The notes under the pieces: generated by a model
The model's input: the letters and a program-made list of their open reading frames with translations, nothing else
What the model was told of the DNA's origin: nothing
The model's database searches: none
Program-made: the position numbers and the translations under genes
Source: a virus
Virus record (IMG/VR): IMGVR_UViG_3300037044_000228
Coordinates: 1 to 64,000 of that record
Length of the DNA stretch: 64,000 nt
Reading direction: 5' to 3' (one strand)
Part shown: piece after piece, positions 1 to 64,000 of the stretch
Numbering within the stretch: position 1 is the first letter of the stretch
Layout of the letters: each line of letters opens with the position of its first letter

Positions 1-127
1 AACGAACGCACCGTCGAAACCGTCTGGCGACGGATCGGCGACCTGCTCCACGCCTTCAGTCCAGAGGAATGCGCAAACTACCTCGTCAACGCCGGATACG
101 CTTCAATCTGAGACAATCACGCTCTAG
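1..127 (+). mobile_element. 3' end of IS630-family transposase and right end of the IS (partial)
   Basis: Frame 1 reads NERTVETVWRRIGDLLHAFSPEECANYLVNAGYASI* (stop 109-111), a typical IS630 C-terminus. It is followed by a short end finishing in CTAG (124-127), consistent with a TA target. Confidence 0.75.
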
Positions 128-174
128 TCTCTAGCGCGAAGCTGCCTGAGTGGCTTGCCGCAGAAATACAACAA

Positions 175-1734
175 CTAGATCGGTTGGTTCGCGATCGGCG
201 CCGTCGTCGCCACCCCCGCAGCGGGAGTTGGCGGTTTCGCGGGGACGACCAGCCGATCACCTGCGAAAATGAGATTGCTGCCAGACAGAACCCTTCCGTC
301 CGTGAGCATCAGTTGGCGTGCGTCGAGGCACGACGCGTTGCGCTTGGCGATGTGCATCAGGCCTTCAGGCGTATCCATGAATACACGCCCGGCCACGTCG
401 AACAGGCGCTCGCCTTCCAGCACCTCCACGGTGAGTTCCTTTTCTGTGGGCATGAGGCGGCAGTAGCGAAGTTTGGCGACCTGTGTTGGCAGCATATCCT
501 GTAGCGGGCCCGCCATGATGGTCGATTGCGTGGGCGCGGGTGCGATGATCGTGGGCGCTGGCGGCGGCGGCGCGGGCATGGCGGCGGGCGAGACGACGGG
601 CGCGGGCGCAGGTGCGGCGATGATGCTTGGCGTCGGCGCGACGACCACCGGCGGCGGCGGTACGAGTGGCGCGGGTGGGGGCGTGACGATCTTGGCAGGC
701 GCCGTTTCGTTGGATGCCGTCTGGAAGGAAGGTCCTTCCGGCATGAGCCGCTGAATCTGCGGACCAGCCACAAGCAAACCCAGGCCCACAGCCACCGCAG
801 CGATCGGCCACAGCACAAGACCGCCGCCGGACTTCGCGCGAATGCGGCCGAAGCGCTCCCCGTGCAACTCGCGCAGGTCGCGGGGGTCGATCAGATCGGC
901 GACCACCGGGGCGCCTTCGCCGGAGCGCTGGAGCCCGGCGGCGGACAGCAGCGGCGAGAAGGGCAGCGCCAACCGTCCGACATGGCCCCAAAATTCGCGG
1001 TCGTTGCGGGACAGCGCCTCGGCGTAGATGCGGGCGAGGCCCTTGCGCGCCGTTCCTGCGTCCGAAAAGTCCACGAGCGCCGCACGAATGTCGCTGGGAT
1101 AGTCCATGGCCGCCAAAGCGGCGTACGCGGACCGGAACGCCGCTTCTCGACGGGTGGCGGCGAGCGCGGGCAGGGACTTGCCCCCCCGTTGGCCCTGGTC
1201 GGCGCGAACGTACGAAAACTGCGATCCAAGGCGACGCTGAGCTTCCTCAGAGGGCAGCACGGCTCCAGCGCCAATGGCGGGAGTGGCGACCGGGCCGCGG
1301 GCCTTCAACGCCCGCACCCTTCCAGCGACTGGCGCGAGCTTGCGGTCGAGCATTTCGGCGGCGTTTGAACCCCAGCCGCTCGGGGCGATGTCGCCCTCAA
1401 ATACATCAGTGACCTCGATCCCCGGGCCGTCGCGGAACACGGCCGGGATCAAGTCGCGCTCGAGGCCGGGATCGGTGCGGATGGAAACAGTTTGGCCGAA
1501 ATGCGCGCCGATGGCGGCTTCGGTAGCCACCCAATCAGAGCGCAGGGCATCCCGGGACCAGAGCGCCACAACCGCCGTACAGGCATCGATCTCGTCATAA
1601 AGGCGCGTGGGCCAATTCGGCGCGAATTGCAGGGGCCCGCGAGAGACAGAAAGCCCCGTACGCTCCAGAGCCTTGGAAATCCGCAGGGCGAGTTCGGCGT
1701 CCGAAGGCGCAAACGTCAGGAATACATCAGCCAT
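175..1734 (-). CDS. TIR-domain membrane protein with Pro-rich linker and C-terminal LysM-like domain
   Basis: N-terminal DVFLTFA...VVALWSRDALRSDWVATEA (TIR_2, catalytic Glu kept); TM segment LVLWPIAAVAVGLGLLVAG; C-terminal VLEGERLFDVA...NLIFAGDRLVVP. Confidence 0.75.
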   Translation of the reverse strand: MADVFLTFAPSDAELALRISKALERTGLSVSRGPLQFAPNWPTRLYDEIDACTAVVALWSRDALRSDWVATEAAIGAHFGQTVSIRTDPGLERDLIPAVFRDGPGIEVTDVFEGDIAPSGWGSNAAEMLDRKLAPVAGRVRALKARGPVATPAIGAGAVLPSEEAQRRLGSQFSYVRADQGQRGGKSLPALAATRREAAFRSAYAALAAMDYPSDIRAALVDFSDAGTARKGLARIYAEALSRNDREFWGHVGRLALPFSPLLSAAGLQRSGEGAPVVADLIDPRDLRELHGERFGRIRAKSGGGLVLWPIAAVAVGLGLLVAGPQIQRLMPEGPSFQTASNETAPAKIVTPPPAPLVPPPPVVVAPTPSIIAAPAPAPVVSPAAMPAPPPPAPTIIAPAPTQSTIMAGPLQDMLPTQVAKLRYCRLMPTEKELTVEVLEGERLFDVAGRVFMDTPEGLMHIAKRNASCLDARQLMLTDGRVLSGSNLIFAGDRLVVPAKPPTPAAGVATTAPIANQPI

Positions 1735-1879
1735 GGCGCTTGGTTAACAAAAACGGACGCGCGCGCAAACCTTCGGTTTGTTCATGGCGCCCTTCGGTTG
1801 GCGTTCGCCAGTAAGTGCGTCTTCGGCGCCGCAGCGAAAAACGTTCGCGGGGGCCGGAGAATCCAGATTGAACAAGGGG

Positions 1880-3685
1880 ATGGCTGCTGCACGACCCGCC
1901 CCGACGCTGGAGGTCCCTAGGGCATTTCTGGATGTCAGCCGGTCGCTGACTGGCAAGCTCTGGCGCACCCGGGAGGCGGACGAAAAGCTGGTCGCAGACC
2001 ACCGGCGCCAGTTCGGCCTGCCGGAGGTCGCCGCGCGGCTTCTTGCGGGGCGCGGCGTCGGCTCCGCTGAGGCCAAGTCCTTCCTCGAACCCACTCTGCG
2101 TGAGTTCTTTCCCGATCCCTCGTCTTTCATGGATATGGATATCGCCGCGCGGGTGATCGAGGACGCCATTGTCTCGGGACGTCCGACGGCAGTGTTTGCG
2201 GACTATGACGTCGACGGCGGCACATCGGCAGCGCAACTCGTGCGCTATTTCCGCTCCCGTGGTCGAAAGCTCACCATCTACGTCCCGGACCGAATGACCG
2301 AGGGTTACGGCCCTACCGCAGGCGCATTCGAGCGACTGAAAGCGCAGGGCATCGAACTGGTCATCACAGTGGATTGCGGCGCGGCGGCGCATGTGCCGCT
2401 GGAAGCCGCCGCCGCCATGGGGCTCGATCTCGTGGTCCTCGACCACCACCTCATGTCCGGACCGCCGCCGCCAGCGCTTGCGGTCGTCAATCCCAATCGC
2501 CCAGACTGCACGTCGGGCCAGGGTGATCTCACTGCCGCCGGCGTGGTCATGGTGACGCTCACAGCCGTTAATCGCGAAGCACGTCGTCGTGGATCGATCG
2601 GCTCCAACAATCTGCCGGATTTGCTGGCGAATCTCGACCTCGCGGCGCTGGGCACGGTCTGCGACGTGGCCCCGCTAACCCGGTTCAATCGTGCGATGGT
2701 CGCTCAGGGACTGCGTGTGCTCGCACGCGGCGAAAACATCGGCTTGAAGGCGCTCGCGGCGAGCGCTGGCAAGCGCGAAGTCGACTCGGTTTACGACATC
2801 GGGTTCATCCTCGGCCCGCGCTTGAACGCCGGAGGTCGCGTCGGCGACGCCTCACTTGCGACGCGCCTGCTGTCCACGGAAGATCCAGCAGAGGCTGCCG
2901 ATCTCGCCGCGCAGCTCGAGCACCTCAATACAGATCGCCGCGCCAAGGAGGCGCAAATGCTCCTCGCCGCGCAGGAGCAGGCTGAAGCGGAAGCGTTGAC
3001 GCGCGCCGTGGCGGTAGTCGGTGATCCGTCCTGGCATCCGGGCGTGATCGGCATCGCGGCAGGGCGTTTGAAGGACCGGATCATGAAGCCGGTCATCGTT
3101 CTGGGCGGCGGGGGCGAAGGGGAGCCGGCCAAGGGATCGGGGCGTTCCGTACCCGGCGTCAATCTGGGCCGCGCTGTGGCGGCGGCCGCCAAGGCCGGGA
3201 TCGCGCGCGCGGGCGGCGGACATGCGATGGCGGCGGGCCTTACCGTCGACTGGGATAGGGTGGACGACCTCCGCGCCTTCCTGTCCGAGAACCTGGGGGC
3301 CGAGCTTGCTGGCGCTGACGGCGAGGCGCGGGCGCTCTGGATCGACGCGACGGCGGCCATCGGCGCTGCAACTTCGGAACTCATGGCGGCGCTCGACCGG
3401 ATCGGGCCTTTTGGGGCCGGTCACCCGGAGCCGGTTTTCGCCATCCCTGAGGTGCGTGTGCAGTACGCCAGCTCGGTGAAAGGCGAACACGTCCGGTTCG
3501 TCCTGCAGGACGCGCGCGGGGACCGTATTCGCGGCATTTCGTTTCGATCGGCAAACACCCCCCTTGGCGAAGCGCTGCTTGCGCGGGAGGGCGCCTTTCA
3601 CGTTGCGGTGAAGCTCAAGCGCGACACTTACGGCGGCAGCGACAAGGTCGAAGCGGAACTACTGGACGCTGCCGCGCTTGGTTGA
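1880..3685 (+). CDS. recJ: single-stranded-DNA-specific exonuclease RecJ
   Basis: DHH-family motifs DYDVDG, ITVDCG, LDHH, LGTVCDV, PRLNAGGR, GGGHAMAAG. Confidence 0.97.
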   Translation: MAAARPAPTLEVPRAFLDVSRSLTGKLWRTREADEKLVADHRRQFGLPEVAARLLAGRGVGSAEAKSFLEPTLREFFPDPSSFMDMDIAARVIEDAIVSGRPTAVFADYDVDGGTSAAQLVRYFRSRGRKLTIYVPDRMTEGYGPTAGAFERLKAQGIELVITVDCGAAAHVPLEAAAAMGLDLVVLDHHLMSGPPPPALAVVNPNRPDCTSGQGDLTAAGVVMVTLTAVNREARRRGSIGSNNLPDLLANLDLAALGTVCDVAPLTRFNRAMVAQGLRVLARGENIGLKALAASAGKREVDSVYDIGFILGPRLNAGGRVGDASLATRLLSTEDPAEAADLAAQLEHLNTDRRAKEAQMLLAAQEQAEAEALTRAVAVVGDPSWHPGVIGIAAGRLKDRIMKPVIVLGGGGEGEPAKGSGRSVPGVNLGRAVAAAAKAGIARAGGGHAMAAGLTVDWDRVDDLRAFLSENLGAELAGADGEARALWIDATAAIGAATSELMAALDRIGPFGAGHPEPVFAIPEVRVQYASSVKGEHVRFVLQDARGDRIRGISFRSANTPLGEALLAREGAFHVAVKLKRDTYGGSDKVEAELLDAAALG

Positions 3686-3775
3686 ACCGGGCGCCTCCAG
3701 CGCGCTTGCCACCGGGAGCGGAGCCTATTATATCCCCCGGCTCGCGATCGGGCACGCCTTCGGGCCGTGTTCTAT

Positions 3776-3850
3776 GGGCCCTTCGTCTATCGGTTAGGAC
3801 GTCAGGTTTTCATCCTGAAAAGAGCGGTTCGACTCCGCTAGGGCCTGCCA
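3776..3850 (+). tRNA. tRNA-Glu (TTC), prophage integration target
   Basis: Cloverleaf: acceptor GGGCCCT/AGGGCCT, anticodon arm TCAGG-TTTTCAT-CCTGA, T loop GGTTCGACTCC, encoded CCA. Confidence 0.96.
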
Positions 3851-3918
3851 TTGTCCCCCATGGGGCAGCGGCGAACAGACCGGGCACGGATGCCCGCAGT
3901 CGTACACCCGGTCGTACA

Positions 3919-5127
3919 TCATCCTGACGCTCCCGCCTTGATCCGCGCCAGCATGGACGCCGCCATGGCGGGCGCCGACAGGTACTTCTTGAGGATGCGC
4001 TCGACGTCCTTCTCGGACCAGTCGACCATCTTCGCGACCTCGGCGTTGGAGAATTTTCCCGTGGCCGCGAGGAAGGTGACGAAGTTTCCCTTGCAGTCGT
4101 GAAGCGTGCGTTCGATCCCGAGCAAGGCGGTGATCTCATAGACATTGGCGCCGAGGGCGTCGGGCACATAGCGCGAGCCGCGCGCGCTCGTGATGATCCA
4201 TGGCGACGTGCGCCCCGTCGCTTCCCAGCGTCGCCGGTAAACGGCGGCGGCCGCTGGCAGGATCGGCAGCACTGTGATGTCGCTAGGCTTGTTGGCCGTG
4301 CGGGCGCGACGTGCGCCCTTGAGCGCGGTGTAGGCGATCGCGGGCCACTGCAGTTCGGTCCACTTGTGCGTCGAGAGATTCTCGCGCCGCATGCCGGTGT
4401 TCTGCGCCAGGATCACGGTGTCTCGCGCTGCAGCCAGCCGGATGATCTGCTCGCGCGCGCGCCGGCGCGCATGCTCGCTTTCCCAATTCGTCTCGCGGCT
4501 GATGCGCGCGATCTCTTCGCGGATATAGCCGAAGAACAAGGCGTTATGCTCTTCCTCCCAGATGAGGTCGCCGCGATCGCTGTGCGAAAGGCGCTCTATG
4601 CCGAGGCACGGATTGGCAGGCGCGTGCGCGTTCTTCATGGCCCACGACAACGCGGTGCGCGCGGTCTCGATGCGCTCGTCGGCGGCGCGCGGTCCATTGT
4701 TGGCGCCGATGGTGTCGCGCCAGCGGGTGAAGACGCGCTTCGTGGCCGGATACTTGAGCGCGGCGATGGGCAGCGACGCGAACAGCTTCTTGGACTTCGG
4801 ATCGACATCGCTCTTCATCAACGCGATGGCGCGCGAGCGATGCTTCTTCGTCGACTCGGCGCACTTTTTGAACGCGTGGCTGTCTTCGTAGAGATCAAAC
4901 AGGTGCGCGAGCATTGTCGTCTCGACGACGGGACCGCCGTGCGCATCGGCGTACTTGCGCGCAAGTTCCGGCGCGTCTGCGCGCTCGAGATCCTCAACTT
5001 CGGCGTCGCTGCGTCCCTTGTAGCTGCCGATCGCCGGGGCGCCTTTGCCCCGCCAGGCGGTCCAGCGCACATAGATCCAGCCCGACGGTTTCTCCCGGCG
5101 GGTGCGATGCGCTTTAGGAAGAACCAC
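3919..5127 (-). CDS. int: tyrosine recombinase / phage integrase
   Basis: TGMRR, HDCK (HxxR variant), W, and KKY catalytic Tyr; converges on the tRNA. GTG 5127 follows a GGGAGG RBS (alternative ATG 5160). Confidence 0.85.
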   Translation of the reverse strand: MVLPKAHRTRREKPSGWIYVRWTAWRGKGAPAIGSYKGRSDAEVEDLERADAPELARKYADAHGGPVVETTMLAHLFDLYEDSHAFKKCAESTKKHRSRAIALMKSDVDPKSKKLFASLPIAALKYPATKRVFTRWRDTIGANNGPRAADERIETARTALSWAMKNAHAPANPCLGIERLSHSDRGDLIWEEEHNALFFGYIREEIARISRETNWESEHARRRAREQIIRLAAARDTVILAQNTGMRRENLSTHKWTELQWPAIAYTALKGARRARTANKPSDITVLPILPAAAAVYRRRWEATGRTSPWIITSARGSRYVPDALGANVYEITALLGIERTLHDCKGNFVTFLAATGKFSNAEVAKMVDWSEKDVERILKKYLSAPAMAASMLARIKAGASG

Positions 5128-5359
5128 CGGCGCCCTCCCAGACTTCGAGCTCGTTGCCATCGTCGGTCCCCGTGAGCCCGCGAGCCAAACGGGATGCGAC
5201 CTCCGCGTCAACCACGAACACGCCGCCGCTTGGCGTGAAGAACACGCCGCCGACCGCCGAAACGCCAAGGGTTTCCGCGCGCTTCTTGAGCGCGGTGCAT
5301 TCGGCTTCGGAGACGTATCGGCGGCGACGTGTGCTCATCGTGTACGGTGTTCCAGTCAT
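5114..5359 (-). CDS. putative excisionase / recombination directionality factor
   Basis: Small ORF with basic N-terminus overlapping the integrase start; positional inference. Confidence 0.45.
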   Translation of the reverse strand: MTGTPYTMSTRRRRYVSEAECTALKKRAETLGVSAVGGVFFTPSGGVFVVDAEVASRLARGLTGTDDGNELEVWEGAGGSS

Positions 5360-5402
5360 GCCCGCCCCTTCCGGGATGAGCGATAAATGCCCTATGCGGC
5401 GG

Positions 5403-6140
5403 TCAGTTCGCCGCGCCGATCGGCGCGTCGCGCAGCGCCTTGATGGCGGTGAGCTTTTCGTGGAGCAGGCGGCTTGCCTCGGCCATCGCAGCGACGGACG
5501 GCGGATGGGGCGCGATGCCGGCGTGCTGCAAGTTCTCTCCGACAGCGGCGGCGAGGGCGCGCGCGGCGTCGGCGTCGACCTGCACCGCGTTCACGAACGC
5601 GCATTGCGCGATCATGCCGACGGCTTCACCGAAACCGAACTGCGTCGAAGGCATGCCCATGAGCGCACCGATGAGACGCGTGACGTTCGCGTCGACGGTG
5701 AGCATCTTTTGCCGCGCTTCTTTGCGCTGTTCGTCGGTCAGGTTTTCCAGATCCAGCACCAGCACGAAGTCTGTGCCGTGGGGATCGTGGTGCGCGAGCG
5801 CGGCGTCCAGATGCACGTCGATCCGCTGCGCCATGGCGGTGAGCGCGTACATGGCTTTTTCGCGGCCGTCGAAGTCGGTGCCGTGGCCCTTGTCTTTGCA
5901 GGTGCGCAGATAGCCATGCGTCTCGATCGCGAGGCGTCGCCACTCGGCGAGGCGCATAAGATCGAAGGCGCGCGGCCAGACCGGGACGCCGAGACGATCG
6001 ACCTGCGTTTGCAGATCGCGCGTGCGCTGCACCAGATCGGCGACGGCGTCGACGATTGCGCCCCATTGTTCGTCGGTCTCGGGACGCGAAATGTGCGGAT
6101 AGTCGGCGACGCGCGCGAGCAGTTCTGCGGTTGTGACCAT
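5403..6140 (-). CDS. hypothetical phage protein
   Basis: MVTTAELLAR start; translationally coupled in early-left operon. Confidence 0.6.
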   Translation of the reverse strand: MVTTAELLARVADYPHISRPETDEQWGAIVDAVADLVQRTRDLQTQVDRLGVPVWPRAFDLMRLAEWRRLAIETHGYLRTCKDKGHGTDFDGREKAMYALTAMAQRIDVHLDAALAHHDPHGTDFVLVLDLENLTDEQRKEARQKMLTVDANVTRLIGALMGMPSTQFGFGEAVGMIAQCAFVNAVQVDADAARALAAAVGENLQHAGIAPHPPSVAAMAEASRLLHEKLTAIKALRDAPIGAAN

Positions 6141-6430
6141 CACGCGTGCTCCGGCGCAGCGACGGCGTGCGCCGGCTCTTCGCGCGGCGGCGCGATGCCG
6201 ATGATGTCCCTCATCACCACGCCGGGGCGCATCGGCGGGGCTTCGTCCAGGATGGCGGTGACATAGACGCGCTTCTTGCCGTCGCCGCCTTTGCCTTCGA
6301 CATACACTTCGTCGCCGACGGCGACCGGGTCGCCGTTGTTGACGTAGCAGTAGCCGCCAGGCGCGCCGGGCTTGAACACGCAGTTGACGAATTGAGGCGT
6401 CTTCGGGGTGTCGGTTTGTTGGTCGGTCAT
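6140..6430 (-). CDS. hypothetical phage protein (small beta-rich)
   Basis: MTDQQTDTP start with AAGGA RBS; YCYVNNGDPVAVGDEVYV motif. Confidence 0.6.
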   Translation of the reverse strand: MTDQQTDTPKTPQFVNCVFKPGAPGGYCYVNNGDPVAVGDEVYVEGKGGDGKKRVYVTAILDEAPPMRPGVVMRDIIGIAPPREEPAHAVAAPEHA

Positions 6431-6453
6431 GGTGGTCTTCCTTGCTGTGGTGG

Positions 6454-6798
6454 CTACGTCCGGCGGGGTGTGCGTGGCTGCGCGGGCGGACGCCAACCGC
6501 GCAGAACGAGGGCTTCAATAATCGCGTCGACGATCACGCCGGCGAGCGCGCGGCGGGGGTCTTTGAACGCGGTGCGGTCGATACTTTCCGGATCCGTTTC
6601 TCGGCGATCGATCACGGCTTCCGCTTCTTCGATGAGCGCGTCGACTTCTCGCTGGCGGCGCTTCTCGGCGAACAGCTTGTCGACCGGGTGCACATCGTCG
6701 CGCGCCTTCTTGATCTGCGCGGCGAACGCGGAGAGCGCGTGCCCGAGCACGAAGAGAGCAAAGCCGATGAACACACATGCGACGATGAAGAGGTTCAT
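6454..6798 (-). CDS. hypothetical membrane-anchored protein
   Basis: N-terminal hydrophobic helix. Confidence 0.55.
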   Translation of the reverse strand: MNLFIVACVFIGFALFVLGHALSAFAAQIKKARDDVHPVDKLFAEKRRQREVDALIEEAEAVIDRRETDPESIDRTAFKDPRRALAGVIVDAIIEALVLRGWRPPAQPRTPRRT

Positions 6799-6801
6799 CC
6801 G

Positions 6802-7188
6802 TCAGCCGATCTTCTTCGGGTAGAAGTCCATTTCGTCCGCGATGCGCTTGGCATTCGCGAGCTTGAGCGCCGGCTGTACGTTTCCGTTGTCGAGAACCCA
6901 CTGGCGGACGGCCGTCGCGGCGGTCGGATCCTGCGGCGCAAGCACGAAGAACGGCGCGTTTGCCGGCAGGTTGAGACACCCGCTTTCAATCTCGTTCGCG
7001 AGGCGATGAAAGCCGCCTTGGCGCAGGTGGCCGATCGCAGCCTTGCGATGATGCTGCGCGAGGATCGCGTCGACTTCGGTCTGCGCCATTACTCCCTTGC
7101 TTGCGAAACGTTCGAGCATGCCGTCGGCGGGCGCGCGGTCGGCAGCGGTGGCAGCGTCGGCGGCGGTTTCTGCGTGAGTGTCGGTCAT
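6802..7188 (-). CDS. hypothetical phage protein
   Basis: PFFVLAPQDPTA motif seen in small phage proteins; GGGAG RBS. Confidence 0.55.
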   Translation of the reverse strand: MTDTHAETAADAATAADRAPADGMLERFASKGVMAQTEVDAILAQHHRKAAIGHLRQGGFHRLANEIESGCLNLPANAPFFVLAPQDPTAATAVRQWVLDNGNVQPALKLANAKRIADEMDFYPKKIG

Positions 7189-7403
7189 TGTGCTCTCCCA
7201 GGATCGGTCGGCGTTTCGGATTGGCGCACGATGGCGCCGGCTTCGTTCAAGGCGGCTTCGAGCATGTGCAGCGCCGCAGGCGATCGCTCGTGAAGGTCGG
7301 AGGCGAGCGCGCCCGCAAACGCGGCGAGCTCGTCTTCGGTGAGACCCGCCACGATGTCGGCGAGACCCGTGACGTCGATGGCGATGGCGCTGCGGTCGCT
7401 CAT
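7185..7403 (-). CDS. hypothetical protein
   Basis: MSDRSAIAID; overlapping start/stop with neighbours. Confidence 0.5.
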   Translation of the reverse strand: MSDRSAIAIDVTGLADIVAGLTEDELAAFAGALASDLHERSPAALHMLEAALNEAGAIVRQSETPTDPGRAQ

Positions 7404-7861
7404 GCGACACCCGCGCTGTTGAGGGCTTGCGGGGTCCACGCTTCGGGCGGCGTCCAGTACCACCAGCCTTGCATGCCCTTCGCGGGGATCGGCGCGAGCA
7501 GCGGATGGACCTCCGCCATCCGCCAGGCGAAGCGGTCGGGAGACCAGTTGCCGCAGATCGCGTCATTGTCGTCGACCGGCGCGCACGACGTCATCGGCGT
7601 GCTCGACTGCAGGAGCGCGGTCGCGACGACCGCGCCATAGGGCAGCGTCTTCGGGCAGTATTCTCCGAAGACGTTCACGCAGAGATGCGCAAGCCGCTCA
7701 TCGATGTCGGCGAGCGTGAACGGTCTGATGGTGGCGTGGATCGCGACGCGCTGTCCAACAATGTGCGGCGGCGCGCGAAAGCCGCGCGTTTCGTGCACTT
7801 TCACGCCGACGGCGATGAGGCTAGCCCACGGTTGCCAGAGGGAGATCGCGCGGATGGTCAT
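7400..7861 (-). CDS. ASCH-domain protein
   Basis: AISLWQPWASLIAVGVKVHETR...AIHA...GMQGWW signature. Confidence 0.85.
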   Translation of the reverse strand: MTIRAISLWQPWASLIAVGVKVHETRGFRAPPHIVGQRVAIHATIRPFTLADIDERLAHLCVNVFGEYCPKTLPYGAVVATALLQSSTPMTSCAPVDDNDAICGNWSPDRFAWRMAEVHPLLAPIPAKGMQGWWYWTPPEAWTPQALNSAGVA

Positions 7862-8928
7862 GCGGCGATCCTCGCGGGCGCGGCGGCGGGCTCGTCGTCG
7901 TGCAGCACGCCATCTAGCAGGCGACCGGCGGCTTTCTTGCCGACGCGGTACACGTCTGGCTCGTCTTCGGTGTGCGTTTCCATCGACACGCGTTCGGTCT
8001 GTCGGCCGTACTGCCATGCGTCTGCAAAATAGGTGGCGGTGTCGAGCGTGCCGCCGCGAACGCCAACCTCGCCCGGCGCCCATTCGCCGTACTGTTTGAA
8101 GTGAAACGGCACGCCGGCGGCGGCGCACTCATCGCGCAGATCGCGCGCCCAATCCGGGAGCATCGGGCGCGCGCCCTTGCCGGATTCCCCGCCGACGATC
8201 ACCCAATCGAGCGAAGCGATGCCGGGCCCGCCGTCGATCGGCCCAAGCAGGGGCTCTGCGGAGATGAAGCGCACGGCGGCGGGCGTTTCGTCGAGGTCGG
8301 GCTTGCGCTCGTCGTAGCGGGTCTGATCTTCGGTCGATACGCCGAGCCAGACATTCGGCGGCGGGGCGTTGCCCGCGAAGCACGCGGAGAAGTGGTCGAG
8401 TTTCACTCTGGCTTTAAACGAGCCAGCTTCGCGGGCGAGCATGTTGGAGACCTGCATCACCTTCTCGGCGATCATGCGCTTGCGGTGTTCGGTGCGCATG
8501 TAGTCACGCATCCGGCGCGACCGTTTCGTCAGCACCTTGAACGTGTGCTGCGGCGCCAGCGTCATGATCGCGAAGACGAGGTCGATGATGTCGTCCGGCA
8601 CGTCGTCATGGAAGAGATCGCTCATGGAATTGACGAAGATCCTGCGTGGACGCGTCCAGCGCAGCGGCGCGAGGAACGTCGATTGCGGCGCGATGCCGAT
8701 CTTGCCCGTCCACTCCGCGCCCGCGCGCGACGGCTGGGTGGTGTCGCGGTAGTGCGCGAGCGGCCCAGGATCGCCGGCGTTGGCCGTTTCGTGCGCGACG
8801 CTCATCGCGGCGAGGCGCGCGGCCATGCGCATCGCGTAGCAGATCTTGCAGCCCGGCGAGAGGATGGAGCAGCCGACGATCGGATTCCAGGTTCGGTCCG
8901 CCCATTCGATTTTCGTTTCACCCGCCAT
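7858..8928 (-). CDS. phage Gp37/Gp68 (DUF5131) family protein
   Basis: TKIEWADRTWNPIVGC...PGCKICYA, FVNSMSDLFH, LTKR, WVIVGGESG, FKQYG. Confidence 0.92.
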   Translation of the reverse strand: MAGETKIEWADRTWNPIVGCSILSPGCKICYAMRMAARLAAMSVAHETANAGDPGPLAHYRDTTQPSRAGAEWTGKIGIAPQSTFLAPLRWTRPRRIFVNSMSDLFHDDVPDDIIDLVFAIMTLAPQHTFKVLTKRSRRMRDYMRTEHRKRMIAEKVMQVSNMLAREAGSFKARVKLDHFSACFAGNAPPPNVWLGVSTEDQTRYDERKPDLDETPAAVRFISAEPLLGPIDGGPGIASLDWVIVGGESGKGARPMLPDWARDLRDECAAAGVPFHFKQYGEWAPGEVGVRGGTLDTATYFADAWQYGRQTERVSMETHTEDEPDVYRVGKKAAGRLLDGVLHDDEPAAAPARIAA

Positions 8929-9195
8929 CTATTCGCCCTCCAATTCGAGGGTAGCGGTTGTCGGCGTCGCGGGATCGCCAGCGACGAAGATCCACGGCGC
9001 GTCAGCGCAGGCGTCGATAACCAGTTCCGGCGCCACGTTGAATGTCAGCGCGGCTTCGGCGACCGTGGGCGAGCGGCCGAGCATGACGATCCACGTCTGC
9101 AGCGAAGCGGTGAAGTCGGACCAATAGGTGCCGACCGCGCCCGCGCGCTCTTCCTCTGTGGTGCCGAACATATTGGCAGTCCAAGGGCGGGCCAT
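8929..9195 (-). CDS. hypothetical phage protein
   Basis: TVAEAALTFNV...LELEGE; coupled to neighbours. Confidence 0.6.
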   Translation of the reverse strand: MARPWTANMFGTTEEERAGAVGTYWSDFTASLQTWIVMLGRSPTVAEAALTFNVAPELVIDACADAPWIFVAGDPATPTTATLELEGE

Positions 9196-9929
9196 CACGC
9201 CGCATCCGAGCCGTTGCGCTTGGCGACGGCGTCGCGCAGCGTTTGCGCGCGCTCGGCAATGGTCGTTTCCGGCGGAGGTGGCGGCGCAGGCGCGTCGTCG
9301 CGCAGGCGCGGATCGGGCTTGATGAAGATGGCGACGGGTCCGTCTTCGCTGTCGCCGGTATAGGCGAGCGTCCATTCCGGCGTCGGCGGCGTCGGGCGCC
9401 ACGCCCTGAACACGGCGGCGTAATCCTCAGAGGTTTCGGCCTTGTCGTAAGCCTGCCAGAGCGGGTCTTCCTCGTCGTCGACGAGCTCGACCGCCATCGC
9501 TGCGAAGCCCTGTTCCGAGGCGATGATGTTGTAGCTCGCGTCTTCGCAGGCATAGACGAACATGAGCGCGCTGATCGACCCGTCTTCGAGTTCGACGATC
9601 GTTTCCGGCGGCGGCAGGTCCGCATAGGTTAGCGGCCGGATCACGGCGGGACCGCGCGCTTCGATCGATGCGAGCGCGGCGTCGATCGCCAGCAGATCCT
9701 TCTCGAGCACCGTGCGACCGCCGGCCGGATTCTGCGGCGCATCACGCAGACCGACAGCGGCGATCACGATGGCGCCGAGATCTCGGACAAAGGATGAAAG
9801 CGCGAGCAGATCGGCGGATAGGCGCGCATTGGCGCGGCGCTGAAACGCGCCGTGCATCTGCAGCTGTGCGCTCGCGGCGGCGGTGCGGGTGATCGCTAGG
9901 CCCTTGTCGTCATACATGGCGATTCTCAT
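9195..9929 (-). CDS. hypothetical phage protein
   Basis: MRIAMYDDK with AGGAG RBS; C-terminal WTLAYTGDSEDGPVAIF motif. Confidence 0.6.
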   Translation of the reverse strand: MRIAMYDDKGLAITRTAAASAQLQMHGAFQRRANARLSADLLALSSFVRDLGAIVIAAVGLRDAPQNPAGGRTVLEKDLLAIDAALASIEARGPAVIRPLTYADLPPPETIVELEDGSISALMFVYACEDASYNIIASEQGFAAMAVELVDDEEDPLWQAYDKAETSEDYAAVFRAWRPTPPTPEWTLAYTGDSEDGPVAIFIKPDPRLRDDAPAPPPPPETTIAERAQTLRDAVAKRNGSDAA

Positions 9930-10491
9930 GGCGGTTCTCCTGTGGTGGGGCTGTGGTGGCGGGGTTGAGGGTCGAGAGGTTGGCGGCGCGTCTGGCGCGC
10001 GCCTGTTCCTTGAACTCTGCGCAGATCGCCACGACACGGCCCGCCATCGCGGCGCCCATGTACGAGATGTGGCAGTCCTTCACGTCGATGCCGAGTTGAG
10101 CGGCGAGCCAGGCATAGGCGGCGCTGCGCGCAACGTGACGGGCGCAGCCTTCCTTCGCCATCTTGCGCTGCCACAGCGCGTCGATCGCTTCGTGCGCGAG
10201 GTTGCGCGCCTTGCGGGTCTGGGGACCAGCGGGCGCACCCAGCGGGTTGGTGGTGTTTGGATGGCAACCGCAGAAAGCGCCACACGAACAGCGCCAGAAG
10301 CGCCGTGTGTGCAGTTCCGGCCGGTGCGGGTAGCACGCAAGGCCGGTGACGAGATCGGCGTCTGTGGCGGCGCACTCGGCGCAAGGCAGCGGCTTCGTCA
10401 GATGTCCCCATTCGGCCTGCTGCGCGGCGAAGCGCGCGCTGGCGGGCCGGGACTTGCGGCGCGGTTTGCGATGGGCGCGCTTCGTCGTCAT
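9910..10491 (-). CDS. DUF3268-like zinc-finger protein
   Basis: CAEC...CSCGAFCGCH...PLG...RKARNLAHEAID...AYAWLA...CHI. Confidence 0.75.
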   Translation of the reverse strand: MTTKRAHRKPRRKSRPASARFAAQQAEWGHLTKPLPCAECAATDADLVTGLACYPHRPELHTRRFWRCSCGAFCGCHPNTTNPLGAPAGPQTRKARNLAHEAIDALWQRKMAKEGCARHVARSAAYAWLAAQLGIDVKDCHISYMGAAMAGRVVAICAEFKEQARARRAANLSTLNPATTAPPQENRHENRHV

Positions 10492-10805
10492 GCCGCGAGC
10501 CCGCATACGCACACGTCTTCGATCACACGATGGGTTGCAGCCTTCACGCAATAGGCGACCGACCGGCCGAGCGTCGCGCCCTGGGTCTTGAAGTCGGTGA
10601 GCAGTTCACTGCAATCGAGGCAGGGGCGCGGGCGCGCGGCGGCGATCTCTGGCGCGGGGGACGTCTCCCCTTCCGGGGGATGGTCTATCGCGTCCTCATC
10701 GATGGCGTGCGTGTTTTCGCCGCCGCATTTCAGGCACTCGGTATGGGTGAGGGCGGTGAGGGGGCCGCGCCAGACGACGGCGCCGCCGCAGATGTAGCAT
10801 CTCAT
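10488..10805 (-). CDS. small Cys-rich (zinc ribbon) protein
   Basis: CYIC, CLKC, CLDC, CVC pairs. Confidence 0.5.
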   Translation of the reverse strand: MRCYICGGAVVWRGPLTALTHTECLKCGGENTHAIDEDAIDHPPEGETSPAPEIAAARPRPCLDCSELLTDFKTQGATLGRSVAYCVKAATHRVIEDVCVCGLAA

Positions 10806-11176
10806 GGCGCGGCGACCTTGGCTGTCGCGGATGGGGCTGGCGCGGGCGGCTGGCCTTCGCCACGCAATGCGGCGCGCGCGACCGCAGCGAAGGCGTCGGC
10901 GGCGCGGCGCGGGGCCTCGACGCGTTCGATCTCTGCCAGGCGACGCGCTTCGCGCCGGCGGTTCTCTTCGAGCCACTGCGCGTGCGTCTTACGGCTTTTC
11001 TCAATGAGATCCTTCTCGGCGCGATGCACGGCCTTGAGTTCGCGGCGCACGAGTTCGTTCTCACCGTAGCCGAGGCGCTCGGCGAAGATGCGCGCCCAAT
11101 CTTGGACATCGGCCGACGTCGCATCGCGCAGGAAGTTTGCGACCTCGACCGGATCGAAGCGCATCATCACGCGCAC
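10802..11176 (-). CDS. hypothetical protein
   Basis: Coupled ORF in operon. Confidence 0.5.
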   Translation of the reverse strand: MRVMMRFDPVEVANFLRDATSADVQDWARIFAERLGYGENELVRRELKAVHRAEKDLIEKSRKTHAQWLEENRRREARRLAEIERVEAPRRAADAFAAVARAALRGEGQPPAPAPSATAKVAAP

Positions 11177-11850
11177 TCCCGCTTGTGCTCAGCCGGCGCG
11201 GCGGGCGGACGCACCAGCCACATGGGCTGCGACCACTCGGCGATCTCGCCGGGCGTGCCGGCGAAGACCGCGAAGGCGTCGGGCGCGCCGGTGAATGTCA
11301 GCACATTCGCTGTCATCGACCGGCGCAAGGTGGCGCGGGCCTGCAGCGCGGCGTCGCGTGACCATCCGTTCGCTTGCGCCAGCGCGCGCGCCGTGACGGC
11401 GGCGAGTTCACAGTCTTCGACCGAGAGGGGCAGCGGCGCACCGTTGGCGCGCTTTGGCAGCATGGTGCGCCACTCGGGGAACGGCGTGGCGCGTTCGCTG
11501 ATCGTCGCGGCGAAGGCGTCGGCGGTGCGCGGGTCGATGCGCAACTGGTCGCCCTCGACGATCAACCGCACGCGGTCGGAGACGCCTTCGTGCGCGCGCA
11601 GCGCCGACTTCATGGCGTCCATCATCGGTCGCGGGACGCGCAGCGTGACCGGCCGCGAGACCGCGCCCGTTTCGTCGCGCAGCACGATCATGCGACGCGC
11701 GTCCATGCTCACCAGCACCACGCCGCGCGTGCTTGGCTCGATGCGCACGCCGGTGATGTCGTCATCACCGAACGCACGGTCGGCGGCGAACCGCTGCGCG
11801 ATACGGAAGAGATCGGCGCGCACGGACAGCTTGAGGGGGGCATCGGTCAT
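11167..11850 (-). CDS. DNA polymerase III beta-clamp-like protein (partial fold)
   Basis: ITGVRIEP...VLVSMDARRM and PFPEWRTMLP resemble beta-clamp domain motifs. Confidence 0.5.
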   Translation of the reverse strand: MTDAPLKLSVRADLFRIAQRFAADRAFGDDDITGVRIEPSTRGVVLVSMDARRMIVLRDETGAVSRPVTLRVPRPMMDAMKSALRAHEGVSDRVRLIVEGDQLRIDPRTADAFAATISERATPFPEWRTMLPKRANGAPLPLSVEDCELAAVTARALAQANGWSRDAALQARATLRRSMTANVLTFTGAPDAFAVFAGTPGEIAEWSQPMWLVRPPAAPAEHKRECA

Positions 11851-12770
11851 TGCTTCGGCGCTCCCGGTCCCGGCAGCGCCGGGCGCGCGATCGTCGCCCA
11901 CTGCCATTGCAGCTGCTTGGCGACGACGTCGGTGTCTTCCCACAGCGGCGGCGTCGTGAGCCCGGGCGGCGGGGCGCATGCGGCGGCGACGGCGGCGAGC
12001 ATGGCATGCGCGTCACTCGGATCCTTGCTGACTTTCGGCCAGATGATCCGGTTGCGCGCGATCCCTTGCATCAAGGACTTGAGCAGCGCCGGCGACGCGC
12101 CGAAGGTCATCTTGACCAGCACGTCCATGTCCTCTTCCGGGATCGCCATGCCCGGCGAATACATGCGGATGATGGAATAGCGCTCGTCCTCGCCGGGCAG
12201 GCCGATCTCGATGTGAATGTCGAACCGCCGCCAGATGGCGGGATCGATCGCGTCCTTGCGGTTGGTCGTCGCAAAGGTGAGCGACTTGTGCTGCTCGAGG
12301 CGGCGCAACAGAGCATTCACCGACTTCGCGCTTTCGCGATCGGCGCTCTGTCCACTGGACGCGCCACGATTGGGCGCGAGCGAGTCGAACTCGTCGAAGA
12401 GGATGGCGACCTTGCCCTTCATCTTCTTCACCGCGTCGAAGAACTGGCCGATGTTTTCCGCCGACGCGTTGACCCATTTCGACTGCAGCGTTTCCGCCTT
12501 CACGGAGACGAGCGGCATCTTGAGCGCAGCGGCGAGCGTGTGCCCCAGCGTCGTCTTCCCGGTGCCGGGCGGGCCGAAGAACAAGCCCTTCACGCGCGGT
12601 TCCAGGCCGTGCGCGGCGAGCTCGTCCTTCGCGTTGATCTCCGCAAGCCAGTCCTGAATCGCGGCGCGCTGTGCGGGCGAGAGGATGGGCGCGACGAGAT
12701 CGCCCGGCATGAGCACGTCGCCATAACCGCCGAGGATCTGCGCGGCGTCTCCGATGGTGTTGTGTGTCAT
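11847..12770 (-). CDS. AAA+ ATPase
   Basis: Walker A GPPGTGKT, Walker B LFDEFD, TTNR...IDPAIWRRFD. Confidence 0.92.
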   Translation of the reverse strand: MTHNTIGDAAQILGGYGDVLMPGDLVAPILSPAQRAAIQDWLAEINAKDELAAHGLEPRVKGLFFGPPGTGKTTLGHTLAAALKMPLVSVKAETLQSKWVNASAENIGQFFDAVKKMKGKVAILFDEFDSLAPNRGASSGQSADRESAKSVNALLRRLEQHKSLTFATTNRKDAIDPAIWRRFDIHIEIGLPGEDERYSIIRMYSPGMAIPEEDMDVLVKMTFGASPALLKSLMQGIARNRIIWPKVSKDPSDAHAMLAAVAAACAPPPGLTTPPLWEDTDVVAKQLQWQWATIARPALPGPGAPKQ

Positions 12771-13348
12771 CGGCCGCGGCCCTTCTTGTCATCGGCCTGC
12801 GTTTCGGGCCCGCGCGCTTCGTCTGCAGGCGCGTCACCGTTGGCGTCCCCGTTGGCGTCCCCGTTGGCGTCACCATCCGGCTTCGGCGCCGTTTTTTTCG
12901 GCCGCTTCCAGGAGTCCGGCACGCTCATGCCGTCGCTGCCGCCGGCGACGATGTGGCCTTCGTCCCACGCACACGCGGTCGCGAAGACGCCGCGCGCGGC
13001 TTCCATTTCCTGTTCGGGCGCGCCGGGGCCATCATCGCCGGGTTTCTTCGGCGGACCGCTCTTGCGTCCCGCCAGGCGCGCGCGGGCGCTGTCGCCGAGG
13101 GGCGTTCCGTCCAGCATGCCGAGGGCGGCGCGATAGATGTCGAGCAGATCCTGTTCGTTGACGATCTCTTCCTTCGCCAGCCGCCGTTCGCGGATGATCT
13201 TGTTCATGGTTTTGACGTCGAAGCCTTCGGACTTCGCCATCTTCTTCTTGTCGGCGATGCGCGCTTCGACATCGGCCTTGATGTCGAGATCAATCTCGAT
13301 CGCTTCAATGTGCTCGAGCAGACGCTCGCCGGCGGAACGGTTCAACAT
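12767..13348 (-). CDS. GapR/DUF2312-like nucleoid-associated protein with C-terminal extension
   Basis: ERLLEHIEAIE...AKSEGFDVKTMNKIIRER...LLDIYRAALGML. Confidence 0.85.
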   Translation of the reverse strand: MLNRSAGERLLEHIEAIEIDLDIKADVEARIADKKKMAKSEGFDVKTMNKIIRERRLAKEEIVNEQDLLDIYRAALGMLDGTPLGDSARARLAGRKSGPPKKPGDDGPGAPEQEMEAARGVFATACAWDEGHIVAGGSDGMSVPDSWKRPKKTAPKPDGDANGDANGDANGDAPADEARGPETQADDKKGRGR

Positions 13349-13385
13349 GCGGGATCCTCGGTTGTGGTGGCGGTTCTGGTGGTGC

Positions 13386-13778
13386 TCACGCGATCTGGCG
13401 TGCGGCGGCGGGTCGAGTGGTGGAAGACGGCGCGCTGCGGCGCGCGGAACGCACGCGGGCCGCAGCGCCGGCGCCGATGGCGACGCCCATGCCTTCGAGC
13501 AGCAGCACCGGACCGCCGGCGTTGTCGGTGGCGTCCGTGTCGGCGCCGGGCGCGAGCAGCGCAGCGGTTTCCACGCGCCGCGTGGCGATGACCACTTCGC
13601 CGGCCATGCGCCGCACCTTGCTGGCGACGCATGCGCGCACGGCGCGTTTGAGCTTGGCGAGGGACGTCGCGGATTCCGCAGTCTGCAGCAGCGCGGCGAA
13701 CTGGTCGACGATCTCGTCGCGCAGCGCGAAGGCCTTGTCTGCGGCGACGGTCTCGGGGCGTTCCGGCTTGAGCCTCAT
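13386..13778 (-). CDS. hypothetical protein
   Basis: Coupled ORF. Confidence 0.5.
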   Translation of the reverse strand: MRLKPERPETVAADKAFALRDEIVDQFAALLQTAESATSLAKLKRAVRACVASKVRRMAGEVVIATRRVETAALLAPGADTDATDNAGGPVLLLEGMGVAIGAGAAARVRSARRSAPSSTTRPAAARQIA

Positions 13779-15076
13779 GGTGCGCTGTCCTCGGTGTCTG
13801 CGCTCGGGGTGGCGGTGGGGTTGGCGGCGTGCGCGATCTCGGCGCGGCGCGCGGCATAGAGCGCGTCGACGTGCACGCGGTCGGCGTCGACCGCATCGCG
13901 CGCGACCTGATCGGCGAACATCGCTGCGACGTCGTCGACGCCTTCGACCGAACGGCAGTCGGCCAGGATGGCGGCGATCGTGTCGAGAAGGTCGGCGAGA
14001 TAGGCCGGCGCGCTGTCAGTCGGCGGCGGCAGCGCATCGCCGACGGCGAGCCCCTCCCCCTCGCAGGGGGAGGTCGGGGTCGGGTTAGGGGGGGAGTCCG
14101 CGTCAAGCGTGCTTTCCTTCTCCCCCTCGCGGGGGAGAAGGTCGCCAGCCGCGCGAGGATCCTCGACCTGCGTGTGCGCGACGTCGTCGGGCGCGAGATC
14201 GGCCGTCTGGTCGACGTCTTCGGGAGCGGGCGGGTGTGCGGCTTCCGTGCGATCTTCCCCCGCACGCGGGGGGACATGCGCAGCCATGCGGCGACCGCGC
14301 GTGGAGAAGATGAAGTCGGCGCTGACGCCCATCTCTTCGATCGAATTGCGAAAGCCCGCCAGCACCAGCAGCTTGTCGATGTCGATGTCCGTCGCCGCAT
14401 TGACCTTGAGCGTGGCGCAGACCTGGCCCAGCGGGACGCCGCGCTCGGCGAACCATGCGAGCAGCACGCGACGGCGCGCTTCCAGGGTCGTGGCGTCGCC
14501 GCGCGCCAGCGTGCGCGCCGCTTCGAAGGCAGGCCACCACAGCGCGCGCGGGATGCCCGCAAGGATGGCGTTGCGCTTGGCGATTGCGGCGAGCCCACGG
14601 CCCTCCCGCTGGATCGTGGCGCCGTCCATGGGCGACCCGTCGAAATGCACCGCCGCCCGGGTCTGCGTGTCGGGCGTCACCGCGTTTTTCTGCAGATCGT
14701 GGAACGAGGCGGTCGCGGTGATCGTGCCGGCGCGCATCATGAACGACGGCGCGATCATCCGGCAGTTGCCATACATGGAGAAGACCGCTTCGGCGAAGCG
14801 GATCGACGGACCTTCGTGCGTCTCGCCATTATCCTTCGCCTGCGCGAACACCATCTTTTCGGCGACGCCTGCGTCCAGCGTCACGATGTCGGTCGCATCG
14901 CGCATGAAATCGCGCAGCGATCGCGGATAGGCGTGCGCCGAGGCGACCATGGCGTCGATCTCCGCGCGGGAGACGGCGGCGTCGGGCGCGGGCTCGCCCT
15001 GGGCGGGCGCGTGTGATGGCGCATCGTTCGCGGGATCCAGCGAGACGACGCGCGCGGCGCCAGTGTTCTCGTACAT
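13775..15076 (-). CDS. putative phage recombination (ssDNA-annealing-like) protein
   Basis: AEIDAMVASAHAYPRS...GPSIRFAEA...AKRNAILAGIP conserved phage domain; recombination-module position; acidic tail. Confidence 0.45.
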   Translation of the reverse strand: MYENTGAARVVSLDPANDAPSHAPAQGEPAPDAAVSRAEIDAMVASAHAYPRSLRDFMRDATDIVTLDAGVAEKMVFAQAKDNGETHEGPSIRFAEAVFSMYGNCRMIAPSFMMRAGTITATASFHDLQKNAVTPDTQTRAAVHFDGSPMDGATIQREGRGLAAIAKRNAILAGIPRALWWPAFEAARTLARGDATTLEARRRVLLAWFAERGVPLGQVCATLKVNAATDIDIDKLLVLAGFRNSIEEMGVSADFIFSTRGRRMAAHVPPRAGEDRTEAAHPPAPEDVDQTADLAPDDVAHTQVEDPRAAGDLLPREGEKESTLDADSPPNPTPTSPCEGEGLAVGDALPPPTDSAPAYLADLLDTIAAILADCRSVEGVDDVAAMFADQVARDAVDADRVHVDALYAARRAEIAHAANPTATPSADTEDSAP

Positions 15077-15912
15077 CACGCCGCGACCTTCTCGACCGGC
15101 TTGAAGGTGACGCCCGGAATGACCGGCATCTCTTCCTTCTTGCCCTTGACGGTCTTCACTGCCGCGAGCTCGCGCTTGGCGAGTTTCTTCACCAGTTCGA
15201 GCACTTCGGGATCGTTGCGGTAGTGCATGACCGCGCGCACCGGATCGGTGAGCTCCACGTCCCATGTGGTGCGCAGGCTCGCGGCATTGGCGAGGCCGGT
15301 GGCGGACGCGACCTTCACCGGCGCGGCGTTGGCGATCTTGTCGTTGAGCTTGGCGTCGCGCTCGGCGTCGCGCTGCTGCTGCTCGGCGATGATGCGTTCC
15401 GAGGGCGTGGTCGCGGCGGCGGCGGCGGCGGCGGCGGCAGCGGCCTTCTCGCGCGCTTCCTCTGCAACCTTGGCGGCGGCTTCCTGTTCGCGCTGCTGCT
15501 GCGCCCGGATTTCGTCAAGGTATGCCTTGAGCTTCGGTTCGGCTTCCTTGACCACGTCCGAGATCATCATCTTGATCGACGACCAGTCTTCGTCGACCCG
15601 TTCGCACGCGGCGAGATACGGCGCCTTCTCGATCTTGCGTTCGCTTTCCGCCTCCGACAGCAGCTTCTTCGCGCCGGCGATGAAGTCGCGGCAGCGCTCG
15701 GCGGTGTCGGCGTCCAGCTTCGGTCGCGTGTGCCAGATGTCGATCCCTTTCAGGAACGCATGCACGCGCGCAATGAAATCGGTGCGCTTCATGGCGAACT
15801 TCTCACGGATCCCGACGTCGTCGATCACGTTGGGTTGTTCGCCGCTGTTGTGGCCGAAGCCTCCCGTGGCGGCGGGGACGGCAGGCAGGACGGGCTCGGA
15901 GGAAAGGGTCAT
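15076..15912 (-). CDS. coiled-coil phage protein
   Basis: GHNS...ESERKIEKAPYL...IPGV pattern typical of the alphaproteobacterial prophage recombination module. Confidence 0.6.
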   Translation of the reverse strand: MTLSSEPVLPAVPAATGGFGHNSGEQPNVIDDVGIREKFAMKRTDFIARVHAFLKGIDIWHTRPKLDADTAERCRDFIAGAKKLLSEAESERKIEKAPYLAACERVDEDWSSIKMMISDVVKEAEPKLKAYLDEIRAQQQREQEAAAKVAEEAREKAAAAAAAAAAATTPSERIIAEQQQRDAERDAKLNDKIANAAPVKVASATGLANAASLRTTWDVELTDPVRAVMHYRNDPEVLELVKKLAKRELAAVKTVKGKKEEMPVIPGVTFKPVEKVAA

Positions 15913-15966
15913 GGCGGGGTTCCTTGTGTGTGGCGGTGTGGTGGCGGTGGTGGTGAGGATGGACGG

Positions 15967-16311
15967 CTAGACGATCACTTCGCGCGAGAGGTCGCGCACC
16001 TTCGGCATGCGTGTGAGCCGGGCGTGTTCGGCTTCACTGATGGGCGTCTCGCAGATGTAGGCCCAGAGCTCGTAGGCATCGCGCGCGAGCCCGTCGAAGA
16101 CAGCGACGAAGCGCTCGTCAGCGATGAGCTCGCCGGTCTCCGGGTCGATCTCCTGCGCCAGATCGATCGACACCGGCACGCGCCGACCGGCCGATTTGCC
16201 TTCGAACAAACCGCAGCGCGGTTCGTCGACGAGCGCATCGAGATCGGGAACGCCAGCGATGCGCTGGCGCCACCAGTCCCACGCCGCAACACGGTCGGTC
16301 GGAGTGCGCAT
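15967..16311 (-). CDS. hypothetical phage protein
   Basis: WDWWR...EPRCGLF...EIDPETGELIADE...PISEAE motif. Confidence 0.65.
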   Translation of the reverse strand: MRTPTDRVAAWDWWRQRIAGVPDLDALVDEPRCGLFEGKSAGRRVPVSIDLAQEIDPETGELIADERFVAVFDGLARDAYELWAYICETPISEAEHARLTRMPKVRDLSREVIV

Positions 16312-16569
16312 GTGCTCACGCCTTGCCGTGTTCGAACTGGCGACGCGCGAGCGCGGCGCACGACGATGGCGCAGCGTCGGTCGGCATATCGGTCGGCGAC
16401 CGGGGCGCGCCGGGTGCGATGATGGGCGGGATGATCGGCGCGATGGCGACCGGCGGGCGCAGATGCGCGAGCGCACCGGCGACGGCGGCGCCTGCCGGCG
16501 TCCACGCGTCGCCGCGTGCGTAGGATGGCGCGGGGTTGGGCGCAGGGTTGGGGGTGCGGGTATCGCGGC

Positions 16570-16935
16570 TCATGCGACATCTCCCGCTTCTTCGGCGCCC
16601 AGCGTCGGGTCGACGATCTTCTCGATGCGCACCGCCGACGTTTCGAAGATGGCGATGCTGCGCCGGATCATGGCGACGTCGTCGGCGTTGAGCATGAAGC
16701 CCGACATCGACAGACGCTGCAGCGCACTGCCGGCGGCGGACGCCGCCAGCTGCAGATCCGCCGCCGCGCAATACGCTTCGTCGAAGCGGATGCGCGCGCG
16801 ATCCCAATTCAGCACGCCGTCGCGCGCGTCGTCCTCGGCGGTGCGCTGCGCCGTCGCGGCGGGCGCATCGGGTGCGGTGGCGGACGCGGCGCGTTGCGCG
16901 CGGGCGCCGGCGAAGCAGATCAGTTGGCCGTTCAT
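16570..16935 (-). CDS. hypothetical protein
   Basis: GGAGG RBS, coupled ORF. Confidence 0.5.
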   Translation of the reverse strand: MNGQLICFAGARAQRAASATAPDAPAATAQRTAEDDARDGVLNWDRARIRFDEAYCAAADLQLAASAAGSALQRLSMSGFMLNADDVAMIRRSIAIFETSAVRIEKIVDPTLGAEEAGDVA

Positions 16936-17291
16936 CGCTCGTCCCTCCGATCGGGACGTGCGCAGTTCTGCGCATGCGCGATGACAGCGGGGGCGGCGGT
17001 TTCGATGGTGTCGGCGAAGGACGTGAGGTCCTGCCCTTGCGCATCGAAATCCGCGAGCATGTCGGCAGCGCCTTCGACCCCGTGACCGATGGCGACTTCC
17101 AGCGCTTCACGGGCGCTGGCGATCGAGCCCCGCAAGAGCGAGGCGGCGACCAGCAGATCCTGCTTCGGCGACCACGCACGCGGATCGCGGCGCAGCGTCG
17201 GCGCCGCGGGGGATGGGTTGAAGGGGGGCGCGAGGGTCGGTCGCGTGACCGCCGGGATGACCGCTGGGCGGTCGGGCGTGGTGGTAAGCAT
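16932..17291 (-). CDS. hypothetical protein (first gene of early-left operon)
   Basis: AGGAG RBS downstream of operator-containing intergenic region. Confidence 0.55.
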   Translation of the reverse strand: MLTTTPDRPAVIPAVTRPTLAPPFNPSPAAPTLRRDPRAWSPKQDLLVAASLLRGSIASAREALEVAIGHGVEGAADMLADFDAQGQDLTSFADTIETAAPAVIAHAQNCARPDRRDER

Positions 17292-17345
17292 GTGGTGGAT
17301 GCTCCTGCGCTCCGTGCAAAATGCTCCGTGCGTAGGCTGAAACTA

Positions 17346-17392
17346 TGGGGGATTCTTCCCTCATGCAAGCGGAATGAGCGATAAATGCCTCA
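17346..17392. promoter_or_regulatory. two putative repressor operators (OL-like)
   Basis: 18-bp imperfect palindromes TGGGGGATTCTTCCCTCA (17346-17363) and TGAGCGATAAATGCCTCA (17375-17392). Confidence 0.6.
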
Positions 17393-17519
17393 CACGGGCG
17401 CATATTTTTGCGCCCGTCACGCATGCTGGCGTCGGTATGTCACGGGCGATGCGGGCAGAGAGGGCGCGATTGAGGCAGACGGACGCTTGGCGGGCGGGCG
17501 CAGCGCCAGGCTAAAGAGG

Positions 17520-18263
17520 TCAGCCGCCGATCCGGACGCGGCGCTTGAAGACCTTCTGCATCCAGGCGACCAGGCCAACGATGCGGGGCGCGTCCGGGAG
17601 ATCGGTGATGGCCCAGAGATCGTTGTCGTCGGGCGCGTCTATGCCGGGCGGGGCAAGGACCCACCGCCCGCTCAGGCGCTTGACCTGCCGGATGGTGGTT
17701 TCGACCATGTCGTGGCGCTCGCGCTCGACCACGACGAAATCGTCTTCGGCGACGTCGTCCTTTGCGGCCGGCTCGACAACGACATGGGTTCCATCCGGGA
17801 ACACATGACCGACGCCAAACACTTGCAATGCATAGAGCAAATGATGTGGATAACCCGGCAGCGGGACCGCCAGAATGAAGTCAGTCGCGGGGGAAAGTTC
17901 CCCCGAAGCCCGCTTCTCGCGCGGAGCCCATCGACCAGCCTCTGCGCGTCCGACCACTGGAATCTCCAACAACGTCATGATGTTGGGCGGCGAACCGGGA
18001 TGATTGGCTGCATCTGGATCAACACCCAGTAACCAATGTGGGTCCTTTTCTAACGCAAGGGCAAGCAGAACGAGGTTTTCGCCGCGGATCGACGTCTTTT
18101 TTCCGTTCGTGATGTCGCGCACAAATTCGAGGGAGACGCCGGGCACGCCGGCTTTTTCGGCATGGTCGATCATCCGCTGCGAGGCTTCGCGGCGGGAAAG
18201 TCTCAGTTCTTTCAGGCGCGCCATCACGCGATCCGCCAGGGTCATGGTGTCCGGTTTTGCCAT
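17520..18263 (-). CDS. CI-like repressor (HTH + S24-like C-terminal domain)
   Basis: N-terminal Xre HTH (LSRREAS...VRDITNGKKTSIRGENLVLLALAL); IPVVGRAEAG cleavage-site region; divergent from cro-like gene. Confidence 0.85.
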   Translation of the reverse strand: MAKPDTMTLADRVMARLKELRLSRREASQRMIDHAEKAGVPGVSLEFVRDITNGKKTSIRGENLVLLALALEKDPHWLLGVDPDAANHPGSPPNIMTLLEIPVVGRAEAGRWAPREKRASGELSPATDFILAVPLPGYPHHLLYALQVFGVGHVFPDGTHVVVEPAAKDDVAEDDFVVVERERHDMVETTIRQVKRLSGRWVLAPPGIDAPDDNDLWAITDLPDAPRIVGLVAWMQKVFKRRVRIGG

Positions 18264-18323
18264 CAAGCCGCGCCGGGGGATGGCGCGCACGCCCCACTCT
18301 TTCGATAGAAGCGTTGGCGGACA

Positions 18324-18374
18324 ACGGGCATGTTTGCCCGAGCGGGTCTGGACTCGCGGGGCAAAAATCCCCTA
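18324..18374. promoter_or_regulatory. two putative operators (OR-like) between cI and cro
   Basis: ACGGGCATGTTTGCCCGA (18324-18341) and CGGGGCAAAAATCCCCTA (18357-18374). Confidence 0.6.
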
Positions 18375-18384
18375 TGAGTCGGGC

Positions 18385-18834
18385 ATGGAATCATCCGCCG
18401 AGTCCTCACCCCAATCCGACCGACCCAAATCACGCCGCCGCGCGCAACGTGCAGAAAGCGGCGCGCGCCGCAAGCCCGGCGCGGCGACACCAGGCGCTTC
18501 CCCCTCGGCGGTCGCGGGCGCAGCACCGGCGAGCCGTACGCCAGACGAGCTCGACCGGTTCATTGCCGATATCTCCGCATTTCAACTCGCGTCCAAGATG
18601 GCCGACCAGAAACTCAGCATCGAACTCTTCGGCAAAGGCACGAAGCTACGGGATCTCCGCAACGGCTGGGACGGATTGCTCTACGGCAATTTCCGTCGCG
18701 CGCGCGTCCGGCTTGTGGAGCTCAAGCGCGAGCACATGCGCAACAAGGTTTCTTATCGCGTGATGCGCGGTCGGTACGGGGCGGCGTCGGCGCCGCCGGC
18801 GACGCCTGACCAGCAAACAACGAAATCAAACTAG
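18385..18834 (+). CDS. Cro-like transcriptional regulator
   Basis: FIADISAF...MADQKLSIELFGKGTKLRDLRNG, alphaproteobacterial Cro-like pattern; divergent from cI. Confidence 0.6.
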   Translation: MESSAESSPQSDRPKSRRRAQRAESGARRKPGAATPGASPSAVAGAAPASRTPDELDRFIADISAFQLASKMADQKLSIELFGKGTKLRDLRNGWDGLLYGNFRRARVRLVELKREHMRNKVSYRVMRGRYGAASAPPATPDQQTTKSN

Positions 18835-18959
18835 GCGGCGCAGCCGCAGGGGTGTCTCCGAGGACATCGGGAACCGGGACTCGGGAACAGAACATGAGTG
18901 CAGTCCATCATCATCGTCTTTGCGCCGTCGTGCGCCCGCATTCGAATTGAGGCGCGGGA

Positions 18960-19703
18960 ATGGCAGGGGCAGCAGCAAAGACCAAGCCGCGCGGGGCGTC
19001 GCCCAAAGCGCGCGCGAAGGCGCCGTCAAAGGGCAAGCATCGCGGCTTTGCGATGGGCGTGCCGCGTTCGTCAACAAAGAAGCGCGACCCGCTTGAGCTC
19101 TACGAGTCGCCGGAGTGCGCGACGCGCGCGCTTGTGCATCACGAGCCGCTTGTCGCTGGCGTGATCTGGGAGCCGTGCTGCGGTCGCGGCGCGATCTCGC
19201 GCGTGCTCGAGCGGGCGGGTCTTGCGGTTGTGTCGACCGACATTCTCGACCGGGGCTACGGGCGCGGCGGCGTCGACTTCTTCAACATGACCGAGGCGCC
19301 TTACGGGTGTCAGGTCATCGTCACCAATCCGCCTTACGGCAAGGCGGACGCCTTCATCCGTCACGGCCTGACGCTGGCGCCGACCGTGCTCGTGCTGTTG
19401 CGGTGGCAGTATGCGGAGGGTGAGAACAAGGCCGACGTGATCGACCGCCATCTCGAACATGCGTGGCTCGGCCGCGAGCGGTTGCCGATGATGCACCGCG
19501 ACGGCTGGGAGGGAAAGAAGCTCAAGAAAACGGCGACCGCGTTCGCGTGGTTCCGCTTCGCGCGCGCGCCCGCCATGCCTGGCACGTTCACCACGACGCG
19601 CATATCCTGGGAGGATGGCGCCGAGCGGTTGCCGACCCCGATTCCGTTCGTGCGCAATCAGCAGATCGATCTCGAGGAAGCCATTCGCGGGGACCGCGTG
19701 TGA
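18960..19703 (+). CDS. amino (N6A/N4C)-type DNA methyltransferase-like protein
   Basis: IWEPCCGRGAI (SAM binding) and IVTNPPY (catalytic). Confidence 0.8.
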   Translation: MAGAAAKTKPRGASPKARAKAPSKGKHRGFAMGVPRSSTKKRDPLELYESPECATRALVHHEPLVAGVIWEPCCGRGAISRVLERAGLAVVSTDILDRGYGRGGVDFFNMTEAPYGCQVIVTNPPYGKADAFIRHGLTLAPTVLVLLRWQYAEGENKADVIDRHLEHAWLGRERLPMMHRDGWEGKKLKKTATAFAWFRFARAPAMPGTFTTTRISWEDGAERLPTPIPFVRNQQIDLEEAIRGDRV

Positions 19704-20284
19704 TGAAGGTCGATCCCAAACCACGTCTGCCCTCCCGCCTGACAGCGGCAGAGTACCGCGCGATCCACGGGCTTGGTCCTGTGGCGTCGGTGAAGTCCGC
19801 GACACAGGCGCCGGCAGGGGGCGCAGCGCCGGGCAAGCCAGCGGGCAAGGCGAAGGCCAAGTCGCGCGCGCTCCCGATCGACCAGCAAGAGCATGCGATC
19901 CAGGTGCGCGTGGTCACGTTTCTGCGCGAGGCGTTGCCGCCGGCGATCGCATGGAGCGCGTTTCCCAACGGCGGTTTCCGTCACCCGCGCACCGCGCGGA
20001 CACTGGCCGAGGAAGGGGTGGTCAGCGGGCCGCTGGATCTCGTCTTCGTCGTGCCGTCGTCTGTCGTGGCGCATGGCTTCACGGGCTGGATCGAGATGAA
20101 GACGATCTACGGCGTGATGTCGGACACCCAAAAGGATTGGGCGGCGACCGTCGACCAGACGCGGGACGGGCGCTGGGCGCTGGCGCGGTCGGTCGAGGAC
20201 GTCGAGCGCATCCTGATCGGTTGGGGAATCACGCTGCGCGTCCACACTTCGGCGGACGTCGCGATCTCACAGGGAGGGGTGTGA
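19703..20284 (+). CDS. VRR-NUC / PD-(D/E)xK nuclease
   Basis: EHAIQ...PNGG...GVVSGPLDL...WIEMKT...SDTQKDW...ARSVEDV. Confidence 0.8.
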   Translation: MKVDPKPRLPSRLTAAEYRAIHGLGPVASVKSATQAPAGGAAPGKPAGKAKAKSRALPIDQQEHAIQVRVVTFLREALPPAIAWSAFPNGGFRHPRTARTLAEEGVVSGPLDLVFVVPSSVVAHGFTGWIEMKTIYGVMSDTQKDWAATVDQTRDGRWALARSVEDVERILIGWGITLRVHTSADVAISQGGV

Positions 20285-20506
20285 AGAGGCCAAAAAGGTG
20301 CGGGGCGGAGCCACCACAGCCACCGCCCCGCGATTTACCGCCGATTGTTCGCCACCACAGCGAAGGCTCCAAATAGTCAGGAACCCATCTACGATGACAC
20401 TGCATATAGTCGATCCGCACCGGGCATGCAAGACGCCCGTGCGCCCTTCGTTCCCCGCTGACACACCGGCTTACCCACAGGTTGAACCCTTCGGGCGGGT
20501 GGCGCC

Positions 20507-22012
20507 ATGAACTTCGCTGGCAAGCCTCCCGTACCCGCCGGCGCGGGTCCCGAAGGCGGTCCGTTCGCGGCGCTTCCGGCCGCGCCGCACAACCTCGAAG
20601 CAGAGCAGGCGCTGCTCGGCGCGATCCTGTTCGACAACCAGATGTTCTTCCGTCTGCCCGAAATGCAGGGGCGGCAGTTCTACGATCCGGTGCACGGTCG
20701 CATCTTCGACGTGATGGCAGGCCGCATCCGAGCGGGAAAGCTCGCTGACGGCCTGACCATGCGCGAGTGGTTCGCGACCGAAGGCGGCGGCCTGGCCGAG
20801 ATCGGCGGCGCGGGATACCTGCTCGTACTGATGGAGAACGCGGCGCGGTTGACGTCGCAGGCGAAAGACTACGCCGACCTCATTATCGATCTGTGCGTGC
20901 GTCGCGACGTTATCGCGGTGCTGCGTGATGGCGAGCAACTCGTGACCGAAGGCGACGCCGACGGCATGTTGTCGGCGCCCGAGATCCTCGCGCAGATCGA
21001 AGCGGACCTGCGCGCCATCGACACGGGCGACGCGACCGGCGGCAAGACCCTGGCCGAAGCAGGCGCATCGCTGATCGTCGAACTCGAGAACCCAAAGCGC
21101 GGCTTGAAGACCGGCCTGAAAAAGATCGACAAGCGCATCGGCGGTCTGTTCCCGCAGGACCTCATCATCATCGCGGGACGTCCCGGCATGGGGAAGTCCC
21201 TTCTCGCGGCCAACATCGCGCGCAACGTGGCGCGCGACCATCTCATCAACGACGAGATCGTGAAGGGCGCCAAGGTGCACTTCGCGTCTTACGAGATGAG
21301 CGCGGAATCACTCGCAGCGCGGTCGCTGTCTGACCACGCCTATCGCAGCGGCGGCGATGCGTTCGCCTATTCGGAGCTCCGGCAGGACCCCGAAAAGCGC
21401 ACGATCGATCTCGACCGGTTGCGGCGTCTGCAGGCGGGCTTGTCGAAGAACCTCATAATCGACGATTGCGCGGCGCAGACCATCGGCAAACTCGACGCGT
21501 CCGTGCGGCGCACGCGCCGGCGCCTTGGCGGGCTTGATCTCGTCATCGTCGATTACCTGCAGCTGATGGCGGCGATCTCGCGCGGCGGGCGCGTGGAGCA
21601 GATTACCGAGATCTCGCAGGGCTTGAAGGCCATGGCGAAGCGTCTCGATATCCCGGTCATCGCGCTGTCGCAGTTGAGCCGCGCGGTGGAAAGCCGCGAC
21701 GACAAGCGTCCCATTCTCGCGGACCTGCGTGAATCCGGGTCGATCGAACAAGACGCCGATATCGTCATGTTCTGCTACCGCGAGGCCTACTACCTCAAGC
21801 AGCAAGAACCCCAGATGGAGACGACCAAGCCGCGCGACGGCATGTCGAAAGAGACGACCTACAACATCGACCACAGCGAGTGGTTTGACCGGTTACACAA
21901 GGTCGACTGGCAGATGGAAATCGGCGCCGCGAAGGTGCGTTCCGGCGAGACCGGCAGCGACATCATCAAGGCGATCATGAAATACGACGTCGCCGAGGAC
22001 TGGCCGGAATGA
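20507..22012 (+). CDS. dnaB: replicative DNA helicase, DnaB family (phage copy)
   Basis: PHNLEAEQALLG, GRPGMGKS, IVDYLQLM, LSQLSRAVESR, DLRESGSIEQDAD. Confidence 0.95.
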   Translation: MNFAGKPPVPAGAGPEGGPFAALPAAPHNLEAEQALLGAILFDNQMFFRLPEMQGRQFYDPVHGRIFDVMAGRIRAGKLADGLTMREWFATEGGGLAEIGGAGYLLVLMENAARLTSQAKDYADLIIDLCVRRDVIAVLRDGEQLVTEGDADGMLSAPEILAQIEADLRAIDTGDATGGKTLAEAGASLIVELENPKRGLKTGLKKIDKRIGGLFPQDLIIIAGRPGMGKSLLAANIARNVARDHLINDEIVKGAKVHFASYEMSAESLAARSLSDHAYRSGGDAFAYSELRQDPEKRTIDLDRLRRLQAGLSKNLIIDDCAAQTIGKLDASVRRTRRRLGGLDLVIVDYLQLMAAISRGGRVEQITEISQGLKAMAKRLDIPVIALSQLSRAVESRDDKRPILADLRESGSIEQDADIVMFCYREAYYLKQQEPQMETTKPRDGMSKETTYNIDHSEWFDRLHKVDWQMEIGAAKVRSGETGSDIIKAIMKYDVAEDWPE

Positions 22013-22315
22013 TGCGGGCCGTTCACTTGCGCGATCTTCTTTCGCCTCGCGTGCGCGATTCCGTGCGCGCTGGGAGTGGCGCCAGAACAGGCGCCGAACA
22101 CGCGCAGCACGATCGCCGGCGCGTCCCAAGTCTTGCGCGGTGGCGGATGATCTTCGTCCGTTATCGCGTCCCACGGCGCTTGTGGACCGGGCGGGCGCGG
22201 ATGCGACGACGACGATCACCACGACCTTGAGCCGACCGATGCTTTCAACTTCCACCATCAACGCCACCATCAACGCCACCACCACCACCACCACCGCCGC
22301 CGGAGCCACCACGCC

Positions 22316-22585
22316 ATGAGTTTGCAGGCCGTCGCCTTCGCCCTTGATTTCCCGCCCGATGATCCGCTCGCCAAGCTGGTGCTGATCGGGCTTGCCGAAT
22401 ACGCCGACCCGTCGGGTGTCGCTGACATCGACGAAGCGTATCTGCGCGCGTTCTCCGGTCTCGATGCGACCGGTCTCGATCGCGCCTTCGCACATCTGCG
22501 CCAGTGCGGCGTCGTGCGTGGCGGCGCGTCCACCGTGACCATCGTCGGCGTGATCGACGAAACACCGGTGGGAGCAGCGGCATGA
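22316..22585 (+). CDS. small winged-helix protein
   Basis: AKLVLIGLAEYAD, HTH_36-like. Confidence 0.55.
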   Translation: MSLQAVAFALDFPPDDPLAKLVLIGLAEYADPSGVADIDEAYLRAFSGLDATGLDRAFAHLRQCGVVRGGASTVTIVGVIDETPVGAAA

Positions 22586-23730
22586 GCGTGAAGGCAAACG
22601 CGTGGGCCAAGGCCCAGGTCGACCTTGCGTGCGCCCCGTACCGGGTGCTTGGCGCGCTCGCCGACCACATCAACAAGGATCACCAGTTCTGCTGGCCCCG
22701 CATCGAGACGCTCGCGATCGCGACTGGCAAGAGCGAACGCACCGTCAAGGCCGCGATCCGCGATCTGCAGGACCGCGGGCTCGTGCTCGTGGCGCCGGGA
22801 CCGGGCGCGGGCCGTGGCAAGGGGCGCGGCGCGTCACGCTACTACCTCGCCTGCTGCCCCAAGACCGGCGGCGCGCGTGCGCTTCCCGAGATCGCGGCGG
22901 CGCGCGCCGCAAGCCGTCGCCTGCCCGCGAAGGGCATGGCGGAAAACGGGGCCGATCTTGGCTTTACAGAGTGCGATCCGCTGCACCCTGTAACGGGCGA
23001 TCCGGCGCTTACAGGGTGCAATCCCGCGTCGTTACAGGGTGCGAAATCGGGCGCCCCCCTTATAGAAGAACCGGAAAGTGAACCGGAAAGAGAGAATCCT
23101 GACGGATTCTCTCTCACCCCTCCGGCTCCTGCGGACCCGGTCGGGGCGACCGATCGTTCGAAGGGATCTTCGGGTTCGGGAACCATCACCGGCGCCGACG
23201 TCGCGGCGGCGATCGAAGCCTACAGCGCCGCCGCTGCGTGGTCGGGCTGGACGGTCGCCAAGGGCCCGCACTCGAAGACCCGCCTCGCGGCGGTCAAGGC
23301 CCGCCTGCGCGACGTCGGGGTGGAGGGATGGGCGGCGCAGATCGCGCTCGCTGCCCGCCAGCCCCATCTCGGCGGCGACAACCTGCGCGGATGGCGCATG
23401 GCGCTCGACTGGTTCGTGACGTCCGGCAACTGGACGAAGGTCGCCGAAGGCCAGTACCTGCCGCCCGACTCGCGCAACGTGGCTTCGCCGGTCGCGCCTC
23501 TCGAAGACTACTCGACCGAGGCTGGACTCGCGAAGCTCTTCACCGTGGGCCACAAGGTCACGCCCGCGACGCCGCACGCGTTTGCGTGCCGCTACCGCTG
23601 GATGGTCGGCTCGTGGCCGAAAGAGTTCGAGGACAAGGCGTTTCTCGACACGATCCCGAAGGCGATGGTGCGCGCACTCAACGCGGCGTTGCGCATCAAG
23701 GAACAATCCAAGGGCGGACCCGCGCGATGA
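22582..23730 (+). CDS. phage replication initiator (N-terminal wHTH)
   Basis: CWPRIETLAIATGKSERTVKAAIRDL; C-terminal WRMALDWF...KVAEGQY; contains internal iterons. Confidence 0.8.
   Translation: MSVKANAWAKAQVDLACAPYRVLGALADHINKDHQFCWPRIETLAIATGKSERTVKAAIRDLQDRGLVLVAPGPGAGRGKGRGASRYYLACCPKTGGARALPEIAAARAASRRLPAKGMAENGADLGFTECDPLHPVTGDPALTGCNPASLQGAKSGAPLIEEPESEPERENPDGFSLTPPAPADPVGATDRSKGSSGSGTITGADVAAAIEAYSAAAAWSGWTVAKGPHSKTRLAAVKARLRDVGVEGWAAQIALAARQPHLGGDNLRGWRMALDWFVTSGNWTKVAEGQYLPPDSRNVASPVAPLEDYSTEAGLAKLFTVGHKVTPATPHAFACRYRWMVGSWPKEFEDKAFLDTIPKAMVRALNAALRIKEQSKGGPAR
22964..23116. repeat. iterons of the putative phage replication origin
   Basis: TTACAG(A/G)GTGC at 22964, 23009, 23032 and inverted at 22983-22993, then GAACCGGAAAG x2 and an AGAGAGAATCC/GGATTCTCTCT hairpin. 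Confidence 0.7.
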
Positions 23731-24164
23731 GCAGTGCACGCCACCCGCCAACCGGCCACCAGATCGAAGCGCTCACGCACGGCCTGCCGGGCTTGCGTAG
23801 CGGGCACACGCGCACATCTGGCGAACGCACCGTGACGGTGAACGCGGCCGTCTCCCCCGCCATGCGCGACGAGCTCATGGCAGCGTGCCGCGCCGAAGGG
23901 TCGTCGTTCAACCGCGTGTTCGCGCGCATCATGCTCGCGTTCACGATCGCGCTGCGCAATGGCAAGACTCCATCGCAGATCATCGTCGCGATCGACCGCG
24001 CGATCTCGGTCGCTGGCGCGCCGGATCTCGTGCGCGATGATGGACCCGCGGCGGACATCGACCGCGCGCCAGGCGCAGCGTCGACCGATGGAACCGGCGA
24101 CACAAGACGGGCAGGGCATACATGCCCGGAGTTAATTGAGCATACGGAAACCCGACGCGCCTGA
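23727..24164 (+). CDS. ribbon-helix-helix (Arc-like) protein
   Basis: TVTVNAAVSPAMRDELMAACRAEGSSFNRVF. Confidence 0.5.
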   Translation: MSSARHPPTGHQIEALTHGLPGLRSGHTRTSGERTVTVNAAVSPAMRDELMAACRAEGSSFNRVFARIMLAFTIALRNGKTPSQIIVAIDRAISVAGAPDLVRDDGPAADIDRAPGAASTDGTGDTRRAGHTCPELIEHTETRRA

Positions 24165-24179
24165 GTGTGGTGATCCGCC

Positions 24180-25019
24180 ATGACCACCACACGCAAGCGC
24201 CCCTCAACCAAGCATGTGCTGCCGCCGCTTGCGGTGGCGACGGGCGCCTTGCTCAAGGCCTTCTTCGGCGGCGCGCCGGGCCAGATCTTTTCGAAAAAGA
24301 AGGGCTCGCCGAAACACGCGTTCTTCCGGCAGTGGGCGATCTACGCCATCCACGTCGAAGGCAATATCGACGAAGCCGGCACCGCCGAGATCATGCAGCG
24401 CGACCGGTCCACCGTGCGCTATGCGGCGCGCGCGTTCGAGGATGCGCGCGAAGATCCCGATATCGACGAAGCGCTGCGCGAGTTTGGTTCGGCGCTCGTC
24501 AAGCTATCGGTGATGTCGACGGCGTTCTCTGCAGCGACCGTCGACTTTGGCGATGCGACCGGTCGGCGCGACTGGATTCGCGGGCTCAAGGCGGCAGGCA
24601 AGGCGTTGCGCACGTTGAGCGAAGCGCCGCCCGAGGAAGTGCGCGCGCGGGGTCTCGATCCCAAAGAGGTCGAAGCGCTGCTCGAAAACGCGCAGATCAA
24701 GAAGCTGCTCAAGGGCGTGCGCTTCGCGCCACCGGAGTCGGCCGACGATCTCACGCCCTGGATCGAAGCGGGCAAGGTCGAGGATGGGCGGCGCACGCTG
24801 CGCATCGTCAACGTCATGGCGCGCGTGAAGGCTGACGTGCTGGCGGCGGGCAAGGCGGCGCTGATGTCCGCAGGCATGCGCATCGTCTTCGCCGACGTCA
24901 TGCGCGGCCCCGGCGGGCGCAACGTCGTTCTGTTCAAGGTGGCAAATGTAGGGGCTGAAAACACCGCCACTCCCAAGATGTCGGCACTGCCGCATAAATC
25001 TGATCCCAAGGGCCGCTGA
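24180..25019 (+). CDS. protein with DnaA domain IV-like HTH
   Basis: RQWAIYAIH...IMQRDRSTVRYAARAFEDARED resembles the Bac_DnaA_C signature. Confidence 0.65.
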   Translation: MTTTRKRPSTKHVLPPLAVATGALLKAFFGGAPGQIFSKKKGSPKHAFFRQWAIYAIHVEGNIDEAGTAEIMQRDRSTVRYAARAFEDAREDPDIDEALREFGSALVKLSVMSTAFSAATVDFGDATGRRDWIRGLKAAGKALRTLSEAPPEEVRARGLDPKEVEALLENAQIKKLLKGVRFAPPESADDLTPWIEAGKVEDGRRTLRIVNVMARVKADVLAAGKAALMSAGMRIVFADVMRGPGGRNVVLFKVANVGAENTATPKMSALPHKSDPKGR

Positions 25020-25020
25020 A

Positions 25021-25629
25021 ATGCGGACGCTGGAGCGGGACATGACCGGCATCGACCCGAACTTGGTCACCATCTTTGCGGTGTTCGTGACTTGGGGCCT
25101 CACCCGTATGGACAAGGGCAGCGACAAGCTGAGCGCGTCGCAAAACGCGATCGGCGCGCTGACGACAAAGGTCGACGGTCTGCATGACCAGCTGACTGTC
25201 GCACTTGCCGACACCAAGAAAATCTCCGGCATCGAGCAGCGGGTCGAGACACTCGAGACGGCGAACAAGGAAAACACCGCGACGTCCAAGGCGGTTGGCG
25301 CGCTCGAGGCGGAAGTGAAACACATTCGCGAGCAGATGGATCGCATCGCCGAGAACATGACAGCGGCAGTCGATCGCGTGTCGACCCAACTGGCGGACTT
25401 CGTGAAGATGACGTTCGCCGCTGCCCAAGCCGCAGCGGCGAACCCGAACAACAATTCGCCCTTCGCGACCGTGTTCGCCGGCGTAACTCCGGCGCCGCCG
25501 CCGCAGCCAGCGGCCGCGAAACGCGCGCCGCGCGCGGCGAATGCGAAGCCCAAGCCGAAGCCCGCGCCCCAGAGTGTGCGCGGGAGCGCGCCGTCGAAGG
25601 CGCCCAAGCCCGCAGCGCGCGGGCGCTGA
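25021..25629 (+). CDS. membrane-anchored coiled-coil protein
   Basis: N-terminal TM, heptad-rich middle, Pro/Lys tail. Confidence 0.6.
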   Translation: MRTLERDMTGIDPNLVTIFAVFVTWGLTRMDKGSDKLSASQNAIGALTTKVDGLHDQLTVALADTKKISGIEQRVETLETANKENTATSKAVGALEAEVKHIREQMDRIAENMTAAVDRVSTQLADFVKMTFAAAQAAAANPNNNSPFATVFAGVTPAPPPQPAAAKRAPRAANAKPKPKPAPQSVRGSAPSKAPKPAARGR

Positions 25630-25635
25630 CGCACC

Positions 25636-25884
25636 ATGACCAAGCGCAAACACCCCTTCAATCCGACAGCGGAGCGCCGTGAAGACGAGCTTCTGCTCGA
25701 CGGGCTTCACTGCTATGACAACGAAGGCTGGTCGGCCGACGACGTCGCCAAGGCGCTCGGCAAGACCCGGTCATGGTGGATCGGTCGCCTGCGCCGGATC
25801 CATGAGGATCTCGCCGTCTCCGAAGGCTTACCGAAGCACGCGTATCGCCGGCGCGCGGAACCTACACTCCAAGGCGCCCACTAG
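25636..25884 (+). CDS. GcrA N-terminal HTH-like protein
   Basis: EGWSADDVAKALGKTRSWWIGRLRRI versus GcrA EGxSASQIAxxLGxTRNAVIGKxxRL. Confidence 0.55.
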   Translation: MTKRKHPFNPTAERREDELLLDGLHCYDNEGWSADDVAKALGKTRSWWIGRLRRIHEDLAVSEGLPKHAYRRRAEPTLQGAH

Positions 25885-25885
25885 C

Positions 25886-26602
25886 ATGGCGCGCCAGCGG
25901 TCATCATCATCGCCGCGGGGTCGTCGCATGCCGACCGATCCTGCCGTCGCTGCAGCAGCGCGGCGCGCCGAGCAACGCGCAGCCGAAAGCGATCCCGCGC
26001 GCTGGGGTGAAGCGCCCGCAACCGCGACCGATCTCAAGCGCATGTCTTCGACCGGCGTGCGCTATCGTCTCGATCAACGCGGGCGCGTGGCGAGCGCGGT
26101 GCGGTCGGACGTCTTCGGTCGCTTGGCGGACAAGGGCGCACTCACCATTCCCGAGGCGCAGGCGATCCGACGTCTCGAGGAAGACTTCGCACTGCGCGCG
26201 CGCATCGGCGCGAAATCCTATTCCGTCGAACAGGTGGATCGCAGCGATGGTTCTGCAGCGGTTGGCGTAACCGATGGCATGATCGACGCCGGCGATCGCG
26301 TTGTCGAGGCGTTGAGCACGGTGGGCCCGTTGTTCGCGCGTCTGCTTGTCGAACTTCTCGAGCGCCCCCTTCTCTCGGGGAAGGCCATCGAATGGCGCGA
26401 GATCGTCGCCAGCGTGAGCGGCGAGACGCGCAAAGAGGGGCAGTCTTGCGTCGTGCGCATGGCGGCGAAGTCGCTCGCCGAAGTGTACGACACGATCGAC
26501 CATCGCGAGCGCCAGAGGAAGCGGCGCGGCGTTGGCGTACAGCATGATCTCGCGGCCAAACCGCAACACGTCGAAGGCGAGCGCGTGCGACTGCGCGCCT
26601 GA
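25886..26602 (+). CDS. putative late-gene regulator (DUF6456/antiterminator-like)
   Basis: LADKGALTIPEAQAIRRLEEDF...VVRMAAKSLAEVY; Q-like position after replication genes. Confidence 0.5.
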   Translation: MARQRSSSSPRGRRMPTDPAVAAAARRAEQRAAESDPARWGEAPATATDLKRMSSTGVRYRLDQRGRVASAVRSDVFGRLADKGALTIPEAQAIRRLEEDFALRARIGAKSYSVEQVDRSDGSAAVGVTDGMIDAGDRVVEALSTVGPLFARLLVELLERPLLSGKAIEWREIVASVSGETRKEGQSCVVRMAAKSLAEVYDTIDHRERQRKRRGVGVQHDLAAKPQHVEGERVRLRA

Positions 26603-26643
26603 GCGCGCTGGATCTACACACTGACCGGCACACGGAGACCAAC

Positions 26644-26919
26644 ATGCACACCGCGACTGCTCTTGCCGAACTTCCCCCGCGCGCGCCGTCGAACGGTCGA
26701 GGCCTCGCGCTAGCGCCGCGCCCGCCGGCGGCGCGCACGTTCACGATCGAAGCGACACCGGACGGATGGGTGCGCGTGCAACTCGCGGTGCGCGGCCAGG
26801 TGCTCAAGGCGGCGCGTGCCCTGACCATGTTCGGCGTTTCGCTGTCGGTGCCGGAGATGTCGGCGCGCCTGATCGGCGAGCTTGAGCAGCAGGCGCGCGA
26901 CGGCGGCTTGCTCGACTAG
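26644..26919 (+). CDS. hypothetical protein
   Basis: GGAG RBS. Confidence 0.5.
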   Translation: MHTATALAELPPRAPSNGRGLALAPRPPAARTFTIEATPDGWVRVQLAVRGQVLKAARALTMFGVSLSVPEMSARLIGELEQQARDGGLLD

Positions 26920-26978
26920 CGGCGTCGCACAAGCCGCAAACCCCAACACCACAAGCCAGAAAACCAAGGGAGAAGAGC

Positions 26979-27257
26979 ATGCACCCCACCGAGATCGATC
27001 ACGCACTCGACCGCGGCATGGTGCGGGCCATCGCGTCTTATGTCGCCGGCGCAGCAATGTGCGCGGTGCTCGTCGGATGGTGCGCGACGCTCTTCGAATA
27101 TGACGGCGCGCGCACCGGCATGCTTGCGTTTCTGGTGTGCGGCATCGGCGGCGGTACAGCGTTCATCGCGGGCTACGGCCGCGCCGCGCGTGAAATCGGC
27201 AGGGCGGCGCAATCGTTCACGCGCGTTAACCGCTCGTCCACCAATCGCTCTGCATAA
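26979..27257 (+). CDS. small two-TM membrane protein
   Basis: Two hydrophobic helices, GGGAG RBS. Confidence 0.55.
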   Translation: MHPTEIDHALDRGMVRAIASYVAGAAMCAVLVGWCATLFEYDGARTGMLAFLVCGIGGGTAFIAGYGRAAREIGRAAQSFTRVNRSSTNRSA

Positions 27258-27295
27258 AGGCATCATGCGCAGCGTGCGACCGGGGCCGGAGGCCT
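27219..27295 (+). repeat. 77-bp element, copy 1 (copy 2 at 48773-48848); putative promoter
   Basis: Shared blocks ACGCGCGTTAACC, TCGTCCACCA, CTGCATAA, GGCATCATGCGCAGCGTGCGAC, GGGGC, AGGCCT. Confidence 0.85.
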
Positions 27296-27356
27296 TCTCG
27301 GAGCGCCAAACAACCGACGCGACGCGCGCGCCACAAGCACTATTCCAATCCTAAAG

Positions 27357-27446
27357 GGCCGGTCTGATACTCCTCGCGAGGGACTCAGCACGCTAGGCGG
27401 ATGACGGCGCTTCGGCGCCGAGCATAGCAGATACGCTCTGCCGGCC
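27357..27446 (+). ncRNA. candidate structured, tRNA-like RNA
   Basis: Closing stem GGCCGG/CCGGCC; internal CTGA/TCAG arm, CGGCGC-TTCG-GCGCCG tetraloop hairpin, GCAGA/TCTGC arm. Confidence 0.4.
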
Positions 27447-27594
27447 AACAGCACTCCCGACCATCCGGTCCAGCGCGGGCGCCCATGGCGCCGGACCCCA
27501 TGAGAGTGCTCGCGTGAGCGTCGGCGTTCGCGTCGTGCCCGCGCACCCCCAAGGCCTTGTCGGGCGGCTGCGGGGACCATTTCAGGGGGCGGCG

Positions 27595-28014
27595 ATGGAC
27601 GCGACGGCGCGCATGAACACGCGTCCGCGTCCTGTCGCGCGCGACATCGATGGCCGCGCGCTCTACACCAACGATCTGCCGACCGACCCGATGCGGCGAC
27701 GCGCGTGCAACTTCGCAATCGACGGCGTCGCATGCGCGGTGACGCCCACCGGCGCGCTCATCACCATCCAGGATCTCCCGGCGCCGGGCGCCGATGTGCG
27801 CTGGGTGGCGCGGCGCAAGCTCTGGCTGCTCACGGCGATCGGCGCAGGGCTGATCGGCGAGCGCGAGGCGTGCCGTCGCTACGCCCTCTCGAGCGAAGAG
27901 ATCGACCTGTGGCGCGCTGACGTCGACCGCGCGGGCAAGGCGGGCCTTGGACAGCGCAGCTGGCTTGCCGCGCGGCGAGAGCAGCAGGCCGCTGACAAGG
28001 GTCCGGCGCGTTAA
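27595..28014 (+). CDS. SciP-like CtrA inhibitor (DUF1153)
   Basis: DLPAPGADVRWVARRK...GLIGEREACRRYALSSEEIDLW. Confidence 0.85.
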   Translation: MDATARMNTRPRPVARDIDGRALYTNDLPTDPMRRRACNFAIDGVACAVTPTGALITIQDLPAPGADVRWVARRKLWLLTAIGAGLIGEREACRRYALSSEEIDLWRADVDRAGKAGLGQRSWLAARREQQAADKGPAR

Positions 28015-28069
28015 CTTCCCTCCATTGTTTCACGGCAAACGAGCAAGCGTGCTCGATCGGGAGCCTTCC

Positions 28070-28474
28070 ATGCAACGCCAGATCTACGGCTACACGCTGC
28101 CCGACACGCCCGCCGAGGGGTATGTGGGCTATCTCATGGCGTTCCAGGACGAAGAGACGGTCGAGGTCGTCATCCGTCCCGACGGCGAGCCGATGGGGCG
28201 CGAGACCGCGATCCGGATCCCCGCTGCAGCGGCGCAGCGCATCGCCCGGGCGATCATGGCGGTCTATCCCGAGGCGCGCGCCGAGCCGGTGAGCGCGACC
28301 GACGCCGCGTTCAAGCCCAGCGACACGCCGCTTGCGGGCGCGACGCCCTTCCTGCCGCCGCAGCTGACGCCCGGCGCGCTGCGTGTGGCGATCGATCTTG
28401 GGCGCGGTCCCGTGCTGGTGTCGATACCCCCGATGACGCCCCCGGTGACGCCTTCTGCGGCGAACGTGCGGTGA
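28070..28474 (+). CDS. hypothetical protein
   Basis: MQRQIYGYT with GGAG RBS. Confidence 0.55.
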   Translation: MQRQIYGYTLPDTPAEGYVGYLMAFQDEETVEVVIRPDGEPMGRETAIRIPAAAAQRIARAIMAVYPEARAEPVSATDAAFKPSDTPLAGATPFLPPQLTPGALRVAIDLGRGPVLVSIPPMTPPVTPSAANVR

Positions 28475-29190
28475 GCAGCGTGCGCGTCCTGCGCCATGGG
28501 GCCGAGCGCGAGCCGGTGCTGGTGATCGACGGGGCGATTCCCTACGCCGATGAAGCGATCGGCCAGGCGACCCGCGCGACCTTCCGACCGATCGGCGCGC
28601 ACTTTCCGGGCGTGCGGTGCGAGGTTCCGGCCGCGACGACCGATCTGATGGTCGCGGTGATGGGCGATGCGATCGCGCAGACGTTCAGCCTGCCCCGCCG
28701 ACCGACCGTCATCGAGGCGTTCTATTCGCTCATCACCACACCGCCGGGAGATCTCGAGCCTGTGCAGCGCGCGCCGCACGCCGACAGCACGGACCCAGAC
28801 TACATCGCCATGATCGTCTATCTGTCACGCGGCCAGCATGGCGGTACGTCGTTTTACCGCCACCGCCCGACCGGCGTGGAGACCGTGCGCGAGGCGAACG
28901 GCCCGCGCTACTATCGACAGCTGCGCAAGGGCATGAAGGCGCATGTGGCGGCGACCAGCGGCTACATTTGCGGCGACGGGCCCATCTTCGAGCGCATCGC
29001 GCAGCACGGCTTCGTCTTCAACCGCGCGATCGTCTATCGCGGCCGCTGCCTGCACAGCGCGGACATGGCGCCGGGCGCGTGCCTCTCGTCCGACCCCGCC
29101 AAGGGCCGGCTCACGCTCACCGCGTTCCTGCGTCCCGAACCTGCTGATCGTGCGCGTGCAGATCGCAGCGCCGACCGCGCGCACGCCTGA
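28471..29190 (+). CDS. DUF6445 / 2OG-Fe(II) oxygenase-like protein
   Basis: QRAPHAD (HxD), GGTSFYRHRPTG, FNRAIVYRGRCLHS, GRLTLTAF. Confidence 0.75.
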   Translation: MSSVRVLRHGAEREPVLVIDGAIPYADEAIGQATRATFRPIGAHFPGVRCEVPAATTDLMVAVMGDAIAQTFSLPRRPTVIEAFYSLITTPPGDLEPVQRAPHADSTDPDYIAMIVYLSRGQHGGTSFYRHRPTGVETVREANGPRYYRQLRKGMKAHVAATSGYICGDGPIFERIAQHGFVFNRAIVYRGRCLHSADMAPGACLSSDPAKGRLTLTAFLRPEPADRARADRSADRAHA

Positions 29191-29207
29191 CACCGACCGG
29201 AGGCCCC

Positions 29208-29573
29208 ATGGCCCGCCATGAGTATCCCCGCGTCGTGTCGCAGGTGAGCGTCAGCGCGCAACCGGGCGGCGACGATTTTCTGCTGCAGGCGAGGTCGCAT
29301 CTCGACGACGACCAAATGCAGGCGATCGCCACCGGTCGGATCCTCCAACCCGGCAACGCTACGGCGGACTATGCGCCATGTCCGCTGACGGCGGTGAAGG
29401 TGCTCGCGCTGCGGGGCGTGAGGTTCAAGCCCGTGCGTGGCGAGATCGACCCGGCGCCGTGGCGGCCCTTCCGGGTGCGGGGCAATCCGAGCCAGCGGCT
29501 GAACCGCGAGGACTTGGCGGATTTCAGTGACGCCGACGACCGGCGAGCGCTTTCGAGGGGGATGCTTCCATGA
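29208..29573 (+). CDS. hypothetical protein
   Basis: GGAGG RBS. Confidence 0.55.
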   Translation: MARHEYPRVVSQVSVSAQPGGDDFLLQARSHLDDDQMQAIATGRILQPGNATADYAPCPLTAVKVLALRGVRFKPVRGEIDPAPWRPFRVRGNPSQRLNREDLADFSDADDRRALSRGMLP

Positions 29574-30566
29574 GTGAGACCAACACTGGCGCGCGCCCAT
29601 GGTCGCGACGCCTGTCAGCCGAGGAACTGATCGCGTGGGTGCTGACACTGATGCTCGGTGCGATCGGCATGGCGTGCATCGCCGCGAGCCTGCAGGCGGC
29701 CGGGCTGTGAGCGTCGCTCTAAGAACGGGAACCCGGCCCGTGCGACCGCGACCTGCGCTTCTGGCGTCGACCGCGGCGGGCCGTCTGGATCTAGGCGCGT
29801 TCCGCCAGGGATGGATGCGGCCCGCGAATTGGGACATCGCCCACTGGTTCACGCGCGCCTCTCCGACCGGCGGCTGGCAGACCGCGTGCGGGCGATCGGT
29901 CGCGCGCCTGTTCCGCGATCACGCCGGCGAGGTCGGCTATCCCGCCGCCGGTCATCCGACCTGCCGCAAGTGCGCCGCGTCCCTGCGCTGATCCCGCGCC
30001 CCGCCGTTGGCGCATCCCCGCCGGGGCCGAACGCCTGAGCGCTGAACCTTCAAGGAAGGGAGATGCGCGCGCTTCACGGGTGCGCGCCATCGTGCGGGCG
30101 ACTGTGCGTGTGATCGGGGAGAGAGACACGAACGCGGGTGTGCGGTCGACGTGCGTGTGCTTGCGACCGGTAGAGGTTGAAGGGCGTGTGCGTTCGAGGG
30201 GGCGTCAACCGGGAGCGGTCGGGCCAGTAGGGGTGCGATCAAGGGGGCGACCGGCGTACCGATTTCTGCACTTTCCATGCGACCGGCCGGCCAGCGTCGC
30301 GACCGTCAACGACCGTGGCAAACCGCCTGACAAAAACTCGCAGCGGTCGAGAGGCCTCAAGGCCATGGGGCCCATCGTTCCGGCAGGCCACACCGCGCAG
30401 ATAATCGCGACTTAGACTCTGCGCGCTTTGCAGGCGACTCGCGCGCGAAACTGCCCCTCTTACCGAAAACTGCCCCGCCAGCGGCCACAGACGGGCCCAC
30501 AGCGCGTCCGTCGATCCCGCCGCAGCACGGGGGCGGACGCATCCACCACGCACCACGGAGTCACCC

Positions 30567-31124
30567 ATGCCTTCTCTCGCAACCTCTGGCGTCGCCGCGC
30601 TCGAGCGTGGAACCAAGCCGCGCGCGCTCGGCAAGGGGCTTGCGGCCCTCATGGGTCTGGATGCCGAGACCCTGCAGCCAGCGACGGCGGAACCCGAGGC
30701 GGCGTCGCCGGGGCTGATGGGCGACCGGGCGACCCTCCCGCGCCGGCCGTTCGATCCCGTGGCGCTGGAACTCGCGCTCGCGCTGATGACCGTGATCCAT
30801 GAGCAGGGCAAGCGCTATGCGGCGGTGAACGCCAAGCTCCGCGAGATCGGCGGGGACTTCGCGCCGCAGGTCGGCGAGATGGACGAGACGGTGTCGGCGG
30901 CGACCTTCGCGCTCATCAACCGCGTGATCGGGCCAGAGCCGAACAGCGACATGGGCACCTATCTCGCGCACGAGTGCTTCATGGGTGAGACGTTCGGCGG
31001 GCGGATGGAGACGCGCGAGTTCCATATCACCAACGCCGATGGGTCCGAGGGGCGGTTTCCCATGGGGTCGGTCGACGACCTGCGGACATACGTTCTGGCG
31101 ATGGAAGCCGAGCACACGTCATGA
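30567..31124 (+). CDS. hypothetical protein with ParB-type N-terminal LGKGL peptide
   Basis: KPRALGKGLAALMG near N-terminus; remainder not ParB-like. Confidence 0.65.
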   Translation: MPSLATSGVAALERGTKPRALGKGLAALMGLDAETLQPATAEPEAASPGLMGDRATLPRRPFDPVALELALALMTVIHEQGKRYAAVNAKLREIGGDFAPQVGEMDETVSAATFALINRVIGPEPNSDMGTYLAHECFMGETFGGRMETREFHITNADGSEGRFPMGSVDDLRTYVLAMEAEHTS

Positions 31125-31426
31125 CCGGGCCGCGCATCCTTCTCATCGCGCGGTCGGAAGCGATGGCGTTCGCGCTGCGTCGCCACTTCGATCCTGACCA
31201 TGTGATCTGCTCGACCTATCGCCGACAATGTGGCTGGCGCGGCATCACGGCCATCTGGGCGGAACAGCCGCACGACGAACAGGAGCGGCGCGCCCTCGTC
31301 GAGTGGGCGCCGACGCGCTTTGGGCCGGACGGCGGGCCGATCGTGCTCGTGGAGCAGGGCGCGCTCTGGGATCTCGACCTGCCGCTGCGCCGGCGCGTGA
31401 CGCTTGGGCCGGGTGCGCAGACATGA
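31121..31426 (+). CDS. hypothetical protein
   Basis: ATGA-coupled. Confidence 0.5.
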   Translation: MTGPRILLIARSEAMAFALRRHFDPDHVICSTYRRQCGWRGITAIWAEQPHDEQERRALVEWAPTRFGPDGGPIVLVEQGALWDLDLPLRRRVTLGPGAQT

Positions 31427-31680
31427 CCGGCATCGAGATCGACCGCGAGCGCGCGGCATTGTCGGTCGGCGAGATCTACGCGCTCACCTGCGATGGTGAC
31501 TTCACGCTAGGCGATGAAGTGATGACGCTTGAGGCGAAGGGGCTCGTGATCTTCGACCGCACCGACGACGATGTGTGGCCGTTCACCCACACGGCGCGCG
31601 GTCGTGAGATCGCGAGGGCGATTCCCGAGAGTGAGCGGCTGGCGGCGGCGCAGGCGTACCGGATGGGAACTCAGCCATGA
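31423..31680 (+). CDS. small winged-helix-like protein
   Basis: LEAKGLV...THTARGREIA. Confidence 0.5.
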   Translation: MTGIEIDRERAALSVGEIYALTCDGDFTLGDEVMTLEAKGLVIFDRTDDDVWPFTHTARGREIARAIPESERLAAAQAYRMGTQP

Positions 31681-31958
31681 GCGAACAAACCTTCTACACG
31701 CGACCGCGCACGCGCAAGCCGATCAACTTCGCGCTGCGCTTTGTGGTGCTCGCCATGCTGTTGAGCGGGCCCCAGACAGCGGCGACCATGGCGCGCGCGA
31801 CCGGCGTGACCGAGCCCTATATCGGCGCGCTGCTGCGCCAGTACCGCCACCACGGCGCCGTGCGCGTCGCTTGGGTCGATCGCCTCGACGTGCGCGCCGG
31901 GCGGCGCGTGTGGGTGCTCGCGACCGATCTCATCGCCAACAACGGAGGCGCGCCATGA
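31677..31958 (+). CDS. small HTH protein
   Basis: GPQTAATMARATGVTEPYIGALL. Confidence 0.5.
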   Translation: MSEQTFYTRPRTRKPINFALRFVVLAMLLSGPQTAATMARATGVTEPYIGALLRQYRHHGAVRVAWVDRLDVRAGRRVWVLATDLIANNGGAP

Positions 31959-32257
31959 TCGCACCGCAAGACTACGACGCTGCACCGACCGCGCGCGGCG
32001 TGGAGATGGCGCAGCCCGTGGTCGGCGAGATCCTCGCCGCGTTCACTCAGGTTGAAATCGCGACCATCCTCGGCCGCATCCGCTTTCCGGTGCGTGCGCA
32101 CTTCGACGCCATGTGCCGGCTCGAGGAAGACGGCTTCATCGACATCGACCGGGGATGCGAGAGCATGTGGCGCACGACGCTCACGCCGATGGGCGCTGCG
32201 CTCCGCAACGACATTCCCCAACTCGTCGCCGACACCATCGGCATGACGCCGCACTGA
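31955..32257 (+). CDS. small winged-helix-like protein (resembles 31423 ORF)
   Basis: LEEDGFI...TLTPMGAALRNDIP. Confidence 0.5.
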   Translation: MIAPQDYDAAPTARGVEMAQPVVGEILAAFTQVEIATILGRIRFPVRAHFDAMCRLEEDGFIDIDRGCESMWRTTLTPMGAALRNDIPQLVADTIGMTPH

Positions 32258-32321
32258 GCAGCGCGTGCGACGCAACACGCACACCACAACCAGCCACACC
32301 ACAACCAGAAGGGAGACGGTC

Positions 32322-32951
32322 ATGGAGCCGACGACGGTTCACGGCATCTTGCGCGCGGTCGGCGCGGCGATCGGCGCGGGCGCGATCACGACGGCGGCAG
32401 TCGCGGCGACCTTCACCGACGGCGCGTTCTGGCCCTGGCTCCCGATCGCGTGCACCGTGACGGTGCTCGGCGGCGAGCTCCTGAGTGGCGCGGCGGCGGT
32501 GATGGCGTGGCGTCTGGTCTGCACCGTCCTGCTCGGCCTTGCGCTCGGGACCGTGCTCTATGGCGTGTCGCTGGTGGCGGGGCGGGGCGTCGCCGATGCG
32601 ATCGCGGTGGCGATCCTTGCGGTGGTGGCGCTGCGGCTTCTTTCAGCGGTGCGCGTGCACGGACGCCGGCTGGCGCTGTTAGAATTCAACTCTGCGCACT
32701 TCGGCGCCGCCAACCGCGATCTGTGGCCGATGCACGGCCCGCAGGATCACGGACCCGAGGCATGGCGGTGGTGGGCGCTCGCTGCGTTCCACTTCGCCGA
32801 GTGCAACCCGAACATTCCGGTCGACTACAAGACGCACCGGACGTGGCGGCTCTGGATCTATGTGCGCGGACACGGCGCCGTCCATATCGACGCCCATCTG
32901 ATGCGCTGGGCTTTCCTGCGCGGCGGGCAGCGCGTGGGGCAGGTGATCTAA
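32322..32951 (+). CDS. multi-pass membrane protein
   Basis: About four hydrophobic helices at the N-terminus; GGGAG RBS. Confidence 0.55.
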   Translation: MEPTTVHGILRAVGAAIGAGAITTAAVAATFTDGAFWPWLPIACTVTVLGGELLSGAAAVMAWRLVCTVLLGLALGTVLYGVSLVAGRGVADAIAVAILAVVALRLLSAVRVHGRRLALLEFNSAHFGAANRDLWPMHGPQDHGPEAWRWWALAAFHFAECNPNIPVDYKTHRTWRLWIYVRGHGAVHIDAHLMRWAFLRGGQRVGQVI

Positions 32952-32994
32952 ACGCTCTTCACGCGCGCCGCGAATCGAGGCAAAAATGCCTCAC

Positions 32995-33062
32995 GCGGGG
33001 TTGATTTAGCGGTCCGGTGTCCAACCAGACTGTCCGGGGTGAGACTCCTCGGCCCCGCTCCA
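32995..33062 (+). tRNA. degenerate, D-armless tRNA-Gly(TCC)-like gene
   Basis: Acceptor GCGGGGT/GCCCCGC plus T-CCA; T arm CGGGG-TGAGACT-CCTCG; anticodon arm TCCGG-TGTCCAA-CCAGA; only 11 nt where the D arm should be. Confidence 0.55.
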
Positions 33063-33103
33063 ACTTTTGATCCGTGTTCTCCCCGAAACGTCAGTGTTGG
33101 GAG

Positions 33104-33151
33104 CCCCGCCGACCTTGATCCATGGGATCGGTCGGCGGGGTTTCGCTTTCT
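33104..33151 (+). terminator. probable intrinsic terminator
   Basis: CCCCGCCGACC...GGTCGGCGGGG hairpin followed by TTTCGCTTTCT. Confidence 0.55.
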
Positions 33152-33278
33152 GTGAGAGCCCGGCGTGGCGCGAGCGACTAATCGGTGCGCGGTGGCGGTT
33201 GGCTCAACTGCCGGACTTGTAAGACCTCGCATCGGCCGCACCGGGTTTTTACCGGCACCAGTAAAAAGGCCACCACAC

Positions 33279-33488
33279 ATGAACAAGAACACCACAGCAA
33301 ACCCGTTCAAGGTAGGCGACATCGTCTGGCTGAACAGCGGTTCCCCCTCAATGACCGTTGTCGAGACGGCGGATGCGCTCTGCTACGTTGCATGGGTGAA
33401 CGACGCCGGCGACAAGGTGCACGATGAGTTCGCGGCCGCGTGCTTGCGCAACTCTGATCCGTCCCGCGTGATGCGGCGGGCGGCGTGA
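33279..33488 (+). CDS. DUF2158 / YodC-like protein
   Basis: FKVGDIVWLNSGSPSMTV...F.AACL. Confidence 0.8.
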   Translation: MNKNTTANPFKVGDIVWLNSGSPSMTVVETADALCYVAWVNDAGDKVHDEFAAACLRNSDPSRVMRRAA

Positions 33489-33829
33489 GCGCGACCGAGA
33501 TGGCGGGCGCAGCGAACCCGACCGCGCCGACCGATACCGCACCGCTTTGGCTCATCGGCCATCATGCGGCGATCGCCGATGCGATCGACAGCGTGCGTGC
33601 GCTCTACAAGATCCCGGTCAAGATCACGGTCGTCGTGCGCCACGTCGACGGCGAGCCGGGTGACGGCGCGGTGGTGGGCGATGATGACAGCGCGCTCGTG
33701 ATCGCAACCATCCAGGCGCTGGAAGCGGCGGCGAAGGTGGCGCGGGAGTGGGACCCAAGCTGGGAAGACACTGATCCCGAGGCGGAAGGTTTCGAGTACT
33801 TCAACCCCGACACCGGCTGCCGGCTTTGA
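33485..33829 (+). CDS. hypothetical protein
   Basis: GTGA-coupled. Confidence 0.5.
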   Translation: MSATEMAGAANPTAPTDTAPLWLIGHHAAIADAIDSVRALYKIPVKITVVVRHVDGEPGDGAVVGDDDSALVIATIQALEAAAKVAREWDPSWEDTDPEAEGFEYFNPDTGCRL

Positions 33830-33922
33830 GGCGACCGCGCCGTCCGGCGTTCGCGTTCGCGGGGTCGTATGTCACGGCCTCTTCAAAGGCTCGACCATCC
33901 GCTTTTTCTAAGGAGCCCGACC

Positions 33923-34333
33923 ATGCCTAACCCCACCCCCACAGACATAGAAGCGCTTGCTGATGCGCTGGACCTCATCGACGGCTGGGTGCTGTACGCT
34001 CAATGGGCCGACAACGTGACGGTCGAAGAGGCTAGTCGCTTGTGGGATGCAATGTCGCCCGCAGATCGCGGCGAATGGCATCGCTGCGCACTTCCGTTCG
34101 CAGAGCTTTCACAACGGGCCGCGACCGCTCTGCGCGAGCTAGAAGCGAAGCGGGTGATGGCGGTGGAGGCGCTGGGGCCGTTTGCGCAAGCGCCGCAGGA
34201 CTACAGCAACGCAAGGGCATCCGACACGGAGCGTTACCCCGCGACGTTTGCGCTGACGTTTGGCGCAATCCGCCGCGCCGCCACCACGCACGCGGCCCTT
34301 GAGAAGATCGCTGAGAATGTAGGGAAGGGATGA
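33923..34333 (+). CDS. hypothetical phage protein
   Basis: AAGGAG RBS; EALGPFA...LTFGAIRRA motif. Confidence 0.55.
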   Translation: MPNPTPTDIEALADALDLIDGWVLYAQWADNVTVEEASRLWDAMSPADRGEWHRCALPFAELSQRAATALRELEAKRVMAVEALGPFAQAPQDYSNARASDTERYPATFALTFGAIRRAATTHAALEKIAENVGKG

Positions 34334-34761
34334 GCGAGATCGAAGCATTTGCAGCGCGCCTCAATGGCCGCGAGTACCGCGACGAGATCGGCGTAGTGGA
34401 GGCCGCCGAGGCGAAGATTGCTGGTCTGCTTGTCTGCTTCGGCGCGTCCGACGGTCTCCTGGAATTTCGTGGCGTGCTCGATGATGAAGTCGGCGCGTGG
34501 GAAGGAACTGTCTGCCGCATATCGCGCGACCTCAAGGTGATCGAACAGCGCGATGATCACCGCGAGCTTGTCGCCGCCGGATGGTCGCCGCCGACTCCCG
34601 CCATCACGGTCAGGGCGGCATGGTGTCCCGAAGGCTTCGACGGCTCATGGCTCATTACCGCCGACGAGCCCTTCGCTCCATTCGACATCATGGAAGACGG
34701 CGAACTGTATTGCCGTGGCTGCGTCATTGACGCCCGCCGCGCAGCAGGAGGAACGCCATGA
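34330..34761 (+). CDS. conserved hypothetical phage protein
   Basis: LNGREY...FGASDGLLEFRG...FDIMEDGELYCRG. Confidence 0.7.
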   Translation: MSEIEAFAARLNGREYRDEIGVVEAAEAKIAGLLVCFGASDGLLEFRGVLDDEVGAWEGTVCRISRDLKVIEQRDDHRELVAAGWSPPTPAITVRAAWCPEGFDGSWLITADEPFAPFDIMEDGELYCRGCVIDARRAAGGTP

Positions 34762-35041
34762 GCCGTGAGTCTATTGTGGAGGCGATGGTGCGGGCGATGT
34801 GCGCAGCCATAGAGCTACCCGAAAACGTTGAGCGCAATTTCTGGCTGTGGAAAAGCGACGCCAAAGCCGCCCTCACCGCCGTCGAAGCGCAAGGCTTCGT
34901 GCTCGTGCCGAAGGTGGCGACGGAGGATATGCTGTTCGCGATGGGCAAGCGGCGAACTTCCACATCCCGCGCGACGCAAATCGCGCCGTCGTCTTGACCG
35001 CCATGCTCGCCGCCTCCCCTTCGAAGGAGAGCGGGACGTGA
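34758..35041 (+). pseudogene. small phage protein with 1-nt frameshift near 34945
   Basis: VPKVATEDMLFAMG continues in another frame as QAANFHIP...AMLAASP, ending in a GTGA overlap with the next gene. Confidence 0.5.
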
Positions 35042-36123
35042 GCGACGCCATGCGCTTCGGCTCTGTCTGCAGCGGCATCGAAGCTGCATCCGTGGCGTGG
35101 CGTCCGCTCGGCTGGAAAGGCGCGTTCGTGTCCGAGATCGACAAAGCCGCAAGCGCCGTGCTGGCGCACCATTATCCTGAGACGCCGAACCTTGGCGACA
35201 TGACGAAGTGGAACACCTGGCCCGATGCAACTCTCGATGTTCTCATCGGAGGAACGCCCTGCCAGTCGTTCTCGCTCGCGGGACTGCGACGAGGACTCGA
35301 CGATCCGCGCGGTGCTCTCATGCTCGTCTATGGAGCGATTGCTCGCCGCTATCGGCCCCGTTGGTTGGTTTGGGAGAACGTGCCCGGCGCGCTGTCAGCA
35401 GACGAAGGACGGGCGTTTGGAACCCTCGTCGGGATGCTGGCCGAACTCGGGTATGGGTTCGCCTACCGAGTTCTGGACGCTCAATACTTCGGTCTGGCCC
35501 AGCGACGCGAGCGTGTGTTCGTTGTCGGCTATCTTGGAGACTGGCGACCACCTGCAGCGGTACTTCTTGAGCGCGCAGGTCTGTCAAACGATCCTCGACC
35601 GCGCCGGGTCTTCGCTGCCGGCGAGATTGCGCAGGGCGGTGGAGGCGGGAGCCGCGAGGCGGTAGCCTTCAAGACATCGCACTACACGCGCGGCAAGGAT
35701 GGCGCGCCCAGCGTGATCTTCCCGCCGTTGTCAGCGGACGCCGACCGCGGCGACCAAGAGGCGGTGCTCTTATGTCCCGGCGACGCGATCGCGTTCGCGC
35801 TGCGTGGTCGGGAGGGTGGCGTGGCGCCGGAGATCCACGGTGATGGCACGACCGTCGGCGCGCTGCGTTCTGCGAGCGGCGGGTCCAGCCGTGACTATCT
35901 CGCGATCGGCGACGTCGTGCGTCGCATCACGCCGCGCGAGGCAGAGCGGCTGCAGGGCTTCGAAGATGACTACACGCTCGTGCCCTTCGCGGGCGGGATG
36001 ATGTCGGACAGCCAGCGCTACAAGCAGCTTGGCAACACGATCGCGGTGCCTGTGCTCGACTGGCTGGGGCGGCGCATCGATCGCGTCGAGGCAGAGATGG
36101 CGCGGATGCGCGTCGCCGCTTAG
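35038..36123 (+). CDS. DNA (cytosine-5)-methyltransferase
   Basis: SVCSGIEA, GGTPCQSFS, WENVPG, QRRERVF, RRITPREAERLQGF, YKQLGN. Confidence 0.95.
   Translation: MSDAMRFGSVCSGIEAASVAWRPLGWKGAFVSEIDKAASAVLAHHYPETPNLGDMTKWNTWPDATLDVLIGGTPCQSFSLAGLRRGLDDPRGALMLVYGAIARRYRPRWLVWENVPGALSADEGRAFGTLVGMLAELGYGFAYRVLDAQYFGLAQRRERVFVVGYLGDWRPPAAVLLERAGLSNDPRPRRVFAAGEIAQGGGGGSREAVAFKTSHYTRGKDGAPSVIFPPLSADADRGDQEAVLLCPGDAIAFALRGREGGVAPEIHGDGTTVGALRSASGGSSRDYLAIGDVVRRITPREAERLQGFEDDYTLVPFAGGMMSDSQRYKQLGNTIAVPVLDWLGRRIDRVEAEMARMRVAA
35225..35665 (+). CDS. nested +1-frame ORF resembling the M.EcoHK31I beta polypeptide
   Basis: SSGCWPNSGM...FWTLNT..WPS....CSLSAILET....YFLS...ILDRA...LP; resemblance recalled, not searched. 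Confidence 0.5.
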   Translation: MQLSMFSSEERPASRSRSRDCDEDSTIRAVLSCSSMERLLAAIGPVGWFGRTCPARCQQTKDGRLEPSSGCWPNSGMGSPTEFWTLNTSVWPSDASVCSLSAILETGDHLQRYFLSAQVCQTILDRAGSSLPARLRRAVEAGAARR

Positions 36124-36632
36124 GCGCGGTCGGCGTTCTCCATGTCCTCCCAGCGGATGATGAAGCTGGTGAGCCATTGGCGCTGCTCGCGCGTGAACCA
36201 CTCTGCGTGCAACACGAGCTCGTCGGCGCTCATGTCCCAGCCGGGCGGCACCTTCAACTGCGCGTTCTCCGCAAGCCAAGCGTCATACTCGGCGGTGAGC
36301 ACGTCTCGCAGCGAGGGCGCTGCAACCTCAAGGTTCCCGCCCAGCGCAGTGATGCGGGTCGTCCAGCCAGTGAGGATCGCGGCGCCTGTGCGGCTCGCGC
36401 GATCTACGCCGCGCGCGATGGGTAGGGCGGATGCGCCGTCGCCGTCGAGAAGCGGCGTCATCATCTCTGCGATGGCGTCCATCACCACCGGGCCGACCGC
36501 GACTTCGTCCCAACCGTTCCAGCGTTGCCCGGTGGCGGTCCCGGCGAACAGCGTGTGATCGATGCCGAGCGCGCTATCAATGCGGAAGATGACTTCCGCG
36601 CCGGCGGCGTACGTCTTGGCTTCTGTGCTCAT
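36120..36632 (-). CDS. hypothetical protein
   Basis: GGAGG RBS; TGQRWNGW and MSADEL...QRQWLTSFIIRWE motifs. Confidence 0.65.
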   Translation of the reverse strand: MSTEAKTYAAGAEVIFRIDSALGIDHTLFAGTATGQRWNGWDEVAVGPVVMDAIAEMMTPLLDGDGASALPIARGVDRASRTGAAILTGWTTRITALGGNLEVAAPSLRDVLTAEYDAWLAENAQLKVPPGWDMSADELVLHAEWFTREQRQWLTSFIIRWEDMENADRA

Positions 36633-36641
36633 GTGTTCCTC

Positions 36642-37568
36642 CTACACCATCGACGGCGTGACTGCATGCGACCGCAGCGCGGTCTCGAGACGGGCCAGAT
36701 CCTCGCGCATGACCGCGATGAGATCGGCAGCGGCCGTCGCCTTGCCGGGGTTCACTTGGCGCAGCGCGACGATCTCGTTGTTGACCGTGGACGCCCGCAG
36801 CAGCGCGGCGACGCCGGTGAGGCGTTTCTCGAACGAGCGCGCGCGGCGGCGATCGGCTTCCGAGACCGGGGGCGGGGCGTCAAGATCGAAGAACGATTGG
36901 TGCTCGGCTTCCTTGATCTGGATCGCGGCGTTGCGGAGCGCGTCATACGTCGCGCAGTCCCCGGCCTTGATACACCGGAACAGCGCATCCTGCCCGCCGG
37001 GCGACAGCTGCGCCATCTCGTAGGCCTGACTGTTCGAGAGCGATTTGCCACGGAGCAGCGTCTGGTACTCCGGGCGCAGCTTGAGCAGGCAGGTGCGTTC
37101 GGTGACGCGCCACGCCTGCTGCAGACCAAGGCGCTTGGCGAGCTCTTCGATCGTGAGGCCCATATCGAGGCAGCGTTGGTAGGCGACCGCCTCTTCCAGC
37201 GGCGAGACGTCCCGGCGCGCGGCGTTCTCAACGATGGCGCGCAGCATGACGTCGCGATCGGTCAGCACGCCTTCGACGCGGGCTTCGATCTCGGTGCGAC
37301 CGAGAAGGCGATGGGCGCGAAACCTGCGTTCACCTGCCACGATCATGTAGCCCATGCGGACCTCGCCGACGGTGTCGGACGGCATCTCGCGCGGCGTGAC
37401 GACGATGGGTTGCATCAAGCCCTGTTCCTCGATCGCATCCGCGAGCTCGCGCAGCGCGGTCCCGTCGAAGTGCTGGCGCGGTTGGTCGGGGTTGGCGAAC
37501 ACGTCGCACATGGGGACCATGCGGACGGGCGAGGGTGCGGCGGCGACTGGCGTGGTGGCGGTGGTCAT
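36642..37568 (-). CDS. ParB/RepB/Spo0J-family protein
   Basis: NPDQPRQHFD, GLMQPIVV, IVAGERRFRA, IVENAARRDVSPLEEA, HTH. Confidence 0.9.
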   Translation of the reverse strand: MTTATTPVAAAPSPVRMVPMCDVFANPDQPRQHFDGTALRELADAIEEQGLMQPIVVTPREMPSDTVGEVRMGYMIVAGERRFRAHRLLGRTEIEARVEGVLTDRDVMLRAIVENAARRDVSPLEEAVAYQRCLDMGLTIEELAKRLGLQQAWRVTERTCLLKLRPEYQTLLRGKSLSNSQAYEMAQLSPGGQDALFRCIKAGDCATYDALRNAAIQIKEAEHQSFFDLDAPPPVSEADRRRARSFEKRLTGVAALLRASTVNNEIVALRQVNPGKATAAADLIAVMREDLARLETALRSHAVTPSMV

Positions 37569-37730
37569 CTGGTGGCTCCCGGTGGTGGCGGGCTAGAGGG
37601 GCGACTTGCGTCTAGGGCTATACTTGCGGACAGAACCCGCCGGCGCAAGGGCAAAATGCGATGCGCTGCAACGAAAAGCCGCCCGGCTTGGGAGCGGGGC
37701 GGCTTTCCTGCGTGATTGTGGCTGCGTTTG

Positions 37731-38933
37731 TCAGTCGCCTTCGTCTTCCGCGAGGTCGATCGTGATCCATCCCTCGACCGGGTCTGCGATCTTGAACACG
37801 TTGGCGATGCTGTCGCAGTCCCGCTGAATTTCGAGCGCCTTGCGCGCTGCGTCCCGGGGAGATGTCGCGTCAAGCTCGATTTCCCACATGACAAGATACT
37901 CGCGCGCAGTATCATGGAGGGGGGCGTCTGGCGCGGCGGATGGCGCGCCGGTTGGCGCAGAGGCGGGCGCAAAGGCCAGCGTGGCGGCGGCGAGCCTACG
38001 CATGTGGCCGTCGCCGGGACCGGCGCTCTCGACGAACGCGCGCGCTTCGACCAGCGCTGCGGCGAGCGGCGCGAGCTTCTCGCGGCCTTCATCATATGTC
38101 CCGTCTTCCAGGCCGGAGGCGAGATCGTCGTGGTAGCTGTCCGCTGCGTCTGTGAGCGTGGCGATGGCGTCGACCGAGAGGGTGGCGGTCGGCGGCACTT
38201 GGAAGCCACCCGGCGTGCTGGCGACGAACTCAACCGGCGCATCGGAGAGGCGCTGCGCTTCGGCGCCGGTGATCCAGGCTGGCGCACCATGCGTGATCTT
38301 CACGTCGTCGATCGTCGAAGGGTGCCGGGAGAAGGGGACCATGCTGAACTCGCGCACCTGTGGCGCGGGCTTCTTCGCCGCGAGATCTTCGCGCAGGTTG
38401 GTCGCCCATGCGCGGAAGCCTTGCTCAAGCGACTCGGCGATGTCCTGCGTCGCCATTTTGTCTTCTATGCCGGGCGCGGCGATCGCCATCGCGTCGGCGA
38501 TGAGATCCAGCCCGACGAGCACGTCGTCATCATCGATGAGGCCATCGGCCCGTATGTCGGCGATGGTGAGCATGTCGCGCGCAACTTGCAGCAGTGAGAG
38601 ATCAGAGGCCTGCCGCTGCGCGGACGGTGCGAACATCTGGCAGGGCGGGCTTTCGGTGATGAGATCGTGCGCGGCGAAGTGGTCCGCGACGCCCGGCCCG
38701 ACCGTCATGGCGATGGTGGGGCCGCAGTTGAGGCGCTCGCAGAGCGTGTCGATCTCGTCGGCCGTCAATGCGGGATGCGTCTCGCCGTTCGTGGCGATGT
38801 CGAGCAGGGCGTCGGCATCAACCGCGCGCCGATCCGAGAGAGGCCCTAGAGCCTGCCAGTACCGCAGCGCCGCGAGCACGGTCGCGTGCTCGGGCCCTAT
38901 CAGCGCGTAGAGCTTTCCGTCTGTGGTGGTCAT
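37731..38933 (-). CDS. hypothetical multidomain phage protein
   Basis: EHATVLAALRYWQ...EIDTLCERLN N-domain; YLVMWEIELDATSPRDAARKA C-domain. Confidence 0.7.
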   Translation of the reverse strand: MTTTDGKLYALIGPEHATVLAALRYWQALGPLSDRRAVDADALLDIATNGETHPALTADEIDTLCERLNCGPTIAMTVGPGVADHFAAHDLITESPPCQMFAPSAQRQASDLSLLQVARDMLTIADIRADGLIDDDDVLVGLDLIADAMAIAAPGIEDKMATQDIAESLEQGFRAWATNLREDLAAKKPAPQVREFSMVPFSRHPSTIDDVKITHGAPAWITGAEAQRLSDAPVEFVASTPGGFQVPPTATLSVDAIATLTDAADSYHDDLASGLEDGTYDEGREKLAPLAAALVEARAFVESAGPGDGHMRRLAAATLAFAPASAPTGAPSAAPDAPLHDTAREYLVMWEIELDATSPRDAARKALEIQRDCDSIANVFKIADPVEGWITIDLAEDEGD

Positions 38934-39004
38934 GTGATCTCCGTGTGGTGGGGTGGTGGCGGTGAGAAGGGCGCGACCGGCTACGTTCTGTAGCCGATGC
39001 GCGC

Positions 39005-39412
39005 TCAGATCAGCGAGCCTTCTGCTGCGGGCGGCGGCGCGGCCTTTTTCGTGGCGATGCGCGGCGTCGGCTGGATCTCGAGCACTTCATGCCCGAGCGT
39101 GCGTTCAAACCAGCGGGCCACTGCAGTTCGATGGCAGAACTCGCCGTCCTTCTGCAGCGACTCCCAGCACAGCAGCACCGGCTCAGCGCCGCCCGCGAGC
39201 TTGTGCAGTTCGTCCCAGGTGGCCTGCGGGTCCAGCCGCGCGAGGATCGCCTCGTAGCGCGGGTCGTACTCGGGCTTCGCCATCTTGAGCATGTCAGCGT
39301 CCGGGTAGAGCGGTTTGAACAGGCGGAAGCCCGCCGGGGAATTGCGCGGCACGCCACGCGAGATGCCGATGCGGCCCTCGCCCTTGTAGCCGAACCAGTA
39401 TGAAGTCTTCAT
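39005..39412 (-). CDS. DUF488-like protein
   Basis: MKTSYW...GISRGVP...VLLCWE...FCHR. Confidence 0.75.
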   Translation of the reverse strand: MKTSYWFGYKGEGRIGISRGVPRNSPAGFRLFKPLYPDADMLKMAKPEYDPRYEAILARLDPQATWDELHKLAGGAEPVLLCWESLQKDGEFCHRTAVARWFERTLGHEVLEIQPTPRIATKKAAPPPAAEGSLI

Positions 39413-39548
39413 TCCTCTAATTCCTTGCGTTTCACTGTGCCGGTACTGGCGCAGCATTTACCAAACTTAGCACAATACTGCCCGCGCAACAGCGAAAAGA
39501 CGCACGTTGCTGGCCTTTTACATGCGTCACCGGAGCCCGTGAGAAGCC

Positions 39549-40913
39549 ATGTTCATCGGTGGAATTCCCAAGGTCGTCGCGCAGCAGATCGCGACAGCGC
39601 TCGACGGCTCGACCGCGACCGACGTCTATGTGTGTTGCAGCGGGTCCTTTCGCACCGAGCGCACGATCTGGCAGCAGCTGCCCGGCGCACGCGTGCACGG
39701 CAATGACGTGAGCCTCTATTCCAGCGCGATCGGTGAGTGGCTTGCGGGAGGCGCGCTCGACTGCGAGTTTACCGACGCGCTTGCGCCGCTCGAGAAAGCG
39801 ATCAACGCCGGCGTCGGCGCGTCGGCGCGTCGGCGCGCGGCGGGCGCTGTGTATGCGGCCGAACTCGCGCGCTTTGCGACCGGCAAGATGAATGCGTTCA
39901 AGGAGGCGCATGTCGCGCATCTGATGAACGGGGCCGAAGCGGCGCTCGATGCGATCGAGGAGAAACTCGAAACCGCATGCGCCGGCGGACGCCTGGCATC
40001 TTTCCATCGGCGCGACTGGCTGGCGCACTTGCGTGATGGCGTCGCCAACGGCGCGACCGTGGTGGCGTTCCCGCCGACCTATCGCGGCGGTTACGAGAAG
40101 ACCTATGCGTGGATCGAGGCGAACGCCCGATGGACGCCGCCGACCTATGAGACATGGGACCCCAAGAACCTCGACGGTGTCGTGCGCGAGCTCGCGGCAG
40201 GCGGGGCCGACTATTGCATTCTCGCTGACCGAAAGCTGGAGGGCGTTGAGCCCGACACCATGTTCCAGGCGCTCGGGAAGCGCGTCATCTATGGCTACAC
40301 GCACAAGGGCCGGCCGCAATGGGCGAAGGCCGCGTCGACGGGCAAGCCGTTCAACTACAAGCCCCTCGACACGTCGAAGATCACCAAGGACTCAGTGGTC
40401 GAAGTGACGCCGATCGACGGGCCGCGCGCGCTCTACATTCGCACCGTCTATATCAAGAACACGATCGCGCCCGCGCCGGCGCTGCAGAACTACTTCATCT
40501 TCATCGACGGCATGCTCGCGGGCGTGCTGGGCTACAGCGTGAACAAGATGCCCGGCGCGGTGGGCAAGAACAAGGAGCACCTGATCTCGTGCTACCTCAT
40601 GTGCGACGTCTCGCTCTCGCGCGAGGGCAGGATCTCCAAGCTGATCGCGCGACTGGCGCTCAACCGCGACGTGGTCGGGCACTTCGGTCGGCGCATGCTG
40701 CAGCCCTACAAATACATCGTCACGACGGCGTTCTCCGATCACCCGGCTTCGATGAAGTACCGGGGTATCTGGGAGCTTCTGAGCCGCAAGGAAGTGGAGC
40801 CACCGGGACGCGGCTTCAATCTGCAATACGGGGGGCACGTCATCAATGAGACGCCGGCCGAGGCTTTCGGCTGGTGGTGGAGCAAACACAGTGACAAAGC
40901 CCAAGGCAAATGA
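39549..40913 (+). CDS. putative antirestriction adenine-modifying enzyme (MTase-like N-domain + GNAT/Mom-like C-domain)
   Basis: MFIGGIP, VYVCCSGSF, GNDVSLYS, FPPTYRGGYE; C-terminal TTAFSDHPASMKYRG; next to ParB-like gene and terminase. Confidence 0.55.
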   Translation: MFIGGIPKVVAQQIATALDGSTATDVYVCCSGSFRTERTIWQQLPGARVHGNDVSLYSSAIGEWLAGGALDCEFTDALAPLEKAINAGVGASARRRAAGAVYAAELARFATGKMNAFKEAHVAHLMNGAEAALDAIEEKLETACAGGRLASFHRRDWLAHLRDGVANGATVVAFPPTYRGGYEKTYAWIEANARWTPPTYETWDPKNLDGVVRELAAGGADYCILADRKLEGVEPDTMFQALGKRVIYGYTHKGRPQWAKAASTGKPFNYKPLDTSKITKDSVVEVTPIDGPRALYIRTVYIKNTIAPAPALQNYFIFIDGMLAGVLGYSVNKMPGAVGKNKEHLISCYLMCDVSLSREGRISKLIARLALNRDVVGHFGRRMLQPYKYIVTTAFSDHPASMKYRGIWELLSRKEVEPPGRGFNLQYGGHVINETPAEAFGWWWSKHSDKAQGK

Positions 40914-41787
40914 TGCGGCGGCGCAGCCGAGCGAGATGCAACCGTCGGTGACGTCGGATGCGTGGGGGCCGCTGGAAACCAAGTTCATCCAGATCGACCC
41001 GCGCAAGCTCAAGCGGCAGGCGCTGAACGCCCGCTACATGACGGCGGCGCAGATGGACTTGCTCGTCCAGAACGTGCGGGTGGATGGGCGCCTGACTTCG
41101 ACGCCGCTCTGCTACCAGCCGCCGGGCGCCGACGAAGACGGGATCGAGATCCTGTCCGGCCATCACCGCACCGAAGCCGCGATCCGCGCGCCGCTCGACG
41201 AGATCACGATCGAGGTCATCGTCACCGAGCTCTCGCACGAACGGAAGGTGCAACTGCAGCTGGCGCACAATGCGGTCAGTGGGCAGGACGATGCGACGAA
41301 GCTGGCGCAACTCTACGACAGTCTCGACCTGAACGCGCGCAAGGCGTCGGGTTTGACCGACGACGTGCTCAATGCGTTCAAGGACATCACGCTTGGCGGA
41401 CTGTCTGTGTCGCTGCAGTACCAGGAGATGAACCTCTTCTTTCTGCCCGAGGAAGCCGAGGTCGTGAAGAAGGCGTTCGCGCGCATCGACAAAGCGGCGA
41501 AGAAACAGACCGCCTACATTGCTGCGTATGCGGACTTCCAGACGTTCTTCGACGTCGCGGTGCGGGTGAAGTCGAAGTTCGATGTCTTCAACAGCGCGAC
41601 CGCACTGCGGATGATGGTCGATCTTGCGACGCAGCGGCTCGACCAGATCGAAGCCGAAGAGGCCGAGGATGCGGCGAACGCGGAAGCGGCGCGGCAGAGC
41701 GGCGGATCAGGCGGCGCCGCAGGTGGACCAGCGAGCGCACCGGCAGCGCCGGCGGAACAACCAGCCAGACCAAAGAAGGCGGCGTGA
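40891..41787 (+). CDS. ParB/Srx-like domain protein
   Basis: NARYM...ILSGHHRTEAA...QLAHNAVSGQDD. Confidence 0.75.
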   Translation: MTKPKANDAAAQPSEMQPSVTSDAWGPLETKFIQIDPRKLKRQALNARYMTAAQMDLLVQNVRVDGRLTSTPLCYQPPGADEDGIEILSGHHRTEAAIRAPLDEITIEVIVTELSHERKVQLQLAHNAVSGQDDATKLAQLYDSLDLNARKASGLTDDVLNAFKDITLGGLSVSLQYQEMNLFFLPEEAEVVKKAFARIDKAAKKQTAYIAAYADFQTFFDVAVRVKSKFDVFNSATALRMMVDLATQRLDQIEAEEAEDAANAEAARQSGGSGGAAGGPASAPAAPAEQPARPKKAA

Positions 41788-41925
41788 AGCGTATGTCCGA
41801 AGCCATGTCCGAAGACTGCGGACATGGGGAGGCGAGCGCATACAAGCACGTCGAATCCCACGGGCAATCCCGACCCAATCCCCGCCGGTATAGCCCTGTC
41901 TATGTTCACACCATCGGTGACATAG

Positions 41926-42645
41926 ATGGCGACGACTCGAAAGACGGCGGGCACTGGCAAGAAAGCGGCGACGGCGCGCAAGGGGGCTAAGGCCCGTGCG
42001 CGGGCGGCGTCGAAGGGAGGCGCGCAGGCGAAGGCCGGCGGCTCCACCCGCCCGAAGAGCGTCAAGGCCATGGCGGCGTCCGCGGCACAGGGGCCAGCGG
42101 ACGCCGCCGCACCACATTCCCCACCGCGCGATGCGGCCCACGCTGCGCCAGACTCCACGATCAAGACAACGGGCCTGAAACCGGGACCGCGTTCCGCGCA
42201 GCGCAGCGGCGATCATGTGCGCGCCGACGGGGCTGAGACCAAGGCGAACGAGAAGTACCCGGTTGAGCTCGTGGAGATGGCGCTGCGCACTTCGGCGGGC
42301 GTGTATTCAGTCGCGGCCGAGAAGATCGGGTGCGCGCGCAACACGATCGCGAACTACGTCAAGCGCTACCCCTATCTCGCCGATGCGCTGACCGAGATCG
42401 AGGACGGCAACGTCGATCTGGGCGAAGCGCAGCTGATCTCGGCCATGTCGAAGGGCGAGTCGTGGGCGGTGCTCTTCTACCTGCGCTGCAAGGGCAAGCG
42501 GCGCGGTTACACCGAACGGCACGAAATCACCGGCGCCGGGGGCGGGCCGGTCAAGGTGGCCTCAATCGACTTGAGCAAGCTGAACCTCACCGATGCCCAA
42601 CTCGCTGTCCTCGATCAAATCGCAGGCGCCGCAGCACTCGGCTGA
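41926..42645 (+). CDS. terminase small subunit (putative)
   Basis: HTH AAEKIGCARNTIANY, FYLRCKGKRRGYTERHEITGAGGGPV; precedes terL. Confidence 0.75.
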   Translation: MATTRKTAGTGKKAATARKGAKARARAASKGGAQAKAGGSTRPKSVKAMAASAAQGPADAAAPHSPPRDAAHAAPDSTIKTTGLKPGPRSAQRSGDHVRADGAETKANEKYPVELVEMALRTSAGVYSVAAEKIGCARNTIANYVKRYPYLADALTEIEDGNVDLGEAQLISAMSKGESWAVLFYLRCKGKRRGYTERHEITGAGGGPVKVASIDLSKLNLTDAQLAVLDQIAGAAALG

Positions 42646-44332
42646 GTGGCTGGCGAGCGAGCAGGGGCGTATCGACGTCGACCGCGAGATCTGTCGCCGG
42701 TCCATGATCGCCTTCGTGCGCAAGGCCTGGCACATTCTCGAACCGAGCACGCCCTACGTCGAGGGCTGGGTTCTCTACGCGATCTGCGATCACTTGATGG
42801 CGGTGAGCCGCGGCGAGATCTCGCGCCTGCTCATCAACGTGCCGCCGGGCATGATGAAGTCGCTGCTCGTGTCGGTGTTCTGGACCGCTTGGGAGTGGGG
42901 TCCCCTCGGCGCGCCCGGCATCAAGACGATCACGGCGTCCTACCAGATCGACCTTGCCATCCGCGATGCGCGGCGGCTACGCATGCTGGTCGAAAGCGAG
43001 TGGTTCCAGGCGCGCTGGCCGCTGGCGATGGCGTCGGACCAGAACCAGAAGACCCGCTTCGAGAACGTCAAGACCGGCTTCCGCGCGGCCAAGCCCATCA
43101 CGTCGCTCACCGGCGATCGCGGCCACCGTCTCATCATCGACGACCCGCACTCCATCAAGACGGCGGAAAGCGACGCACAGCGCAACGAGGCGGTGCGCGA
43201 GTTTCGCGAAGCCGCGCCGAGCCGCATGGTCGATCCGACCAAGTCAGCGATCGTCGTCATCATGCAGCGGATCCACCAGGGCGATGTGTCCGGTGAGATC
43301 ATCGACCGCATCGGCGGTTACGAGAAGCTGATTCTGCCCATGGAGTACGATGTCGAGCGTCCGTGCACGACGTCGATCGGCTTTAAGGATCCGCGCACCG
43401 AGGATGGCGAGCTTCTCTTTCCCGAGCGCTTTCCGGCCGAAGTTGTGGAGCGCGACAAGGCGGTGCTCGGTCTCTATGCGAGCGCGGGCCAGTTCCAGCA
43501 GGCGCCGTCGCCGCGCGCCGGCGGTCTCTTCATCAAGTCCAAGGTCGGCGTCATCGCCGCGGTCCCGGCGGGCTCCGTGCGCGTGCGCAAATGGGACTTG
43601 GCGGGAACCGAGAAGGGCGTGAACAAGAAGGGCGTCGCGAACGATCCGGACTTCACGGTCGGCCTGCTCATGGCGAAGACCACCGACGGGCGCAGCATCG
43701 TCGAAGACGTCGTGCGGCTGCAGGCCTCTCCCTTCGACGTCGAACAAGCGGTGCTGCGCACGGCGCAGCAGGACCGCGCGGCGCATGGCAATTCCGTCGT
43801 CGTGCATCTCAACATCGATCCGGCGCAGGCGGGCATCCACCAGGCCAACACCTACACCAAGCTGCTCAACGGCTTCATCGTGAAGATGGAGCCCGAGCGC
43901 GGGTCCAAGGAGTACCGCGCATTTCCCGTCGCGGCCCAGGTCGAAGCGGGAAACGTCTTCATGGTTCCAGGGCTGTGGAACGCGAAGTTCCTCGAAGAGA
44001 TCGGGCTCTTTCCGCAGGGTCGCTACAAGGACCAGGTCGACGCACTCAGCGGCGCCTACAACTTTATGAACAATCCGATGGACGGCCAGCACTTCTGGGA
44101 CTGGATGATGAAGGCTGTCGCAGAGCAGGAAGCCGCGAAGGCCGAGGCGCGTGCGGAAGCGCCGGTCGACCGCGTGCCGATGCACCCGCCGGTCGGCGTG
44201 CTGTCTGCGACCGGGCGGATGGGCGACGGCTACAATCTCGATAAGCACGGCGTCATGTGGGTCAAACCGGACGACGCTCTGATCTTCGCGCGCGCAGGCT
44301 TCAGGCGCGTCGAAATCCAACAGGCTGCGTGA
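42593..44332 (+). CDS. terminase large subunit
   Basis: LLINVPPGMMKS, LIIDDPH, MQRIHQGD, WDLAGT, FPQGRYKDQVDA. Confidence 0.93.
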   Translation: MPNSLSSIKSQAPQHSAEWLASEQGRIDVDREICRRSMIAFVRKAWHILEPSTPYVEGWVLYAICDHLMAVSRGEISRLLINVPPGMMKSLLVSVFWTAWEWGPLGAPGIKTITASYQIDLAIRDARRLRMLVESEWFQARWPLAMASDQNQKTRFENVKTGFRAAKPITSLTGDRGHRLIIDDPHSIKTAESDAQRNEAVREFREAAPSRMVDPTKSAIVVIMQRIHQGDVSGEIIDRIGGYEKLILPMEYDVERPCTTSIGFKDPRTEDGELLFPERFPAEVVERDKAVLGLYASAGQFQQAPSPRAGGLFIKSKVGVIAAVPAGSVRVRKWDLAGTEKGVNKKGVANDPDFTVGLLMAKTTDGRSIVEDVVRLQASPFDVEQAVLRTAQQDRAAHGNSVVVHLNIDPAQAGIHQANTYTKLLNGFIVKMEPERGSKEYRAFPVAAQVEAGNVFMVPGLWNAKFLEEIGLFPQGRYKDQVDALSGAYNFMNNPMDGQHFWDWMMKAVAEQEAAKAEARAEAPVDRVPMHPPVGVLSATGRMGDGYNLDKHGVMWVKPDDALIFARAGFRRVEIQQAA

Positions 44333-44368
44333 GCATTCCGCTCACCTGAGTGAGAAGGGACAACCATC

Positions 44369-45046
44369 ATGACCGACGTCAAAATGAAGGCGCCTGCCGG
44401 GCTGACCGGTGCGGTGCAGACCGAATACGGCACGGTGCAGATCGACGCCAACGGCTTCGTCACCGTCGATGCACGGGTGCAAACCGTGCTGCTCGGCGCG
44501 GGCTTCACGGCTGCGGCCCTCGGCATCGGCTCACAGGCGATCGGCGCTGACGGCGTGCCGACGTTCCGCGTGCCGATCCTGAGCTTCCGCTCCACCGACG
44601 GCGCGGTGAACGTGGCGGCGGCGGCGGGCAAGTTCGGACTCGCGGCGACCCTGGGCACCAGCCACAACCTCGTCAGCGAGGCGGCGCAGAACAACACCAA
44701 GACCGACATCGCGTTCGCCGAGGTCGTGCTGCCCGCGAACTATGTGGCGGGGCAGGACATCGTCGTCACCATGAGCGCGAAATACACGCTCGCCGCCGGC
44801 ACCGCCGGCGCGTGCACGATCGACCTGCAGGCCTACGAAGTGAGCGATGTGGGTGCGCACGGCGCCGACATCTGCGCGACCGCGGCGCAAGCCCTGACCG
44901 CAGCGGACGCGGACTATGCGTTCACGCTCACCGGAACCAACCTGGCGCCGGGCGACCGTATCGCCCTCAAGGTGACGCAGGTTATCATCGAGACCGCGAA
45001 CGGCGGGACCGTGACGGGTTCCATTGCGTCCGTGCGCGTGGGCTAA
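44369..45046 (+). CDS. putative virion structural / head decoration protein
   Basis: Ala/Thr/Gly-rich beta protein between terL and portal. Confidence 0.5.
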   Translation: MTDVKMKAPAGLTGAVQTEYGTVQIDANGFVTVDARVQTVLLGAGFTAAALGIGSQAIGADGVPTFRVPILSFRSTDGAVNVAAAAGKFGLAATLGTSHNLVSEAAQNNTKTDIAFAEVVLPANYVAGQDIVVTMSAKYTLAAGTAGACTIDLQAYEVSDVGAHGADICATAAQALTAADADYAFTLTGTNLAPGDRIALKVTQVIIETANGGTVTGSIASVRVG

Positions 45047-45150
45047 GACCGAGCGCTGCAAGGCATGATGGGCGGCGGCGCCACCGTCGCCCATCAATCC
45101 TATCGCGCATGGGGCGGACTATTCTCACGCTGGATCTAGCCAGCGGGTGA

Positions 45151-48100
45151 GTGATGTCGAGCGACGCGCCGCGAGCGCAAACCGGGGGCAGGGCGTTCGC
45201 GCTTTCCCCGACCGTTGTGCAGGTCCGCTTTGGCGACACGCCGATGATGGCGCCCGGCGCCGGCAATGCTGCGGCCGACTGGTTCGGCCCGCTTTCTCCG
45301 ATGAAGCCCGCTGCCCCGCCGTTCGTTACGGGCCGGCGCTTCGACTATCAGTCCGGCTACAACCTGCAGACCCGGGCGCGGCCCGGCGAGCTCGGCTTCG
45401 ACCAGCTGCGCGCGTTCGCCGACGCCTACGACATTCTCCGGCTCGTGATCGAGACCCGCAAGAGCCAGATGTCGCGTCTGAAATGGGCCATCCTGCCGCG
45501 CGCGCGGCCCGATGCGGCGACCATGAAGGAGGTCCAGACCGACCATCTCAACCCGATCTGCAAGCAGATCACGGACTTCCTGCGCCGCCCCGATCGCCGC
45601 CTGTTCTGGAACGACTGGCTGCGCATGGCGCTCGAGGATCTCTTCGTTCTCGATGCGCCCGCGATCTGGAAGCGGCGCAACCGCGCGGGCCAACTCTACG
45701 CGCTTGAGATCATCGACGGCGCGACCATCAAGCCGATCATCACCGAAGCGGGGCGCCAGCCCGAGCGTGGCCCCGCGTTCCAGCAGATCCTCAAGGGTCT
45801 TCCGGCGGTGGAATACGACTCGCGCGATCTGATGTACCTTCCGCTCAACCGCAGACCGCACAAGGTCTATGGGTACGGTCCGGTCGAACAGATCATCATG
45901 ACCGTCAACATCGCGCTCAAGCGCCAGATCTGGCAGCTGCAGCACTGGACGGAAGGCAACCTGCCGCAAGCGCTTATCGGCGTCCCGGAAAGCTGGACGC
46001 CTGAACAGATCAGCGCGTTCCAGACCAACTTCGACGACCTGCACACCGGCAACATGGCCGAGCGGCGTCGTGCGCGGTTCGTGCCGGCGGCGTCGGCGAA
46101 GAGCTACACGCCCACGCACAACGACAGTGAGATGTTCGGTCGCGGCGAAGAGTGGCTGGCGCGCGTCGTCTGCTATGCGATGGGCGTCGATCCCACGCCG
46201 TTCATCCAGAGCGTGAACCGCGCGACGGCGGAAAGCGCAGCAGAAGAAGCGATCAAGGACGGCATCGCGCCCGTCCAAAGCTGGGTCAAGAACCTCGTCG
46301 ACGGCGTCATCATCGACGAGTTCGGCACAAACGAAGTCGAGTTCGTCTGGCAGGACGACACGATCGCCGATCCGGAGAAGCTCACGAAGGTGATCTGCTT
46401 GCAGGTCGAGTCGGGGCTGATCTCGCTCAACGAGGCGCGCGCCGAACTCGGCAAGACGCCTGTGGATCACGCCGCGTTCAACGTGCCGATGGTGAAGACG
46501 GGCGTTGGCTACGTGCCGGTCGAACCGCCCGCGCAAGCCGACGGCCTGGGCAACATGATGGGCCCGGGCGGCGAGAACCTCGGACCGGCGCCCGCGCCAG
46601 GCGGCTTCGTCGGCCCGGGCGGTGAGATGCTTGCGCCGCCGGAAGGCGCGGCTGCGGGCGGTGAGAACGTGGCGCCGGCTGATGACGCGGGCGCGGAACC
46701 AGGCGCGGGGGCTGACGCGGAGCCGCCGCCAGACGATGAACCGCCGGAAGGTGGCGGTCCTGCTGGCGGCGGAGGCGCGCTCCCGGGCGACAACGGCGGC
46801 GGTGGCGGACCGGCCCCCGCAGCGGGCGACGACGAAGCCGCTGCTGCGGCGGCGGCCATGAGCGACGACGACCTCGCGGCAGTCGAAGAGGAAATGGCGG
46901 CGCAGGGGATCGATGTCGCCGATGCGGGCGACGGCGAGGCCGAGAGCCAGGCCGATCTCTTCGCAGCCGATGAAGACCGCGTCGTGCCTGCGGGCGCGAT
47001 GACGGCAGATCAGATCGACGACGGCGGCGACGTGCGCAGCGAAACGCCCGGCGCCAACGTCGCGCCGGCGGACGTTCCCGGCGAGGGCGGCGCTGCTGGC
47101 GTGGAGGCGGAAGCCGCACCGACGGATGAACCTGGGGATGGCGACGACGAACCGCAACCGCCGCGCCCGCCGAGCAAGCGTGACGTGCGACGCGCGGCGC
47201 TTGATCGACTCGGTGCGCTTGGCGCGCTGCGTCGCGGCGAACCGGCTGGCGATCTGGCGAAGGCTGCAGAGCGCGGCGCGGACCCCGGCAAGAACGAGCG
47301 CGGGTCTGCGCGCATCTCGCGCAAGAAGGGCGGGGCGCCTTACGGCGTCAATGAGCGCGGCGACTGGCGCGACGTCAAGAGCCCGCGCATGATCCGTGGC
47401 ACGCCGCGTCGCGCGCCCGATGGCAGCGGCCCGATCAATCGCGACGAAGCAGCGCTCGACGAGATGTTCAACCGCGTCACTGCCGAAAAGGAAGCGGCGC
47501 GTGATCGCAAGGCCCGGCGTGCGCAGCAACGCATGGGCGGACGTCGTTACCTGCACCCGGATCGCACGGCGAGCGGCCGCGCCGAGATCGTGAAGGGCTT
47601 CGGCGTTCATGGCTTCTGGAACGGCACGGAGCCGCACCGGGGCGGCGGTGGCGCGCGTGGCGGATCAAGGCGCGGCGCGCAAGCGGGCGTCGGCGGCGGC
47701 GCTGCGAGCGGCGGCGCGGAAGCGAAGATCGCGGCGCATCGGGTGGCGCAACGCGCGGCGGCGACCATCGCGGCGTCAGCTGCTGCGGCTGCACCGCCGC
47801 GTCCGTCTGTGGGCGAAGGCCTTACCAGGCTCGGGCGCGGACGCTCCAAGGACGTCTATGCGCACCCGACCAACAAGAACCGCGTCATCGTTTCGATGCA
47901 ACGCCACGCAGCGACCGAAGCGTTTCTCGACTTCTCTCGCGCCGCGCACGCCGCCAAGGCGCCGATCGCGCAGCATCTCCCCAACCCGTCGGCGATCAAG
48001 GTCGAGGCGGGCGGCGTGACGTTCCAGACAGCACGCCTGCAACCGAACACGACGCCGGTGCGCATCGGGCGCGATGAGAACGGCTTCTATCTCAACGGCC

Positions 48101-48744
48101 TGCCGAAGACCCACCCGCAACATGCGCCGCTGCTCGCGACCGTGACCGCGCTCGACAGCTATCTCAAGCAGGCGCTCCCGGGATCGCGGCACTACTTCGA
48201 TCTGAGTGCGCAGAACTTCATGGTCACGCGCTCCGGCAAGATCGTGATGAACGATCCCGTCGAGGGCGGCGCGGCGATCCAGGCGCGCGCCATGGCGCCG
48301 AGCTTTCCCGCAGCGCCAGCGCGTGCGCCGGCGAGACCGAAGGCCGCTTCCGCGCCGCGTCCTGCAGCGGCGAACGCGGCTGCGGCTGCGGCCGCACAAC
48401 CAGCAGCACGGCCCGCACGCGCGACGCCCACGAAGGCCGAGCAAACGCGCGCGGCGCAGTTCCGCGCCTCGGCGGGCAACGGTCTGCCTGAGTGGATGAC
48501 CATGGGCACGCGGCCCGCGAAACTCGCGACGATGCGTTGGGCGGCGAAGGGCGATCCGGCGGCGATCGCGTCGCGACTGCGCTCCCTGCCGCGCGAGATC
48601 GACTTCCAGCGCCAGACGCTCGAGCGGGCGCCGAAGAGCCATCAAGCAGTGGAACGTCGTCGACTCGCGAAGCTGGAAGCCGAGCATGCCGCGTTGCGCG
48701 CCGCGCGATCGGCGTCGCGTGGCGGCGGCGGACCGGCGCGGTGA
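45151..48744 (+). CDS. portal protein with long C-terminal extension (acidic linker, cargo tag, kinase-like domain)
   Basis: First ~460 aa portal-like (WFGPLSPM, LEDLFVLDAP, YGYGPVEQI, ISLNEARAELG); later GFGVHGFW tag and LGRGRSKDVY...DLSAQNF...NDP. Confidence 0.88.
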   Translation: MMSSDAPRAQTGGRAFALSPTVVQVRFGDTPMMAPGAGNAAADWFGPLSPMKPAAPPFVTGRRFDYQSGYNLQTRARPGELGFDQLRAFADAYDILRLVIETRKSQMSRLKWAILPRARPDAATMKEVQTDHLNPICKQITDFLRRPDRRLFWNDWLRMALEDLFVLDAPAIWKRRNRAGQLYALEIIDGATIKPIITEAGRQPERGPAFQQILKGLPAVEYDSRDLMYLPLNRRPHKVYGYGPVEQIIMTVNIALKRQIWQLQHWTEGNLPQALIGVPESWTPEQISAFQTNFDDLHTGNMAERRRARFVPAASAKSYTPTHNDSEMFGRGEEWLARVVCYAMGVDPTPFIQSVNRATAESAAEEAIKDGIAPVQSWVKNLVDGVIIDEFGTNEVEFVWQDDTIADPEKLTKVICLQVESGLISLNEARAELGKTPVDHAAFNVPMVKTGVGYVPVEPPAQADGLGNMMGPGGENLGPAPAPGGFVGPGGEMLAPPEGAAAGGENVAPADDAGAEPGAGADAEPPPDDEPPEGGGPAGGGGALPGDNGGGGGPAPAAGDDEAAAAAAAMSDDDLAAVEEEMAAQGIDVADAGDGEAESQADLFAADEDRVVPAGAMTADQIDDGGDVRSETPGANVAPADVPGEGGAAGVEAEAAPTDEPGDGDDEPQPPRPPSKRDVRRAALDRLGALGALRRGEPAGDLAKAAERGADPGKNERGSARISRKKGGAPYGVNERGDWRDVKSPRMIRGTPRRAPDGSGPINRDEAALDEMFNRVTAEKEAARDRKARRAQQRMGGRRYLHPDRTASGRAEIVKGFGVHGFWNGTEPHRGGGGARGGSRRGAQAGVGGGAASGGAEAKIAAHRVAQRAAATIAASAAAAAPPRPSVGEGLTRLGRGRSKDVYAHPTNKNRVIVSMQRHAATEAFLDFSRAAHAAKAPIAQHLPNPSAIKVEAGGVTFQTARLQPNTTPVRIGRDENGFYLNGLPKTHPQHAPLLATVTALDSYLKQALPGSRHYFDLSAQNFMVTRSGKIVMNDPVEGGAAIQARAMAPSFPAAPARAPARPKAASAPRPAAANAAAAAAAQPAARPARATPTKAEQTRAAQFRASAGNGLPEWMTMGTRPAKLATMRWAAKGDPAAIASRLRSLPREIDFQRQTLERAPKSHQAVERRRLAKLEAEHAALRAARSASRGGGGPAR
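47593..47706 (+). repeat. cargo-tag repeat copy 1 (others at 49943-50002 and 56963-57076)
   Basis: Encodes KGFGVHGFWNGTEPHRGGGG; copies differ at synonymous positions. Confidence 0.95.
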
Positions 48745-48772
48745 GGAAAATTGCGCTAAACGCACATTTCTA

Positions 48773-48848
48773 ACGCGCGTTAACCAGTCGTCCACCACTG
48801 TCGCTGCATAAGGGCATCATGCGCAGCGTGCGACAGGGGCTAAGGCCT
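48773..48848 (+). repeat. 76-bp element, copy 2; putative promoter
   Basis: Matches 27219-27295. Confidence 0.85.
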
Positions 48849-49100
48849 CCCGCGCGGCGCAGTCCCCCAGAGAATCGAGCCGATCGCACCCAGCCCGCCG
48901 CGGAGCGCGCTGGCGTCGACGTTTGCGATCGAGCGCCCGCCGATCGGGGCACACACTTCGGCATGGCTGGTGACAGTTCCCGGCGCGACCGCGATCTGCG
49001 CCGCGTATGCAGGGATAAACCCGGCCTGCCGATCCTTACCGACGCGCGGCGTCCACTACGGCGACGTGAGGGCTTGCAGGTCCCTTTCGCGCCCAACGGT

Positions 49101-49250
49101 TTCTGCGGCGGCGTGGAAGGGAACACGCATCGGCCCGTGCGGTGACGTGCGGTGTTCGAGGGCCAAGGGCTCGCGTGGGCTGCTCTGCCCATAGAGCACG
49201 CGAGTAAGCCAGCTCCTTAGCCGGGGTAACGTCCGGCCCGTAGAATCCCA
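49101..49250 (+). ncRNA. tRNA-like ncRNA with enlarged central domain
   Basis: 8-bp acceptor TTCTGCGG/CCGTAGAA, D-like arm GCGTG/CACGC, T-like arm GCCGG/CCGGC, inner stems GGCCC/GGGCC and CTCGCGTG/CACGCGAG. Confidence 0.55.
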
Positions 49251-49279
49251 CACCCACACCTGACACACGCGAGGCGAAC

Positions 49280-50035
49280 ATGCGCAAGGATGCGACGTTC
49301 GCCGCCCCTGCGTCAGCGACCACCGGTCTCGCGGCGCACGATCTCGAGGGGCAGGGTCGCAATCAGCGACGGCTCGCGCGTCTCGCGGCGCGGCGTGCGG
49401 ATCCATCTTCGGGCGAGACGCGGATGGTGCTGCGTCCCGTCGCTGACGTGAACCCAATCACATCGGAAGTGTTCAACGATCTTGAGCCGCCGGAAGCGAT
49501 CACGCTCCGGCCGGGCTGGGATCCCATCTCCGAGATCCCGGTCGCCGACACCGACACCATCGTCGACGTAGTGAGCGCGCTCGAGCAGTGCGTGCCGGCA
49601 TGGCGCATACACCCTGAAACGCTCCCGCTCGTCGCGGTCCCGCGCGGCGAGATCGTCGCGCTGCAGGCGGGCGTGAAGGCCGAGAAGGTGGCGGGCATCC
49701 AGGCCAAGGCGGCGCGCGGCGACCGCAGCGGACCGCGACCGGTCGGCGTCCAGTTCAACGGGCGCACCTATGTGCGGGACGGCCACCACCGTACGATCGC
49801 GGAGCTCCGCGACGGCGCGAAGGCGGTCGAGATGCGCGTGGCGGTGATCGCCGAAGCCAAATCCCTTTCTACTCCTTCCGGGGGCAAAGACATGACCACG
49901 AGCGCGTTCGCGTCGGATATCAAGCGCGCGAGCGCCTTCGCCAAGGGTTTCGGCGTCCACGGCTTCTGGAACGGCACTGAGCCGCACCGGGGCGGCGGTG
50001 GCGGCGGCGCAGCGGACTCAGCGCGTGACGCGTGA
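49280..50035 (+). CDS. ParB/Srx-like domain protein running in frame into a cargo-tag leader (internal ATG 49892)
   Basis: YVRDGHHRTIA; C-terminal MTTSAFASDIKRASAFAKGFGVHGFW... Confidence 0.65.
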   Translation: MRKDATFAAPASATTGLAAHDLEGQGRNQRRLARLAARRADPSSGETRMVLRPVADVNPITSEVFNDLEPPEAITLRPGWDPISEIPVADTDTIVDVVSALEQCVPAWRIHPETLPLVAVPRGEIVALQAGVKAEKVAGIQAKAARGDRSGPRPVGVQFNGRTYVRDGHHRTIAELRDGAKAVEMRVAVIAEAKSLSTPSGGKDMTTSAFASDIKRASAFAKGFGVHGFWNGTEPHRGGGGGGAADSARDA

Positions 50036-51266
50036 AGTGCAGGATCTGGTGAACCGGCGCGCGAGCGGCGACAACCCTCTCGAGAACAAGCGCCCGGCGG
50101 ATTATGCCGAGCGCAAGGCGTTCGTCGACTCGATGGCGCGGGGCTCTGCGCGCGACAATGGCAGGGCGGAGACGCGAGCGCAGCGCGCCGAATCCCGGCA
50201 ACGGGCGATCGAGTCAGGACGTGCGAAGCCGTCAACGCAAGGGATACTTCCCAACCGGGGCGGTCAGCGCGCTATCGCCAACCAGGCGCGCCAGCAAGCG
50301 AAGGCCGATCGCGACGACCAGTTCCGGTCGGAGCACAACGCGGAGAGCGCGCTACGCTCGACGAGTTTCGGTCGCGGACGCGAGAGCGGTTCTGCGCGCC
50401 GGTCCGATGTCGAAGTGGCGTCCATCAATACCGCGGCAGCCACGCGCGCCGCGCGCAACGCCGAACGCCGCGAGCGCGTCGCCGACTATCTGCGCGAGCG
50501 TGGCGGGCGTCCGAAGCCGAAGAACGGCGGCGCCATCGAGAGCGCGGCGGTACGGATCGCGACACGCGAGAACGCGAAGCAGACCGCGCGCGCCGAGCAG
50601 CTGGAAGCGCGCGCCGAGAGCGCCCGGGCGCGCATGCAAGCCGCACCCGGCGGATCGTCACAGCGGATTCGTCTCAGCCAGGAGGCAGACCGGCTCAGGG
50701 CGCAGGCGCAACGCGCCCGCGATGCTGCGGAGAGCGCAGCGAACGTCGCTGGCCTTACGCGCGCGCCTGCGGCGGCGGCGCCGTCAACCGCGCCCACAAC
50801 GCCGGTGCGACTCCGCGATCTCGGTCTTACGACGACAGCGCCGGCAGCGGCGAGCGCTGCGCCAGCCGCTGGCGGCAAGTTCAACGTCCAGAGCGAACTC
50901 CGCCGGCTCGAAGAGGGCGGTGCGCCCGGCACTTACTCGCCGGCTCAACGGAGCGCACTCCGTCAAGAGATCAACGAGGCTTTGGCGAGCGCGAACAACC
51001 GTGTGACCATCGGACAAAGTGGCGACGGCGGTGGCGGACGGGCGGCGGCTCAGGCGCAACGTCTGCAACAAATCGAACGAGACCTCGCTAAACCTGCAAC
51101 CACCGTCACGCGCGCCGCCGACCGCGCGGTGGACCGCGCCGCAGCCAAGCATGGCGTCGACACCGACATCGCGCGCGGCATCGCGGACGTGGCGCGGCGC
51201 GCCAATCCGCGCGCGAGCAACCGCGAGATCGAACGCCAGATCCGCGAATACGCGGGCCAACAGTAG
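49998..51266 (+). CDS. Arg/Ala-rich helical protein; probably the frameshifted continuation of the tagged ORF
   Basis: No convincing RBS; removing one G near 50003 fuses it to the tag; shares F....ELxRLExGGAP with the 56909 ORF. Confidence 0.65.
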   Translation: MAAAQRTQRVTREVQDLVNRRASGDNPLENKRPADYAERKAFVDSMARGSARDNGRAETRAQRAESRQRAIESGRAKPSTQGILPNRGGQRAIANQARQQAKADRDDQFRSEHNAESALRSTSFGRGRESGSARRSDVEVASINTAAATRAARNAERRERVADYLRERGGRPKPKNGGAIESAAVRIATRENAKQTARAEQLEARAESARARMQAAPGGSSQRIRLSQEADRLRAQAQRARDAAESAANVAGLTRAPAAAAPSTAPTTPVRLRDLGLTTTAPAAASAAPAAGGKFNVQSELRRLEEGGAPGTYSPAQRSALRQEINEALASANNRVTIGQSGDGGGGRAAAQAQRLQQIERDLAKPATTVTRAADRAVDRAAAKHGVDTDIARGIADVARRANPRASNREIERQIREYAGQQ

Positions 51267-51382
51267 GCCGTAGTAGGCCGTAGGCAGCAAGCCGATCGCG
51301 GCGACGCCACCGCCACACACACACCAACAACCAGAAGGCAGCAAGGCCCCGCGCGACATGCGCGAGCCCATAGGAGAGCCGC

Positions 51383-53938
51383 ATGTCCAAGACCAATCTT
51401 GCCGTCGCAGCGCCGGCGCTCGCGATGTTCGTTCCCATCACGAAGGTCGATGAAGAAAAGCGCCTCGTCTATGGGCGCATCACGGCGGAAAGCGTCGACC
51501 GCTCGAACGAGATCCTCGACTATGCGGCGTCCAAGCCGCACTTCGAGAAGTGGTCGCAGGGCTTTTCCGATGCGACCGGCGGGAAGTCGAAGGGCAACCT
51601 GCGCGCGATGCACAAGAACGTGAGCGCGGGCAAGTTCACCGAGATCGTCTTCAACGACGACGCCAAGGAGATCCACGGCGTCGCGAAGGTGGTCGACGAT
51701 AACGAGTGGCAGAAGGTGCTCGAGGGCGTTTACACCGGTTTCTCGATCGGTGGAAAGTACGCCTCGCGCGCGCCCGACGCCGTGGAGAAGGGCAAGACCC
51801 GCTATGTGGCGCTGCCCGGTGAAGTGTCGCTCGTCGACACACCCTGCCTGCCGATCGCGACCTTCGAGTTCGTGAAGGCCGACGGCGCGTCCATGCAAAA
51901 GAACTTCGTGCCGTGGCAACCCGACAACAACACCCTGTCGGTGCGGGCGCGCGAGCTCGCCAAGGCCGCAGGCGATGAGACTGCGTGGCCCGACCACATC
52001 GGCGCCGCGCGCGAGGATCTGATCGCCAAGCGCTTCGCGGCATCGTCTGCCGAAGAGGGTGCGGCCCAGGAAAACCCCGCGACCGGCGCGGGCGGTGCGG
52101 GTGGCGAAGCGGCAGGCGAGGGCGCTGCAGCCGATGTCGCTGCTGCTGCGGCCGCTGCGGCGGACGTCGCCAAGCGCGATGAAGGTCCGAGCGCAGCCGA
52201 GCTTGGCGTGACGCAGGAATGGAAGGCCCCCGACGGGCAAGTCTTCCTTACAAAAGCCGATGCGATGCGCCATGCATCGTCCCTCAGCCGCAATCCCGTC
52301 GCCGATGCGCTCGCGCGCGCCGATGCGGTGATGAAGGGCACAGTCGTGGCGGGCGACTATGGCGATGTCGCCTACGCCGACACCGGACTTCTCAAGGACG
52401 CCAAGCCGCGCTTTCCCATCGACTGCCCGCTGAATGTGCGCGCCTCGTGGGCGCATTTCTGCAAGGGCGCCGGCGACATGGGCTACGCCGAAGCAGAACT
52501 CACCAAGATCGCGACCGCGATCGCAACCGCATGGGTGGACATCGTCAACCCGAACGGCCCGCCGTCGGTGGAGCAGATGGACGCCGTCGCCGATGTGGGC
52601 CTGTTTACCGATGCGCTCGCTGTGCTCGGCAAGCGCGCCTATCTCAACACGCGTGATGGCGGCGGGAACGGCAGCTACACCGGATCCATGGCGGAAGCCT
52701 GCAGCCCGTGGAGCCATCAAGGCACGGGTCTCAACTTCGTGCACCAGATCGCCTCACTCGTGAGCGATGCGGTGCGCGCGTCCAACCAGGCCGCGCAACT
52801 TGACGGCGAAGACAGCCCGATCGCAGCGCAGTCGCGCGACATGCTCGCGGCGACCGCGACGCTGCTCGCGGAAGCCACACACGGCGAAGTGGCGCGCATC
52901 CTCGACGAAGTGGAAGCGTTCGACGGCGATCCCGATGCGGAGGGCATGGAAGAGTTCGCCGACATGGAGGACGCCCAGAAGCTCGCGGCCGACATCGTCG
53001 ATCTCGTGAAGGCCGACGACGTGCTTCTCGATGCGATGGATGAGATCGCCGAGCAGCGCGAGGCTGGCTATCTCGTCAAGTTCCAGGAGTGCGTCGGCGC
53101 GCTTCCGGCCGACCGCAGCGACGACGCGGCGGACACGCTGGATCTCGTCGGCGGCGGGTTGAGCAAGATGGCGGACGCTGCGGCGCCGGCCTTCCTGTCA
53201 CGCGGCCTGCTCGCCATCGCGAAGATGAGCGATCACGTCGCGTCGTTCTCCGATCTCGTCGCCGGACTGCGCGAATCCGGTCTCGCAAAAGGGACCGACC
53301 CGCTTCTGGTGGCGAACGATATTGTGGAGACCCTCGGCCAGATCGTCATCGCCATGGCGCATGACGAAGTCGCCGAGATCCATGGCGAGATCGACGTCAC
53401 GAAACTCGATGCGGCGGACCAGTACGGCAAGGCGGCAGGCGAGCTCTTCGAACTCGTGAAGGCCGACACCGAAACACTTGAGAAGGTGGGCGCGCGCAAC
53501 AGCAAGACCGACAAGGCCATGATCCAGTCCATCCACGACTACGCCGAAAAGCTCGGCGCGGCGTGCGGCGTGGAGAAGGCCGCAGGCGGCGAGGGGGAGG
53601 GCGATCTAGCGAAGGCGGACGATCCGGTGAAGGCCGAGAACGCGGCGCTCAAGAAGAGCGTCGACGAAGCGGTCGAGGGCATCAAGAAGCTCACCGACAA
53701 ACTCGCCGAGCAGGACGCGACGATCAAGAAGCTGAGCGAACAGCCGCAGCAGGGCGGACCGGTGCGCACCGATTTGAACAAGGGCGGCGGTGGCGCAAGC
53801 GGCGTCGATCAAGAGCAGCTGACCGCGTACCTCGCGAAGTTCGCGAAGATGACGCCCGATCAACAGGCGACTGAAGTCATCAAGATGCAGCAGCTGCAGC
53901 CGCAGTCGTTCACCGCGCGCATGGCCCCGGCAGGCTGA
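51383..53938 (+). CDS. prohead serine protease (XkdF/HK97-like) fused to scaffold region
   Basis: KRLVYG...NLRAMH...AGK...YTGFSIGG...EVSLVDTPC; long acidic helical C-terminus. Confidence 0.85.
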   Translation: MSKTNLAVAAPALAMFVPITKVDEEKRLVYGRITAESVDRSNEILDYAASKPHFEKWSQGFSDATGGKSKGNLRAMHKNVSAGKFTEIVFNDDAKEIHGVAKVVDDNEWQKVLEGVYTGFSIGGKYASRAPDAVEKGKTRYVALPGEVSLVDTPCLPIATFEFVKADGASMQKNFVPWQPDNNTLSVRARELAKAAGDETAWPDHIGAAREDLIAKRFAASSAEEGAAQENPATGAGGAGGEAAGEGAAADVAAAAAAAADVAKRDEGPSAAELGVTQEWKAPDGQVFLTKADAMRHASSLSRNPVADALARADAVMKGTVVAGDYGDVAYADTGLLKDAKPRFPIDCPLNVRASWAHFCKGAGDMGYAEAELTKIATAIATAWVDIVNPNGPPSVEQMDAVADVGLFTDALAVLGKRAYLNTRDGGGNGSYTGSMAEACSPWSHQGTGLNFVHQIASLVSDAVRASNQAAQLDGEDSPIAAQSRDMLAATATLLAEATHGEVARILDEVEAFDGDPDAEGMEEFADMEDAQKLAADIVDLVKADDVLLDAMDEIAEQREAGYLVKFQECVGALPADRSDDAADTLDLVGGGLSKMADAAAPAFLSRGLLAIAKMSDHVASFSDLVAGLRESGLAKGTDPLLVANDIVETLGQIVIAMAHDEVAEIHGEIDVTKLDAADQYGKAAGELFELVKADTETLEKVGARNSKTDKAMIQSIHDYAEKLGAACGVEKAAGGEGEGDLAKADDPVKAENAALKKSVDEAVEGIKKLTDKLAEQDATIKKLSEQPQQGGPVRTDLNKGGGGASGVDQEQLTAYLAKFAKMTPDQQATEVIKMQQLQPQSFTARMAPAG

Positions 53939-54105
53939 GCGCTACCGGCTGACGCCATCCACCCGATCAACCGCACAACCAGACGACCGCGCGCGCCGGT
54001 GATGCCGGCGCACGCGCACCGAGAACCAGCGCCACCCGGCGCCGGCCCATCCCATCGGCAGGGGGACTGCCGAAACAACCATCAACACGACGACAGGAGA
54101 CGATC

Positions 54106-55626
54106 ATGCCCGATGGGATGACGACGATCGAACAACCGACGAACGCCATGGAGGCGATTCTCGCGGTTCTCGCGAAGGCCAATGAGATCACCGACCCGCG
54201 CATGGCGCACCTGAACCTCGCCAAAGCGACGTTCGGCCAGGCGGGCGGACCGACGACCGGTCTCACTTTCTACGATCTCGAGCCGGGCGCAAAGCTCATG
54301 TACCCGGTGCTCACGCCGCTCCGTAACGCCATCCCCCGCGTGAGCGGAAAGGGCGGCGTCGAGGCGTCGTGGCGCGCGATCACGGCCATCAACACGCAGA
54401 ATATCCAGATCGGCGTGTCGCAGGGCCACCGTGGCGGCGTGGTCGCCGTGCAGACGAAAGACTACACCGCCGCCTATCGCGGCATCGGCACGGAAGCGTC
54501 CGTCAACTTCGAGGCGCAATACGCAGGGCAGGGCTTCGAGGACATTCGTGCGCTTGGCGCGCGGACCGGTCTCGAGTCCCTCATGCTCGGCGAAGAAGCG
54601 GTCATCCTCGCGGGCAACGGCGGCAACACGTTCGGCGTGACGCCGACGCCTGTCTGCGTCGGCTCCAACACCGGCGGCTTCCTCGCCAACGCCGCCTACA
54701 ACGTCTATTGCGTCGCGCTGACCTATGCCGGTTATGTCGCGTCGACAGTGGCGAGCGGCGTTGTGGGCCAGGTCACGCGCACGAACGCCGACGGCTCCAC
54801 CGACACGTTCGGCGGCGGCTCGGCGAACAAGTCCGTTGCGGGCACGGCGACGATCTCCGGCGGCGGCGTCGGCAAGATCACCGCGACGCTTACCGGCGTC
54901 CCCGGCGCTTCGGGCTACGCATGGTTCTGGGGCACGGCGGGCAGCGAACTGCTGGGCGCGATCACGACGGTTCCCACTGTCGTCATCAACGCGGCAGCGA
55001 CCGGTTCGCAGAACGCTTCGGCGATCACGGGTGACAACTCCGTCAACTCGACGATCTTCTCGGGCATGATCCAGATCGCGGCCACGTCGGGCTCGGGCTC
55101 GTATGTCAAGGATCTCGGCGGTGCGGGCTTCACGTCCGACAACGCCGGCGGCATCGTCGAAATCGACGATATGCTCAAGCACTTCTGGGACAACTATCGT
55201 CTGTCCCCCGATGAACTGTGGGTCTCCGCTCAGGAGCTCAACAACATCGGCAAGAAGATCCTCGGCGCGGGCGGCGCTGGCACCGGTGCGTTCCGCATCA
55301 ACATCAACCAGAGCCAGGGTGCGATCGGCGGCGGCATCGCCGTGGCGTCGTACCTCAACAAGTTCAGCATGGCGGGCGCGAAAGTGCTCGACATCAAGCT
55401 GCACCCGAACATGGCTCCCGGCATGGTCTTGGCGGTGACGAAGCGGCTCCCGTATCCGCTCTCCGACGTCAACAACCTGATGCAGATCCGCTGCCGTCAG
55501 GACTACTACCAGATCGAATGGCCGCTCATCACGCGCCAGTACCAGTACGGCGTCTATGCGGACGAAGTGCTGCAGCACTACTTCCCGCCGTCCCTGGGCA
55601 TCATCCAGGGCGTCGGCAACCTCTAG
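54106..55626 (+). CDS. major capsid protein
   Basis: Follows protease; GLTFYDLEPGAKLMYPVLTPLRNAIPRV...YQYGVYADEVLQHYFP; AGGAG RBS. Confidence 0.85.
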   Translation: MPDGMTTIEQPTNAMEAILAVLAKANEITDPRMAHLNLAKATFGQAGGPTTGLTFYDLEPGAKLMYPVLTPLRNAIPRVSGKGGVEASWRAITAINTQNIQIGVSQGHRGGVVAVQTKDYTAAYRGIGTEASVNFEAQYAGQGFEDIRALGARTGLESLMLGEEAVILAGNGGNTFGVTPTPVCVGSNTGGFLANAAYNVYCVALTYAGYVASTVASGVVGQVTRTNADGSTDTFGGGSANKSVAGTATISGGGVGKITATLTGVPGASGYAWFWGTAGSELLGAITTVPTVVINAAATGSQNASAITGDNSVNSTIFSGMIQIAATSGSGSYVKDLGGAGFTSDNAGGIVEIDDMLKHFWDNYRLSPDELWVSAQELNNIGKKILGAGGAGTGAFRININQSQGAIGGGIAVASYLNKFSMAGAKVLDIKLHPNMAPGMVLAVTKRLPYPLSDVNNLMQIRCRQDYYQIEWPLITRQYQYGVYADEVLQHYFPPSLGIIQGVGNL

Positions 55627-55809
55627 GCAGGGGTGTTCGGTGCGCGCGGGTTTCGATCACCCGCGCGCACATTCACAACGATAAGGCCCGCCGCCGCCAC
55701 GCGGCGGGCCGATCGTCGGGGCAAACCCGGCGATCGGAACGTGGCGCAAAGGGACTGTCCAATCATTTCCGGCCGCAGCGGCAGACCGCGCGCCGATAGG
55801 AACCACACC

Positions 55810-56166
55810 ATGAAAATCCAGACTCCCGAAGGCTTCTCCGGCGCGAGCTACGAGCATGCGCGCTACACTGCGGACGAGAACGGTGTGATGACAGTCGACG
55901 TGCCCGCGCATGCGCAGCACTTCCTCACGCACCCGGCCTATGGCGGATCGTTTACGCCCTACATTCCGCCCGCCGAACCGGTGGTTCCGGCAGCGCCCGC
56001 GCCTGCCGTTTCAGCGGCTCCCGCCGGCGCGCACTTCGACGCGTCCGGCGCGGGCGATACCGCCGGTGACGGCGACGGCGCGGGCGAAGCCGCGGGCGAG
56101 GGCGGCGCAGGCGATGGCGGCGAAACACCGAACACCGGCGGACGCAAGGCCAAGGCGAAGACCTGA
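55810..56166 (+). CDS. small head-associated protein
   Basis: MKIQTPEGF...YTADENGVMTV with low-complexity tail. Confidence 0.55.
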   Translation: MKIQTPEGFSGASYEHARYTADENGVMTVDVPAHAQHFLTHPAYGGSFTPYIPPAEPVVPAAPAPAVSAAPAGAHFDASGAGDTAGDGDGAGEAAGEGGAGDGGETPNTGGRKAKAKT

Positions 56167-56253
56167 GCCAAACGCGACACCAAACACCAACCGACGCGCC
56201 GGGCCGTGGAGTGATCTGCGGTCCGGCCTCGTGCGCACTGCGAAGAGGGCGTC

Positions 56254-56898
56254 ATGGCCGATCCACTCATCGACCTCGCCAACCTTGCGGCGGTGAAGAC
56301 GTACCTGACAGCAGCGGGGCTCGCGCAGCCCGACGATGCGGTGCTCGAGCGGCTTGTGACAGCGGTGAGCCAGCAGATCCAGAGCCATCTCAATCGCCGG
56401 CTGGTGCGCCAGTCCTACACGCAGACCTTCAACGGCCATGGGCGCAACGCGCTCTATCCGCCGCAATTCCCGATCCAGGCGGTGTCATCGGTCACGGTGA
56501 ACGGGCGGGTGGTGAGCGCGGCGAACGGACCGACGGGCGCGGGCTATGTGTTTTCCGAGCAAGCGATCTATCTGCGCGGCGGCGCGTTCGATCGCGGTAT
56601 CCAGAACGTCGTCATCGCCTACGAAGCGGGCTACAACCCGCTCCCTGCCGATCTTGTGCAGGCACTCCACGGCGCGATCGGCGCGCTGACATCTGACGAG
56701 TTTTCCGTCACCGGGCAGGGCATCCCCAAGGGGGTGTCTTCGTACTCGGCTGGCGACCATTCCATTTCTTTCGGCGGCGGCGCAGCGGCGGCGGGCTCGA
56801 GCGCGAGCGGCGATGCGATGCTGCTGCCGCTTGATGGCACGACGATCGCGCAGCTGGCGCCGTATCGGCGCGTGCACGCTGTCGATCTTGGCCGGTGA
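56254..56898 (+). CDS. head-tail adaptor/connector protein
   Basis: LAAVKTYL...YEAGYNPLPADL...LAPYRRV. Confidence 0.75.
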   Translation: MADPLIDLANLAAVKTYLTAAGLAQPDDAVLERLVTAVSQQIQSHLNRRLVRQSYTQTFNGHGRNALYPPQFPIQAVSSVTVNGRVVSAANGPTGAGYVFSEQAIYLRGGAFDRGIQNVVIAYEAGYNPLPADLVQALHGAIGALTSDEFSVTGQGIPKGVSSYSAGDHSISFGGGAAAAGSSASGDAMLLPLDGTTIAQLAPYRRVHAVDLGR

Positions 56899-56908
56899 GG
56901 CGAAACCC

Positions 56909-58426
56909 ATGAGCGACCGCAAGACTTTCGCCAGCGCAGTGAACCGCGCGACAGCCTTCTCGAAGGGCTTCGGCGTCCACGGCTTCTGGAACGGCACGGA
57001 GCCGCACCGGGGCGGTGGTGGTGCGCGTGGCGGCGCGCGGCGGGGCGCGCAAGCGGGCGTCGGCGGCGGCGCTGCAACGCCTGTCGCCAGCGCAGGCGCG
57101 CAAGCCAAGGCCGATGCGGTGCGGGTCGCGCAACGGCAAGGTGCGGTGGAAGTGGCGCGTGCGCCGGCGACTCCAGCCGCAGCGTCGGCGCGTTTCAGTG
57201 CGCGGGATGAACTTTCGCGTCTGGAAGCGGGCGGTGCGCCGCGCAAACTCCGAACGCGCCAGCAGGAAGCGCTCATGCGCGAGGCGATCGCCACGAGTCG
57301 CGTGCGCAACAACGAAGACCCCAAGGTGAGCGCGATCATATCGTCGCTCGGCGGCAACAACGGTACGAAGCTCCCGATCTATGCGGGCGGTCCGAGACAG
57401 GCGCCTGCGCCGGCGCGTGCCGCCAGCGCGGCAGCGGCCGGACCGAACGCCGCGGCGATCGATCGCGTCGCCAACAACATGCACGATGCATGGCGCAAGG
57501 AGTTCGTCGCGGCCAATGGCGCCGGGGCGCAACGCTGGAAGCCGGTGAACCCTGAGAGCGCGGCATGGATCGCGGCCAACCCGCGCGCGATTCCGAAGAC
57601 CCAGATCCGGACCAATCCGGAGACCGGTCAGCAGGAAATCAACATCGCGGGGCTACGCAACAAGCAGCTTCCGCCGAACCAGCACGGCAAGGAAAACGCC
57701 GACGGCGCGCGTCATGCGGTCGAGACGGTCGCGCGCAATCCGCGCGCCAGCGTCGACGAGCATGCAGCGGCGGTGCATCAAGCGTGGCTCGCGCGGAACG
57801 GCTCATGGGCGCCGGCTTCGCAGAAGGTGCCCTACAATCGTCTGTCGGATGCCGACAAGGAAAAGGACCGCGTTATCGTCCGCGCGGCCATGCGCGCGCT
57901 CGGCGTGAAGCCTGAGCCCACTACACCGGCGCGTGCGGCGGCGAACGCTGCGGCGGGCGCGGCTAGATCCAGCGCGAGCGGCGGCGCGACTTCCCTGTCA
58001 GCGGCTCGACGCACTCTCGACGAGGCGCAAGAGCGGTTCCGTGGCGCGTCTGCGACGTACCGCGACGGCGGCGGCAGTGCGGAATCGGTGGCGAACGCCA
58101 ACCGCGCGCTGCAGAACGCACAGGCGGCATGGGCGCGCGCGCGCACCGAGAACGCGGCGCGGTCAACGGAGATCAAACGCGCGCCCGGCGAGAGCCGTAC
58201 CGTGGCGTATCTGCGTGCGGCCGAGGGCAATCTCTCGAGCACACAACGGATCGTGCAGTCCATGGCGTCGCAATCTCGAGCGGAAGTCGTCGCGGTCGCG
58301 CGCGAGCTCGGCTTGCCGGTGCGCGCCAACACCACGAAGGCGAACGCTCTCGCGATGATCTCTGGCCGTGCGGCTAAGAGCGAGTCCGACGCGGCGTTGA
58401 ACGAGCGCATCCGCAACGGCGCGTGA
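56909..58426 (+). CDS. tagged cargo protein with tandem RyR-like repeats and C-terminal Rho-N/HeH-like motif
   Basis: Leader plus GFGVHGFW tag; ANNMHDAWR and AVHQAWLARN...VPYNRLSDADKEKDR; SRAEVVAVARELGLPVRANTTKANAL. Confidence 0.7.
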   Translation: MSDRKTFASAVNRATAFSKGFGVHGFWNGTEPHRGGGGARGGARRGAQAGVGGGAATPVASAGAQAKADAVRVAQRQGAVEVARAPATPAAASARFSARDELSRLEAGGAPRKLRTRQQEALMREAIATSRVRNNEDPKVSAIISSLGGNNGTKLPIYAGGPRQAPAPARAASAAAAGPNAAAIDRVANNMHDAWRKEFVAANGAGAQRWKPVNPESAAWIAANPRAIPKTQIRTNPETGQQEINIAGLRNKQLPPNQHGKENADGARHAVETVARNPRASVDEHAAAVHQAWLARNGSWAPASQKVPYNRLSDADKEKDRVIVRAAMRALGVKPEPTTPARAAANAAAGAARSSASGGATSLSAARRTLDEAQERFRGASATYRDGGGSAESVANANRALQNAQAAWARARTENAARSTEIKRAPGESRTVAYLRAAEGNLSSTQRIVQSMASQSRAEVVAVARELGLPVRANTTKANALAMISGRAAKSESDAALNERIRNGA

Positions 58427-58446
58427 TCTGACCAGCGGAGCAGCGC

Positions 58447-58818
58447 GTGTCGATTCCCAGCTTCATCTATCCGCGCACGATCTCGGTGCGGCGACCGAAG
58501 ACGGTGAACCCGGCGACGTCGGTGGGCGACCGTGGCTACAGCGCCCAGCGCGGGCCGGTGGACGAAGACGTCATCATCGCCGGGCCGGTGGCCGCGTCAG
58601 TCCAGCTTTCGAGCGGCGGGAAGGGTAAGGCCGGCGTGCCGTCCGATCCAGGCGTGGCGTCGGCGTCGATCTTTATTCCAGCGACGGCAGGCATCGCCCT
58701 TGGCGCGATCAAGGAAGCCGACGTCGTCACCGACGACATGGGCCGGCGCTTTCTTCTGTCGAACGCCTACTGGACCTCCCTCGGCTGGAAGCTGACCGGG
58801 TCCGAGATGACCGTCTAG
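58447..58818 (+). CDS. head closure / neck protein
   Basis: YPRTISVRRP...DVVTDDMGRRF...YWTSLGW; position. Confidence 0.6.
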   Translation: MSIPSFIYPRTISVRRPKTVNPATSVGDRGYSAQRGPVDEDVIIAGPVAASVQLSSGGKGKAGVPSDPGVASASIFIPATAGIALGAIKEADVVTDDMGRRFLLSNAYWTSLGWKLTGSEMTV

Positions 58819-58855
58819 CCGCGCCGACCAGCGCTGCACCGTAGGGAGCGCGAGC

Positions 58856-59824
58856 ATGGCGGACGTTTCCGACGTCGAGAACGCGTTCAAGGCGCTCATC
58901 GTCTCGAAGATCTACGCGAACGGCACGGCAGCGCCGAGCGTGATGAAGATGGACAACAACGCGGCGATTCCCGCCGTCGTTATGCGCGGTTGGCCGAACA
59001 AGACCCAGCTGCAGCGCGATCTCGCGGCGGGCGTGTGCACGATCAACATCTGGCCGCGCCCCGGCAGCGACCAGGACGTCACACCGATGTCGGCGGGCGC
59101 ATGGCAGCAAGACACAGCGCGTATGGCCGAGGCGATAGCCACGCCCGTGACCATGACGTTCTCCGCGACCGGCGGCGTCTCGGCCGCACCCGACCGGATC
59201 GTCTTCGGCGGACCGGCGGCGGCGGCGCAGAACGTCTCTGTGGTGGTGGATGGGCGCGGCTATCACGTCTCTGTCACCGCGAACCAGACCGCCGCGAGCA
59301 TCGCTGCAGCGTTTGCAGCGCTCATCTCGGCCGACCGCACGGCGACCAGCAATGGCGCGACGCTGGATCTACCCGGCGCGCATCGGTTGCAAGGGGCGTC
59401 CGGCGCGATCGTGTCGCGCGGTCTCTGGCGCGAGATCAACCGCACCAAGCGCGTGTTTCAGATCGGCTTGTGGTGTCCTTCGCCTGAGCAGCGAGACGCG
59501 GCGGGGCGCTTCCTCAACGGCGTGCTGCGCGGCAAGGGCACGCTCGCGGGGCATCTCTCGCGCTTCGATCTTGCCGATGGATCGACGGCGCATCTGCAGT
59601 ACCAGAACACGCAGATGAGCGACGATCCCGAGATGGCGGGCCTGTTCCGGCGCGACTTCTTTTTCAGCGTCGAATACGGCGACATCGAGTTCGCAGACGC
59701 CGCGCAGATCGTCCAGATCGAAACGCACTTCACGCCGCATGGCGGGGGCGGGGGCTTCGGCCCGGGCGAAGAGGCGCCGCCGGCGCTTCTGCCTGCGCCC
59801 ATCGTCACGCTGATCTCAAGCTAG
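58856..59824 (+). CDS. tail completion / terminator-like protein
   Basis: MADVSDVE...RGWP...WCPSPEQRD...FRRDFFFSVEY; precedes sheath. Confidence 0.6.
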   Translation: MADVSDVENAFKALIVSKIYANGTAAPSVMKMDNNAAIPAVVMRGWPNKTQLQRDLAAGVCTINIWPRPGSDQDVTPMSAGAWQQDTARMAEAIATPVTMTFSATGGVSAAPDRIVFGGPAAAAQNVSVVVDGRGYHVSVTANQTAASIAAAFAALISADRTATSNGATLDLPGAHRLQGASGAIVSRGLWREINRTKRVFQIGLWCPSPEQRDAAGRFLNGVLRGKGTLAGHLSRFDLADGSTAHLQYQNTQMSDDPEMAGLFRRDFFFSVEYGDIEFADAAQIVQIETHFTPHGGGGGFGPGEEAPPALLPAPIVTLISS

Positions 59825-59833
59825 GAGCACGTC

Positions 59834-60100
59834 ATGGATTTCGGCGAAGCGCTTAGCGCGCTCAAGAGCGGCCAGCGCGTCGCGCGCGCGGGATGGAATG
59901 GCAAGGGCATGTGGCTCGCGCATGTCGCCGGGCAAGATCAACCTGCAGCGTTTGCTGCGTACTCGATCAAGTCCGACCATGTGGCGAGCGATTACGCGCC
60001 AGCGGCGTGGATCGGCATGAAGACAGCGGACGACAAGTTCGTGCCGTGGCTTGCCAGCCAGACCGACATTCTGGCCGAGGACTGGACCGTCCTCGGCTGA
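59834..60100 (+). CDS. DUF2829 / Tad2-like anti-defence protein
   Basis: MDFGEALSALKSGQRVARAGWNGKGMWL...PWLASQTDILAEDW. Confidence 0.85.
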   Translation: MDFGEALSALKSGQRVARAGWNGKGMWLAHVAGQDQPAAFAAYSIKSDHVASDYAPAAWIGMKTADDKFVPWLASQTDILAEDWTVLG

Positions 60101-60156
60101 GCCGTTTGGAGCGCTTTTGAACCGTTCCTGAGCCGTTTTCCACCCGAGAGGCAACC

Positions 60157-60345
60157 ATGCACCTGATCGTCACTGCGCCCTTCGCCAAGCATGCGATCGG
60201 CGAACACATCACCGACGCCGGCGAAGTGGCCGCGATCCTCGCCAGCGAGAACGTCGCGCACGTCGTCAAGACCGCAGCGCCGCCGGCCGCGCCGGCTGTC
60301 GACGTCAAGCCTGACACGCCGGCGCGCGCCCGGAAGACCTCGTAA
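60157..60345 (+). CDS. small tail-associated protein
   Basis: GAGG RBS; typical small gene before sheath. Confidence 0.55.
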   Translation: MHLIVTAPFAKHAIGEHITDAGEVAAILASENVAHVVKTAAPPAAPAVDVKPDTPARARKTS

Positions 60346-60388
60346 GCGCGAGCGCCGCCGAAACCCCTTCTCTCAGGAGACTTCTGAC

Positions 60389-62251
60389 ATGACCATGTAT
60401 TTCGGCGGCGCCCTCAATACGGCGGCGCAAGTGGTGCCCGATCTTTCGGTGGTGGTGCAACCGCCCGACGTGCATCTCATCAACGGCCAACCCACCAACA
60501 TCTTCGGCATCGTCGGCTCGGCCTCCTGGGGCCCGGTCAATTCGCCGGTCGTGCGCGGCGGCTATGCGGATGCAGCGGCGCTGTTCGGTCCGGTGAAGAA
60601 CCGCGAGCACGACATGCTCACCATCCTCGCGACTGCGGTGCTGCAGGGCGCGAACAACTTCCGTTGCGTGCGCGTCACCGACGGCAACGACGTCGCGGCC
60701 TTCGTCCAGGTGCTCACCAACTGTATCCGCTTCACGTCGCGCTACACGGGATCGCTTGCGAACGGCGACAAGGTCACGATCGGCGCGGGCACGCAGAACA
60801 CGAGCTATCAGGTCACGGTCATTCGCCCCGGCCAGCCTGCCGAAGTGTTCGACAATATCGGCGCGGGCCTGTCTGGCGCGGCGCTCTGGACCGCGATCGC
60901 GGATGCGATCAACAACGGCGTTTCCGGCGGCGTGCGCGGCCCTTCCGCATATATCGTGGCGAGCGCCGGCGGCGGCGCAGCAGCGGCGGTCAACGCCACC
61001 TACACGCTTTCTGGCGGCGCCGATGGCGCAGCGCCGAGCGCGGCGGTGAAGGCCAGCGTTACGATCCAGACCGACTGCATGTCGCTTGCGGCAGTCGCTG
61101 CAGGGACGTCCGGAAACGCCAAGACGTTCGAGATCGCGGCGGGCACGACGCTCAACACGTTCAAGGTTATCATCAACGCGGTCGAGACTATCGACAATAT
61201 CGGTCTCGGCCTGACCGGCAACGCCCTCTGGGCGGCGATCGTCAACGCGGTCAACACGCTACCGTCTGTGCACGTTATCGCCATTCTGGGCGCGGGCGTG
61301 GCCGCGCCCACCAATGCGGTGCATACCCTCACGGGCGGCGTGGCGTCTGTCGGCGGCGTGACCGAGACGCAGCTGATCGGCGTCGACACTTCGCCGCGCA
61401 CCGGCATGTACGCGCTTTCTGGCGCGGGCTGCAGCGTCGCGGCGCTGGCGGATGCGACCGACACGTCGTCCTGGGCGGCGCAAGTGGCGTTCGGCCTGTC
61501 CGAAGGCGTTTACATGCAAGGCGCCGGCGCGAGCGGTGAATCCATCACCACAGCGGCGACCAACCGCAACTCGATCGGCGTCGATACGCCGTGGTTCAAG
61601 GTCGCGCTGGGCGACTGGATCCTCTGGAACGACGTCGTCAACGGTGTGCAGCGCTTTGTCTCGCCGCAGGGCTTCTATGGCGGTCAACTGGCGACCCTCG
61701 GTCCTCACCAGAGCGGTCTCAACAAGCCGCTCTACGGGATTATCGCGACCCAGAAGAGTTACGCCAACCAGACCTATAGCTCTGCCGAACTCCAGCAGAT
61801 GGCGATGGCCGGACTTGACGTGATCGCGAACCCCAGCGTCGGCGGCTTCTACTTCTCGCCGCGCTTCGGTCGCAACTCGTCGTCGAACGCGCTGCTGCAT
61901 GGCGATAACTATCCGCGCAACACCGCGTTCATTGCGCGCACGCTCAATGCGGGCCTCGGGATCTACGTCGGCGACCTGCAGTCGGAAGATGTGCAGCGCG
62001 AGGCGGAAGCCACCATTACGCACTTGCTCGAGGCGCTCTGGGCGCAAGGCATGATCGGCAATTCGCAGGGAACCGTCCCTTTCTCGGTGCAGATCGCCGA
62101 CATTTCCATCAACCCGCCGTCGCGCGTGGCCCTCGGCTACATGATGGCGCGGGTGCGCGTGCAATACCTGTCGGTGATCGAATACTTCATCTGCAATCTG
62201 CAGGCGGGGCAGGGCGTCACCATCGAAACCGTCGGTCCGGTCGCGGCCTGA
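60389..62251 (+). CDS. tail sheath protein
   Basis: VPDLSVVVQPP...GIVGSASWGPVN...YMMARVRVQYLSVIEYF. Confidence 0.85.
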   Translation: MTMYFGGALNTAAQVVPDLSVVVQPPDVHLINGQPTNIFGIVGSASWGPVNSPVVRGGYADAAALFGPVKNREHDMLTILATAVLQGANNFRCVRVTDGNDVAAFVQVLTNCIRFTSRYTGSLANGDKVTIGAGTQNTSYQVTVIRPGQPAEVFDNIGAGLSGAALWTAIADAINNGVSGGVRGPSAYIVASAGGGAAAAVNATYTLSGGADGAAPSAAVKASVTIQTDCMSLAAVAAGTSGNAKTFEIAAGTTLNTFKVIINAVETIDNIGLGLTGNALWAAIVNAVNTLPSVHVIAILGAGVAAPTNAVHTLTGGVASVGGVTETQLIGVDTSPRTGMYALSGAGCSVAALADATDTSSWAAQVAFGLSEGVYMQGAGASGESITTAATNRNSIGVDTPWFKVALGDWILWNDVVNGVQRFVSPQGFYGGQLATLGPHQSGLNKPLYGIIATQKSYANQTYSSAELQQMAMAGLDVIANPSVGGFYFSPRFGRNSSSNALLHGDNYPRNTAFIARTLNAGLGIYVGDLQSEDVQREAEATITHLLEALWAQGMIGNSQGTVPFSVQIADISINPPSRVALGYMMARVRVQYLSVIEYFICNLQAGQGVTIETVGPVAA

Positions 62252-62297
62252 TCCAGCGCAGATCGCCACCCTCCCACGATGGGGAGGGTGCGTGCCC

Positions 62298-62341
62298 TAT
62301 GACCGATCGGTCATATCTCAAATTATGACCGCCCGGTCATA
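62298..62341. repeat. tandem 18-bp palindromes TATGACCG-NN-CGGTCATA
   Basis: 62298-62315 and 62324-62341, between sheath and tube. Confidence 0.85.
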
Positions 62342-62369
62342 GATCCACCTTCCATTCAGGAGATCCACC

Positions 62370-62804
62370 ATGCCGCAGAACGGCTATTCGATCGGGCGCG
62401 ATTTCACGCTCGACGTCATCAAGGGCAACGGCGCGGTCCTGCGCATCAAGGTGAAGACCGGCTACACCGCGCGTCAGCAGGTCAAGGAGGAAGTGGTGGA
62501 GCGCCTCGACGGCGTGACCGACTATCTCAACATGCCGAAGGGATGGGGCGGGACCATCGAATATGACCGTCAGGACGACGAGATCGACGCCTACTTCGCG
62601 CAGTGGGAAGCCGACTATCACGCCGGCCGCAATCAACCCAATCTCACCATGACCGAGACGATCACCAATCCCGGCGGCGGCATTACGCAGTACCGGTTCG
62701 TGGGCGTCGCGCTCAAATACGAGGACACCGGCAACAAGAACGGACAGAGCGTCGTGAAAGGCCGTCTCGGCTGGAACGCGTCGCGCCGTCTCAAGATCCG
62801 CTAG
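62370..62804 (+). CDS. tail tube protein
   Basis: 144 aa directly after sheath; AGGAG RBS. Confidence 0.8.
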   Translation: MPQNGYSIGRDFTLDVIKGNGAVLRIKVKTGYTARQQVKEEVVERLDGVTDYLNMPKGWGGTIEYDRQDDEIDAYFAQWEADYHAGRNQPNLTMTETITNPGGGITQYRFVGVALKYEDTGNKNGQSVVKGRLGWNASRRLKIR

Positions 62805-62941
62805 CGAGCGCGACGTCGGGGGACGCACGCAGGAGGCCAACGCGGGGACATCGTCTGGGTGGGAGGGCGGACGGGCGCCCGGCATGTCGCCGAAGCCCGC
62901 AGTTACAGCGCCCCCGCGGGGCCACATGAAGGATCGATCGA

Positions 62942-63346
62942 ATGGCTGGACAGCGCCAAGTGAAAGTCCGCACGCCCGAGGCGGCGGGCGATGATGATGA
63001 AAGCGCGGTGCGCACTCTCTCACCGAAGGCGCAGGCGATCGCGCTCGATCCCGATGAAGACGGCAAGGTCGTTTGGATCAAGAAGCCCGGCCCGCTCGCG
63101 CAATTCCGTCTCACCGAGGCGCTGGGCCAGGCGGCGCAGAACCTGACCTATCTGCAGATGTGCGCGCCGCTGCTCTACGTCACGAAGGTCGACGACGTCG
63201 ACGTCTATCCGCCCGCCAACAAGCGCGAAGTGGAAGCGATCGTGGAGCTTCTCGGCGAGTCCGGTCTCGATGCGCTCATGAAAGGGGTGCAGAAACACTT
63301 CCAGTCCAAGACGGAGGATGAAGCCCGCGAGGCCATCCGAAAATAG
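62942..63346 (+). CDS. tail assembly chaperone (gpG-like)
   Basis: Follows tube; ends CGA AAA TAG with an open -1 frame. Confidence 0.7.
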   Translation: MAGQRQVKVRTPEAAGDDDESAVRTLSPKAQAIALDPDEDGKVVWIKKPGPLAQFRLTEALGQAAQNLTYLQMCAPLLYVTKVDDVDVYPPANKREVEAIVELLGESGLDALMKGVQKHFQSKTEDEAREAIRK

Positions 63347-63525
63347 CAACGGAGCCGTCGATCCAGGAGTCGCTCTGGCTGGTGAAGAACGGCGTGCCAT
63401 TCGGCACTGCGTTCTCGCTGGATTCCGAAACCCGGATCGCCTTCGCCATCGTGTTCGGCGGCTTCGAAGGCAACGAGTGGGATTGGGACGACATGGCGTT
63501 CCGCGAGCGCCGCGAGGGAGGGTGA
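63343..63525 (+). CDS. -1 frame extension of tail chaperone (gpGT-like)
   Basis: IATEPSIQESLWLVKNGVPF...WDWDDM, no clear RBS-led start of its own. Confidence 0.6.
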   Translation: MATEPSIQESLWLVKNGVPFGTAFSLDSETRIAFAIVFGGFEGNEWDWDDMAFRERREGG

Positions 63526-63527
63526 GC

Positions 63528-64000
63528 ATGCAAGGCCTGCTGCAACTTAATTCCTTCGCGGCGCTCGCCGCGTCTCTCGCAGCGGAAGCGACCGGCTTCT
63601 ACAAGCGCGAGCAGCAGTTTCTCGAGGTCGCGGCGATCGAGATCCAGCGGACGGCGAAGTCCATGTACGGGATCTATCAGCCGTCTGTGGACGTGTTCGG
63701 CGCATGGCCCGAGCTCGCGGCGTCTACAAAGGCCGATCGGCGCAGCAAGGGCTATACCGAGAACGATCCGCTGCTGCGGTCGGGGGGTCTGCGCGATTCC
63801 ATCAAATACGAGATCCACGGTCTGAGCGCGGTGATCGGGTCCGAAGACAAGGTCGCGTTCTGGCAGGAGTTCGGTACGTCCGGCATGCCGCCGCGGCCGA
63901 CGCTCGGCCCCGCGCTTGCGCGATCCATGCCGCGCGTGTCCGAACTGCTCGGCGACGTGCTGATCCGGGGTGGGCAGGCGATCAATTTCAACATGCTCGC
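63528..64000 (+). CDS. virion morphogenesis protein (HK97 gp10 / tail S-like), truncated by window
   Basis: WPELAASTKADR...PLLRSGGLRDSI...QEFGTSGMPPRPTLGPA. Confidence 0.7.
   Translation, partial: MQGLLQLNSFAALAASLAAEATGFYKREQQFLEVAAIEIQRTAKSMYGIYQPSVDVFGAWPELAASTKADRRSKGYTENDPLLRSGGLRDSIKYEIHGLSAVIGSEDKVAFWQEFGTSGMPPRPTLGPALARSMPRVSELLGDVLIRGGQAINFNML

Follow-up and report, generated by a model that had tools for sequence, protein, structure and literature searches.

The C-terminal extension of a phage portal protein, encoded at positions 45151 to 48744 of the window (the whole 64,000-nucleotide stretch of DNA that was analyzed), carries a predicted protein kinase domain of about 150 residues that is related by profile comparison to the kinase of bacteriophage T7, gp0.7 (T7K), and that appears to have exchanged the usual lysine of strand β3 for one in the Gly-rich loop. 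We consider it fairly probable that this protein is a new, virion-linked arrangement of a minimal T7K-like kinase whose lysine has been relocated, in which a portal and an active kinase would be carried together in the virion. The T7 kinase is an early gene product that disarms many bacterial defence systems through mass phosphorylation (Nature 2026, PMC13645617), which agrees with the remark in the initial annotation of this DNA that T7-type kinases act on defence proteins, and a T7K homologue in a virion structural protein would point to another delivery route, with the enzyme arriving before the genes. Temperate phages lack a privileged early region, and such a route would suit them.

The gene is an uninterrupted ORF that encodes 1197 residues from a GTG at 45151, or 1196 residues from the ATG at 45154 used in the public gene call (P0003). 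The in-frame GC3 of 0.84-0.90 over the kinase domain matches the expectation for genuine coding in a genome of 66-70% GC, and the GC3 and GC1 patterns are consistent with coding in the ORF frame over the entire 1197-aa length. The + strand at exactly 47821-48270, inside this single ORF, encodes the peptides in which the initial annotation recognized a kinase. The source of the window is a high-GC prophage of a temperate, siphovirus-like phage. The features of the gene and its surroundings are the following:

42593..44332, + strand: terminase large subunit (TerL), which fixes the head-module context (phrog_38, E 1.5e-65)
45151..48744, + strand: whole gene, a portal with a 740-aa C-terminal extension (ORF, public gene call, in-frame GC3)
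45331..46992, + strand: portal domain, residues 61-614 by phrog_2662 (Pfam Phage_portal, residues 139-434)
46528..47220, + strand: acidic Gly/Ala/Pro-rich low-complexity linker, residues 460-690 (50 D+E against 8 K+R)
47221..47592, + strand: basic region, residues 691-814, partly common to the second portal-kinase fusion, P0005
47593..47649, + strand: adaptor motif KGFGVHGFWNGTEPHRGGG after EIVK, residues 815-833, predicted disordered
47713..47787, + strand: pre-kinase helix AEAKIAAHRVAQRAA..., residues 855-879, pLDDT ~85
47809..48279, + strand: predicted minimal T7K-like protein kinase domain, residues 887-1043 (AF2, fold searches, hhalign)
47848..47850, + strand: codon of K900, the Lys at the third Gly-loop position (GxGxxK), invariant in the family
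47890..47892, + strand: codon of V914, by alignment the site of the T7K β3 Lys (RVIV against RVIK)
48199..48216, + strand: catalytic loop D1017-L-S-A-Q-N1022 (DxxxxN), D and N invariant
48253..48261, + strand: D1035-P-V, D and P invariant
48280..48516, + strand: Ala/Pro-rich basic linker, residues 1044-1122, predicted disordered
48517..48723, + strand: C-terminal basic helical domain, residues 1123-1191, pLDDT 85-95
51383..53938, + strand: 851-aa protein with an N-terminal head-maturation-protease-like domain (XkdF/S78-like; phrog_9427, E 7.5e-9)

Matches of the N-terminus to PF04860 (E 1e-17, 64.7 bits against a curated cut-off of 39.1) and to phrog_2662 (E 5e-68) identify the 1197-aa protein, at the level of sequence, as a portal protein of the HK97/SPP1 type. 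Its portal domain is 52% identical to the portals of the Brevundimonas phages Polewnik and Strzyga, the nearest cultured relatives, which have portal-MuF fusions; portals of related phages bear the MuF domain at the equivalent position, whereas it is missing here. None of 80 related IMG/VR portals has the kinase domain, which argues that the domain is accessory and dispensable for portal function. The location of the kinase in the portal C-terminus, as initially annotated, is reinforced by the same architecture in an independent homologue, P0005 (1218 aa), which has a portal-linker-kinase layout and a kinase 55% identical to that in the window. In both P0005 and P0004, the kinase is also preceded by helices similar to the pre-kinase helix. 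The C-terminal helical domain (residues 1123-1191) has no family match in Pfam or PHROG scans.

The AF2 model of residues ~887-1043 (pLDDT 92.5, pTM 0.86) has the element order β1-β2-β3-αC-β4-β5...αE-β6-β9, and comprises an N-lobe, α-C, α-E, a catalytic loop and the DPV motif, with neither a C-lobe nor an activation segment. In a Foldseek search of the PDB, the best match was the minimal kinase HopBF1 (6PWD, E 8e-5), followed by MEK1 and others, with OspG (4BVU) at E 1.3e-3, and in a search of BFVD the best matches were T7-like phage kinases (E 3.6e-7 to 1e-5). An unbiased VIA scan of 48,161 chains returned kinases or kinase-like enzymes as all of its best 50 matches (Z 6.3-8.8), and a VIA alignment to TTK gave Z 9.3 with an rmsd of 3.9 over 129 aligned residues, Z-scores of 8-9 being merely moderate when considered alone. 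The VIA Z against HopBF1 was only 6.5, sequence identity to HopBF1 and OspG is 13-17%, and SAICAR synthetase (Z ~9) and APH match the structure as well as protein kinases do. Together, the model and the fold searches, whose matches were nearly all kinases or kinase-like enzymes, support the initial claim that the domain has a protein-kinase-like (PKL) fold, and we assign that fold on the basis of the predicted structure.

The resemblance to T7K far exceeds chance, and the profile evidence identifies the domain as homologous to T7 gp0.7, as had been proposed from gp0.7 strings that prove correct against NC_001604. An hhalign comparison of the kinase family with ten T7K homologues gave a probability of 97.3% and E 1.8e-11 over 139 columns, with the DPV motif included; the family HMM matched T7 gp0.7 in two collinear stretches at E 5e-8 (a single comparison), and pairwise BLASTP with gp0.7 gave E 0.001 over just 38 residues. 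Family members also match the gp0.7 PHROGs 15752, 2828 and 18305, as well as YrbL and APH of the Pfam kinase clan (weakly for APH, E 0.002), and the family profile aligns collinearly with two stretches of the BMPR2 kinase (E 0.007). With T7K and its Autographiviridae homologues (phrog_2828, phrog_15752), the domain shares a homologous core, a truncated layout ending shortly past the metal-binding Asp, the FDxxxxN catalytic loop, the LGxG...Y.HP...VI pattern of the N-lobe, and the T7K-type replacement of DFG by DPV, a motif defined in PMC13645617. The window reads NDPV at this site, and among the 13 family members the D and P are invariant, with the third residue V in 10, F in two and L in one. 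Sequence identity to T7K is nevertheless only ~22%, and T7K is a separate early gene product of a lytic podovirus, whereas the kinase here belongs to a late gene for a structural protein in a temperate siphovirus-like phage. The shutoff (SO) domain of T7K was not detected, as a scan of the whole portal protein gave no gp0.7-family PHROG or Pfam match outside the kinase core; a basic helical domain does lie C-terminal of the kinase, but it gave no match to SO in these scans. Divergent prophage and jumbophage homologues of T7K likewise have no SO domain (PMC13645617).

The position of the lysine sets the family apart from T7K. The Gly-rich loop reads GRGRSKDVY, or G895-x-G897-x-x-K900 in ORF numbering, and V914 in RVIV occupies the site of the T7K β3 Lys, for which hhalign offers the alternative that the T7K Lys is a one-residue insertion. 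Across the 13 family sequences, which are 32-63% identical to the window's domain, G897, K900, D1017, N1022, D1035 and P1036 are invariant, G895 is nearly so, the α-C Glu (E923) is kept in 10, and the His of the T7K catalytic loop (DxHxGN) is absent from nine; invariance of the catalytic residues at this divergence points to selection on them. All 13 have the GxGxxK Lys and a Val at the β3 site, and none has a β3 Lys, whereas the ten T7K homologues show the reciprocal pattern, with a β3 Lys in (V/A)(I/V)K in every one and a Gly-loop Lys in none. K900 aligns with the third Gly of the canonical loop, as in GRGRYGAVY of BMPR2, which is PKA position 55 and the site of the WNK catalytic Lys (Kannan et al. 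2007, PMC1821047). The initial annotation had noted the Val in place of the β3 Lys and a WNK-like placement of the Lys in GRGxxK, and both observations extend to every member of the family. By analogy with WNK, K900 may take over the ATP-phosphate role of the missing β3 Lys, and the domain may be catalytically active despite that loss, as a functional shift of the charge from K72 to position 55 is known in WNK and in the CAK-chloro subfamily (Kannan et al. 2007, PMC1821047). A move from β3 to the Gly loop is what defines WNK, and a single other microbial group had been found with it before (Kannan et al. 2007, PMC1821047). While WNK and CAK-chloro thus place a positive charge at the third Gly-loop position (PKA G55) instead of at β3 (PKA K72) (PMC1821047), WNK has no specific homology to the portal-linked kinase, and CAK-chloro uses an Arg and acts on small-molecule substrates; judged by sequence, the relocation is an independent convergent event within the T7K lineage. 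The family offers a natural experiment in kinase chemistry, with a core of ~150 residues and a putatively ATP-anchoring lysine moved from β3 to the Gly loop.

About 13 representatives of the kinase family were found among 1.84 billion proteins, all of them metagenomic singletons. The carriers comprise the second portal fusion, a ParB-like fusion, stand-alone forms of 158-217 aa, and modules in polyvalent proteins of 3300-3934 aa. Of the latter, P0007 and P0011 both have LPD22, P0007 additionally has a Zeta_toxin domain, and P0011 is encoded directly after two internal-virion-protein genes; the window protein lacks an LPD domain and carries a single enzymatic payload, fused to a portal. So rare a module, found in virion-linked or polyvalent contexts, would make a clean test case for the shuffling of phage "warheads" between carriers.

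The portal-kinase gene lies inside a late head module, with TerL upstream and protease, capsid-like and adaptor genes downstream. The protease-like domain of the 851-aa protein also matches PF14550 (E 4.5e-4, under the curated cut-off), and if the portal extension is processed, this protein is a candidate for the enzyme. An adaptor motif, GFGVHGFWNGTEPH, is common to three head-module proteins, with further copies at 49943 and 56963, and follows a hydrophobic-x-Lys site. It is a candidate processing or targeting signal, or else a recombination joint, since the repeats are nearly identical in DNA and may therefore reflect recent recombination and not a selected signal. The neighbouring motif-bearing gene at 49280-50035 looks split.

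Portal C-termini point into the capsid interior, so that up to twelve kinase copies per virion would be built into the head, each tethered to its portal subunit by ~430 residues of predicted disordered linker, and the kinase would be both active and carried inside the virion. As long as its covalent tether to the portal is uncut, the domain cannot exit the capsid. In a further, less certain step, the kinase may be released by the S78-like prohead protease, possibly after K815 before the adaptor motif. The freed kinase would then exit with the DNA and phosphorylate host proteins ahead of phage gene expression, as a virion-delivered counterpart of T7's early-expressed kinase. The packaging, cleavage, ejection and targets proposed here, and earlier in the initial annotation, draw circumstantial support from the late structural module, the polyvalent relatives by internal-virion-protein genes, the motif after hydrophobic-x-Lys and the downstream protease, and injection is predicted for effectors fused to portal and MuF (PMC5512222). 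We put forward only tentatively a joint reading in which the protease would cut up to twelve kinases at the Lys-adaptor junction, these would be ejected with the DNA, and defence proteins would be phosphorylated before phage transcription. In that joint reading the adaptor, being common to three head-module proteins, would serve as a general cargo-loading and release tag, and K900 would be a third independent instance of the WNK solution, supporting catalysis in a protein kinase of ~150 residues, smaller than any other known so far.

The fusion is also compatible with an active kinase that is never ejected and works in the producing cell or the assembling head, on scaffold or capsid proteins or on late host proteins. 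The gene is indeed late and structural, the domain is tethered covalently to the portal with cleavage only a proposal, and portal proteins can moonlight in the infected cell (bioRxiv 10.64898/2026.01.27.700999). We nonetheless think this unlikely, as the same module occurs in giant polyvalent proteins adjoining internal-virion-protein genes, a class predicted to be injected (PMC5512222), the hydrophobic-x-Lys site and protease gene are consistent with processing, and a late-made counter-defence enzyme would pay most when carried to the next host. Somewhat harder still to sustain is a pseudokinase or ATP-binding scaffold that has lost phosphotransfer and has become a binding module, which might sequester a host factor or organize the capsid interior. 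Pseudokinases typically lose several catalytic residues; here the β3 Lys is missing from every member, the T7K catalytic-loop His is absent from most, and there is no C-lobe or activation segment, but the catalytic Asp and Asn, the DPV Asp and the compensating Lys have all been retained throughout the family. Moreover, WNK and CAK-chloro show that catalysis can go along with the same charge shift (PMC1821047), and T7K (PMC13645617), HopBF1 and OspG (by PDB titles) are active minimal kinases.

The structural matches to SAICAR synthetase and APH, the weak profile matches to APH and YrbL, and the missing substrate groove of the C-lobe could be read as signs of a kinase whose substrate is a small molecule, be it an aminoglycoside, a nucleotide or a signalling molecule. 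We regard this as improbable. HopBF1 and OspG, deposited in the PDB as effector kinases, phosphorylate proteins, and the best statistical match by a wide margin is to the T7K family, whose equally truncated T7K is a proven Ser/Thr/Tyr protein kinase (PMC13645617). Lastly, high-GC DNA contains many long spurious ORFs, the linker is of low complexity and a neighbouring gene appears split, as if the kinase might be a separate gene joined to the portal by a chance ORF or a lost stop codon; yet the GC3 and GC1 patterns fit coding throughout, the independent metagenomic homologue P0005 is equally fused, and there is no Met from residue 815 up to the kinase domain, so that we give such an annotation or assembly artefact hardly any credence.

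An enzymatic domain on a portal C-terminus has precedents in the portal-PBECR, portal-2H, portal-InPase and portal-MuF fusions, whose accessory domains presumably travel in the head (PMC5512222). The payload here differs in being a predicted protein kinase, for which we found no description as a portal payload in the literature searched. Kinase-PolyVal (PF18762) is likewise a C-lobe-less kinase module within phage polyvalent proteins, and is predicted to modify host proteins after injection (Iyer et al. 2017, PMC5512222). Identity with it was rejected, as PF18762 had no match in the record at E <= 10 and none in eight family members at E <= 1, and its Glu before strand 2, His-Asp insert and Verrucomicrobia/Bacteroidetes hosts do not fit; by sequence, the module belongs to the T7K lineage and not to Kinase-PolyVal. 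The nearest solved structures by Foldseek, HopBF1 (6PWD) and OspG (4BVU), are kinases of ~170-200 residues whose C-lobe is reduced, and their PDB entries describe them as bacterial effector kinases. Both are injected into the target cell and keep the canonical β3 Lys, and they differ from the portal-linked kinase in being type III secretion effectors directed against eukaryotic hosts.

The peptide that the initial annotation read as a kinase is the exact translation of positions 47821-48270 (+), and these lie inside a single unbroken ORF, 45151-48744 (+), of 1197 aa (1196 aa in its public gene call, P0003), in which the portal protein itself takes up residues ~60-614 (PF04860, 64.7 bits against a cut-off of 39.1; phrog_2662, E 5e-68). 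The window covers the opening 64 kb of an IMG/VR provirus record that is 99.6 kb long with a GC content of 66-70%, and because chance long ORFs are frequent in such DNA, codon-position GC was examined. The in-frame GC3 of the kinase domain is 0.84-0.90, and the GC1 of the linker is very high, matching the expectation for Gly, Ala, Asp, Glu and Pro codons; the frame of ORF 45151-48744 is coding along its full length. The C-terminal extension has the following layout.

Layout of the C-terminal extension of the portal ORF (+ strand)
Residues 460-690, window 46528-47220: low-complexity acidic Gly/Ala/Pro-rich linker of 231 residues
Residues 691-814: basic region
From residue 815: the motif KGFGVHGFWNGTEPHRGGGG, then a Gly-rich stretch, predicted disordered
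Residues 855-879: helix
Residues ~887-1043: kinase domain
Residues 1044-1122: Ala/Pro-rich stretch, disordered
Residues 1123-1191, window 48517-48723: basic helical domain, confidently predicted (pLDDT 85-95)

The linker, directly after the portal domain, contains 50 Asp and Glu against 8 Lys and Arg residues and, if extended, could reach along a whole tail. The basic helical domain, which forms the last ~70 residues, has no Pfam or PHROG match; it occupies the position of the DNA-binding shutoff domain of T7K, the Ser/Thr kinase gp0.7 of phage T7, a likeness in position.

Searched exhaustively with HMMER, 1.84 billion representatives yielded 17 matches, about 13 of them true members of the kinase family, and all of the members are metagenomic singletons. 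No member was found in 185,579 species genomes, including in a rescan with a degenerate pattern, and single-domain pattern scans of genome contigs and viral contigs gave no match. Homology of this family to T7K is seen with several methods. By BLASTP, the window's domain matches T7 gp0.7 from the Gly loop to beta-3 only (E 0.001), and in a single comparison the family HMM matches it in two collinear stretches, one at the Gly loop and one at the catalytic loop and DPV motif (E 5e-8). When the family was aligned with hhalign to ten T7K homologues, 30-100% identical to T7, the probability was 97.3% (E 1.8e-11) over 139 columns, covering domain residues 3-154. Independently of hhalign, family members match the gp0.7 PHROGs 15752, 2828 and 18305; they also match the kinase-clan Pfam families YrbL-PhoP_reg and APH, and the family profile matches two collinear segments of the BMPR2 kinase. 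The DPV motif, which in T7K is a hallmark substituting for DFG (PMC13645617), takes the form NDPV in the window's domain. Across 50,697 phage genomes, tblastn with the domain turned up nothing better than a marginal match (E 0.6), which falls on the gp0.7 locus in two T7-like phages of Klebsiella, and two divergent family members (P0012 and P0017) used as queries gave no phage match.

The family parts from T7K in its lysine pattern. All 13 family members have a Gly loop of the form GxGxxK, the lysine being K900 in the window's protein, and a beta-3 strand of the form V-x-V that lacks Lys, with V914 at the T7K beta-3 Lys position. In all ten T7K homologues, beta-3 reads (V/A)(I/V)K, and Ser, Ala or Gly occupies the equivalent place in the Gly loop. 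The family lysine aligns to the third Gly of BMPR2 GRGRYGAVY, which is PKA position 55, and in WNK kinases the charge of K72 has shifted to this same position, as it has in the CAK-chloro subfamily (Kannan, Taylor and Manning, PMC1821047). The initial annotation's description of a WNK-like relocated lysine is thus correct as a sequence pattern. K900 is invariant, as are the catalytic-loop residues D1017 and N1022 and the DPV aspartate D1035, and this joint invariance speaks for a functional active site.

The 157-residue domain was modeled with AlphaFold2 from the 13-sequence alignment at a pLDDT of 92.5 and a pTM of 0.86. Its best Foldseek match in the PDB is the minimal effector kinase HopBF1 (E 8e-5), followed by MEK1, other eukaryotic kinases and OspG, and the viral models that match it best are T7-like phage kinases, among them those of Xylella Cota, Pantoea SK1, Klebsiella NahiliMali, Yersinia fPS-53 and Pectobacterium Q19 (E 3.6e-7 to 1e-4, TM <=0.66). 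A VIA-align superposition on TTK gave a Z of 9.3 with an rmsd of 3.9 over 129 residues. In a scan of 48,161 chains that is independent of Foldseek, the top 50 are almost all protein kinases and kinase-like enzymes (best Z 8.8), the latter including SAICAR synthetase, APH, YihE and HopBF1. The structural matches to SAICAR synthetase score equal to those to kinases, and the modeled fold would by itself leave the substrate class unsettled; the case for a kinase is not built on structure alone, because the Z-scores are moderate.

The kinase occurs both alone and within larger proteins. A word-based search for stand-alone homologues of 86-275 aa found none, and five such forms surfaced only in the exhaustive HMMER scan.

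Architectures of other family members
P0005, 1218 aa: second portal fusion
P0004, 791 aa: ParB-like (DGHHR) fusion
P0006, 1281 aa: multidomain protein with an HExxH motif
P0009, P0012, P0013, P0014 and P0017, 158-217 aa: stand-alone, terminating directly past NDPxE
P0007, 3934 aa: kinase as internal module, with an N-terminal LPD22 polyvalent-protein domain and Zeta_toxin
P0011, 3300 aa: kinase as internal module, with an N-terminal LPD22 polyvalent-protein domain

On a 70-kb IMG/VR phage contig (L094), positions 3779-13681 encode the 3300-aa protein, whose N-terminus matches LPD22, whose C-terminus matches phrog_9880 and which has the kinase module internally; its gene is directly preceded by a lysozyme-like gene of 623 aa and two genes for internal virion proteins. 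That the domain is Kinase-PolyVal, the kinase which Iyer et al. 2017 described from polyvalent proteins, was rejected because there is no PF18762 match even at E 10. The relocated-lysine kinase is a shuffled module of virion-linked proteins, the portal included, and the family is a distinct, very rare subfamily of the T7K lineage. Already known were T7K and its anti-defence role, polyvalent-protein kinases that lack a C-lobe, portal and MuF proteins fused to effectors, and the shift from position 72 to 55 in WNK and CAK-chloro; what is new is the co-occurrence of T7K lineage, relocated lysine and virion-linked carriers. Neither a portal-kinase fusion nor a phage kinase with a Gly-loop lysine was described in the literature searched.

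The portal-kinase gene is flanked by head and packaging genes.

Neighbors of the portal-kinase gene
42593-44332, upstream: terminase large subunit
51383-53938, downstream: protease-like gene, 851 aa, S78-like
54106-55626, downstream: phrog_13692 protein, 506 aa, in the slot expected for the major capsid gene
Also downstream: head-tail adaptor gene

The closest cultured relatives are the Brevundimonas siphophages Polewnik and Strzyga (portal identity 52%), whose portals are portal-MuF fusions of 774 aa; in Polewnik (L083:8962-11286) the MuF-like domain is a C-terminal extension. Among 80 IMG/VR relatives, from all of which the kinase domain is absent, portal ORFs range from ~447 to ~1034 aa, and the portal C-terminus therefore acts as a variable accessory slot in this lineage.

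The motif KGFGVHGFWNGTEPHRGGGG occurs three times in the window.

Copies of the motif
47593-47649: portal extension (copy 1)
49943-49999: ParB-like ORF (copy 2)
56963-57019: 537-aa ORF (copy 3)

Each copy is preceded by a hydrophobic-x-Lys site, and the ~60-nt DNA core of the copies is near-identical, the few internal differences all being synonymous; copies 1 and 3 have ~110 nt in common, including the subsequent Gly-rich stretch. Copy 2 ends a 251-aa ParB-like ORF (49280-50035), and this ORF is a homologue of the N-terminal part of P0004, in which a ParB-like domain is fused to the kinase. The motif therefore marks where carriers (portal, ParB-like domain, short leader) are joined to payloads. 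It could be a site of recombination, a signal for proteolysis or targeting, or both at once. HK97-type S78 proteases cut after Lys, and the S78-like protease encoded downstream (51383-53938) could cleave after the Lys at the motif. Since portal C-termini point into the capsid interior, the extension should lie inside the head; the kinase it bears would be housed there, and we infer its delivery.

The 537-aa ORF (56813-58426), which carries the motif near its N-terminus, lies between the adaptor and neck genes and has only a weak, sub-threshold Pfam match to OEP and no match in PHROGs. The 251-aa ORF contains the DGHHR motif and stops 13 codons past KGFGVHGFWNGTEPHRGGGG, and a 422-aa ORF (49998-51266) starts in a different frame inside the same G-rich run. 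The region 49280-51266 may represent a gene, now split or frameshifted, that formerly joined carrier and payload.
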